From NCBI GenBank assembly GCA_035466655.1, contig DATIUS010000077.1:1-40017 (forward strand): a stretch of 40,017 bases of DNA. Direction: 5' to 3'. The position numbers and the translations under genes are program-made. Shown piece by piece: positions 1-40,017 of this stretch; position 1 is the stretch's first letter, and each line of letters opens with the position of its first letter. This DNA is from Candidatus Sulfomarinibacteraceae bacterium (GTDB lineage Bacteria > Chloroflexota > Limnocylindria > Limnocylindrales > CSP1-4). Below the pieces are notes generated by a model. That model saw nothing but the letters and a program-made list of their open reading frames with translations, made no database searches and was not told the origin of the DNA.

Positions 1-315
1 GATCCCGACCACGGCGCACTTCCAGGTCATCCACATCGCGAGGGCCTTGACCTCGTCGATCGAGACGTCCTGGTGGTAGCGGATGCCGCCCTTGGCCGGC
101 CCGCGGCCGAGGTTGTGCTGGACCCGGTAGCCGCTGAAGACACGGACCGACCCGTCGTCCATGTGGACCGGGAAGTGGACGGTCAGCTCACGGCGGGGTT
201 CGCGCAGCACGGCGCGCATCCCGGCATCGAGGTGAAGCCGCTCCGCGGCCAGGTCGAACTGCTGCTGCGCGACCGCCCAGGCGTTGATGGGAGCGGTCGC
301 GGGCTCGGTCGCCAT
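1..315 (-). CDS. gdhA: Glutamate dehydrogenase (Glu/Leu/Phe/Val dehydrogenase family), N-terminal 105 codons; 3' end outside window
   Basis: Edge-truncated minus-strand ORF absent from the supplied track. My translation from ATG 315..313 is MATEPATAPINAWAVAQQQFDLAAERLHLDAGMRAVLREPRRELTVHFPVHMDDGSVRVFSGYRVQHNLGRGPAKGGIRYHQDVSIDEVKALAMWMTWKCAVVGI. It contains the family signature GPAKGGIRYH. GGAGGAA lies about 10 nt upstream of the ATG. Confidence 0.85.
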   Translation of the reverse strand, partial: MATEPATAPINAWAVAQQQFDLAAERLHLDAGMRAVLREPRRELTVHFPVHMDDGSVRVFSGYRVQHNLGRGPAKGGIRYHQDVSIDEVKALAMWMTWKCAVVGI

Positions 316-556
316 CGGTGTGACGTTCCTCCGGATCGGGTCCGCTCGAGGGACCCGAAGCGCGGGCCGTCTCCCGGACGACCCCACGGGCGCGCCGCGG
401 CCACCCGAAGGCGGGACGCGTCACGCGTGAAACGGGGCGAGTATAGCCGGGCCGGCAGAGCGCCGACACCTGCCGGAATCCCGTTCGCAACCGTGCCGCA
501 ACCTTCGCCCCGGGGGCCGAACGGCCCCCCAGGCGGCGGCGGGGCGCCGGCAGGCC

Positions 557-1411
557 CTATTCGTGCCTGTACAGCGCGACGGCTCCGACGCAACCGGGCC
601 CAAGATGGGGCCCGATGGACGGTCCCACGAGGTCGATCGTCACGTTCGCCGGGTCGATCCCACCCGGCACCCGCGGCAGGATCTGATCGCGGAAGGCCTC
701 CACCTCGGCATTGGTCGTGTGGAGGATGCAGAGCCGCTCCATCGGACGGACGCAGAGCAGCTCGATGAGGCGCTCGCGGGCCTTGGCCCGGGTCCGGACC
801 TTGTCCACGGTCTCGACCTTGCCGTCCTTGACCTCGATGATCGGCTTGACCGACAGGAGCGTGCCGATCGCCGCGGAGGCGCCGCTGATCCGGCCGCCGC
901 GCTTCAGGTAGGTGATGGTGTCGAGCGCGAGCATGATCGCGACGTCGTTCCGCCGCTCCTCGAGGACCCGGGCGATCTCCCCGGCGCCGACGCCCAGGCG
1001 GGCCATGTCGACCGCCAGCTCGGCCAGCACCCCTTCGGCCATCGATGCGCCCATCGAGTCGACGATGTGGATCTCCCGGTCGGGGAGCATCCCCTTCGCG
1101 ACCTCGGCGCTCTTGATGGTGCCCGACAGCGTGCCCGCCACGTGGACCGAGACGATCGAGTCGGCACCGGCGGCAAAGGCCGCCTCGTAGGCAGCCAGGA
1201 AGTCGCCTGGCGAGCACGCCGCCGTCGTCGGGAACGGGGAGTCGGGCGCGGTCATCCGGCGCCAGAAGTCGTCGATCGAGAGATCAACGCCGGACCGGAA
1301 CGCCTCCTGCCCGAAGTTGACGAGCAGCGGGACGATGACGATCCCCAGCTCCGTTGCCCGAGTGAGCGCCATGTCCGATGCCGAATCGGTGACGATGGTG
1401 ACGTGGCTCAC
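557..1411 (-). CDS. DegV family (fatty-acid-binding) protein
   Basis: Track ORF 557..1513. The conserved part begins VSHVTIVTDSASD and includes AGTLSGT and TYLKRGGRISGA, typical of DegV. I place the start at GTG 1411 because GAGGAGGG lies about 4-5 nt upstream. The 34 codons further upstream are Arg/Pro-rich. Confidence 0.85.
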   Translation of the reverse strand: MSHVTIVTDSASDMALTRATELGIVIVPLLVNFGQEAFRSGVDLSIDDFWRRMTAPDSPFPTTAACSPGDFLAAYEAAFAAGADSIVSVHVAGTLSGTIKSAEVAKGMLPDREIHIVDSMGASMAEGVLAELAVDMARLGVGAGEIARVLEERRNDVAIMLALDTITYLKRGGRISGASAAIGTLLSVKPIIEVKDGKVETVDKVRTRAKARERLIELLCVRPMERLCILHTTNAEVEAFRDQILPRVPGGIDPANVTIDLVGPSIGPHLGPGCVGAVALYRHE

Positions 1412-1498
1412 GGATCCCTCCTCGGAGGCGTGGTGCCGCGCACGCCGGGCCGCCTCCTGTCCTCGCGTGGATGATACGGGCGCGGGTGGCCGGTCCGG

Positions 1499-1504
1499 TA
1501 CCCT
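1499..1504 (+). promoter_or_regulatory. Candidate -10 hexamer TACCCT, 8 nt before ATG 1513 (leaderless-type)
   Basis: A TAnnnT hexamer read directly. AT-rich hexamers are rare in this GC-rich DNA. No SD between the hexamer and the start. Confidence 0.4.
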
Positions 1505-1512
1505 CTCCGGCA

Positions 1513-2814
1513 ATGGATCGCTCGCTGTGGGCCGTGCTGATCGGCACGTTCACCCTTCGCTTCAGCACCGGCCTCACCGGGGCGATGCTCGCCTTCTACC
1601 TGGCCGAGCTCGCAAACGGCGGCCAGGCCGGGATCGACGCCAAGGTCGTCGGCATCTTCGCCGCTTCGTTCTACCTCGCCGAGCTGGCGCTCTCCCCGCT
1701 GTTCGGAATCCTGTCCGACCGGCTCGGCCATCACCGGGTGATGCTCTACGGCCCCGCGTTCGGCGCGATCGCCGTCGTGCTCACGGCGCTGACGACAAAC
1801 CTGTTCGTCCTCGGCGGGACCCGGCTGCTCGAGGGCGCCTCGACGGCGGCATCGGTGCCGTCGATCCTCGGCTACATCGCCCTCGCGACCGCCGGGAACG
1901 AGGCGCTCCGCGGCAAGGCGGCGGCACGTTTCGAGGGCGCCACGCTGGCCGGCCTCGGCGCCGGGTTCATCGTCGCCCCCAAGCTGTTCGAGTTCCTCGG
2001 TCCGAATGCCTTCTTCCTCAACGCGCTGTTCTACGGCGGGTCGTTCCTCATCTACCGGTTCGGCGTCGCCGAGCCCGCCGGCGAGCGAGCGGCACTGGCG
2101 GCCCGGCATACGAGCATCAGACGCTACCTGTCGCTGGTCGGTCACTCGCACGTGCTCCTGCTCGCGCCGACCTGGATCGCGGTGAACGCCTCGATCGGGC
2201 TGTGGTTCAGCCAGTCGCTCTTCCAGCTGGCCCGAGCGGACGAGCGCTTCCCCGACCAGTGGCTGCTCCAGGGGTTCTCGGCCAACGAGATCACGATCGG
2301 GGCGATCGGGATCGCGATCGTGTTCGGGACCGGAATCATCTGGTGGGGCGACCGCTTCGACCGCTTCCGGCGGACCACGATCATCCTGTTCGGCGTCCTC
2401 GGCGGGCTGGGCCTCGTGGCCGCCGGGCTGGTCGTGAATCACGGCGCATTCGGCGCGGATGCGTCGGCCTCGGGTGCCGTCATCGTGGGGGTCGCCGCGC
2501 TCGTCTTCGCCGCCGGACTGTTCGTCCTGGCGGGGGCGACCCCGGCAGCCGTCGGCCTGCTGGCCGACGTGAGCGAACGCTTCCCCGGCGACCGGGGCGC
2601 GATCATGGGGCTCTACTCGGTCTTCCTGGCCGTCGGGCAGATCGGCGGCAGCCTGATCGGGGGGATCGTCGCGGACCTGCGCGGGATGGACGGCCTCCTG
2701 CTCGCGACCGGGGCGCTGCTCGTGGTTGCGCTGGTCCCGCTGTCTAGACTCCGCGGCATGGAGCACCACCTGGGCCCGGGCCTGCCGTCCACGCTTGACG
2801 CCGACGCATCGTGA
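1513..2814 (+). CDS. MFS transporter
   Basis: Track ORF 1471..2814. About 12 hydrophobic segments, with an MFS-like loop LSPLFGILSDRLGHHR. ATG 1513 is preferred because TACCCT (1499..1504) lies 8 nt upstream, suggesting a leaderless start. ATG 1471 remains possible. Confidence 0.8.
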   Translation: MDRSLWAVLIGTFTLRFSTGLTGAMLAFYLAELANGGQAGIDAKVVGIFAASFYLAELALSPLFGILSDRLGHHRVMLYGPAFGAIAVVLTALTTNLFVLGGTRLLEGASTAASVPSILGYIALATAGNEALRGKAAARFEGATLAGLGAGFIVAPKLFEFLGPNAFFLNALFYGGSFLIYRFGVAEPAGERAALAARHTSIRRYLSLVGHSHVLLLAPTWIAVNASIGLWFSQSLFQLARADERFPDQWLLQGFSANEITIGAIGIAIVFGTGIIWWGDRFDRFRRTTIILFGVLGGLGLVAAGLVVNHGAFGADASASGAVIVGVAALVFAAGLFVLAGATPAAVGLLADVSERFPGDRGAIMGLYSVFLAVGQIGGSLIGGIVADLRGMDGLLLATGALLVVALVPLSRLRGMEHHLGPGLPSTLDADAS

Positions 2815-2821
2815 GCGAGCC

Positions 2822-4513
2822 GTGACCGACGCCGGCGCCGCCCCGCACGTCCCCGTCCCCCTCGCCCGCGGCCGGCACGGCGCGGTCGTCGCGCCGCATC
2901 ACCTCGCCACGGAGGCCGGCCTGTCCGTCCTCCGCGCCGGCGGCCACGCGGTCGACGCCGCGGTCGCGACGAACGCAGTCCTCGCGACCGTCATGCCGAG
3001 TGCCTGCGGCATCGGCGGCGACGCCTTCTGGCTGATCTGGGACGCGGCGACCCACCGCCAGCTCGCCCTCAACGGGTCCGGGCGAGCCCCGGCGGCCGTG
3101 GACGCCGCCGGCCTTCGCGCGCGGGGCCTGGCCACCCTGCCCCTCCGTGGCCCGCTCACGGTCACGATCCCGGGCGCGGTCCGTTCCTGGGGCGACGCAC
3201 ATGCCCGGTTCGGACGCCTGTCGCGGGACGCGGTCCTGGGGCCGGCGATCGAGCTGGCACGGGGCGGCTTCCCGGCCTGGGACGGGTTCATCGCCGCCGT
3301 CGAGGACGCGCTGCCGATCGTCGTCGGAGCCCTCGGGTCGGGGTCGCCGTTCGCCGGGCACTTCCGGCCCGGCGGCCGGCCGTGGCGGCCCGGTGAGCTC
3401 GTTCGCCTGCCGGCGCTCGGGGCGACCCTCGAGCACCTGGCGACCGAGGGGTTCGACGCCTTCTACGACGGCAGCCTCGGCGAGCGACAGGCCCGCTTCC
3501 TGGCGCGCTCCGGCGGGTTCCATGCTCCGGCCGACTTCCGCGAGCACGCCTCGACCTGGACAGAGCCGATCTCGACGACCTACCGCGGCGTCCGGGTCAC
3601 GACGCACCCGCCGAACTCCTCGGGGATCGTCGCCCTCGAGCTCCTCAACATCCTCGAGGCCGTCGGGGCGCCCGCGGACGGGGCATTCGGAGCGGACGCC
3701 GACGGGCACGGCCGCGCCGTGTCGGACGCCCCCTGGATCCACCGGGCGATCGAGGCCGCCAAGCTCGTCATGGCCGACCGGGACGCCCACCTCACCGACC
3801 CCGACTTCCACGAGATCCCGGTCTCGCGGCTGCTCGACAAGGGCTACGCCGCGGATCTCGCGGCGCGGATCGATCCGCATCGTGCCTCGGTCCCGGGCCC
3901 GGCCGCCAACCCGCCCGGCGGCGGGACGATCTACCTCGCGGTCGTCGACGCCGAGGGCAACGCGGTCAGCCTCATCGAGTCGAACTACCTGGGCTTCGGG
4001 AGCGGGGTGGTCGACCCGGAGACCGGGATCCACTACCAGAACCGCGGGTCGTACTTCTCGCTGGAGCCCGGCCATCCGAACGTCCTCGCGCCGCGGAAGC
4101 GGACGCTCCACACGCTCCTGCCCGGGATGCTTTTCCGCGAACCAGACCGGCCGTGGGTCGTCGCCGGGTCGATGGGCGGCGACGCGCAGCCCCAGGTTCA
4201 CGCCCAGCTGGTCGGCGACCTCGTGGACGGCGGGCTCGATGTGCGGTCCGCCGTCGCCGCCCCCCGCTGGTACGTGGAGCCGGAGCGGCATTTCGCCCCG
4301 CCGACGGTCGTTCGCGTGGAGCCGCGGTTCCCGTCCGGCCTGCTCGAGGCGCTCGCGGCGATGGGTCACGACGTCCGGTCGACGGCACCGTTCGACGGCG
4401 CGCTCGGGCACGAGCATGCGATCGAGCTCGTTGACGGCGGACCGTCAATGGACGGCGGGTCGGTGGCCGCCGCGACCGACCCACGCAGCGCCGGGCTCCC
4501 GGCCGTCTGGTGA
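2822..4513 (+). CDS. ggt: Gamma-glutamyltransferase family protein (Ntn hydrolase)
   Basis: Track ORF 2726..4513. Motifs: HHLATEAGLSVLRAGGHAVDAAVA, CGIGGDAFWLIW, PPGGGTIYLAVVD (autoprocessing Thr context), LHTLLPGM and GSMGGDAQPQ. GTG 2822 is in frame and 8 nt after the upstream stop. No obvious signal peptide. Confidence 0.85.
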   Translation: MTDAGAAPHVPVPLARGRHGAVVAPHHLATEAGLSVLRAGGHAVDAAVATNAVLATVMPSACGIGGDAFWLIWDAATHRQLALNGSGRAPAAVDAAGLRARGLATLPLRGPLTVTIPGAVRSWGDAHARFGRLSRDAVLGPAIELARGGFPAWDGFIAAVEDALPIVVGALGSGSPFAGHFRPGGRPWRPGELVRLPALGATLEHLATEGFDAFYDGSLGERQARFLARSGGFHAPADFREHASTWTEPISTTYRGVRVTTHPPNSSGIVALELLNILEAVGAPADGAFGADADGHGRAVSDAPWIHRAIEAAKLVMADRDAHLTDPDFHEIPVSRLLDKGYAADLAARIDPHRASVPGPAANPPGGGTIYLAVVDAEGNAVSLIESNYLGFGSGVVDPETGIHYQNRGSYFSLEPGHPNVLAPRKRTLHTLLPGMLFREPDRPWVVAGSMGGDAQPQVHAQLVGDLVDGGLDVRSAVAAPRWYVEPERHFAPPTVVRVEPRFPSGLLEALAAMGHDVRSTAPFDGALGHEHAIELVDGGPSMDGGSVAAATDPRSAGLPAVW

Positions 4514-4649
4514 CGGCGTTGCCCGGGGACCGCGCAACGGGGTTGCGTCCGGGCCTGGACCTGCGATACTCCCCGACGCCGGTGGCGCGGTTGCGCTCAC
4601 AGGACCGCCGCCGCCGGCCCTCCCACCCCCGCCTGCCCCGGAGAGCACG

Positions 4650-4922
4650 GTGACCTCGAACGTCGGCCAGAGCTACCCCTACACGAGCGAGCCTGAGCCC
4701 GAGCGCGCCCGGCGGATCGCAGCGCTGGTGGCGGCCCGCGACGGCCTCGCCGCGAGGCTGGGGTCGGAGACGACGCCGCTCGACGACCGCGATCGGTGGT
4801 GGGTCTGGAAGTGCCCGACGACCGGTTGCCCAGGCCTTCTCCACGCGGCCGGTTACGCCCGGGACCTGCACGCCCTCGTCGTCGTCTGCGACGGGACGTG
4901 CGCGAAGACGTTCCTGCGGTGA
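4650..4922 (+). CDS. Small Cys-rich hypothetical protein (possible zinc ribbon, 90 aa)
   Basis: This is the last 90 codons of track ORF 3147..4922, starting at GTG 4650 with GGAGAG 5 nt upstream. Third codon positions are strongly G/C, as in neighbouring genes. Contains CPTTGCP...CDGTC. Its TGA overlaps the GTG of azlC (GTGA). Confidence 0.5.
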   Translation: MTSNVGQSYPYTSEPEPERARRIAALVAARDGLAARLGSETTPLDDRDRWWVWKCPTTGCPGLLHAAGYARDLHALVVVCDGTCAKTFLR

Positions 4923-5764
4923 CGCCGGCCCCGGGACCGGCCGGGGCAGCATCGGGCGCCCGGCGGCCGGCGACGGCAGGCGAGATCCGGGCGTCGCGCC
5001 GGCGGGTCGTCGTGGATGGGCTGGGGATCATTGCGACCGCCGCCGGATTCGGCCTGGTCTACGGGCTCGCGGCGCGAGCGGCCGGGTTCTCCCCGCTCGA
5101 TGCGAGCGCGATGAGCGTCATCGTCTTCGCCGGCGCCGCCCAGTTCGCGGCGGTGGGCTACGTCCTGGGCGGCTTCTCGTGGTTCGGCGTGGTCCTCCTG
5201 ACCGCGTTCCTCAACGCGCGCCATCTCCTCTACGGGGCGGCGCTCGCGCCGTACCTCGCCGACCGGCCGCGCCCGGTCAGGGCCGTGATGGCGCACGTCC
5301 TGACCGACGAGGCGTTCGCGCTGTCGATCGCCCACTTCCGGCGGATCGGGCGGGCGGACCCGTGGGGCTACTGGTGGGCGGCCATCGTGACGACGTTCAT
5401 CCCGTGGAACGTGGCGACCTTCGTGGGCGTCGCCATCGGCGGCGAGATCCCCGACCCGCGCCGGTACGGCCTCGACGTCGTCTTCCCGGCCGCGATGGCC
5501 GGACTCGCGGTCGGGCTCATCTCCGGAAGGCGCGAGCTCGTCGCCGCCCTCGTCGGCTCGGCGATCGGCGTCGGCGTGGGCCTCGCCTGGGATCCCGCGG
5601 CCGGGATCCTTGCCGGCGGGCTGCTCGGACCCGCGGTCGGGCTCACGACGCCGTCCGGGCCGGGTGACCAGCGGCACGAGGCGGTCATCGTGTTCTCGCC
5701 GTCCATGGACGATCCGTCCGGATCCGGCCGGGAGCGTGCGTCCGACGGGAGCGACGAGGCGTGA
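4919..5764 (+). CDS. azlC: AzlC family branched-chain amino acid permease subunit
   Basis: Track ORF 4796..5764. Contains GFGLVYGLAARAAGFSPLDASAMSVIVFAGAAQFAAV, typical of AzlC, and is multi-pass hydrophobic. GTG 4919 is chosen because of the GTGA overlap with the upstream stop. Confidence 0.8.
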   Translation: MTPAPGPAGAASGARRPATAGEIRASRRRVVVDGLGIIATAAGFGLVYGLAARAAGFSPLDASAMSVIVFAGAAQFAAVGYVLGGFSWFGVVLLTAFLNARHLLYGAALAPYLADRPRPVRAVMAHVLTDEAFALSIAHFRRIGRADPWGYWWAAIVTTFIPWNVATFVGVAIGGEIPDPRRYGLDVVFPAAMAGLAVGLISGRRELVAALVGSAIGVGVGLAWDPAAGILAGGLLGPAVGLTTPSGPGDQRHEAVIVFSPSMDDPSGSGRERASDGSDEA

Positions 5765-6093
5765 CGACCGACCTCGTCTGGCTCGCCGTCCTGATGGGCG
5801 CGGTCACCTACCCATCGCGCGCCCTCCCGCTCCTCGCCCCCGGCATGCATCGGCTGCCTATCCGGGTGCAGGAGTACCTCCGCCTCGTGGGCCCAGCCGT
5901 CCTCGCGACGCTCGCCGCGGTCAACGTCATGGTCGCCCTGGACCCCGAGCGCCACCCGTCGTTCCACATCGGCATCGAGTGGCTGGCCGTCGGGGCGTGT
6001 GTCGTGCTGGTCGCCGCCCGGCGCGGGCTCCTGGTCGGGCTGGTTGCCGCCGCCGCCCTCGCCGCCCTCGCGCGAGCCTCCGGGGCCGCATGA
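5761..6093 (+). CDS. azlD: AzlD family branched-chain amino acid transport protein
   Basis: A 110-aa hydrophobic protein (MTTDLVWLAVLMGAVTYPSRALPLL...). Its GTG overlaps the azlC stop (GTGA), the canonical azlCD arrangement. Confidence 0.75.
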   Translation: MTTDLVWLAVLMGAVTYPSRALPLLAPGMHRLPIRVQEYLRLVGPAVLATLAAVNVMVALDPERHPSFHIGIEWLAVGACVVLVAARRGLLVGLVAAAALAALARASGAA

Positions 6094-6854
6094 GTATGAT
6101 CTCGCGCATGCTGCGTTCCCCCCTCCATGCAGACCTCGTCGAAATGCTCGAGGCGACTCGGGCCACAGAGCACGACCTCTTCGGTGCGCTGCCGCCGGAG
6201 CGTCGTGAGATCCCCGGTGCCGACGGCGGCTGGTCGGCGAAGGATGTGTGGGCCCACCTCGCGGCGTGGCGATCGATCGAGGCACGCCGGCTCGAGGCAG
6301 CCCTGCGAGCTGAGGGCGCCGCTCCGGGCGCACCGTCGGGCGACGATCCCGCGCCGAGCGATCCGATCGATGCGTCGAATGCCCGGCTGCAGGCCATGCA
6401 TGCCGACTGGTCGTGGGAGGCGGTCGGACGCGAGGCGGACGCAAGCGTGGATGCCCTCATCGACGCCATTCGGCGCAGCTCCCGCGAGATGCTGTGCGAA
6501 TGTGATGGGATCGTGGCAGGCCTCGGGTCGAATGGGGTGAACCACGCGATCGGCCACCTGCCCGAGATCGCCACGCAGGCGGGCAAGCTCCGGCGGGTTG
6601 ACCGGCTGGCCGCGGAGACCGAAGCGATCCTGCAACGGGACCACCTGCCGGCGCGCGACACCGGGGTGATCCTGTACAACCTCGCCTGCCATTACGCCCT
6701 CGCTGGCAAGCTCGACGAGGCGCGACGCCTCCTTCGCGATGCCTTCGGGCGGCGGCCGGACCTCATCGAGTCGGCGCCCCAGGACCCCGACCTGGTCGCC
6801 CTGGGCGATGAACTCGTGAGCCTGGCCGAACCGGACCGGCGCGACCCCGCCTGA
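6090..6854 (+). CDS. DinB/ClbS-like four-helix-bundle domain protein with TPR-like C-terminal motif
   Basis: This is the 3' part of track ORF 5610..6854, from ATG 6090, which overlaps the azlD stop (ATGA). The N-terminal region WSAKDVWAHLAAWRSIEARRLEAAL resembles DinB/ClbS-type bundles. The C-terminus ILYNLACHYALAGKLDEARRLLRDAF...DPDL is a TPR-like motif. The 160 codons upstream overlap azlC/azlD and are Arg/Pro-rich. Confidence 0.6.
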   Translation: MSMISRMLRSPLHADLVEMLEATRATEHDLFGALPPERREIPGADGGWSAKDVWAHLAAWRSIEARRLEAALRAEGAAPGAPSGDDPAPSDPIDASNARLQAMHADWSWEAVGREADASVDALIDAIRRSSREMLCECDGIVAGLGSNGVNHAIGHLPEIATQAGKLRRVDRLAAETEAILQRDHLPARDTGVILYNLACHYALAGKLDEARRLLRDAFGRRPDLIESAPQDPDLVALGDELVSLAEPDRRDPA

Positions 6855-6930
6855 GTGCGCGGAGCGACCGTCCCGCCCAACACGCCCGCGTCGTCCGTCC
6901 CCGAGCTGATCCGCCAGGGGCTCAGGGGGG

Positions 6931-8175
6931 TCAGCGAGCCCGCCAGCCGGCGACCACGGGATCGCGGCCGGTCGCGAGGAGCAGGGCCGCGAGGAGCGTC
7001 GTCCGCGGGACGATCGAGCTCACCTCGAGGTACTCGTCCGGCGAATGGTCCCGCCCGCCGATCGGTCCGAGGCCGTCGATCGAGGGGACGCCCATGCCCG
7101 ACGTCGTGTTGGCATCCGACGCGCCGCCCGTGACCACATCCTTCGTCGTGAATCCGAGTCGCGACGCGAGCGCGATGACGTGATCGGCGAGGCGCCCGGA
7201 GCGCTCGAGCTTCTCCATCGGCCGCCAGCCGGCCATGTGGTCGATCTCGACCGTGACATCGGGCACCTCGGGATCCGCCGCCAACTGGCGGACAGCCGCC
7301 ACGGCGGCATCGAGCTCGGCGCCGGTCACGCCGCGGACATCGACCTCGAGATGTGCCAGGTCAGGCACGACGTTCGGGCGGGTGCCCGACTGGAAGACCC
7401 CGACGTTCGCCGTCACCCCGGACCAGCGGCCGTTGAGGGCCTGGATCGCCTCGACCAGCCGGGCCCCGGCGAGGATCGCGTTGCGTCCCTTCTCCGGTTC
7501 CACGCCGGCGTGCGCCGCGCGGCCGTGGATCGTCAGGCGGATGTCGGCGATCCCCTTCCGGGCCGACACGAAATCGCCGTTCGCCCGGGCGCATTCGAGG
7601 ACGAAGCAGGCGTCCGACGCGGCCGCGATCTCGCGGATATGGGGCGTGGAGCTGGGCGACCCGATCTCCTCGTCCGGGTTGGCGATGTAGGTGATCCGCT
7701 CGAACGGCAGCCCCTCCCACGACCCAGCGCCGAGCTCGCGCAGGGCGGCAAGCGCGTGGACCCCGGCCAGGAGGCCGCCCTTCATGTCGGTCACGCCCGC
7801 GCCCATGGCGATCCCGGACTCGATCCGGAACGGCCGCTCGGCCGCGGTCCCGTCGGGGAAGACCGTGTCCATGTGGCCGATGAGGAGGAGCCGCGGGCCG
7901 GCGCCCACGCGCCCCTGGAACGTGCCGATGACGGTGTCGCCGTAACGGGCGGTCGAGTCCGGCCGGCGCTCCACCTCCCCGCCCAGGTCTGCAAACGCCG
8001 CCGCGACCCAGTCGGCGACCTCGTTCACGCCGGCCGGGGAGTAACTGCCGCAGTCGATGTTGCAGAGCCGCTCGAGCTCGGCGAGGAAGCGGGGGCGGGC
8101 AGCGGACACGACCGCGTCGAGCCGGAGCAGATCGTCCTGGGAAGCGCCGGCCCCGGGTCCGGAAGGGTCGTTCAC
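6931..8175 (-). CDS. M20 family metallopeptidase (carboxypeptidase G2-like)
   Basis: Track ORF 6931..8214. M20 motifs: LLLIGHMDTVF, GVTDMKGG and NPDEEIGSPSS. GTG 8175 is preferred because TACACT (8182..8187, minus) lies exactly 6 nt upstream. Confidence 0.85.
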   Translation of the reverse strand: MNDPSGPGAGASQDDLLRLDAVVSAARPRFLAELERLCNIDCGSYSPAGVNEVADWVAAAFADLGGEVERRPDSTARYGDTVIGTFQGRVGAGPRLLLIGHMDTVFPDGTAAERPFRIESGIAMGAGVTDMKGGLLAGVHALAALRELGAGSWEGLPFERITYIANPDEEIGSPSSTPHIREIAAASDACFVLECARANGDFVSARKGIADIRLTIHGRAAHAGVEPEKGRNAILAGARLVEAIQALNGRWSGVTANVGVFQSGTRPNVVPDLAHLEVDVRGVTGAELDAAVAAVRQLAADPEVPDVTVEIDHMAGWRPMEKLERSGRLADHVIALASRLGFTTKDVVTGGASDANTTSGMGVPSIDGLGPIGGRDHSPDEYLEVSSIVPRTTLLAALLLATGRDPVVAGWRAR

Positions 8176-8181
8176 CCGGCG

Positions 8182-8187
8182 AGTGTA
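8182..8187 (-). promoter_or_regulatory. Candidate -10 hexamer TACACT, 6 nt before GTG 8175 (M20 peptidase; leaderless-type)
   Basis: Reverse complement of agtgta at 8182..8187; the spacer is 8176..8181. Confidence 0.5.
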
Positions 8188-8228
8188 GGTCGTCGCGGAC
8201 CAGCCGGTCCGCAACGATCGGCCGTTGT

Positions 8229-8234
8229 TATCCT
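8229..8234 (+). promoter_or_regulatory. Candidate -10 hexamer TATCCT, 9 nt before GTG 8244 (cphA-like gene)
   Basis: Read directly. Lies in the 68-bp divergent region shared with the M20 peptidase gene. Confidence 0.4.
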
Positions 8235-8243
8235 CCCGGGATC

Positions 8244-9998
8244 GTGCGACTTGTCGAGATCCGGCTGCTCGAAGGCCCGAACGTCTACCGGCTTCGGCCG
8301 GTGGTCAAGGTCGAGGTTGCGGTCGGGCGGCGCCGGACCTGGTTCGGGCAGCGCCTGCCGGGGCGGCACGCGCTCGTGCGACTCGGGGCGTCCGTTCCGG
8401 AGCGTGACTGGCCGGAGGCCGTGGCGACGATCGCCGGCTGGGGCAGGCGGCTCCGGCGTGCGCACGGTGAGGGCGTCGGCGGCGTGCGGGTCCACCGCTC
8501 GTCCGATCCCGGCCACTGGGTCCTGACCTGGCCGTGGTCCGGGGCGGAGCGGGCGCGCCTGATCGCTGAAGCGGCCGTTGCCCTCGCCGACCGGTCGGCG
8601 ACGCCGGCCCCGCGGGCCCGCCTGACGGGCACCCAGGAGCGGCTCCTGGCGTCCTGGACGGAACGCATCCGGCGGGCGTCGGCGACGCCACCGACGTGGA
8701 TTCGGGACGGCGATCGGCGGATCCCGGTCGTGTCGATCTCGGGAACGAACGGGAAGTCGACCACCGCCCGCCTCCTCACCCGGATCCTGCTGCGGGCGGG
8801 GCGGCGCGTCGGGACGACGACCTCGGACGGCGTCCTCATCGACGAGCGCATGGTGGATCCCGGCGACTGGACCGGACCCGGTGGTGCGCACGAGATCCTC
8901 CGTCGGTCGGACGTCGACGTCGCCGTGCTGGAGACCGCGCGCGGCGGGCTCGTGCTGCGCGGAATCGGCTACGAGTCAAACGAGGTGAGCATCCTCACCA
9001 ACGTGACCGCAGACCACCTGGACGTCCAGGGGATCCACACGCTCCCCGAGCTGGCCGAGGTCAAGTCGACCGTCTGCCGGATCACGAAGCTGGCCGGCTC
9101 GGTGATCCTCAACGCGGACGACCCGCTCGTCCGGGCGATGGCACGCGTTGTCCGGGCGCAGGTCGCCTGGTTCACGCTCGAGGGCGACGCTTCCGCCACG
9201 GTCCGGCGCCACCTCGACCGCCGCGGTCGCGCCTACCTGGTCCGCCGGGGCGACCTCGGGGAGGCCGAGGGCGACCGATGGACCCCGATCGTGGCGGTCC
9301 GCGAGATCCCGATCACGCTCGCCGGGCTCGCCCGTCACAACGTCGCGAACGCGCTCGCGGCCGCGGGCGGCGCCCGAGCCCTCGGCGCCACGATCGAGGA
9401 GGTCCGGGCCGGGCTCATCGACTTCCGCCCGATCGCCGAGGAGTCACCCGGCCGGCTCAACGTCTACCGCAGCGGTGCCCGCGTGGCGATCGTCGACTTC
9501 GCCCACAACGTGGCCGGGTTGGCGGCGCTCCTCGACGTCGCCGGCGCGATCGCCGCAGGGGCCGGCGGCCGGGTGACGCCGATCACGGTGATCATCGGCA
9601 CGGCCGGCGACCGTCCCGACGACACGCTCCGGGGGATGGGCGCGATCGCCGCGGCGGGGGCCCAGCGCGTCGCGGTCAAGGAGACGCTCAGCTACCTGCG
9701 GGGTCGATCCCGCGAATCTGTCGTCGGGGAGCTGATCGCCGGCGCGAGGGAGGCCGGCTGGACGACCGAGATCCCGGTCTACGAGAACGAGACGGCGGCG
9801 CTGCGCGCGGAGCTCAACGGCGCCGGAGGCGGCGTCAGCGGCGCCCGGCCGGACGGGGCGCGAATCGTGGTCCTCCTGTGCCACGAGGACCGGACCGGCG
9901 TGTTCGCCCTGCTCGCCGATCTCGGCTTCCGGCCTGTCCAGTCCACCGCGGACCTGGTGGGCCTGGTGCCGCGCCTCGAGGATCGACCGCGGCGCTGA
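8244..9998 (+). CDS. Cyanophycin synthetase-like protein with CphA N-domain and Mur-ligase-like M domain only (no ATP-grasp domain)
   Basis: 584 aa, GTG start. The N-terminus MRLVEIRLLEGPNVYRLRPVVKVEV parallels LRILETRILRGPNYWSRAPVIRMLV of the neighbouring CphA. From about residue 158 it is collinear with the CphA M domain: ISGTNGKSTT P-loop (nt 8742..8762), ETARGG, NVTADHLD, ILNADDP, DFAHN and GTAGDRPDD. Confidence 0.85.
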   Translation: MRLVEIRLLEGPNVYRLRPVVKVEVAVGRRRTWFGQRLPGRHALVRLGASVPERDWPEAVATIAGWGRRLRRAHGEGVGGVRVHRSSDPGHWVLTWPWSGAERARLIAEAAVALADRSATPAPRARLTGTQERLLASWTERIRRASATPPTWIRDGDRRIPVVSISGTNGKSTTARLLTRILLRAGRRVGTTTSDGVLIDERMVDPGDWTGPGGAHEILRRSDVDVAVLETARGGLVLRGIGYESNEVSILTNVTADHLDVQGIHTLPELAEVKSTVCRITKLAGSVILNADDPLVRAMARVVRAQVAWFTLEGDASATVRRHLDRRGRAYLVRRGDLGEAEGDRWTPIVAVREIPITLAGLARHNVANALAAAGGARALGATIEEVRAGLIDFRPIAEESPGRLNVYRSGARVAIVDFAHNVAGLAALLDVAGAIAAGAGGRVTPITVIIGTAGDRPDDTLRGMGAIAAAGAQRVAVKETLSYLRGRSRESVVGELIAGAREAGWTTEIPVYENETAALRAELNGAGGGVSGARPDGARIVVLLCHEDRTGVFALLADLGFRPVQSTADLVGLVPRLEDRPRR

Positions 9999-10090
9999 AA
10001 CGCGTTGCGCCGCGAGGGGCGGCCGCGCATGATGTCCGCCAGCGCCGGACGGCCGGCGATCGAGAGGGATGGAGGACCTGCCCCGTGGAA

Positions 10091-10183
10091 ATGGCGATCG
10101 GCGTCGCGCTGGTGGTGATCTCGGCCGCGCTCATCTTCGGCATCGTCCGGGTCGTCAGCGGGAACATGGGCATCGGTCGCTGA
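10091..10183 (+). CDS. Possible 30-aa hydrophobic micropeptide
   Basis: Terminal 30 codons of track ORF 8696..10183: MAIGVALVVISAALIFGIVRVVSGNMGIGR. One predicted TM helix; nearly all third codon positions are G/C. GGAGG lies about 15 nt upstream, which is far. Weak call. Confidence 0.25.
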   Translation: MAIGVALVVISAALIFGIVRVVSGNMGIGR

Positions 10184-10289
10184 CCGACGGCTCCGCCCCT
10201 GCCCGGTCGGGAGCTCGACACGAAAGCCCTCACTCCAGCCAGATTGTCAGGGCCTGATCGCCTCTCGCGGCAGGGCGACCCGGCAGGTC

Positions 10290-13127
10290 CTATCCGACCG
10301 GCGCCTCGAGTTCGCCGGGATCCGCGAACGCGGTAGTCCCGAGGCCGTGGCCGGCGGCGGCCATCGATTCACGGTAGACGGCGATCGCGTCGTCGACGCA
10401 CATGACGAGGAGGTCGCCCGGGCTGGCGCGGCGCAGCGCCGTGCGGGCGGCGGTCAGCTCGTCGAGGATCTTGTCGGCCCGCGTGGTGCGGGCACCGGCC
10501 CCACGGGCGCGACGAATCCCCTCGAGCACGTGCGCGGCGGCCTCGGCCGGGACGCGGCCGCGCAGGTTCCGATCCTCGCGGACGATGATCTCGTCGAATG
10601 CCCCGGCCGCGAGCGCGCCGTAGTCGCGCATGTCCTCGTCGCGCCGGTCGCCCGGGACGCCGATCACACCGATGGCGCGCCCCGAGCGGACCCCGTTGTC
10701 GGTCATCATCCGGTTCACGAAGTCGGCCAGTGCCCGCATCCCGTCGACGTTGTGGCAGTAGTCGATGACGACGCGAACGCCGCCGACCTCCAGCAGGTTC
10801 AGACGGCCGGGCGCCTGGAAGAACGACGTCGTGAACGTTCGGAGGCCCTGCCGGATGTCGTGGAGGTGGGCCCCGGCCGCCCAGGCCGCCGCCGCCGCGG
10901 CCAGCGCGTTGGCGACGTTCATCCGGGCCTTGCCCCCGAACGTGGCGGGGACGAGGTGCGTGTACAGCACCGGCATCGTCCGGGGTCCGTGGCGAAGGAC
11001 GATCTGGTCGCCCTCCGGCGTGTGCCTGAGGACAAAGGCGGCGCCGCCCCGGCCGCAGTGCCCGTCCACCCGGTCGAAGCCGGGCTCTCCCTTGTCCGTT
11101 TCCATCGAGAAGTAGGTGACCGAGCCGTCGCACTGCTGGTTCATCCGGGCGACATTGGGGTCGTCCGCATTCAGGATCGCCGAGCCCGTCCGCGGCACCG
11201 CCTCGACGAGGACGCCCTTCACGTCCGCCAGCTGGCGGAGCGTGTCGATGCCGCCCAGTCCGAGGTGATCCCCGGTGACGTTCGTCACGACCGCGACGTC
11301 GTTCCGGTCGTAGCCGAGGCCCTCGCGGAGGATCCCGCCCCGGGCCACCTCGAAGACGGCGGTGTCCACCGTCGGGTTCTGGAGGATCATCCGGGCCGAC
11401 TTCGGGCCGGACATGTCGCCCCGCTTGATCATCCGCCCGTCGACGACGATGCCGTCGGTCGACGTCATCCCGACTCGCCGGCCCATCAGCTTGAGGATGT
11501 GGGCGATCATCCGGACCGTCGTGGTCTTGCCGTTCGTGCCGGTGACCGCGATGATCGGGATGCGGGACGGGGCGCCGGGCGGGAAGAGCAGGTCGATCAC
11601 GGGCCGCGCGACGTACTGCGGCTCGCCCTCGGTCGGATGGGTGTGCATCCGGAACCCGGGGGCGGCGTTCACCTCGACGATCGCCCCGCCGGTCTCGCGC
11701 ACCGGAACAGTGATGTCCGGGCAGATGAAGTCGATTCCCGCGACGTCGAGGCCGACGACCCGGGCGGCCATCTCGGCGATCTCGACGTTGTCCGGGTGCG
11801 CCTCGAGCGTCCGGTCGATCGACGTCCCGCCGGTGGACATGTTGCCGGTCAGGGCGAGCTTGACCCGTGTCCCGACCGGCGGCACCGCATCGGGCTCGAA
11901 GCCCTGACTCCGGGCGAGCTCGATCGCCGCGTCGTCCAGCTTGATCTTCGTCAGGACCTTCTCGTGGCCGATCCCGCGCCGCGGATCGCTGTTCGTCTGG
12001 TCGACGAGCTGGCGGACCGTGAGGACCCCGTCGCCGACCACCGAGGCCGGGACCCGCTCCGCGATCGCCGCCACCTCCCCGCCGATCACGAGGCAGCGGT
12101 AGTCGTTGCCGTGGATGTACGTCTCCACCACGACCTCACCGGAACGCGTCTCGCGAAGGGCGCCCGGCCAGGCGGCCCGGACGTCGTCCTCGCTGCGAAG
12201 GTCCAGGTGGACGCCCCGGCCGTGGTTGCCGTCGAGCGGTTTGATCACGCACGGGAAGCCGAGCCGGCGGGCCGCCGCAACGGCATCGTCGACGGTCTCG
12301 ACGACGTCCGCCCTCGGCACCGGGAGGCCAGCCGAATCGAGGAGACGGTTGGTCAGGTTCTTGTCGCTCGCGATGTCCACAGCGATGCCCGACGTCCGCG
12401 ACGTCATCGTCGCCCGGATCCGCTGCTGGTGAACCCCCTGGCCGAGCTGGACGAGGGAGTGGCGATCAAGCCGAATGAACGGGATGTCCCGCGACGCGGC
12501 CTCGTCGATGATCGCCTGGGTCGACGGCCCGAACGCCTGGCGTTCGGCAAGCCGGATGAGCGTCTCGAGCTCGGCGAGGAAGTCGAGATCCGGGTCGCTC
12601 GCCGGGTCGACGAGGTGGTTGACGATCCGGACGGCAAGCCTGCCGGCCTCGATGCCGACGGTCTCCTCGCGAAACTCGTAGATGACGTTGTACTGGCCGG
12701 GCGTGCCCGCGCCCCGGGTCTTGCCGTGTCTGACGTCCGTGCCGGCCAGGTTCTGGAGCTCGAGGGCGATGTGCTCGGCGACGTGGCCGGCCCACGTCCC
12801 GTCGCGGAGCCGCGTCAGGAAGCCCCCCCGCCGGTTGAGCGAGCAGGCGTGATCCTCGAGCGACGGCAGCCACTCGATGAGCCCGTCGACGAAACCCGCG
12901 ATGGTGTTCGATGGGAACGCCTCGAGCGAGCCGAGGTCGACGAGCATCCGGATGACCGGCGCGCGCGACCAGTAGTTCGGGCCACGCAGGATCCGCGTTT
13001 CCAGGATGCGGAGGTCGGGCGCGGGCCGGTCGGGTCCCCCGGACGCCGCGGCCGCCGAGGCCGTGCCAGCCGCCGCCGGTCGCGATCGCTTCGCCCGGAC
13101 TGTCTTCTGCGCAGCGGTCTCGGCCAC
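10290..13127 (-). CDS. cphA: Cyanophycin synthetase (full N + ATP-grasp + Mur-ligase-like architecture)
   Basis: Track ORF 10290..13211. Contains the N domain (LRILETRILRGPNYWS), an ATP-grasp region (VIKPLDGNHGRGV, IVEVNAAPGFRMH) and the M domain (VTGTNGKTTT, NVTGDHLG, ILNADDP, DYCHN, GVPGDRRDE). The start is set at GTG 13127 with GGGAGGG 7 nt upstream, which avoids overlapping cphB. Confidence 0.92.
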   Translation of the reverse strand: MAETAAQKTVRAKRSRPAAAGTASAAAASGGPDRPAPDLRILETRILRGPNYWSRAPVIRMLVDLGSLEAFPSNTIAGFVDGLIEWLPSLEDHACSLNRRGGFLTRLRDGTWAGHVAEHIALELQNLAGTDVRHGKTRGAGTPGQYNVIYEFREETVGIEAGRLAVRIVNHLVDPASDPDLDFLAELETLIRLAERQAFGPSTQAIIDEAASRDIPFIRLDRHSLVQLGQGVHQQRIRATMTSRTSGIAVDIASDKNLTNRLLDSAGLPVPRADVVETVDDAVAAARRLGFPCVIKPLDGNHGRGVHLDLRSEDDVRAAWPGALRETRSGEVVVETYIHGNDYRCLVIGGEVAAIAERVPASVVGDGVLTVRQLVDQTNSDPRRGIGHEKVLTKIKLDDAAIELARSQGFEPDAVPPVGTRVKLALTGNMSTGGTSIDRTLEAHPDNVEIAEMAARVVGLDVAGIDFICPDITVPVRETGGAIVEVNAAPGFRMHTHPTEGEPQYVARPVIDLLFPPGAPSRIPIIAVTGTNGKTTTVRMIAHILKLMGRRVGMTSTDGIVVDGRMIKRGDMSGPKSARMILQNPTVDTAVFEVARGGILREGLGYDRNDVAVVTNVTGDHLGLGGIDTLRQLADVKGVLVEAVPRTGSAILNADDPNVARMNQQCDGSVTYFSMETDKGEPGFDRVDGHCGRGGAAFVLRHTPEGDQIVLRHGPRTMPVLYTHLVPATFGGKARMNVANALAAAAAAWAAGAHLHDIRQGLRTFTTSFFQAPGRLNLLEVGGVRVVIDYCHNVDGMRALADFVNRMMTDNGVRSGRAIGVIGVPGDRRDEDMRDYGALAAGAFDEIIVREDRNLRGRVPAEAAAHVLEGIRRARGAGARTTRADKILDELTAARTALRRASPGDLLVMCVDDAIAVYRESMAAAGHGLGTTAFADPGELEAPVG

Positions 13128-13185
13128 GTGGCGACCCTCCCGTGGGCGCCGGTGGGCCGGCGCCTCGACTGACCCTGGACGAAGG

Positions 13186-14025
13186 CTAGCTGGAGGCGGC
13201 GGCCTCGCCACCGGGCAGGGCCTTGAGATTCGGTCCGGCGATCCGGTGTCGACGGCGGAGATCGAACCGATAGCCGGCCGGCAGGGAGTGCAGGACGACG
13301 CCGCTGAGCATGACCGGGCGATGGCCGCGCACCTCCCAGGCGTCGGTCTCGGCCGCGGAACCGTCCACGACCGTCACGCTGCCGCGCCCGATCACCTCGA
13401 GGACCTGGTCCGGACCGACCACGCCGGCCGTGTCCTCGTCCACGCCCAGACCGAGAAGGCTCGGGTTCTGGGCGATCAGGCTGAGGAGCCGGCCGAGCCG
13501 GTTTCGCTGCTGGAAGTGCTGGTCGACGATGACGCCGGGCAGGACCCCGAGGCCCGCTGCGATCGCGGCCATCCGGTGCTTCGGGGTGGCGCCGCTCGCC
13601 CCGAACGCGATCATGTGGCTGGACATGGCCGAGGCACCGGCGGACGTGCCGGCGATCACCGCGCCGTGCCGGAACCGCTCGAGGACGGCGTCGGCGAGCC
13701 GCGTGCCGCCGAGCGTCGACGACAGCCGGAGCTGGTTGCCGCCGGTCAGGAAGATCCCCGTCGCGTCGCCGACGGCGCGGGCGAAGGTCTCGTCGTTGGC
13801 CTGGGCCCGCGTCATCGCGTGGAGCGGGCGGACGGTGCGGACGCCGAGCTCGGTGAAGATCTCGCGGTAGCGCTCACCGGCCTCGTGCCCCAGCGACGAC
13901 GCCGTTGAGATCACCACGACGGTCGCCGCCTCGCCGCCGGCGAGCGCGACGAAGCGGTTCAGGATGATCCGATCCCGGATCTTGTCCTCCGCGCCGCCGA
14001 TGACGATGACCGTTCCGTCGCTCAT
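13186..14025 (-). CDS. cphB: Cyanophycinase (peptidase S51)
   Basis: Track ORF 13186..14106; the conserved protein starts MSDGTVIVIGGAEDK at ATG 14025. Motifs: FLTGGNQ, IAGTSAGASAM (Ser nucleophile context) and VDQHF. Lies directly upstream of cphA. Confidence 0.9.
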   Translation of the reverse strand: MSDGTVIVIGGAEDKIRDRIILNRFVALAGGEAATVVVISTASSLGHEAGERYREIFTELGVRTVRPLHAMTRAQANDETFARAVGDATGIFLTGGNQLRLSSTLGGTRLADAVLERFRHGAVIAGTSAGASAMSSHMIAFGASGATPKHRMAAIAAGLGVLPGVIVDQHFQQRNRLGRLLSLIAQNPSLLGLGVDEDTAGVVGPDQVLEVIGRGSVTVVDGSAAETDAWEVRGHRPVMLSGVVLHSLPAGYRFDLRRRHRIAGPNLKALPGGEAAASS

Positions 14026-14036
14026 GGTTGCGCGGG

Positions 14037-14042
14037 AGTATA
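14037..14042 (-). promoter_or_regulatory. Candidate -10 hexamer TATACT, 11 nt before ATG 14025 (cphB)
   Basis: Reverse complement of agtata at 14037..14042. Suggests an internal promoter for cphB-cphA downstream of the MFS gene. Confidence 0.4.
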
Positions 14043-14154
14043 CCGGCGGGCGTCCTCGATCAGGGCCGGCCAGGGACCTGCCCCTGGCCGCGAACGCCCG
14101 GCCCATGCGGCGGCCGGGGACGACGCGGCCCCGTCGCGGGCGAGCGGTTCGCGA

Positions 14155-15480
14155 TTACGCCGCGGCCGGGGCCGGCGCGCGCTGCGACCTCGGCTCCACG
14201 ACCGGCCGGAGGAACAGCGCACCGAGGACGTAGTAGATGACCGCCAGGCCGAGGGCGAAGCGCGGGCCGCTGCCGTAACCCATGGCCGCGTTGGTCGCAT
14301 CCATGAGCAGGCCGCCGGTCATCACCGCGAAGATCCCGGCAGTGGCGGTCGCCACGTTGCTGATCCCCATGTAGCGGCCGGACGAGGCCTTCGGGATGAT
14401 GTCGGTCATGAGCGCCCAGTCGACCGCCAGGAACATGCCCGATCCGGCGCCGAAGAGCCCGGCGCCGACGATCGCGACGGGGATCGCCGGCGCCGCCGCG
14501 ACCACGGCCATCCCGAGACCCCCGAGGCCGCAGGCGGCGTAGATCACGGGCTTCCGCCCGATCCGGTCAGACAGGCGAGCCGCCGGGATGACCGACACGA
14601 CGTTGCCGAGCACCGTCGCGCCGAGCAGGGCGATGTTCGGCAGGCCCGTCTCCTCCTGGGCGAGGGCGAACGTCTGGGCCAGGTAGAAGAGGGCGAAGTT
14701 GACCAGCATGTTGGCGCCCATGAGGACGAACCAGCGCGAGCCCACGAGCCACAGGAACGAGCGCTGAGCGAGGATGTCCAGGCCCCACGCCTCGCGCCCG
14801 ATGGCGATCCACGACTTGCCCTCGCGCGGCCGTGCCGTGCGGCCCTCGTTCACCCTCCAGACGACCGACAGCATCGTGACGACCTCGAGGGCGCCGAGGG
14901 CCATCGTCCCGAGAAAGAAGTTGTCGGTCGCGACCGCGAGGGCGCCGATCCCGAACCCGGCGACGTTCCCGAGGACCTGGAACAGGCCGACGAGCGCGGA
15001 CGCAAGGCCGACCTGCTTCGCCGGGACGAGGTCCGGGACGTAGCCCTGGAAGGGGCCCTGGGCGAAGTTCGCGCTGACCTGGAGGAGGACCATGAACGCG
15101 GCGATCGCGAGCACCGTATTGGAGGAGGCGATCCCGAGCAGGAAGACGATGTCGAGGATCGAGCCGATGAAGATGTACGGCTTGCGGCGGCCCCAGCGGC
15201 TCATCGTGTAGTCGGAGATCGAGCCGACGGTCGGCTGGACGACGGCGGCGATGAACGCACCGGCGACGTTGAGGAGGAAGAGGGTCGTCCCCTCCGAGCC
15301 GGGCGAGTGGAGTGGCCCCGTCTCGTACTGGATCCGGCCCGACAGGATCTGGGTCAGCCCGATGAAGATCGACGACAGGCCGAGCCAGTAGAGCGACAGA
15401 CGGACCAGCTGGGTCTTGGGCAGGTCGTCCACCGGGCGGTCTCCCGGATCCGCGGCGGCTGCCGCATGCGCGAACTCCAC
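14155..15480 (-). CDS. MFS transporter (GPH/MFS_2-like)
   Basis: Track ORF 14155..15543. Multi-pass hydrophobic, with the loop PTVGSISDYTMSRWGRRKPYIFIGS, typical of GPH-like MFS carriers. GTG 15480 is chosen because GGAGAGGAGG lies 8 nt upstream. Confidence 0.85.
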   Translation of the reverse strand: MEFAHAAAAADPGDRPVDDLPKTQLVRLSLYWLGLSSIFIGLTQILSGRIQYETGPLHSPGSEGTTLFLLNVAGAFIAAVVQPTVGSISDYTMSRWGRRKPYIFIGSILDIVFLLGIASSNTVLAIAAFMVLLQVSANFAQGPFQGYVPDLVPAKQVGLASALVGLFQVLGNVAGFGIGALAVATDNFFLGTMALGALEVVTMLSVVWRVNEGRTARPREGKSWIAIGREAWGLDILAQRSFLWLVGSRWFVLMGANMLVNFALFYLAQTFALAQEETGLPNIALLGATVLGNVVSVIPAARLSDRIGRKPVIYAACGLGGLGMAVVAAAPAIPVAIVGAGLFGAGSGMFLAVDWALMTDIIPKASSGRYMGISNVATATAGIFAVMTGGLLMDATNAAMGYGSGPRFALGLAVIYYVLGALFLRPVVEPRSQRAPAPAAA

Positions 15481-15539
15481 GTCCCGTGCCTCCTCTCCAT
15501 TCCGACTGTTGCACGAGAGACGCCGGGCCGCCGCGACCG

Positions 15540-16253
15540 TCACACGGCAGTCGGGCGGCCTCCCGGATCGAGCGTGACCGTGGTCCGACTGGCGACCATT
15601 CGCCGGTCCGCCGCGGTCGGGGCGACGAACCGGAAGAGCGATCGGTCGAGCGAGTAGATCCCCGTGCCGGCGATCCCGATCCGACCGAGGCGGAACGTGA
15701 AGACGGGGTTCTCCCGGTTCCCGGCGTAGTGGTGCGCGGCACCGTCCGCGGTCAGGATGGCGAGGTTCGCCTGGCCGCCGAACGTGTCGTGCAGGGCGCC
15801 GAGGATGTGCGGGACGGATTCACCCTCACGCCACTCGTCCTCGAGCCAGCGGGCGCCCACCTCGGTGTCCGCCCGGCCGTGGATTCGGCCCTGGTCACGA
15901 TACCGAGCGCGCCAGCCGCGATGGAGGGTCAGGTCCCCGTTGTGGCTGAAGCTGTACCGGCCCGCCGGGTCGTCGAACGGCTGCGTGTCGGCCATGCCCA
16001 GGGTCGAGAGCCGCGACGGCCGGCGGAGGTGGACGAGCACGGAGGTCGTCTCCACCCGGCCGACGCGGTCATGCGCGGGGTCGTCACGAAAGGCTCGGAC
16101 GTCGCGATGGCTCGCCAGGCGCCCCTCGGTGCCGATCCAGGACGCACCCCACCCGAACCCGGCGATGCCGAACCGCTCGAGGCGCTCGGTGAAGTCCCAG
16201 AGCTCGTCCAGCCGGAAGGGTTCCGCCGCCCGGGCGACGAAGTGCTCGCACAT
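15540..16253 (-). CDS. Class II glutamine amidotransferase-like Ntn hydrolase (YafJ/EgtC-like)
   Basis: 237 aa beginning MCEHF (Cys2 as the putative N-terminal nucleophile), with FSHNGDL and GTGIYSLD segments typical of class II GATase folds. The stop lies 60 nt upstream of the MFS start. Confidence 0.8.
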   Translation of the reverse strand: MCEHFVARAAEPFRLDELWDFTERLERFGIAGFGWGASWIGTEGRLASHRDVRAFRDDPAHDRVGRVETTSVLVHLRRPSRLSTLGMADTQPFDDPAGRYSFSHNGDLTLHRGWRARYRDQGRIHGRADTEVGARWLEDEWREGESVPHILGALHDTFGGQANLAILTADGAAHHYAGNRENPVFTFRLGRIGIAGTGIYSLDRSLFRFVAPTAADRRMVASRTTVTLDPGGRPTAV

Positions 16254-16261
16254 CGCGGCCG

Positions 16262-16267
16262 ATGATA
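16262..16267 (-). promoter_or_regulatory. Candidate -10 hexamer TATCAT, 8 nt before ATG 16253 (class II amidotransferase-like gene)
   Basis: Reverse complement of atgata at 16262..16267. It forms the 7-nt loop of a GCGGCC/GGCCGC inverted repeat at 16255..16273. Confidence 0.4.
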
Positions 16268-16307
16268 GGCCGCTCGCGACGCCGAGATCAGGCGGTCCAG
16301 CCGGTGG

Positions 16308-16733
16308 CTACGCGAGGTCTGGGAGGACGATGAGGCCCTCGGCGGCCGCGGCGTCGCGGAGCCGTCCGTCGAAGGCGATGAACGCGGTGGGACCCTCGGC
16401 GACCCGCAGCGCCGAAGCGAGATGGATCGCATCGCCCGCGCGCAGCCCGTGCCGATCCGACAGGTCACCGGCTTCGCGGACCAGCGACTCATCAACCTCG
16501 ACCGCGACGACGCTCGTCCACAGCGCATCGATCAGGGCTCGGGTCGCCGGGAGCGCGAGTCCGCCCAATCGTCGGGATCGTGCCGCGGCAGCCACCGCCG
16601 AGCGGAGCTCGGCGTAGCCGATCAGCGACGCGTACCGGTCGCCGACATGCTCCCAGAGGCCGTCGACAGCGTCCGTCCCGGGTTCTGGCACCAACAGCTT
16701 CGCGAATGCCGAAGTATCGACATAGGCGATCAA
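16308..16733 (-). CDS. vapC: PIN-domain ribonuclease toxin VapC
   Basis: 141 aa. MIAYVDTSAF (first acidic residue) and GDAIHLASA are typical of PIN domains. There is a 4-nt overlap with the upstream antitoxin gene. Confidence 0.85.
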   Translation of the reverse strand: MIAYVDTSAFAKLLVPEPGTDAVDGLWEHVGDRYASLIGYAELRSAVAAAARSRRLGGLALPATRALIDALWTSVVAVEVDESLVREAGDLSDRHGLRAGDAIHLASALRVAEGPTAFIAFDGRLRDAAAAEGLIVLPDLA

Positions 16734-17065
16734 AGGCGCACCTCCCGCAGGAGGTCGGACAGCCCGCCATCGATCTCAACCTTCGGAATGTCGGCGACGC
16801 GCATTGGAGGACGCGTGGGCAGCCGGACCTTGCCCTGCGCCGCCAGCTCGAGCATGTGCCTCGAATACCGCATCGGCACGATCGTCGCAATGACGCGGCC
16901 GTGTTCCGTGACCGTGATCGCGGCGCCGGCCTTCACCTGCTCGAGGTACCGCGACAGGTGATCGCGCAGCTCGCGGATCCCGACGCTGGCGTCCGGCGCG
17001 ATGCCGCTCTCCAGCGCCGCTGTGGCCTCTTTCAACCTCTTTGTGGCGCTTTTCTTCTCGCTCAT
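16730..17065 (-). CDS. Type II antitoxin (Phd/YefM-like) paired with VapC
   Basis: 111 aa. The core IRELRDHLSRYLEQVKAGAAITVTEHGRVIATIVP is the Phd/YefM-type fold signature. TATAAT lies 6 nt upstream of the ATG. Confidence 0.8.
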   Translation of the reverse strand: MSEKKSATKRLKEATAALESGIAPDASVGIRELRDHLSRYLEQVKAGAAITVTEHGRVIATIVPMRYSRHMLELAAQGKVRLPTRPPMRVADIPKVEIDGGLSDLLREVRL

Positions 17066-17071
17066 GTAGCG

Positions 17072-17077
17072 ATTATA
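17072..17077 (-). promoter_or_regulatory. Consensus -10 hexamer TATAAT, 6 nt before ATG 17065 (antitoxin; leaderless-type)
   Basis: Reverse complement of attata at 17072..17077. A perfect consensus in otherwise GC-rich DNA. Confidence 0.55.
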
Positions 17078-17088
17078 CAGAGCGTCGC

Positions 17089-20000
17089 TTACCCGCCGAT
17101 CACCCAGTGCGCCTCGCGCGCGTCCGGTCCCGGTCGGAGAACCAGGCCGCGGTACCCGGCGACGAACCCGGCCCCGAGCAGGGCGACACGGCAGGGCGAC
17201 TCCCCGACCGGCACGCCGTCCACCTTCGTGACCACCAGCTCGCGGTCACGGCCAGCGCCGATCAGGCCGCGGAGCGCCGGGAGCGCCGTGGCGGCCACGG
17301 CCGGGTCGTCGAAGGCCGGCAGGGTCTGGAGCGTCCGGCCGCCACGCTCGACGTAGATCGCGGGCACGCCGTCCACGAGGACCACGGAGGCGCCGGCGGC
17401 GCGGGGGAGTGGGCGCCGGTCGTCGCCGCCGCGACGGGGCCACGGGATCGCGGCGCCGTAGGGGTTCGCCGGGTCAGCCGCCGCCAGGAGGTGGACCATC
17501 GGCCCCTCGCCGTGACGGTTCGCTGCGTCGCGTGCCGCCCGGAGCCGGTCGATGGCCCCGATGAGGGCGAACTGGGCGGCGCCGAGGCCCTCGACGAAGT
17601 ACCCGCGACGGATCCGGCCGGCCTCCTCGAGCGCACGGAGGACCGGGTAGATCCCGGCGAAGCCGCCCTCGAGCCCCTCGGCCATCACGGCCTCGCGGAC
17701 GAGCACGCCGTACCGGTCGAGGAGCGCGAGGGCGGCGGCGTGGAGCCGCTCCGTGGGGCTGCTTCCGGCTTGCGCGGGGTCGACGAGCGACCACCGGCCG
17801 GCGGCCTCGGGCGGCCCGAAGGCCGTCAGCCGGCCGGGTCGCGGCCGGGCGGTCGAGCGCGACGGGCGTCGCCAGCGGAGCGCGCGGAGCGGTGCGAACG
17901 TGTCGTTCGTGACCTCGCCGGCCCAGGCGAGGTCCCAGAGCGCGTCGAGCACCTCGCGGTCCGTGCCGCCCCCTGCGGAGGCGTAGATCTCGCGGTAGAA
18001 CGAAGCGCCGCGACGGGCAAGGTGCGCCCGGATCGCGTCGTGGCGCGGACCCGCCGGCCGGTCCATCCCGTCGGTGGGCATCGCCGGCCGGAGCGCCTCC
18101 CGGCCGGGCCGATGGAGCACGATCCGCCCGTCGTCCCTGCCGAGGCTGCCGCGGCCGACCCAGCCGACCTCGCCAAGCGCCCCGAGCTCGTCGAGCAGGC
18201 GGGGCTGATAGCCGGGGACGCGCGCCGGAAGTACCTCCCGCTCGAGGACGGAGGCCGGGATCGCGAGGCCGGACAGCTGGTCGACGACCTCGGCGAGCCG
18301 CTCCAGCGCGGCGCTGCCGCGCAGCGACGGCGGCGTTTCCCCGACCGCGGCGACGCCGTGCCAGGCCGGCAGGAACCGCCCCATTGCGGCGGGCTCCACC
18401 GGTTCGACCTCCCGGCGGAGCCGTGCCAACGACCGGCGGCGGAGGAGCCGGAGCACCTCCGGATCGCACCATTCGCGCTCGGTGCCGTCCGGGCGGAACT
18501 CGCCACGCACGAGCGATCCACGCTCGCCCAGCCGCTCGAGGGCATCGGCGACGGCCGCGACCGGCAGGCCCCAGCGGCGGGCCGGCTCGGCCGGCAGGAA
18601 CGGCCCATGCGTACGCGCCCAGCGCGCGAGCAGGCTCTCCAGCGCCGCCGAGACCGGGGCGAGGAACGCGTCGGGGACGCCCTGCGGCATCGACGCCCCG
18701 ATGCCATCCCGGTACCGCCCGGCATCTTCGATCGCGATCCAGCGTTCCTCGCCACCGATCCGGGCCGCGGCGGCCCGCCGGCTGGCTCGCAGCTCCGCGA
18801 GCCAGCCGTCGGCGACCTCCAGTCCGCCTTCGATGCGGGCCGCCGCTTCATCCGTCGACAGGTCGCCCAGGCGGCGGAGCAGATCGTGGACCGCGTCGAT
18901 CGACGCTGCCCGTCGGTCGTCAGCGAGTGACTGGAGCGAGAGCTCGAGGTCTGCCAGCGCCGACCCGTCGAGCAGTTCGCGCAGCTCCTCCTGGCCCAAC
19001 AGCTCCCGCAGGAGGTCCCGATCCAGCGCCAGGGCGCCGGCTCGGCGCTCCGCGATCGGGGTGTCACCCTCGTACATGTAGGCGGCGACGTAGTCGAACA
19101 GGAGCGACGCGGCGAACGGTGAGGCCCTCGCCGTCTCGACGGCGTGGACGGCGATCTCCCGCCGCTCGACGGCCCCGAGCACCTCCCGCAGCGCACCGAT
19201 GTCGAAGACGTCGGACAGGCATTCGCGGTAGGTCTCGACGAGGATCGGGAAGCTGCCGTAGCGCGCCGCGACCGCGAGCAGGTCCGCCGAGCGCTGGCGC
19301 TGCTGCCAGAGCGGCGTCCGCGTCCCGGGCCGGCGGCGCGGCAGGAGGAGCGCCCGGCCTGCGTTCTCGCGAAAGCGCGACGCGAAGAGGGCCGAGCCGC
19401 CGACGGTCTCGACCACGAGATCCTCCACTTCGTCCGCCGCCGGGAAGAGGAGCGCCTCGATCTCTGCGAGCCGTCCGGGGGCGCCTTCGCCCTCGCCCTC
19501 GGGGAGCCGGATCGCAAACCCGTCATCGGACCAGATCGTCTGCACCTCGAGGCCAAGGCGATCTCGGAGCCGCTCCTCGACGGCCAGCGTCCAGGGCGCG
19601 TGGATCCGCCCCCCGAACGGCGTCAGGAGGACCAGGCGCCAGTCCCCGAGCTCGTCGCGGAACCGCTCGACCACGATCCGCCGGTCGGTCGGCAGGGAGC
19701 CCGCGACGTCACGCTGCTCCTCGAGGTAGGCGAGGAGGTTTCCGACGGCGAGCTCGTCCAGGTCGTGGTTGGCCCGGAGACGGTCAGCGGCGCGGGCCCG
19801 GCCCTTCGGACCGCCGGCGAGATCGCCCTCGACCTCGCGGACGAACGCGCCGATGGCCCGCCCCAGCTCGATCGGGCGACCGATCGCGTCGCCCTTCCAG
19901 AACGGCAGCTTGCCCGGGACCCCCGGCGCGGGCTCCACGATGACGCGGTCCGGCGTGATGTCGAGGATCCGCCAGGAGCTCGCGCCGAGCACGATCACGT

Positions 20001-21708
20001 CGCCGTGCATCCCGGCCCGGAGCTCGTAGACCATCTCCTCGTCGAGCTCACCGACGCGCCGTCCGGGCGATCCGGCCTCGCCGGCGAGGAAGACCCCGAA
20101 CAGGCCGCGATCCGGGATCGTCCCGCCCGACGTCACGGCGACGACCCGCGCATCCCGCCGCCCCTCGACGACGTCCGTGACCCGATCCCAGACCACGCGG
20201 GCCTTCAGCTCAGCGAACTCATCGGACGGGTACGCGCCGGCGAGCATGCCGATGACGCCCTCGAGGGCCTCGCGCGACAGGGTTTCGTAAGGTGCGGCGC
20301 GGGTAACCGTCGCGAGGAGATCGGCGACCGTCCAGGGGTCCATCACCGTCATCGCCACGATCTGCTGGGCGAGGACGTCGAGCGGATTGCGGGGCATGAC
20401 CGTCGTCTCGATCGCGCCCTCGTGCATCCGGCCGGTGACGACCGCGGCCTCGAGGAGGTCACCGCGGTACTTGGGGAAGACGACGCCCTTCGACGGCTCG
20501 CCCACCCGGTGTCCGGCCCGTCCCACGCGCTGGAGACCCGAGGCCACGCTGGTCGGCGATTCGACGAGGATCACGAGGTCCACGGCGCCCATGTCGATCC
20601 CGAGCTCCAGGCTGCTCGTCGCGACGAGCGCCGGCAGCCGGCCGGCCTTGAGCGCCTCCTCGATCTCCAGGCGCTGCTCGCGGGCGATGCTCCCGTGGTG
20701 GGCGCGGACGAGCTCCTCGCCAGCAAGGTCGTTCAGGCGATGGGCGAGCCGCTCGGCGAGGCGGCGACTGTTGGTGAAGACGATCGTGGACCGGTGGGAC
20801 CGGATGAGGTCCAGGATCCGTGGATGGATCGACGGCCAGATGCTCGTTCGCAGGTCGTCCCGCCAGGCCGGGGCGTCGGTGTCGCCGGGACGATCGGCCG
20901 GGGCGACCTCACCGAGCCGGGCCATGTCCTCGACCGGCACGACGACCTGGAGGTCGAGGGCCTTGCGCGTACCGGCATCGACGACCGAGACCTCCCGGCC
21001 GGGCCCGATGCCGCCGAGGAACCGGGCGATCGTCTCAAGCGGACGCTGCGTCGCCGACAGCCCGATCCGCTGCAGGGCCGGGGCGGACGCCGGGCGAAGG
21101 CGCTCGAGCCGTTCGAGGGAGAGGGCCAGGTGGGCGCCCCGCTTCGTGCCGGCCACCGCGTGGACCTCGTCCACGATCACGGTCTCCACGCCGCGGAGCG
21201 TTTCCCGGGCCCCGGAGGTCAGGACGAGATACAGGCTCTCCGGTGTCGTGACGAGGATGTCCGGGGGCGTCCGTGCCAGCTGCCGGCGCGCCTCCTGGGG
21301 CGTGTCGCCGGTCCGCGCCGCGATCGAGATCCGGGGCGGCTCCTGGCCGAGGCGCCGGGCTGCCAGGGAGATCCCGTGGAGTGGAGCCCGGAGGTTGCGC
21401 TCGACGTCGTAGGTGAGCGCCTTGAGCGGCGAGACGTACAGGACCCGGACGCTCCCGGGGTCGGCGCGCGACGGCGGTGGTGTCGGGTCGCGGGCAAGGC
21501 GGTCCAGGCACCACAGGAAGGCGGCGAGAGTCTTGCCCGAGCCGGTCGGCGCGTGGATCAGCGTGTGGTGCCCGGCCGCGATCGACGCCCAGCCGCCCAC
21601 CTGGGCCGGTGTCGGCGCCTCGAACGTGCTCTCGAACCACGCTCGCACCGGGGCGGAGAAGGGCGCGAACGGGTCGGCTGTCGGCACGGGCTCGGGCGTG
21701 GGCGTCAC
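17089..21708 (-). CDS. lhr: ATP-dependent DNA helicase Lhr (large helicase-related protein)
   Basis: Track ORF 17089..21987. SF2 motifs: HAPTGSGKT (I), VDEVH (II), LSATQ (III), ATSSLELGID (V) and QRVGRAGH (VI). A roughly 1000-aa C-terminal extension follows, as in Lhr. The start is placed at GTG 21708 (about 1540 aa) with TACACT 9 nt upstream; the further-upstream codons look non-coding. Confidence 0.9.
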   Translation of the reverse strand: MTPTPEPVPTADPFAPFSAPVRAWFESTFEAPTPAQVGGWASIAAGHHTLIHAPTGSGKTLAAFLWCLDRLARDPTPPPSRADPGSVRVLYVSPLKALTYDVERNLRAPLHGISLAARRLGQEPPRISIAARTGDTPQEARRQLARTPPDILVTTPESLYLVLTSGARETLRGVETVIVDEVHAVAGTKRGAHLALSLERLERLRPASAPALQRIGLSATQRPLETIARFLGGIGPGREVSVVDAGTRKALDLQVVVPVEDMARLGEVAPADRPGDTDAPAWRDDLRTSIWPSIHPRILDLIRSHRSTIVFTNSRRLAERLAHRLNDLAGEELVRAHHGSIAREQRLEIEEALKAGRLPALVATSSLELGIDMGAVDLVILVESPTSVASGLQRVGRAGHRVGEPSKGVVFPKYRGDLLEAAVVTGRMHEGAIETTVMPRNPLDVLAQQIVAMTVMDPWTVADLLATVTRAAPYETLSREALEGVIGMLAGAYPSDEFAELKARVVWDRVTDVVEGRRDARVVAVTSGGTIPDRGLFGVFLAGEAGSPGRRVGELDEEMVYELRAGMHGDVIVLGASSWRILDITPDRVIVEPAPGVPGKLPFWKGDAIGRPIELGRAIGAFVREVEGDLAGGPKGRARAADRLRANHDLDELAVGNLLAYLEEQRDVAGSLPTDRRIVVERFRDELGDWRLVLLTPFGGRIHAPWTLAVEERLRDRLGLEVQTIWSDDGFAIRLPEGEGEGAPGRLAEIEALLFPAADEVEDLVVETVGGSALFASRFRENAGRALLLPRRRPGTRTPLWQQRQRSADLLAVAARYGSFPILVETYRECLSDVFDIGALREVLGAVERREIAVHAVETARASPFAASLLFDYVAAYMYEGDTPIAERRAGALALDRDLLRELLGQEELRELLDGSALADLELSLQSLADDRRAASIDAVHDLLRRLGDLSTDEAAARIEGGLEVADGWLAELRASRRAAAARIGGEERWIAIEDAGRYRDGIGASMPQGVPDAFLAPVSAALESLLARWARTHGPFLPAEPARRWGLPVAAVADALERLGERGSLVRGEFRPDGTEREWCDPEVLRLLRRRSLARLRREVEPVEPAAMGRFLPAWHGVAAVGETPPSLRGSAALERLAEVVDQLSGLAIPASVLEREVLPARVPGYQPRLLDELGALGEVGWVGRGSLGRDDGRIVLHRPGREALRPAMPTDGMDRPAGPRHDAIRAHLARRGASFYREIYASAGGGTDREVLDALWDLAWAGEVTNDTFAPLRALRWRRPSRSTARPRPGRLTAFGPPEAAGRWSLVDPAQAGSSPTERLHAAALALLDRYGVLVREAVMAEGLEGGFAGIYPVLRALEEAGRIRRGYFVEGLGAAQFALIGAIDRLRAARDAANRHGEGPMVHLLAAADPANPYGAAIPWPRRGGDDRRPLPRAAGASVVLVDGVPAIYVERGGRTLQTLPAFDDPAVAATALPALRGLIGAGRDRELVVTKVDGVPVGESPCRVALLGAGFVAGYRGLVLRPGPDAREAHWVIGG

Positions 21709-21717
21709 GGGCCGCCC

Positions 21718-21723
21718 AGTGTA
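21718..21723 (-). promoter_or_regulatory. Candidate -10 hexamer TACACT, 9 nt before GTG 21708 (lhr)
   Basis: Reverse complement of agtgta at 21718..21723. Confidence 0.4.
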
Positions 21724-21989
21724 GCGCGCTCGCCGAAATTCGACCAGATGTTCTGTTTGAACCCGCGAGGTCGCGCCGCGCCGCGGTGCCGCGATCCGGG
21801 TTGGGCCGACCGGCCCGTCCAGGGCATGCCGTTGGTCCCCCTTCACCCGGCCAGGGTGACCCGGTCTTGGGGCCATCGGGCAGGTCGCCCCGGGTTGACA
21901 GATGCGCCATCTTGACATCGCAACGACCAGCACCACCTCACCCAGATGCCGTCCCAGCTGGTCGGCGGCGCAAGCGAAGGGAAGCACTG

Positions 21990-22757
21990 ATGTCCAGCCT
22001 CAGGAAGTGGGCCACGCCCCTGGCCCTCCTCGCGGCCGCCCTGGTCCTCTGGATGGAGATCCCGATCGAGGAGATCCGCCCCGAGACCCTCGGCGGTGAC
22101 AGCCTCCGGTCGATCGTGACCCTCGTCTTCTGGGCACTCGCGGTCGTCGTCGTCGCGCTCCTGTTCACGGACCGGAACTCCGCCTCGGCGCAGGTGGTCG
22201 AGGTCGAAGGTCCGGCCTTCACCCGATACCTCTTCAGCAATACCCGGGCGGGCCTGTTCTGGCTTCCGATCCGGATCTTCCTGGGGTTCTCCTGGATCGA
22301 GTCGTCGCTCGGCAAGATCTTCAATCCGGACGGCGCCTGGCTCGGCGGCGGCGCGGCCCTGCGCGGCTACTGGGAGCGGGCCGTCGCGATCCCCGAGCAG
22401 GGACGGCCGCCGATCTCGTTCGAGTGGTACCGGGACTTCATCAACGTCCTCCTCAACGGTGGCCACGAGACCTGGTTCGCCTGGCTGATCGCGTTCGGTG
22501 AGCTCGCCGTCGGCGTGGCGCTCATCGCCGGTGCGCTCGTGGGCGTGGCCGCCTTCTTCGGAGCGCTGATGAACATGTCCTTCCTGCTCGCCGGCTCGGC
22601 GTCCACGAACCCGGTCATGTTCACCTTCGCGATCGGGCTCATCCTCGCCTGGCGCGTCGCCGGCTACTACGGCCTGGACCGCTACCTGCTGCCGATGCTC
22701 GGCACGCCGTGGCGCTCCAAGGTGGCCGTGCAGGCCGTCCAGCCGACGACGGCCTGA
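21990..22757 (+). CDS. DoxX/DoxD-like integral membrane protein
   Basis: 3' part of track ORF 21477..22757, from ATG 21990 (GAAGGGAAG upstream). Contains hydrophobic segments WLPIRIFLGFSWIESSLGKI and FGELAVGVALIAGALVG, typical of the DoxX family. Confidence 0.65.
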   Translation: MSSLRKWATPLALLAAALVLWMEIPIEEIRPETLGGDSLRSIVTLVFWALAVVVVALLFTDRNSASAQVVEVEGPAFTRYLFSNTRAGLFWLPIRIFLGFSWIESSLGKIFNPDGAWLGGGAALRGYWERAVAIPEQGRPPISFEWYRDFINVLLNGGHETWFAWLIAFGELAVGVALIAGALVGVAAFFGALMNMSFLLAGSASTNPVMFTFAIGLILAWRVAGYYGLDRYLLPMLGTPWRSKVAVQAVQPTTA

Positions 22758-22817
22758 CCACACACGGCTCGCGGCGGGACCCCCACCCTCCCTCCTGCCG
22801 CGAGTCCTTCGCTCCCC

Positions 22818-22848
22818 CACCGGCCCGGGCCATCGGTCCGGGCCGGTG
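22818..22848. terminator. Strong GC hairpin between convergent genes (candidate bidirectional terminator)
   Basis: CACCGGCCCGG (22818..22828) and CCGGGCCGGTG (22838..22848) form a perfect 11-bp inverted repeat with a 9-nt loop. No U-tract follows. A second 8-bp repeat, CTCGCGGC/GCCGCGAG, lies at 22768..22775 and 22797..22804. Confidence 0.5.
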
Positions 22849-22863
22849 CATGTCCGCGAGGCG

Positions 22864-24693
22864 TCAGACCCGACGAGCCGTGATCGCCGCGGGATCCGCC
22901 GTCCCAACCGGGCCCGTGGCGCGCTCCACGTCGAAGCCGGCGCCCTCGAGCAGGCGACGGGCGATCGCGGCTCGCGTCACTCGCGGGAGCGGGTCGAAGA
23001 CGTCCCGCTCGGCAAGGGTGACCGACGTTTCCCACGAGCCGTCGCCGACGGTCGCCGCGGCGAGGTGCCGGTGGAGGAGGACCGCTCCGAGCCCCCGGCC
23101 CCGGAGCGCCGGGGCGACGCCGAGCGCCAGCAGGCGGCGCTTCAAGCCGCCCGGTCCGCCCAGCGAGACGGCGGCTCCGACGACGAGATCGCCCGATCGG
23201 ACCACCGTCACGCTCGCGGGATGTGAGCCGCGCAGGCCTTCGAGCACGAGGGCATGGGCCGCGCCCGCATCCGCCGGCGCGAGCACCCGACCCGCCAGCC
23301 GCCAGCGAGCCCACGAGGCGGCATCCACGGCGTCCACGATCGACACCTCGCCGGCGGGCACCCCGGCCCCGTCGGCGTTGCCGGCAGTGGGCGCCCCCGG
23401 TTCGAGGCCGGCCGACGCCCCGGCTCCCTCCAGGTCGTCGAGCGCGCTCCACCAGCCGAGGTCCCCGGCCGCGCGGACGAGCGCGGGGACGGTAACCTCC
23501 CGCAGGAGCGCCGCCACCTCGGCGGCGCGGTGGTCCGTCGCGTCGTCAGCCGGGCCGGCGCGGAGGCCCGCGTTCGGCGCGTCGAACAGGCGCTCCGGGA
23601 GCGGCGCCTGACCGTACCGCTCGGCGTCCGCGGCCCAGCGGTCCCGCCAGGCCGCGGGCACGTTCGGGGGCGCCTCGAGGTGCGAGGCCGCGAGCCAGAC
23701 GAGCGACCAGACGCGCGGCACGACCCGGTAGACGTCATACCCGCCGCCGCCGGTCGCGAGCCACCGGCCGCCCGCCCAGCGATGGGCGATCGTGTCGACG
23801 AGGCGGGCGGCCGAGCCCATCGCCGTCGTCGTGACCCGCAGCTGGGCGAGCGGATCCCAGGTATGCGCGTCGGCCCCGTGCTGCGAGACGACGAGGTCTG
23901 GACCGAAGGTCGCCGCAACCTCCGGGAGCACCGCCTGGAGCGCTGCGAGCCAGGCGCGCTCGCCGCTGCCCGGGTCCAGCGGCACGTTCAGCGACGTCCC
24001 CGCGGCCGCCCCCTCGCCCACCTCGGCGATCGAGCCCGTTCCAGGAAAGAGCGTCTGGCCGGACTGGTGGATCGACAGCGTCAGGACGCCCGGGTCGTCG
24101 GCATGGATCGCCTGGACGCCGTCGCCGTGATGGACGTCCAGGTCGACGTACAGGACCCGCAGCCCGTCGTGCCGGGCTCGCGCGATCGCCAGCGCCGGAT
24201 CGTTGTAGACACAGAATCCGGATGCTCGATCCGGCATCGCGTGGTGGAGGCCACCCCCCGGGTGGAACGCGTGGCTCGTCTCACCCCGCAGGATCGCCTC
24301 GGCGGCACCGATGGAACCGCCGGCGACGGCCGCCGCTGCCTCGTGCATCCCGGCGAAAGCCGGCGTGTCGCCCGGCCCGATGCCCGCCGCATGGCAGCCG
24401 GCCGAGACCTCCGAGCACCGCCTGACGGCCTCGAGGTAGGTCGCCGCATGGACCCAGCGGAGCTCCTCGTCCCGCGCTGGCTCCGGCTCGAGCGCCCGAA
24501 TCGGTGCGCCGCCGGCGAGGTCGTTGACGGCGCGCACGAGGTCGATCCCCGGACCGAAGCGCCGTGGCGTCAGGGGATGCCCCGGCCCGAAGTCGTAGCG
24601 GCCCGACCACGGCCCGAAGACGAGGACCGGCCGGCTGTCGGCGCGCGTGCGCCCCCCTGCGGATTGGGCGGGGCGGCCGGTCGAGTCGGTCAC
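22864..24693 (-). CDS. Fusion protein: AcuC/histone-deacetylase-family deacetylase (N) + GNAT acetyltransferase-like domain (C)
   Basis: Track ORF 22864..24744. HDAC motifs: GGGLHHAMPDRASGFCVYND, DLDVHHGDGVQ and GGGGYDV. The C-terminal ~160 aa carry GNAT motif A, RRLLALGVAPALRGRGLGAVLL. GTG 24693 is preferred because TATCGT lies 7 nt upstream; ATG 24744 is the maximal ORF. Confidence 0.85.
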   Translation of the reverse strand: MTDSTGRPAQSAGGRTRADSRPVLVFGPWSGRYDFGPGHPLTPRRFGPGIDLVRAVNDLAGGAPIRALEPEPARDEELRWVHAATYLEAVRRCSEVSAGCHAAGIGPGDTPAFAGMHEAAAAVAGGSIGAAEAILRGETSHAFHPGGGLHHAMPDRASGFCVYNDPALAIARARHDGLRVLYVDLDVHHGDGVQAIHADDPGVLTLSIHQSGQTLFPGTGSIAEVGEGAAAGTSLNVPLDPGSGERAWLAALQAVLPEVAATFGPDLVVSQHGADAHTWDPLAQLRVTTTAMGSAARLVDTIAHRWAGGRWLATGGGGYDVYRVVPRVWSLVWLAASHLEAPPNVPAAWRDRWAADAERYGQAPLPERLFDAPNAGLRAGPADDATDHRAAEVAALLREVTVPALVRAAGDLGWWSALDDLEGAGASAGLEPGAPTAGNADGAGVPAGEVSIVDAVDAASWARWRLAGRVLAPADAGAAHALVLEGLRGSHPASVTVVRSGDLVVGAAVSLGGPGGLKRRLLALGVAPALRGRGLGAVLLHRHLAAATVGDGSWETSVTLAERDVFDPLPRVTRAAIARRLLEGAGFDVERATGPVGTADPAAITARRV

Positions 24694-24700
24694 CTCCGGC

Positions 24701-24706
24701 ACGATA
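24701..24706 (-). promoter_or_regulatory. Candidate -10 hexamer TATCGT, 7 nt before GTG 24693 (HDAC-GNAT gene)
   Basis: Reverse complement of acgata at 24701..24706. Lies inside the maximal ORF, which argues for the shorter start. Confidence 0.4.
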
Positions 24707-24738
24707 CGCCGTTGGCGCGCCGGGCCGCCTCGGTCGAG

Positions 24739-24744
24739 TACCAT
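24739..24744 (+). promoter_or_regulatory. Candidate -10 hexamer TACCAT, 6 nt before GTG 24751 (tatA; leaderless-type)
   Basis: Read directly. Confidence 0.45.
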
Positions 24745-24750
24745 CCGCCC

Positions 24751-24933
24751 GTGGACACGCTGGTCATCCTCCTGATCGTCCTCGTCGTCGTGCTCATCTG
24801 GCGCGGCCCCAAGACGCTTCCCGAGATCGGCAGCATGCTCGGGCGCGGCGTGAAGGCCGCGCGCGACGAGGCGAAGGAGATCCGCGGCGAGGGCGCCGGG
24901 ACGGACGAGCCGGACGAGCCGCCGGCCAGGTGA
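24751..24933 (+). CDS. tatA: Twin-arginine translocase subunit TatA/E
   Basis: Terminal 60 codons of track ORF 23254..24933: VDTLVILLIVLVVVLIWRGPKTLPEIGSMLGRGVKAARDEAKEIRGE. This is a TM helix, a GPK-LPE hinge and an amphipathic helix. GTG 24751 has TACCAT 6 nt upstream. Confidence 0.8.
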   Translation: MDTLVILLIVLVVVLIWRGPKTLPEIGSMLGRGVKAARDEAKEIRGEGAGTDEPDEPPAR

Positions 24934-25340
24934 CCCGGTCGAGCAATCGCCCGACCGCGGCCGGGCCTCCGGCGATCGACGTGACGGCCACGGCCAGGCC
25001 TCCGGCGATCGACGTGGCGGCCGCGATCCTCGTCTTCGGCGGCCTGTTCGGAGCCGGCCAGCTCGTGGTGGGCGATTTCGCGGTCACCGGGAGCCTGCCG
25101 GCCCAGGTCCCGATCATCGGCGTGGCGGTCTTCCTGAACGGCGCGTCGGTCGTCCTCGGCTTCCTGATCCGGAACGGTCGAGGCTGGTTGCCCGCGCTGA
25201 GCCTGGCGGCGCTGTTCGCGGTCCTCTACCTGGCCGCGATGGCCCGGCCGCTCAACCTCGTCCTCGGCGTCGCGCATCTCGGCGCCGCGGCGATCCTCCT
25301 CGCCGACCACCGCTGGTTCGCCGAGCGGGCGCCCCGCTGA
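24930..25340 (+). CDS. Hypothetical membrane protein
   Basis: 3' part of track ORF 24564..25340. GTG 24930 overlaps the tatA stop (GTGA). About 4 hydrophobic segments (AAAILVFGGLFGAGQLVV, IIGVAVFLNGASVVLGFLI, and others). No family recognised. Confidence 0.55.
   Translation: MTRSSNRPTAAGPPAIDVTATARPPAIDVAAAILVFGGLFGAGQLVVGDFAVTGSLPAQVPIIGVAVFLNGASVVLGFLIRNGRGWLPALSLAALFAVLYLAAMARPLNLVLGVAHLGAAAILLADHRWFAERAPR
24964..25016 (+). repeat. 20-nt perfect direct repeat, 33-nt period, inside a coding region
   Basis: GGCCTCCGGCGATCGACGTG occurs at 24964..24983 and again at 24997..25016. It encodes the duplicated peptide PPAIDV near the N-terminus of the hypothetical membrane protein. Confidence 0.9.
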
Positions 25341-25352
25341 GGCGGTCCGGGG

Positions 25353-26408
25353 TCAGCCGGGCGCCACGGCCTCCCCGAGGGTGAGCCCCGGATCGCCGAA
25401 CGGCAGGAGGTCGGCGCTCTCCAGCTCCATCACCGGGTAGGGCGCCCGGGCGGCCGTTCCGGGTGGTCCGGCGACGGGGAGCCCCAGGCCGCGGGCGAGC
25501 ATCTCGACCCCGGCGTGGCGCTCCGGAGCGAGGCCCGAGATCACGACGCCGGCCAGCCGAGCACCCATCGCGGCGACCTCGGTGAGGATCGCATCGCTCG
25601 TCACGCCGGTCGGATCGCCGGGATCCACGACGACGACGTCGTGCCGGCCGACCAGCCATCCGGCGGCCCGCCGACCCGGGATCCCGGCGGCCCACGTGGC
25701 GCCCACGCGGGCGAGATCCGGCCGCCCGCGCTCGATGGCCGGACCGCCACGTGTGGAGCCGATCGCGAAGGCAGCCCGGACGTCCGCCGGCTCCGCGAGG
25801 CCGGCGAGCTGCTGGAGGGTCACGAAGGTCGGCTGCCAGAGCTCGATCTCGCCGCGCATGGCCGCCCACAGGCCGTCAGCCGGCGTCAGCCAGCGAGCCT
25901 CGGCGACCTCCGCCGAGCCGGCGCGGACCTCCGTCCCTGGCGGGACGAAGGCGGCGAAGAAGCGGACGTCGAAGCGGCGAGCCAGCGAGACGGGGGTGAC
26001 CCAGCGCGTGAGGCCGATGAGGTCCCCGGCGCCGATCTCGATGCCGGTCTCCTCGCGCGTCTCGCGGACGGCGGCGGCGTGGTGGGCGAGGGCGGCGGCC
26101 GGGGTGAGCCCGCCGTCGGGCGCGATGCCGAGCCCCAGGTTGCGCGCGGCGGCGGCCTCGTCGATCCCCAATGCGCCGCGGGCCGCCGAATCGGCATCGG
26201 CGCTGTCCACGCGTCCGCCCGGGAAGACGTGGATCCCCGGCCCGAAGTCCATCGTCGTCGGACGGCGGGTCAGGAGGACCTCGAGGCCTGCCGGGCGCCG
26301 GCGCAGGAGGACGACGCTCGCGGCCGGGATCAGTCCCGGGCGTCGAGCGGGGTCGCCGCGGCGCGGCCCTTCGGGCGGCAGCGTCTCGCGCGCGGTCCGG
26401 GGCCTCAC
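25353..26408 (-). CDS. NUDIX hydrolase fused to a short, degenerate metallo-beta-lactamase-like C-terminal region
   Basis: 3' part of track ORF 25353..26945. GTG 26408 overlaps the GNAT stop (GTGA). The Nudix box is split: FPGGRVD...(about 36 aa)...AAVRETREETGIEI. The C-terminus VVVVDPGDP...VVISGLAPERHAG resembles only the first MBL motifs. Confidence 0.75.
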   Translation of the reverse strand: MRPRTARETLPPEGPRRGDPARRPGLIPAASVVLLRRRPAGLEVLLTRRPTTMDFGPGIHVFPGGRVDSADADSAARGALGIDEAAAARNLGLGIAPDGGLTPAAALAHHAAAVRETREETGIEIGAGDLIGLTRWVTPVSLARRFDVRFFAAFVPPGTEVRAGSAEVAEARWLTPADGLWAAMRGEIELWQPTFVTLQQLAGLAEPADVRAAFAIGSTRGGPAIERGRPDLARVGATWAAGIPGRRAAGWLVGRHDVVVVDPGDPTGVTSDAILTEVAAMGARLAGVVISGLAPERHAGVEMLARGLGLPVAGPPGTAARAPYPVMELESADLLPFGDPGLTLGEAVAPG

Positions 26409-26905
26409 AGCTCGAGCCGATAGGCGTGCAGCCATTCCCCTGGCTCGAACTCCCAATCGAGCTCGGGCACGTGCCGGAAGCCGAACGACCCGTAGAGTCG
26501 GTGGGCGGCGTGCATGAAGGGACGCGTGTAGATGCCGATCGACGACCGACCCGCCGCGCGGGCGCGCTCGATGCACGCGGAGACGAGGACCCGGCCGACG
26601 CCGCGTCCCTGCGCCTCGGGGGCGACCGCGAGCATCCGGAACGCGGCCGCGCTTTCCCCGAATACGCCTTCGAAGTACGGACCGGGTCCCGGAACGTAGG
26701 TCACGCCCCCGAGGACCATTCCGGTCGCCTCGTCCGCGGCGACGAGCACGGGCACGAGTGCCGCTCGACTGGCAACGTCGCGGAGCTCCGGGTAGTACGC
26801 CTCCTCGGTCTCGCCGACGGCGCGATATGCCTCGGCCGTGATCCGACCGAGGTGGCTGTATTCGTCGGGACGCGCCTCCCGGACGAGGATCCCAGCGCGG
26901 CTCAC
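26405..26905 (-). CDS. GNAT family N-acetyltransferase
   Basis: Last 166 codons of track ORF 26405..28939: [16 protein letters not shown]...[20 protein letters not shown] (motif A)...YGSFGF. GTG 26905 overlaps the upstream stop (GTGA). Confidence 0.85.
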
Positions 26906-29037
26906 AGCGCGGCGGCCCGCTCGCGGAGCTGGGTCGCGAGGGCATCCGGGTCCGTCACCGGGACCTGGCAGGTGAAGCTCCGGCAGACGTATGCGGTCGG
27001 CGCCCCGCCGAGACGGGCCCGGCCCTGCATCAGCGGCACGGCACTCACCTCGGGATGGGCGGCCAGCGCGACGACTCGCGCTGGGTGAAGACCGGCGGCG
27101 GCGACCGCGAGCAGCGGGCGCGTGCCGGGCTCGTCCGGTCCCCCCACGATGGCGACCTCGGCGACATCCGATAGCGCGAGGTCGATCGCCGACAGCCACT
27201 TCGCGAAGGCCGTCGGGTACCGTGAGGCCAGCGGCGCGACGGCGGCGATCGCCCGCTCGGCGGCGCTCCGGTAGCGGCCCTCGCCGGTCAACGCGGCGAG
27301 GCGGAGGAGGGCGTGGGTCGCCATTGCGCCGCCCGACGGCGTCGCGTTGTCCTGGACGTCCTTCGGCCGCGTGATCAGGCGCTCGTGGTCCACCGCGGTG
27401 TCGAAGAACCCACCGGCCGGATCGGCAAATCGCTCGAGGACCGCGTCCGCGAGCCGCCGCGCGTCCAGGAACCAGCGCTCTTCGAACGTGGCCTCGTAGA
27501 GCGCCAGGAGACCGTCGGCCAGGCAGGCATAGTCCTCGAGGACACCGGCCGCCGTTGCGCGGCCGTCCTTCCACGACCTCCCAAGCCGGCCGTCGGGACC
27601 CAGAAGGCGATCGACGATCGTCGTCGCGGCCCGTTCCGCGGCAACCCGGTAGCGCGTCGCGTCCCCCGGCCGCGCCCCATCGGTCGCGAGTCCGATGATT
27701 CGGGCGGCGTCGGCCAGCGCAGCGATGGCGAGGCCGTTCCAGGCCGCGATCGCCTTGTCGTCGCGTGCCGGCTGGGACCGGCGGGAACGTGCCTCGAGGA
27801 GTCGCCCGCGGGCGGACGCGAGGATCGCCTCGATCTCGCTCGCCGTCCGGCCGAACCGGCCGGCGAGCTCGGCGGTCGGGCGGACGCGCGACAGGATCGT
27901 GACGCCCTCCCAGTTGCCGCCGTCCGTGACGCCATAGGCAGCGGCGAAGATCTCGGCGGCTTCCGCGACGCCCGCCTCCCCGAGCACCGACCGGACCTCG
28001 TCGGCCCGCCAGGTGAAGGTCGCGCCCTCGACCCCCTCGGTGTCGGCGTCCTGGCTCGCGGCGAAGGCGCCGTCCTCGGTCGTGAGCTCGCGGACCAGGT
28101 AATCGAGCGTCCCGGCGGCCACCTCGCGGTACGCGGTCGCGCCGGTGAGCGCCCAGGCGTGAAGGTAGACGCGGGCCAGCTGGGCGTTGTCGTAGAGCAT
28201 CTGCTCGAAGTGCGGGATGAGCCAGGCGGCATCGGTCGCATAGCGATGGAAGCCGCCGCCGAGCTGATCGTGAATCCCGCCGGCGGCCATGGCATCCAGC
28301 GCCCGGCGCGCAACAGCGAGTGGACGCGGTTCGCCGGTAGCCGCGGCCCGCCCGAGCAGGAACTCGATCGTCATCGGCTGCGGGAACTTGGGAGCGCCGC
28401 CCCACCCGCCGGTCGCCGCGTCGAAGCCCCGCTCGATGAGCATCACGGCCGTGTCGAGCAGGTCCGGACCCGGCTGCCCCGGGTCGCCGGGTCCCGTCAA
28501 TCGCGCCGTCTCGGCCAGGGAGGCGGCGAGCCGGGCGCCCGCGCCCTCGACCCCCGCCCGGTCCTCGCGCCACGCCCGCTCCACCCCCTCGAGGACCTGC
28601 CGGAAGCTCGGCATCCCGTGGCGCGGCTGGTCGGGGAAGTACGTCCCGCCGTAGAACGGTCGGCCCTCGGGCGTCAGGAAGACCGACATCGGCCAGCCGC
28701 CGCCGCCGCCGGTCATCGCCTGAACCGCGCCCATGTAGACCTGGTCCAGGTCCGGGCGCTCTTCGCGATCCACCTTGATCGGGATGAAGCGGGCGTTCAG
28801 GTAGGCCGCCGTCGCCTCGTCCTCGAACGATTCTCGCTCCATGACGTGGCACCAGTGGCAGGCCGCGTAGCCGATCGACAGGAAGATCGGCCGGTCCAGG
28901 AGCTTCGCCCGGGCCAGCGCGTCCGAGCCCCAGGGCCACCAGTCGACGGGATTGTGAGCGTGCTGGAGCAGGTACGGACTCGTCTCGCCGGCCAACCGGT
29001 TCGTGTGGCGAGGCTCGCCGCCCTCGGGGGACCCCAT
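26902..29037 (-). CDS. Thioredoxin-domain protein of the YyaL/DUF255 family with (alpha/alpha)6-barrel C-terminal domain
   Basis: Track ORF 26902..29070. [31 protein letters not shown] and [14 protein letters not shown] are hallmark DUF255 segments. ATG 29037 is preferred because TACCAT lies 8 nt upstream. Confidence 0.9.
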
Positions 29038-29045
29038 CACCGTCG

Positions 29046-29051
29046 ATGGTA
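29046..29051 (-). promoter_or_regulatory. Candidate -10 hexamer TACCAT, 8 nt before ATG 29037 (yyaL-like gene)
   Basis: Reverse complement of atggta at 29046..29051. Confidence 0.4.
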
Positions 29052-29157
29052 CGCGGGCCAACGTCGGCACACCCGGAGTCTCGATGTGGAACGCTCGCCG
29101 GGCCCGGCGCCGTGCCCGGCGACGGCCATCATGACGCGGTCAAGCCTGCCGGTGCGG

Positions 29158-29163
29158 TACCGT
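29158..29163 (+). promoter_or_regulatory. Candidate -10 hexamer TACCGT, 7 nt before ATG 29171
   Basis: Read directly. Confidence 0.4.
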
Positions 29164-29170
29164 CCGGGCG

Positions 29171-29854
29171 ATGCGATCCAACGAGGTGCCCGGCTTCCTC
29201 CCGTCGCGGCACGGCTTCGCGTTCCCGAACCGATGGCCGACGGGACCCGCCTTCGAGTGGCGAGTCGGCTACCTGCGGATCGGGATCGGCGAGGTGTCCG
29301 ACGGCCTGTGCGGTGGGATGTGCTTCGCCGCTGCGGACGGGTTCCTTCGCGGCGGTGCGCCTCCGACGGACGCCGTTCCACCCGTGTTCGGGACGCCGCT
29401 CTTCGGCGAGATCGCTCGCCGCCAGCTTGATTCGCTGGAGCTCGGACTCGTCCCGCTCCGGTTCTGGTGGGCCTCGGCGCGGCTGCGTACCGGCCGCTGG
29501 ACCGGGCGCGACCAGGCCCGCGAGTGGCGGGCGATCCGCGCCGAGCTCGATGGCGGCCGGCCGGCCATGGTGGGGCTCGTCAGGGCTGCGACTGCCAATC
29601 CGCTCGCGCTGACCGCCAACCACCAGGTACTGGCCTTCGCCTACGAGGCAGGACCGGTCGATGCCACGATCCGGATCTACGACCCGAACCACCCCGGCCG
29701 CGATGATGTGACGATCCGGCTGCACGTGGCCGGCCGGTCCGTCACGGCCGGGCAGTCGACGGGTGAACCACTCCTGGGGGTGCTCAGCCTTCCCTATCGA
29801 CCGGCGCCGGAGCCGGCCGACGCGTCGGGACCGGCGGCCCGGCGCTCGCGATGA
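29171..29854 (+). CDS. Hypothetical protein, possible papain-like cysteine peptidase/amidase fold
   Basis: 227 aa with protein-like composition. Candidate Cys-His-Asp arrangement: GLCGGMCF (Cys47, nt 29309..29311), NHQVLAFAY (His151) and IYDPNHP (Asp171). TACCGT lies 7 nt upstream of the ATG. No family assigned. Confidence 0.6.
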   Translation: MRSNEVPGFLPSRHGFAFPNRWPTGPAFEWRVGYLRIGIGEVSDGLCGGMCFAAADGFLRGGAPPTDAVPPVFGTPLFGEIARRQLDSLELGLVPLRFWWASARLRTGRWTGRDQAREWRAIRAELDGGRPAMVGLVRAATANPLALTANHQVLAFAYEAGPVDATIRIYDPNHPGRDDVTIRLHVAGRSVTAGQSTGEPLLGVLSLPYRPAPEPADASGPAARRSR

Positions 29855-31112
29855 GGGAGGCAGTCGCGCGGACCCGGCGGAGCCACGCGTAGCCCGCCAG
29901 CCCAACGACCAGGCTCCCGGCGCCGCCGAAGGCGATCGAGAACGGGACGCCGTAGGCGGACGCCAGCGTGCCGGCCAGGAGCCCGCCGATCGGGGTCGAG
30001 CCGGCGAAGACGGTCGTGTAGACGCTCATCACCCGGCCGCGAAGGTGGTCGGGCACGATCAGCTGGATCGTGGTGTTGGCGGTCGCGGCCATGGCGATCC
30101 CGCCGAGCCCGACGAAGAACATCGCGACGAGCGCGACCCCGTACGAGCCGGACGCCGCGATGACGAGCTCGGCGAGGCCGAGGGCCGCGCCGCCCAGGCC
30201 GATCAGCGCCGGCCGGCTGCGCCGCCCGAAGGCGATCGCCATCGCCACCGAGAACGAGCCGAGGCCGGCGGCCGCCATCAGGAACCCGTAGCCGGCCGCG
30301 CCGGCATCGAGCACATCGCGGGCCAGTGCCGGCACGACCACCGAGAAGTTCATCCCGAACGTGGACACCAGGCCGATGACGAGGATTGCCAGGAGCACCA
30401 TCGGGGTCGAGCGGACGTAGCGCAGGCCCTCGGCGAGATCCGCGGCAACGCCCGCGACGGTCGTCGGGCGGGCGAGGCGTGGCGCCCTGGTGAGCCCGCT
30501 CTCGTCCATCGCGAGGTACGCCCCGATCACGGCGAGGAAGCTGATTCCGTTGGCGAGGAAGGCCACGGAGATGTCGGTCGCCCCGATCGTCACGCCGGCG
30601 ACCGCCGGCCCCACGATCCGGGCGCCATTGAAGACGGCCGAGTTGAGGGCCACGGCGTTGCCGATGTCGTCGCGGCCCACCATCTCGATCGCGAACGACT
30701 GCCGCGTCGGCATGTCGATCGCGTTCACGCAGCCGAGCGTGAAGGCGAGGGCGACGATGTGGCCGACCCCGACCGTGTGGGTGACCGTCAGGCCGAACAG
30801 CGCGAACGCCAGCAGCATGGCAATCGTCTGGGTCGCGACGAGCGTCCGCCGCTTCGGCAGCCCGTCGGCGATGAGCCCACCGAACAGGCCGAAGACGAGC
30901 ACGGGGCCGAACTGGGCGGCCGCCACGACACCCAGCCAGAACGGGTCGCCGGTCAGCTGGAGGACGAGCCAGCCCTGGGCGACCGATTGCATCCAGGTCC
31001 CGATGAGCGAGACGAGCTGGCCGACGAACGCGAACCGGAAGTTGCGGTGCCGGAGCGCCCGCCAGCCGCGGAATCCCGCGACGGCGGCGAGGGTCGGCCG
31101 GCGCTCGCTCAT
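29784..31112 (-). CDS. MFS transporter (MFS_3 / EntS-like)
   Basis: Track ORF 29784..31241. FRFAFVGQLVSLIGTWMQSVAQGWLVLQLTGDPFWLG is typical of this MFS subgroup. The start is placed at ATG 31112 (MSERRPTL). The 3' end overlaps the convergent gene by 71 nt. Confidence 0.85.
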   Translation of the reverse strand: MSERRPTLAAVAGFRGWRALRHRNFRFAFVGQLVSLIGTWMQSVAQGWLVLQLTGDPFWLGVVAAAQFGPVLVFGLFGGLIADGLPKRRTLVATQTIAMLLAFALFGLTVTHTVGVGHIVALAFTLGCVNAIDMPTRQSFAIEMVGRDDIGNAVALNSAVFNGARIVGPAVAGVTIGATDISVAFLANGISFLAVIGAYLAMDESGLTRAPRLARPTTVAGVAADLAEGLRYVRSTPMVLLAILVIGLVSTFGMNFSVVVPALARDVLDAGAAGYGFLMAAAGLGSFSVAMAIAFGRRSRPALIGLGGAALGLAELVIAASGSYGVALVAMFFVGLGGIAMAATANTTIQLIVPDHLRGRVMSVYTTVFAGSTPIGGLLAGTLASAYGVPFSIAFGGAGSLVVGLAGYAWLRRVRATASLIASAGPPVPTRRPAPAPVDREG

Positions 31113-31185
31113 TCGGCCGGGGTCGTTCGATTCGTGGCCACGGGACCAGTCTGGCCCAACCGCGCCGGATGAGTGTCGAGCGTCG

Positions 31186-31191
31186 TACGAT
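31186..31191 (+). promoter_or_regulatory. Candidate -10 hexamer TACGAT, 7 nt before ATG 31199 (LLM oxidoreductase)
   Basis: Read directly. Confidence 0.45.
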
Positions 31192-31198
31192 CGTCCGG

Positions 31199-32077
31199 AT
31201 GGACTTTGGGCTGATCCTGCCCTCGCTCGGCGACGAGGCAACTCACGAGGGGATCGATGCCGCCGGCGAGATCGCCGAGCGGCTCGGCTTCACCGACGCC
31301 TGGACGACCGATCATCTGCTCGTCGACCGCAGCGCCGCCGAGGACTACGGGACGATCTTCGAGGCGGTCACCACCCTCGCTTACCTCGCCGGCCGGACGA
31401 CGAAGGTCCGGCTCGGGGCAAGCGTGATCGTCGTCCCGATGCGAAACGCGGTCGTTCTCGCCAAGGAGCTGGCGACGATCGACAACCTGTCTGCCGGCCG
31501 GCTGATCGCCGGTGTCGGCGTCGGCTGGAGCCGGCCCGAGTTCGCGAGCGTCGGGGTCGCGGACCGGTTCGCGGTTCGTGGCGCGTACACGGACGAGGCG
31601 ATCCGCCTCTGGCGCCACCTCTGGTCCGGAGCGGACTGGCCATTCCACGGCCGGTTCACCACGCTCGACGACTACGTCTTCGGGCCGCTGCCGGCGCAAG
31701 GCGGCGCGCTGCCGATCTGGATCGGCGGGCGGTCGGAAGCCGCGCTCCGGCGGGCCGGCCGGCTCGCGGACACGTACCACGCGTCGGCGACGAGCCCGGC
31801 CGCGTTCGCGCCGCGGGTCCCGGTGATCCGGGCCGCGGCCGACGAGGCCGGCCGGCCGATGCCCGGGCTCTCGGCCCGAGTTCGCGTCCACCTGGGCGCG
31901 ACCGGGCCGGCCGACGGTTACGCGATGCGCGGGTCCGCGGACGATGTGGCGGCTGAGGTCCGGGCGTTCGCGGCGCTCGGTATCGGGCACCTCGCCCTCG
32001 CGTTCCCGTCACGCGACCCCGATGGGCTGGCGCGAGAGGCGGAGGCCTTCGTCCGCGAGGTCGTGCCGCTCGTCTGA
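31199..32077 (+). CDS. Luciferase-like monooxygenase (LLM) class oxidoreductase, probably F420-dependent
   Basis: Track ORF 31169..32077. MDFGLILPS, FTDAWTTDHLL, VIVVPMRN and LIAGVGVGW are LLM family segments. ATG 31199 is preferred because TACGAT lies 7 nt upstream. The cofactor cannot be determined from sequence alone. Confidence 0.85.
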   Translation: MDFGLILPSLGDEATHEGIDAAGEIAERLGFTDAWTTDHLLVDRSAAEDYGTIFEAVTTLAYLAGRTTKVRLGASVIVVPMRNAVVLAKELATIDNLSAGRLIAGVGVGWSRPEFASVGVADRFAVRGAYTDEAIRLWRHLWSGADWPFHGRFTTLDDYVFGPLPAQGGALPIWIGGRSEAALRRAGRLADTYHASATSPAAFAPRVPVIRAAADEAGRPMPGLSARVRVHLGATGPADGYAMRGSADDVAAEVRAFAALGIGHLALAFPSRDPDGLAREAEAFVREVVPLV

Positions 32078-32132
32078 ACGAGGTTCCGTGTGAACGGGGT
32101 TCGGTGACCCTGCCGGCGCGAGCGCCGCCAGG

Positions 32133-34862
32133 TCAGACCGGCGGGAGCTCCTGGAGGTCCGTCTGGGCGCCGCCGAAGCGGTCGCCGACCTCGGCCACCC
32201 GCCGAAGGACGGTCCGGATCGTCCAGCGATCCGGGCGCAGGTCGGGGTCGTCCAGCTCGTCCCAGGCGATCGGCGCGGAGACGGGCGCGCCGGGCGCCGG
32301 ACGCACCGCGTACGGCGCCACGAGCGTCTTGATCGGCGCGTTCTGCGTGTAGTCGAGGCGGGCCCGGCCGCCCCGGTTGCCCTTCGACCACTCCCACGAG
32401 ACGAGGTCCGGGACGACCGCGCCGACGGCCCGCGACAGTCGCTCCACCCAGTCGGTGGTCTGGCCGGAGTCGTACTTCGGCACGACCGGGACCCAGATCT
32501 GCACGCCGCGCTGGCCGGTCACCTTCGGGTAGCCGCGCACGCCGAGGTGGCCGAGCGCCGTCCGGAAGAGCCGGGCGAGGACGAGCGTCTCATCCCAGGT
32601 CGTGCCCGTCCCGGGGTCGATGTCGATGAGCGCGAAGGTTGGCCGGAACGGGGCATCGAGGCGCGAGGTCCAGGCGTGGATCTCGAAGGCGGCCTGGTTG
32701 CCGAGCCAGCAGAGCGTCGCCACGCGGTCGGCGACGACGTGCTCGTTCGCGTCGCGTGCCTCGACGCCGACCTCGCGCCAGCGGCGGATCCACGGCGGGT
32801 CGGTGGTCCGCAGGTTCTTCTGCCAGAAGCCCGGCCGGCCTGCGCCGTCCGGGAAGCGGTGGAGGTTGAGCGGGCGCTCGGCGAGGTGCGGCAGGATCAC
32901 GGGCGCGATCCGGGCGAAATAGCCGACGAGCTCTCGCTTCGTCACCGGGCCGGCCGGATCGCCGTCGCGCGGCGCGAAGATCGGCTTGTCGAGGTTGGTG
33001 AGCCGAAGATCCACGCCGCCGACCCGCCAGGTGCCCTCCCGGCCGAGTGCGTCCAGCGCGGCCAGCTCGTCTTCGGTCGCCGCCCACGGATGGAGATGGG
33101 CGGGCTCGACGGGGCGGGCTGGTGGGAGCTCAGCCTCGATCGATGCGACAGCGGTTCGCGTCTCGATGGCGCGTTCGCGCGTCACCTCGAGCGGATCGCG
33201 CCCGGCCTCGAGCCCCTTGAACGCGGCCTGGCGGACGAGCCCGTCACGGCTCCACCCACCGAGCTCGGCGCGGATCACCAGTTCAGGGCGGACCCAGGTG
33301 ACGCTGGCCAGGTCGCCTCCCCACCGTCCGCGATGGTCCTTCGGCGGGGGTGGGTCGAACGGAGGGTCGGGCGCCTCGAGCTCCGCGAGGCGACGCCGCA
33401 GATCGGCTCGCGACTTCGCCGTGAAGCCTGAGCCGACCTTGCCGGCAAAGCGGAGACGGCGCGCGGCGTCCCCGTCGGCGCCGTCGGCCTCGTAGTACCC
33501 GACCACGATGGCTCCAAGCTCCCTCGCGCTCCCCTCGCCCGGCGTCCAGCCCCCGACGACCAGCTCCTGCTCGGGGCGGATCTTCAGCTTCAGCCAGGCC
33601 CTCGAACGGGTGCCCGGTTCGTAGACGGACCGGCGGTGCTTCGCGATCGCCCCCTCGAGGCCCTGCGCCGCGCACGCCTCGAGGAACGCCACGCCCTCCG
33701 TCTCGACGTGACTGGCATAGCGGACGCGGGAGCCCTCCCGAAGCACGGACCGGAGGAGCCGCTTCCGATCCTCGAGCGGGACCCGCAGGAGGGAACGCCC
33801 ATCGAGGTAGAGGAGGTCGAACGCCTGGTAGACGAGTCCGTGGGCTGCACCACCACCCTGCCCCTTCACCCCGATCCGCTCCTGGAGGAGCGAGAAGTCC
33901 GGCCGGCCGGCGTCGTCGAGGGCCACGACCTCGCCATCGACGATCGCCTCGCGCGCATCGAGCCAGGTCGGTGGAGCGAGGAGGCGGGGGAAGTAGGCAT
34001 CGCCGTCCTTGCCGTTTCTCGTGTACGTCCGAACCTTGCCGTCCCGGACGGCGGCCTGGAGCCGGTAACCGTCCCACTTCACTTCAAACAGCCAGTCGTC
34101 GTCCCGGAAGGCCCGGCCGGCGAGCGTCGCAGCCATGGGCTCGACGAAGGCCGGCATCGGTGCCTCGATCGCGTTCGCGAGATCGATCCGGGCGGTCGCC
34201 GCGGGTGCTTCACTCACCCAGATCGCGTCACGCTCCGCCCGGACCTCGTCGTTCGTCCGGCCGGTCTTGACGCTCTGCGGGTGATCCTCGGCGTCCCAGC
34301 CCGGTGCGGCGTGCTCGTCCCGTTTGTGAATGAGCAGCCACTGCTCAGCCTCGTCGTCCTCGAACGGGCGCGCGCTCCGGTCCGCGTCCGGGCCTGGCTT
34401 CCCGCGTCCGCGCCCGCTCGTCCGGACGATCGTGAACCGGCCGCGGAGCTTCTGGCCATCCAGGCGGAACTTCAGCTCGCCGTCCGCGACGCCGCGGGAT
34501 CCGTCCGGCGTCTCGGCTTCGGCGGCCCAGGTTCCCCAGTCCCAGACGATGACGTCCCCGGCGCCGTACTGGCCCTTCGGGATGACCCCCTCGAAGTCGA
34601 GGTACTCGATCGGATGGTCTTCGACGTGAAGGGCCATGCGGCGCGCGGATGGGTCCAGCGTCGGCCCGCGGGGCACGGCCCAGGAGGCGAGGACGCCGTC
34701 GATCTCGAGGCGGAAGTCGTAGTGCAGCCGAGTGGCGCGGTGCCGCTGGACGGCGAACCGGCCGCGCGACGCGGGCGCGACGGGACGCCCTGCCTCGACC
34801 GCGCCTTTGGGCTCCGGCGTCCGGGCGAAGTCCCGCTTGCGCCGATAGTCGTCGAGTGGCAT
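32133..34862 (-). CDS. ligD: Multidomain ATP-dependent DNA ligase LigD (phosphoesterase - ligase - polymerase/primase order)
   Basis: Track ORF 32133..34880. Start taken as MPLDDYRRKRDFARTPEPKG (ATG 34862). Contains the PE domain (RFAVQRHRATRLHYDFRLE), ligase motif I (FEVKWDGYR, Lys near nt 34077..34079) and a C-terminal Pol domain (LHRFPDGAGRPGFWQKN, YTQNAPIKTLVAPYAVR). Confidence 0.92.
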   Translation of the reverse strand: MPLDDYRRKRDFARTPEPKGAVEAGRPVAPASRGRFAVQRHRATRLHYDFRLEIDGVLASWAVPRGPTLDPSARRMALHVEDHPIEYLDFEGVIPKGQYGAGDVIVWDWGTWAAEAETPDGSRGVADGELKFRLDGQKLRGRFTIVRTSGRGRGKPGPDADRSARPFEDDEAEQWLLIHKRDEHAAPGWDAEDHPQSVKTGRTNDEVRAERDAIWVSEAPAATARIDLANAIEAPMPAFVEPMAATLAGRAFRDDDWLFEVKWDGYRLQAAVRDGKVRTYTRNGKDGDAYFPRLLAPPTWLDAREAIVDGEVVALDDAGRPDFSLLQERIGVKGQGGGAAHGLVYQAFDLLYLDGRSLLRVPLEDRKRLLRSVLREGSRVRYASHVETEGVAFLEACAAQGLEGAIAKHRRSVYEPGTRSRAWLKLKIRPEQELVVGGWTPGEGSARELGAIVVGYYEADGADGDAARRLRFAGKVGSGFTAKSRADLRRRLAELEAPDPPFDPPPPKDHRGRWGGDLASVTWVRPELVIRAELGGWSRDGLVRQAAFKGLEAGRDPLEVTRERAIETRTAVASIEAELPPARPVEPAHLHPWAATEDELAALDALGREGTWRVGGVDLRLTNLDKPIFAPRDGDPAGPVTKRELVGYFARIAPVILPHLAERPLNLHRFPDGAGRPGFWQKNLRTTDPPWIRRWREVGVEARDANEHVVADRVATLCWLGNQAAFEIHAWTSRLDAPFRPTFALIDIDPGTGTTWDETLVLARLFRTALGHLGVRGYPKVTGQRGVQIWVPVVPKYDSGQTTDWVERLSRAVGAVVPDLVSWEWSKGNRGGRARLDYTQNAPIKTLVAPYAVRPAPGAPVSAPIAWDELDDPDLRPDRWTIRTVLRRVAEVGDRFGGAQTDLQELPPV

Positions 34863-34920
34863 GGCCGACAGTGTGGGCAACGGACGCGACCGACGTCCAA
34901 TGCCGCGACCATCAGAGCAC

Positions 34921-34926
34921 TATACT
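34921..34926 (+). promoter_or_regulatory. Candidate -10 hexamer TATACT, 6 nt before ATG 34933 (second antitoxin; leaderless-type)
   Basis: Read directly. Confidence 0.55.
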
Positions 34927-34932
34927 GGTGCC

Positions 34933-35214
34933 ATGCGAGTGATGCGCGCCCTCGAGGTGCGGGCCAGGTTCGGGGAAGTGATCGACGCCGCCGCGGCCGG
35001 CGACCGGATCGTCATCGAGCGCGCCGGCCACCCGATCGCGGTGATCGTGCCCCTCTCCGATCTCGACGCGGTCGACCCTGAGCGCGTGCGGCAACGACAG
35101 GGCGAGGCGTTCGACCACCTCCTCCGACTGGCGAGGCAGGCGCGATCCGAAGGGATTCCCGTTACGGGCGAAGTCGCGGTGCGCGCCGATCGCGACCGGG
35201 GAAGCCCTGAATGA
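34933..35214 (+). CDS. Type II antitoxin (Phd/YefM-like) paired with VapC
   Basis: 3' part of track ORF 34861..35214, from ATG 34933: MRVMRALEVRARFGEVIDAAAAGDRIVIERAGHPIAVIVPLSD. TATACT lies 6 nt upstream. The stop overlaps the vapC start (ATGA). Confidence 0.8.
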   Translation: MRVMRALEVRARFGEVIDAAAAGDRIVIERAGHPIAVIVPLSDLDAVDPERVRQRQGEAFDHLLRLARQARSEGIPVTGEVAVRADRDRGSPE

Positions 35215-35633
35215 CGCTGCTCGTCCACCCCGTTCCGGTCGTGGTCGACGCGTCGGTGGCGGTCGACCTGGTCGGCGCGGGAGACCCTGACGTGGCCGCA
35301 GCCTGGCGCACCTGGAGTGACGAGCGACGACTGCGGCTCGCCCCGGTGATGCTCTGGCCGGAGCTCGCCAACGCGCTGCTCCGATCGAGACGCCTGCCCG
35401 GTCTCCTCGTCGCCGAGCTGGTCGCGGCGTTCGCCGCGTCAGGGATCGAGATTGCCGACCGCGGTGCCGCCGGCGTCCGCGAGGCCATCCTGCTCGCGGA
35501 ACGCCACGACCTCACGATCTACGACGCGATGTACCTCTGGCTCGCGATCGATGTGGACGGCGAGCTGGCGACGCGGAACCGTGCGCTCGTGCGGGCGGCG
35601 GCTGCCGAGGGCGTGCCGCTCGCGCTTTCCTGA
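35211..35633 (+). CDS. vapC: PIN-domain ribonuclease toxin VapC
   Basis: 140 aa. VVVDASVAVDL (first acidic residue) and LTIYDAMYLWLA are PIN-like segments. Translationally coupled to the antitoxin. Confidence 0.85.
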   Translation: MTLLVHPVPVVVDASVAVDLVGAGDPDVAAAWRTWSDERRLRLAPVMLWPELANALLRSRRLPGLLVAELVAAFAASGIEIADRGAAGVREAILLAERHDLTIYDAMYLWLAIDVDGELATRNRALVRAAAAEGVPLALS

Positions 35634-35643
35634 TCCTCCTGGG

Positions 35644-36576
35644 TCACGCGCTCTTCCGACGGCGCGCGGGCTTCGCCTCCTCGGCCGTGGCGTCGGGGGT
35701 GTCGGCCGCACGCGCCGCACGTTCCTCCGACCCGGCCCGCTTCGCCTTGGCGTCGGAGACCGAGACGGGCGGGGGCGTGCCGGCGTCACGGGCAGCCCTG
35801 GCGGCCTTCACGCTCGCCTCGAGGGCAGCCATCAGGTCCACGAGGTTCGACGGCTCGGCCGCTGCCGGCGCGGCCGCGACCTCGCGACCCTCGACCTTCG
35901 ACTCGATGATCTGCATGAGGGCCGCCCGGTACTCATCCTGGTAGCTCGCCGGGTCGAACTCGCCGGTCATCGTCCCGATCAGCTGCTCCGCCATCGCCTT
36001 CTCGGCGGGCTTGATCTCGGGTTCGTCGGTCGGCAGGTCCAGGTCGCCGAGCGCCCGGATCTCGTCCGGCCAGTAGAGCGTGGAGAGGACCATCGTCGTG
36101 TCGTACGGATCGAGGGCGGCGAGCGCCTCCCGGTCCTTGATCACGACCTTGCAGATCGCCGTGAGGGCCTTGTCCTGGAGCACGGACCTGAGGAGTGCGA
36201 AGGCCTTCCGGCCGATCCTGTCCGGCTCGATGTAGTAGGCCTGCTTCACAAACTTCGTGTGGGTCGCCGCGGCTTCCGATTCGACAAACTGCTCGATCTC
36301 GATCGAGCGGACGGTCTTGAGCGGCAGCGACTCGAGGTCCTCGTCCGTGATGACGACGTACTCACCGGGCGCGTACTCGAAACCCTTGACGGTCTCGGAG
36401 CGCGGAATGACCTCCTCCTCGACGGGGCAGAAGATCTTCATCTGGATCCGGGAGAGGTCCTCGGCATGGAGGAGGTTGAAGCTCACGCCGGCCCGCGATT
36501 CGGTGGCCACGTAGAGCTTCACGGGGATCGTGACGAGGCCGAACTGGATGGCCCCCTTCCACATCGCGCGCGCCAC
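35644..36576 (-). CDS. ku: Ku protein (NHEJ DNA end-binding)
   Basis: Track ORF 35644..36702. The canonical N-terminus is (V)ARAMWKGAIQFGLVTIPVKLYVAT. The C-terminal tail is Lys/Arg/Ala-rich. GTG 36576 is chosen because GAGGA lies 6 nt upstream. Confidence 0.92.
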   Translation of the reverse strand: MARAMWKGAIQFGLVTIPVKLYVATESRAGVSFNLLHAEDLSRIQMKIFCPVEEEVIPRSETVKGFEYAPGEYVVITDEDLESLPLKTVRSIEIEQFVESEAAATHTKFVKQAYYIEPDRIGRKAFALLRSVLQDKALTAICKVVIKDREALAALDPYDTTMVLSTLYWPDEIRALGDLDLPTDEPEIKPAEKAMAEQLIGTMTGEFDPASYQDEYRAALMQIIESKVEGREVAAAPAAAEPSNLVDLMAALEASVKAARAARDAGTPPPVSVSDAKAKRAGSEERAARAADTPDATAEEAKPARRRKSA

Positions 36577-36682
36577 GGCAGGTCCTCGTACTCGCGACTC
36601 CGTGCCCGGCGGAGTCGGGACCGAGACGATACCACCGGTCCGCAACGGGTCCGACGCCCACTGCCGCGACGATCTGGGCCGA

Positions 36683-37945
36683 TCAGGCGACGGCGGAGGC
36701 AAGCTCCCGTTCCGCGCGGGCGATCTGCGCCGCGATCCCCTCGCGCATCCGGTCCAGCGCCGCGGTGACCTGGCCGGCCGTCGTCCCGATGGCGGTGAGC
36801 TGGACCTTCATGGCTCGGACCGCCTCGAGCTGCTCGCGGATCCCCGTCAACGCCTCGCCGATCGCGGCGGCATCGACCTCCGCCTCCCGCTCCCGAAGGC
36901 TGGCCAGCGCCAGCAAGCGCGCGAGGCGCACCGCGGCTTCGAGCGTGGCCGGCGCCGGATCCGCGGGATCGACGACGCAGTAGACGTCACCCGCCCGGAC
37001 GTCGAACGGGGCGATGCCCGTCGGCGCGTGCGATGGCGTGAAGACCACGAGTCCCACGGCGGCGTCCCGGTTCGCGCGCGCCTCACGCAGCTCATCGCGC
37101 ATCTCGCGCCCGGAGACCTTGCGATCCTTCGCCTCGACCACGATCCGGAGCTCGGCGCCGCGCGTCAGGTTGGGATCCAGGGTCAGGACGAAGTCGCCCT
37201 TCTTCGAGCGTCCGGCATCCCCGGCATCGGTGCCGGTCCGCTCGAGCAGGTCGTTGGCGCCGCGGGCGATCTCGCCCAGCATCGTGTCGAGGAGCTCCTC
37301 GAAGTCGCCGCCCTTCGCCGTGGACCTCGCCCGCTCACCTGCCCGAGCGGCCGCTGCGGCCTCGATCGCCACGAGCTTCTCCTCGAGTGCCTTGAAACCG
37401 GCCGCCACCTCTGTCCGGAACTGGTGGAGGGGCGAGCCGAGCCGCGTGGGATCGAGGAGGGTTGCCAGCCGCGACGCGTCGCCGTCGAAGTACGCCTCCA
37501 GCATCGTCGAGATCTGCCCGATCGCCGAGTCGCGGCGCTGCGGATCGAACAGCTCCTCGACCATCGAGTGGAGCTTGCCGCGATCGCCGAGGAACGCCTC
37601 AAGCGTTCGCGGCAGCCGCCCGTCACCGTCTCCGAAGTTGGCCCGCAGGACACCCTCGAGGGCTTCCGCCGCGCGGTCGTTCGCCCGGCGGCTCTGCTCG
37701 GCGAACCGCTCGAACTCCGAGCGGACGGCATCCAGGTTCAACGTGACACCCACGCCCTGGAGCGCGGTCAGGCCGATCCGGAGGGCCCGTTCGACCAGGG
37801 CAGCGCGTTCGTCCTCCGGCTGGCCGGCGAGCCAGGACGCGAGGCCCGGATCGACGACCGTGAGGCGGTCGACGAGGATTCGATCCGCGTCCACGCGGAT
37901 CGACGGGTCCGGCCGGTTCGGGAGGGCGACGAGTCGGGCTTCCAT
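36683..37945 (-). CDS. Uncharacterised protein with RmuC/DUF2130-like PD-(D/E)xK nuclease-fold core flanked by helical regions
   Basis: Track ORF 36683..37975. The core is KGGDFEELLDTMLGEIA...KKGDFVLTLDP...ELRIVVEAKDRKVSGREMRDELREARANRDAAVGLVVF. This gives E...D...E-x-K spacing like RmuC/DUF2130 family nucleases (nt about 37016..37324). The flanks are Ala/Leu/Glu/Arg-rich helical regions. ATG 37945 is preferred because GAGGA lies 8 nt upstream; GTG 37975 is the maximal ORF. Confidence 0.7.
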   Translation of the reverse strand: MEARLVALPNRPDPSIRVDADRILVDRLTVVDPGLASWLAGQPEDERAALVERALRIGLTALQGVGVTLNLDAVRSEFERFAEQSRRANDRAAEALEGVLRANFGDGDGRLPRTLEAFLGDRGKLHSMVEELFDPQRRDSAIGQISTMLEAYFDGDASRLATLLDPTRLGSPLHQFRTEVAAGFKALEEKLVAIEAAAAARAGERARSTAKGGDFEELLDTMLGEIARGANDLLERTGTDAGDAGRSKKGDFVLTLDPNLTRGAELRIVVEAKDRKVSGREMRDELREARANRDAAVGLVVFTPSHAPTGIAPFDVRAGDVYCVVDPADPAPATLEAAVRLARLLALASLREREAEVDAAAIGEALTGIREQLEAVRAMKVQLTAIGTTAGQVTAALDRMREGIAAQIARAERELASAVA

Positions 37946-38006
37946 GCGCCGCATCCTCGCCGGGCCGTGTGCCACCTAGGCTGGCACGATCGAAGCGGCG
38001 GCTGCT

Positions 38007-38411
38007 TCAACTTCCCCGATAGGTCGTCAGGGAATAGGCGGACAAGAGCAGCGGCACGTGATACGACCGCGATACGTCGTCGACCCGCAGCTCGAGCGTC
38101 ATCCGTCGGAAGAACCGGTCGTCGCCGGTCCCGGGCCCACGAACCCCGGCGAGGTTGAACTCGAGCCGGTAGATCCCCGGTGACATCGGACGCCCGAGGA
38201 GGTCCCGGATCCGTCCATCGCCGTCGGTCAGCGCCTGCGTCAGGCGGATCGGCCGGTCGTCCTCGCCGAGCTTGTACAGGCTGACGTGGATGCCCGAGGC
38301 CGGCAGACCGGCGCCCGAATCCAGGACGTGCGTCGAGATCGTCGGTCTCGTCGGAATGGCAGACGAGGCCGTCTGCGGCGCGTCGGGTGTTTCCGGGCCG
38401 GTGCTGGCCAC
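38007..38411 (-). CDS. uraH: 5-hydroxyisourate hydrolase (transthyretin-like)
   Basis: 134 aa. ISTHVLDSGAGLPASGIHVSL, HVPLLLS, and the diagnostic C-terminal YRGS tetrapeptide. GTG 38411 has GGAGG 4 nt upstream. Carries an N-terminal extension of about 24 aa. Confidence 0.85.
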   Translation of the reverse strand: MASTGPETPDAPQTASSAIPTRPTISTHVLDSGAGLPASGIHVSLYKLGEDDRPIRLTQALTDGDGRIRDLLGRPMSPGIYRLEFNLAGVRGPGTGDDRFFRRMTLELRVDDVSRSYHVPLLLSAYSLTTYRGS

Positions 38412-38412
38412 G

Positions 38413-38418
38413 TATCCT
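38413..38418 (+). promoter_or_regulatory. Candidate -10 hexamer TATCCT, 7 nt before ATG 38426 (DUF3830-like gene)
   Basis: Read directly. Lies in the 14-nt gap between the divergent start codons. Confidence 0.45.
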
Positions 38419-38425
38419 CCGGGTC

Positions 38426-38851
38426 ATGGGAACGCTGAAGATCACGGTCGGCGACGACCTCCACTTTACCGCCCGCTGGGAGCCCGGGGCGCCGGGGACG
38501 ATCGAGGCCATCCGGCGGATGCTCCCGATCGACGGCCGGCTCATCCACTGCCGCTGGTCGGGCGAGTCCACCTGGATCCCGTACGGCGACTTCCGCCCGG
38601 GCATCGACTACGAGAACCACACCTCGCACCCGGCGCCGGGCATGCTCGCGATGTACCCCGGCGGGATCAGTGAGTGCGAGATCTTCTTCCCCTACGGCGC
38701 CTGTACGACGTCGTCCAAGGTGGGCCAGCTGGCGGCGAACCACTTCGCCTCGATCGTCCCCGACGAGGGATGGGGGGACCGCCTGCGCGAGGTCGGGCGG
38801 CGCGCGCTCTGGGACGGGGCGCAGCGCATCCGGATCGAAGAGGTCGAATGA
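38426..38851 (+). CDS. DUF3830-like (cyclophilin-like fold) protein
   Basis: Track ORF 38387..38851. The conserved part MGTLKITVGDDLHFTARWEPGAPGTIEAIRRMLPIDGRLIHCRWSGESTWIPYG resembles DUF3830 proteins found in ureide/hydantoin clusters. ATG 38426 has TATCCT 7 nt upstream. Confidence 0.7.
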   Translation: MGTLKITVGDDLHFTARWEPGAPGTIEAIRRMLPIDGRLIHCRWSGESTWIPYGDFRPGIDYENHTSHPAPGMLAMYPGGISECEIFFPYGACTTSSKVGQLAANHFASIVPDEGWGDRLREVGRRALWDGAQRIRIEEVE

Positions 38852-40017
38852 CCGACCTCCTCGTGCGCGGCGGGACGGTCGTGACCGCCGGGCGCTCCTG
38901 GCGAGCCGACATCGCGGTCGAGGGCGGTCGGATCGTGGCTGTCGAGGCCGACATTGCGGGGCTGGCCGCCGGCGCCCCCGTCGTCTCTGCCGAGGGTCTG
39001 CTCGTCCTGCCGGGGATCGTCGACGTCCACACTCACACCCGGGTCGCGAGCGATGCCGAGCCGGATCGGTTCTACCGGGATTCGGTCGCCGCCGCGTACG
39101 GGGGCACGACCTCGTTCCTCGCCTTCAACAACCCTGGCACTGGGTCGTCGGCGGCGGCGGAGCGCTCGCTCCTGGCCGGCCTTCGCGAATGGCGCGCAGC
39201 CACGGAGCATGACAGCGCGATCGACTACGCCGTCAGCCTCGCGATCTCGGGACGGATGGACGACCCGATCGCCGAGCTGCCGGCCATGGTCGACGCCGGT
39301 GTCTCCACGGCCAAGGCGTTCATGGTCTTCGACTTCCGGCTCGACGACGTCCGGCTGTTCGAGGCGATGGGGGTCCTCGGCCGGCGGGGTGGGATGCTCC
39401 AGGTGCATTGCGAGGATCCCGTGCTCATCGACGCCGGGGTCGCTTCAGCGTTGCACCGTGGTAACACGGCAGCGCGCTACCACGCGACGTCGCGCCCGGC
39501 GTACGCGGAGGGCGTGGCGACGGCACGAGCGATGGCGTTCGCGCGAGCGGCCGATGCCCCCGTCCACGTCGTCCATCTCTCCTCCGCCGATGCGCTCCGG
39601 CATGTCGCCGAAGCGAAGGCGCTCGGCGTCCGCGTGTCGGCCGAGACGTGTCCGCACTACCTCGCGCTCACCGAGGACCGCTACGACTCGACCGACGACC
39701 TCGAGATCGCCAAGGTCATCATTTCGCCGCCGCTCCGAACGGCAGCCGACGGCGACGCGCTGTGGGCCGGCCTCGCGGCCGGCGATCTCGATCTCGTCGC
39801 GACGGACCACGTCCCGGATCGCGTCGCGGTCGAGAAGGGCGACGCGGCGCGGGGGGTGCCCTTCAACGAGATCAGCAACGGTGCACCGGGGATCGAGACG
39901 CTGCTCATCATCGGCTTCTCGGAGGGCGTCGCGCGCGGGCGGCTCACCGCGGAGCGACTCGTCGACGTCCTGGCGACGACGCCGGCTCGCCGGTTCGGGC
40001 TCCGGCGGAAGGGCTCG
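38848..40017 (+). CDS. Dihydropyrimidinase/D-hydantoinase family cyclic amidohydrolase, first 390 codons (3' end outside window)
   Basis: Open-ended ORF absent from the track. ATG 38848 overlaps the upstream stop (ATGA). My translation: MTDLLVRGGTVVTAGRSW...LPGIVDVHTHT...STAKAFMVF...LQVHCED...VSAETCPHYL...IISPPLR...LVATDHVP...NGAPGIETL. These are the metal-binding and carboxylated-Lys motifs of the hydantoinase/dihydropyrimidinase family. Confidence 0.88.
   Translation, partial: MTDLLVRGGTVVTAGRSWRADIAVEGGRIVAVEADIAGLAAGAPVVSAEGLLVLPGIVDVHTHTRVASDAEPDRFYRDSVAAAYGGTTSFLAFNNPGTGSSAAAERSLLAGLREWRAATEHDSAIDYAVSLAISGRMDDPIAELPAMVDAGVSTAKAFMVFDFRLDDVRLFEAMGVLGRRGGMLQVHCEDPVLIDAGVASALHRGNTAARYHATSRPAYAEGVATARAMAFARAADAPVHVVHLSSADALRHVAEAKALGVRVSAETCPHYLALTEDRYDSTDDLEIAKVIISPPLRTAADGDALWAGLAAGDLDLVATDHVPDRVAVEKGDAARGVPFNEISNGAPGIETLLIIGFSEGVARGRLTAERLVDVLATTPARRFGLRRKGS

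Follow-up and report, generated by a model that had tools for sequence, protein, structure and literature searches.

A CphA paralog without an ATP-grasp domain, encoded beside cphA1 in Chloroflexota and Myxococcota: a putative accessory side-chain ligase

Overview

The window examined here, a 40,017 nt stretch of a Limnocylindria contig (DATIUS010000077.1), carries next to a complete gene (cphA1) for the synthetase of cyanophycin, a polymer in which nitrogen is stored, a second, shorter cphA paralog. Its product consists of an N domain, which in CphA1 binds the polymer, and a Mur-ligase-like M domain, which there attaches arginine, and has no ATP-grasp (G) domain. From its sequence and predicted structure, this N+M protein may be an autonomous ATP-dependent side-chain ligase that acts on cyanophycin or poly-Asp as an accessory to CphA1, a reading that in our estimate has an even chance of being correct. 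The acceptor, the amino acid added and the physiological role are those that we infer from the evidence given below.

Gene neighbourhood

The reading frame of the N+M gene, with its GTG start and length, is as originally predicted (Table 1). The gene converges on cphA1, with cphB lying directly past the latter, and the description of it as facing a complete cphA is correct. The cphA1 ORF is open to nt 13211, but the GTG at nt 13127 is its likely start; its translation keeps the Cx19HxxEH motif intact. The M20 metallopeptidase scores 281 bits with NF004788, under the cut-off of that model, and might be a beta-Asp-Arg dipeptidase or an enzyme that releases Arg. It occupies the same position in 76 of 81 Limnocylindria loci. 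The small ORF after the N+M gene is found at the same place in 43 of these loci (42–80% identity), and has been gene-called in one of them (L001). The MFS transporter gene occurs in 50 and the glutamine amidotransferase-like gene in 48 of the 81, many of the loci ending at a contig edge. A scan of nt 8000–10400 detected nothing resembling a promoter; its one finding was a terminator-like hairpin between the M20 and N+M genes. There are no tRNA genes near the N+M locus.

Table 1. Features of the N+M locus and its surroundings (positions within the window)
Feature	Position (nt)	Strand	Remarks
M20 metallopeptidase, glutamate-carboxypeptidase-like	6931..8214	-	Pfam Peptidase_M20 and M20_dimer; divergent from N+M gene
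N+M gene, CphA paralog without ATP-grasp (G) domain	8244..9998	+	GTG start, 584 aa
N domain, residues 1–157	8244..8714	+	CphA N-domain fold (predicted)
M-domain core, residues 158 to ~395	8715..9428	+	Pfam Mur_ligase_M, residues 165–375
P-loop, G167–T173	8742..8762	+	Within M-domain core
M-domain lid (Mur-ligase C-terminal domain), residues ~396–584	9429..9998	+	Pfam Mur_ligase_C, residues 403–527
Small hydrophobic ORF, 30 aa	10092..10183	+	Directly 3' of N+M gene
cphA1, complete N+G+M	10290..13127	-	TIGR02068 1142 bits (cut-off 850); PF18921, ATP-grasp, Mur_ligase_M/C
cphB, cyanophycinase	13186..14106	-	TIGR02069 266 bits (cut-off 126.6); Peptidase_S51
MFS transporter	14155..15543	-	Pfam MFS_1; upstream of cphB-cphA in their direction of transcription
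Class-II glutamine amidotransferase-like protein	15540..16253	-	Pfam GATase_6; upstream of cphB-cphA in their direction of transcription

Domain content and closest relatives

The only Pfam matches of the N+M protein are Mur_ligase_M (68.3 bits, cut-off 24) and Mur_ligase_C (32.5 bits, cut-off 28.4), both above the gathering scores. Neither Pfam nor NCBIfam scans found an ATP-grasp or RimK domain in it, in agreement with the predicted loss of the G segment, while the neighbouring CphA matched RimK, ATP-grasp_5, CPSase_L_D2 and others in the same Pfam scan. The CphA model TIGR02068 matches the N+M protein with 358.5 bits, over model positions 475–838 only and below the 850-bit cut-off. By BLASTP, residues 159–554 are collinear with residues 550–946 of the neighbouring CphA ORF (38% identity, E = 9e-68), and the alignment passes from the N domain straight to the M domain. 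All of the motif pairs quoted for the two proteins are present (GTNGKS/GTNGKT, ETARGG/EVARGG, NVTADHLD/NVTGDHLG, ILNADDP in both, DFAHN/DYCHN and GDRPDD/GDRRDE), and CphA1 came out on top in a PDB sequence search.

The source annotations 'Mur ligase family protein' and 'UDP-N-acetylmuramyl tripeptide synthase', along with weak matches to MurE, MurC, MurF, FolC, MurT and PgsB, could suggest an ordinary Mur-ligase enzyme of another pathway (MurE/MurT, FolC or PgsB) that lies near cphA by chance. Like the N+M protein, MurE and other Mur ligases, including MurT of MurT-GatD, have the Mur-ligase middle and C-terminal domains and activate a carboxylate at the expense of ATP. They differ, however, in their far lower model scores, in their N-terminal domain, and in a gene context of cell-wall rather than cyanophycin synthesis. 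MurE is the best-scoring Mur model at 107 bits (cut-offs 257–373), FolC, MurT and PgsB reach 40, 31 and 23 bits, all below the curated NCBIfam cut-offs, and the NCBIfam models of MurC and MurF match weakly and far under theirs; all are also far below the CphA model. The N-terminal domain has the CphA-specific N fold and not the UDP-binding domain of MurE, and Chloroflexota (Limnocylindria, Thermomicrobiales) and Myxococcota alike show linkage of the gene to cphA1/cphB (see below). The idea of an ordinary Mur ligase is thus largely refuted, and we consider it very improbable; the closest relatives are the M domains of CphA, as NCBIfam scores, the PDB sequence search and structural comparison all indicate.

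As one third of the parent architecture is gone, the gene could also be seen as a decaying, functionless remnant of a cphA duplication. More than 100 clusters of full-length orthologues share 69–87% identity with the window protein, and the reading frame is unbroken in 80 species-level genomes (58–83% identity), with a dN/dS of 0.13–0.22 in both domains, indicating purifying selection. Together with invariant catalytic residues and an old clade distinct from CphA1 (both described below), these conservation data refute decay, to which we give an almost negligible probability.

The N domain

Residues 1 to about 155 had been matched by eye to the N-terminal domain of the neighbouring CphA. By BLASTP only residues 1–40 of this region align, to CphA residues 67–106 (30% identity, E = 0.001), and the N-terminal 159 aa have no Pfam match at all, to PF18921 or any other model, even at E ≤ 10. 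Given this blank result, the claim was put to the test with profile-profile comparison and a structural model. With hhalign, the N domain of the Limnocylindria group matches that of a second short group (group 2) with a probability of 99.2%, group 2 matches the CphA1 N domain at 96.7% (121 columns), and the Limnocylindria group matches the CphA1 N domain directly at 96.2% (71 columns). An AlphaFold model of the N domain alone (pLDDT 87), when compared with the PDB using Foldseek, retrieved CphA1 at ranks 1–8 and CphA2 at the next three, followed by noise. Judged from profiles and model, then, residues 1–157 adopt the CphA N-domain fold; it is the domain assignment that survives, and not the direct sequence match.

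Within the Limnocylindria lineage the N domain has the invariant motifs GRRR (residues 28–31) and HRSSDPGHW (residues 84–92). In the window protein it is strongly basic, with a net charge of +14 and a pI of 11.8; this basic character is that of the lineage, while the N domains of the other two short groups are acidic. The Cx19HxxEH metallopeptidase motif, defined in CphA1 and carried by 83% of CphA1 proteins (PMC9262961), is absent from the N domain of the window N+M protein. Since the N domain is unlike that of CphA1, and its charge varies between the groups, the polymer that it binds may differ between lineages.

The M domain and the full-length model

The roles of the ATP, Mg and catalytic residues of the CphA1 M domain are taken from PMC9427784 and PMC9262961, the latter giving D585 and H586 as M-inactivating positions and the former the roles of R731 and H748 in the lid. 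CphA1 residues K499, T500, T522, E558, D585, H586, R731 and H748 correspond to K171, S172, S194, E230, D257, H258, R404 and H421 of the N+M protein, of which S172, S194 and E230 are the Mg ligands and D257/H258 the catalytic pair (as mapped from SuCphA1/TeCphA1). Across all 23 orthologues and both other short groups, the eight ATP/Mg/catalytic positions show no change beyond T/S exchange, and R404 and H421 of the lid are invariant in all groups. CphA1 M domains have 65 columns with a conservation of 90% or more; 59 of these are retained and the other six show conservative changes. The ligase motifs are therefore intact, as had been claimed, and by these residues the N+M protein appears to be catalytically competent. 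Two features set the short groups apart: GD(W/Y)xGPxGA where CphA1 has GDxTGPxSA, and R, K or H at the position of SuCphA1 E607, a cyanophycin contact that is Arg in 22 of the 23 orthologues.

The full-length model (pLDDT 83, pTM 0.82) superposes over both N and M domains on CphA1 7lgj, with 888 alignment columns and a query-normalised TM-score of 0.72, which suggests that the N–M arrangement of CphA1 is retained; MurE and other Mur ligases rank next as structural matches. In CphA1, the N domain and the M core flank the substrate of the M reaction (PMC9427784).

A partner without catalytic activity has also to be considered, binding cyanophycin or CphA1 and serving in granule organisation, control of chain length, or sensing of ATP or Arg. 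The N domain of CphA1 is a polymer tether (PMC9262961), the extreme positive charge of its counterpart here could bind an acidic surface or the polymer, and the conserved 30-aa membrane peptide is encoded next to the N+M gene. Invariance of the ATP, Mg and catalytic residues over three deeply divergent groups is, however, hard to account for without catalysis, and CphA2 shows that an unused M domain decays, having lost P-loop and lid (PMC9427784, PMC10273328). The suggestion of a pure polymer-binding partner is accordingly disfavoured, and we rate it as quite improbable.

Comparison with known members of the family

The N+M protein shares with CphA1 (Synechocystis sp. UTEX2470, PDB 7LG5/7LGJ; Trichodesmium, 7WAC/7WAE; TIGR02068) the fold of the N domain and all of the active M residues, and its gene adjoins those of CphA1 and cyanophycinase. 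It differs from the three-domain N-G-M layout of CphA1 in lacking G, in having neither the Cx19HxxEH motif nor a PF18921 match in its N domain, in the Arg that replaces E607, and in an M domain that belongs to a separate clade. CphA2 (PDB 8FXH/8FXI) is likewise a reduced family member that keeps a non-catalytic N domain, and is the second-best structural match of the N+M N domain after CphA1. It represents the opposite truncation, a point of the original prediction that agrees with PMC10273328: in CphA2 the G domain is retained and the M domain is inactive, truncated by the loss of P-loop and lid (PMC9427784, PMC10273328), while the N+M protein has a complete M domain with both, and no G.

Proteins of Pfam DUF4938 (PF16292) that also carry Mur_ligase_M and Mur_ligase_C are ~570 aa long and have the same layout as the N+M protein. 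The window protein has no match to PF16292 (threshold 32 bits), but a distant relative (P0187) matches it at residues 4–273 (E = 5e-29), and a member of the Myxococcota group (P0395) carries a precomputed DUF4938 match. One N+M subgroup is thus already catalogued as DUF4938, a family without an assigned function. No characterised enzyme with this architecture was found in the openly accessible literature searched, which covered CphA3, DUF4938, truncated or G-less forms, and Myxococcota clusters.

Distribution and linkage to cphA1 and cphB

The N+M layout is taken here as a protein of ~530–620 aa in which a CphA N-fold is followed directly by a CphA-like M domain, with the P-loop at about residue 150–230 and the M domain falling with the short forms rather than with CphA1 in the tree. 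At 50% identity, no fewer than 67 clusters have it (67 of the best 150 representatives), and they fall into three groups: Limnocylindria (including the window), Thermomicrobiales-type and Myxococcota. Judged by sequence, these proteins are a large uncharacterised family and not the oddity of a single locus. In a tree of M domains, CphA1 is split from all short forms in 99 of 100 bootstraps, and the window protein lies inside the Limnocylindria subgroup in 100 of 100; on this phylogeny the N+M M domain is an old clade separate from CphA1. The G segment had been described as looking cleanly excised. As a recent event this does not stand, since the 38% identity to the neighbour and the separate clade rule out a recent local duplication and excision. 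It is conceivable that the N+M form is ancestral, CphA1 having been formed by insertion of an ATP-grasp domain between N and M.

Linkage to cphA in other genomes had been set beforehand as a test, and it is borne out. In Limnocylindria, cphA1 is adjacent to the N+M gene in 72 of 81 loci; of the nine exceptions, only three are flanked by 4 kb or more, so that 72 of 75 informative loci show the linkage. It extends beyond this class, cphA1 being adjacent in Thermomicrobiales-type and Myxococcota loci too, and cphA1/cphB lie beside the N+M gene in 12 of 14 non-Limnocylindria loci. A convergent arrangement is seen also in the Thermomicrobiales locus L083, and in L097 and L127. In the Myxococcota-type set (L084–L086, and the unassigned metagenome contigs L087–L090, L092 and L093, which have the same N-terminal motif), the N+M gene is in tandem with cphA1 and immediately follows it; loci that include the upstream flank show the order (iadA-like)-cphB-cphA1-[N+M]. 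Among the matches listed in a metagenome scan, most were full-length cphA1 and tandem cphA pairs, with at least about 15 usable short-form loci. Both Chloroflexota and Myxococcota, two separate phyla, thus show linkage of the N+M gene to cphA1/cphB. Loci L023, L064, L074 and L082 have an N+M gene without an adjacent cphA1, and in Chloroflexota the N+M gene converges on cphA and the two are not co-transcribed.

These partner synthetases bear on the proposal that the N+M protein makes primers, joining Arg to free Asp or to very short segments and so speeding the slow first steps of CphA1, with beta-Asp-Arg or short primers as products. The first ligations are indeed very slow and primers limiting (PMC9262961), and among the Myxococcota-type partners six of seven CphA1 proteins have HxxEH without the Cys, while that of L084 is without the whole motif. 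The Chloroflexota partners, however, keep the full Cx19HxxEH (64 of 81 loci by pattern, together with L083, L097 and L127), and a polymer-anchoring N domain under purifying selection would be unneeded for small substrates. Primer supply is rejected as a general explanation, the Cys being missing only in Myxococcota-type partners, and its overall probability is low.

Proposed function

If the N+M protein is a side-chain ligase, its N domain and M core would form, as in CphA1, a groove for a cyanophycin or poly-Asp chain bearing an undecorated Asp side chain. The P-loop site would take ATP-Mg, the side-chain carboxylate would be phosphorylated, and the alpha-amino group of the incoming amino acid, most likely L-Arg, would displace the phosphate to give an isopeptide bond. 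Having no G domain, the protein could not extend the Asp backbone; its role would then be auxiliary to CphA1, perhaps completing or restoring side-chain decoration independently of elongation, or working on chain ends or short segments. The M domain of CphA1 acts only on the C-terminal Asp; action of the N+M protein on internal residues would thus be new. Counting against a side-chain ligase are the Arg equivalent to E607, the divergent N domain, the loci without cphA1, and, in Chloroflexota, the convergent rather than co-transcribed genes. The partner CphA1 has an intact M domain of its own, which leaves the need for a second such activity unexplained; complementation of a dead partner was rejected, as the window CphA has GTNGKT, EVARGG, GDHLG, PGRLN and DYCHN intact.

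A more specific form of the same idea, which we hold to be decidedly unlikely, assigns to the N+M ligase the biosynthetic part of a side-chain cycle in which Arg is loaded on and unloaded from a persistent poly-Asp backbone that need not be made anew. The M20 enzyme would remove Arg, which is held by its alpha-amino group and has its alpha-carboxylate free, the N+M protein would re-attach Arg or another amino acid using ATP, and the basic N domain would hold on to the backbone, polyanionic once depleted of Arg.

The presence of a further, divergent M domain next to a CphA1 that already has one invites another specificity, and the N+M protein might activate Asp side chains of the polymer and couple to them a partner other than Arg, either Lys, ornithine, citrulline or Glu to give a mixed polymer, or ammonia. 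The amidotransferase-like protein of the cluster could supply the ammonia, and Asp would then be amidated to Asn in the manner of MurT/GatD (named in PMC11915815), the established precedent of a Mur-ligase fold amidating a carboxylate. The class-II amidotransferase-like gene in the Limnocylindria cluster would fit, as would the features of the short groups that CphA1 does not have (GD(W/Y)xGPxGA and the basic residue for E607). The clusters of Myxococcota and Thermomicrobiales, however, do not contain that gene, and it is of class II whereas the partner of MurT is of the class-I CobQ type; the MurT model itself finds little in the N+M protein. The CphA1 M columns that are retained include those of the lid, the part of Mur ligases to which the incoming amino acid binds. 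Coupling of a partner other than Arg is unlikely on balance.

Significance

Cyanophycin metabolism as now described comprises CphA1, CphA2, cyanophycinase and dipeptidases. A conserved, selected and apparently competent N+M protein in cphA1/cphB clusters points to an unrecognised enzymatic step in this metabolism, for which side-chain completion, remodelling, use of an alternative amino acid and priming are candidates. As a natural stand-alone M domain, it would make the Arg-ligation half-reaction directly testable, and it could serve to tailor cyanophycin-like polymers of industrial interest. The N+M form is also relevant to the evolutionary assembly of the three-domain CphA1.

Domain content of the N+M protein

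The N+M gene, in a window with a G+C content of 70-75%, encodes a protein that joins an N domain of cyanophycin synthetase (CphA) type to a Mur-ligase-like M domain. A Pfam scan gave no domain besides Mur_ligase_M (residues 165-375, 68 bits) and Mur_ligase_C (residues 403-527, 32.5 bits); the neighbouring ORF, a CphA1 with N, G and M domains, matches Cyanophycin_syn (PF18921), several ATP-grasp families and both Mur-ligase domains. BLASTP aligned residues 159-554 of the N+M protein with 550-946 of this neighbour (38% identity, E 9e-68), and every motif pair quoted in the original prediction is present in the alignment. TIGR02068, the NCBIfam cyanophycin-synthetase equivalog, scores 358 bits, below its cut-off of 850 bits, and matches only at model positions 475-838. 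Other NCBIfam scores are led by MurE (107 bits), followed by FolC (40), MurT (31) and PgsB (23). The solved structures that come closest by sequence belong to CphA1, of Synechocystis (7LG5, 238 bits) and of Trichodesmium (7WAC); MurE structures rank after them (49-68 bits). These results confirm that the M domain is of CphA type and that the G (ATP-grasp) domain is missing. An unrelated Mur ligase was among the rival explanations considered.

Features of the window, in gene order, and recurrence of cluster genes among 81 Limnocylindria loci
Feature	Position	Strand	Remarks	Loci
M20 glutamate-carboxypeptidase-like peptidase	6931..8214	-	upstream of and divergent from N+M gene	76/81
N+M gene	8244..9998	+	GTG start, 584 aa	
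N domain of N+M gene	8244..8714	+		
30-aa hydrophobic small ORF	10092..10183	+	between stops of N+M gene and cphA	43/81
cphA	10290..13211	-	convergent, downstream of N+M gene; count is for G domain	72/81
cphB		-		64/81
MFS transporter	14155..15543	-		50/81
Class-II glutamine-amidotransferase (GATase)-like protein	15540..16253	-	stand-alone; EgtC-like (weak)	48/81
Small ORF pair	16308..17065	-	toxin/antitoxin-like layout	
Lhr-type large helicase	17089..21987	-	1632-aa ORF	
Three-domain LigD	32133..34880	-	phosphoesterase-ligase-primase/polymerase	

The ligase site

Catalytic residues were mapped to the numbering of the characterised enzymes SuCphA1 and TeCphA1 by pairwise alignment to solved CphA1 structures and by a 92-sequence alignment, with their roles taken from the literature (PMC9427784, PMC9262961). 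The P-loop lysine (K499 in CphA1) corresponds to K171, the Mg ligands T500, T522 and E558 to S172, S194 and E230, the pair whose loss inactivates the M domain (D585/H586) to D257/H258, and the ATP-contacting lid residues R731 and H748 to R404 and H421. All these positions are invariant, or show only a T/S swap, in 23 of 23 orthologues and in both other groups of short proteins (described below), so that the ligase motifs are intact as originally claimed. In 17 full-length CphA1s, 65 M-domain columns show conservation of at least 90%; of these, the three short groups retain 59, 57 and 52, and all differences are conservative. Judged by its residues, the N+M protein thus appears catalytically competent. 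A non-catalytic partner role is weakened by this invariance, since unused M domains decay, as CphA2 shows.

One change is consistent and non-conservative: where SuCphA1 has E607, which contacts cyanophycin, 22 of 23 orthologues have Arg, and the other short groups carry mostly R/K/H. The short groups also have GD(W/Y)xGPxGA where CphA1 has GDxTGPxSA.

The N-terminal domain

The original prediction matched residues 1 to about 155 to the CphA N domain by eye. By BLASTP, likeness to the neighbouring CphA within this region (residues 1-157) is confined to residues 1-40 (30% identity, E 0.001), and PF18921 gave no match to it even at E<=10. The relationship emerges from profile-profile comparison, in which the entire Limnocylindria N region matches that of the second short group (probability 99.2%, E 7e-20), 121 columns of the latter match the CphA1 N domain (probability 96.7%, E 3e-10), and the first 71 columns of the Limnocylindria region match that domain directly (probability 96.2%). 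A full-length AlphaFold model (pLDDT 83, pTM 0.82) has CphA1 structures as its best PDB matches, and aligns with 7LGJ, 7LG5 and 7LGQ over about 890 columns (query-normalised TM 0.72), so that N and M superpose at once across the G-domain gap. With a model of the N region alone (pLDDT 87), the eight best PDB matches are CphA1 (E 9e-5 to 1e-3, TM 0.54-0.60), ranks 9-11 are CphA2 and the rest are noise. On the strength of the profiles and both models, the region is identified as a divergent CphA N domain.

The Cx19HxxEH metallopeptidase motif, to which the N domains of most CphA1s owe their ability to generate primers (PMC9262961), is absent from the N+M protein and present in the translated neighbouring CphA (C...HVAEH). 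Synthesis of primers or dipeptides by the N+M protein is a weakened explanation, given that the partner CphA1s of Chloroflexota retain the motif. Among other loci with N+M relatives (L numbers), the Myxococcota-type CphA1s upstream of the short gene in L085, L087, L089, L090, L092 and L093 keep HxxEH and lack the Cys, and that of L084 lacks the entire motif.

Motifs invariant in the lineage are GRRR (28-31) and HRSSDPGHW (84-92). The domain is extremely basic (net charge +14, pI 11.8, 28 Arg in 158 aa), with a mean charge of +10 over 23 orthologues, against -6 for the N domain of the CphA in the same genome; the domains of the two other short groups are acidic (-6 and -11). An Arg-rich insertion after the GRRR motif (residues 30-41) is the sole low-confidence stretch of the N-domain model.

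Distribution and phylogeny

Full-length relatives 69-87% identical to the N+M protein form more than 100 clusters (at 90% identity), whose named sources are MAGs of Chloroflexota/Candidatus Limnocylindrales. In a scan limited to one genome per species, 386 relatives were found, the best 80 of which are all of the Limnocylindrales lineage (58-83% identity). A pseudogene was also considered; dN/dS, computed pairwise with seven orthologues, lies at 0.13-0.22 and is similar for the two domains.

When 1.84 billion cluster representatives (50% identity) were searched exhaustively, 1183 matched at E<=1e-30. Among the best 150 of these, 67 have the N+M layout (complete, 500-700 aa, P-loop at residue 120-235), 18 are full-length CphA and 65, mostly fragments, were left unclassified. 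By N-terminus, the short proteins sort into group 1, the Limnocylindria type that includes the N+M protein of the window; group 2, beginning MELVEIRDLDGPNLF or LVELRVLDGPNLYFPRP, with named sources in Thermomicrobiales and other Chloroflexota; and group 3, beginning MxLxDSRRLTGPNL, with named sources mostly in Myxococcota (Kofleriaceae, Labilithrix, Myxococcales). One relative, P0187, matches Pfam DUF4938, so that part of the family already falls under this domain of unknown function.

In a neighbour-joining tree of M domains (92 sequences, 391 columns), full-length CphA1 separates from all short forms with a bootstrap of 99 out of 100; values are 100 for group 1, 99 for group 3 and 81 for groups 1 and 2 jointly. 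The short form is therefore old, and did not arise by recent excision from the adjacent cphA.

Gene order and linkage to cphA1

Six of the nine Limnocylindria loci without cphA end within about 2.4 kb of the N+M gene; with these left out, cphA is adjacent in 72 of 75 informative loci, and is missing despite at least 4 kb of flank only in L023, L064 and L074. In L064 (N+M gene at 4576..6336) the M20, N+M, MFS and GATase genes are kept while cphA and cphB are gone from between them, so the N+M gene can persist without an adjacent cphA. Linkage outside group 1 was found in 12 of 14 informative loci. The Thermomicrobiales locus L083 has the convergent layout of the window, and L082 has no cphA near the N+M gene. 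In Myxococcota (L084, L085) the order is IadA-like amidohydrolase, cphB, cphA1 and short gene on a single strand, with only a few bases between the last two; L086 has this order with a broken or mis-assembled cphA. A random sample of metagenome contigs contained six short genes directly downstream of cphA1 (L087-L090, L092, L093), two convergent with cphA-cphB (L097, L127) and one, L105, with a single flank and no cphA/cphB linkage in it. The linkage check of the original prediction thus comes out positive in both phyla, Chloroflexota as well as Myxococcota, and under two different gene orders.

A different arrangement is that of tandem full-length cphA genes (L099, L102, L104, L111, L112, L115, L119, L120), in which a first copy with a weak or truncated M domain (~100 bits) precedes a complete cphA1. 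In both Thermomicrobiales loci an Rce1-like (CPBP) intramembrane protease gene precedes the N+M gene on the same strand (L082, 9013..9978; L083, 8898..9863), with a ParB-like gene upstream. MAG MFD09368.bin.2.48 carries two whole M20/N+M/cphA/cphB/MFS/GATase blocks on separate contigs (L018, L020), their N+M proteins being 69% and 71% identical to that of the window.

Other genes of the cluster

No iadA, iaaA or cphZ-type dipeptidase gene was found in the cyanophycin cluster of the window, and for this reason the M20 enzyme is a candidate: it may be the beta-Asp-Arg dipeptidase of the Limnocylindria lineage, or may release Arg from side chains. Only 29 nt separate its annotated TTG start (8214) from that of the N+M gene, which makes a true start further inside the ORF probable; the protein has 427 aa in the window and 414 aa in L001. 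The small ORF MAIGVALVVISAALIFGIVRVVSGNMGIGR, at the same position and strand in the loci counted in the table (42-80% identity), looks like a real single-helix membrane micro-protein. The GATase-like and MFS genes, which overlap by 4 nt, precede cphB-cphA on the same strand. The ORF pair, helicase and LigD are ordinary genes outside the cluster, unrelated to the N+M finding.

Proposed function and novelty

In CphA1, the N domain and the M core flank the chain due to receive Arg (PMC9427784), and a hydrophobic N-domain loop packs against the M domain (PMC9262961). The N+M protein is predicted from its model to have the same N-M arrangement. A protein of this architecture therefore keeps all that the M half-reaction requires and nothing that serves backbone elongation. 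Of the original interpretation, the architecture, competence and linkage are borne out, and for the function the reading that assumes least is an ATP-dependent side-chain ligase that works autonomously. On this reading the neighbouring CphA1, whose own M domain is intact, would make cyanophycin-type chains, and the N+M protein would attach Arg, or an amino acid related to it, at their free Asp beta-carboxylates. The rivals considered also include the use of another nucleophile, with MurT/GatD-like amidation as one form of it.

The cyanophycin literature searched covers CphA1, CphA2, CphB and dipeptidases, and forms that are truncated or lack G go unmentioned in a 2023 survey of cyanophycin genes (PMC10206079). 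The sole hint found is a report of 'longer' and 'shorter' cphA copies in series in Tetrasphaera MAGs, their architecture undescribed (PMC10687191). No published description of the N+M architecture was found in literature outside subscription journals, and an earlier one is possible. Database labels of these proteins are 'Mur ligase family protein', 'cyanophycin synthetase' or 'UDP-N-acetylmuramyl tripeptide synthase'. The N+M protein belongs to the same family as CphA1, with the same proposed chemistry, but differs from it in architecture and in forming a separate clade.
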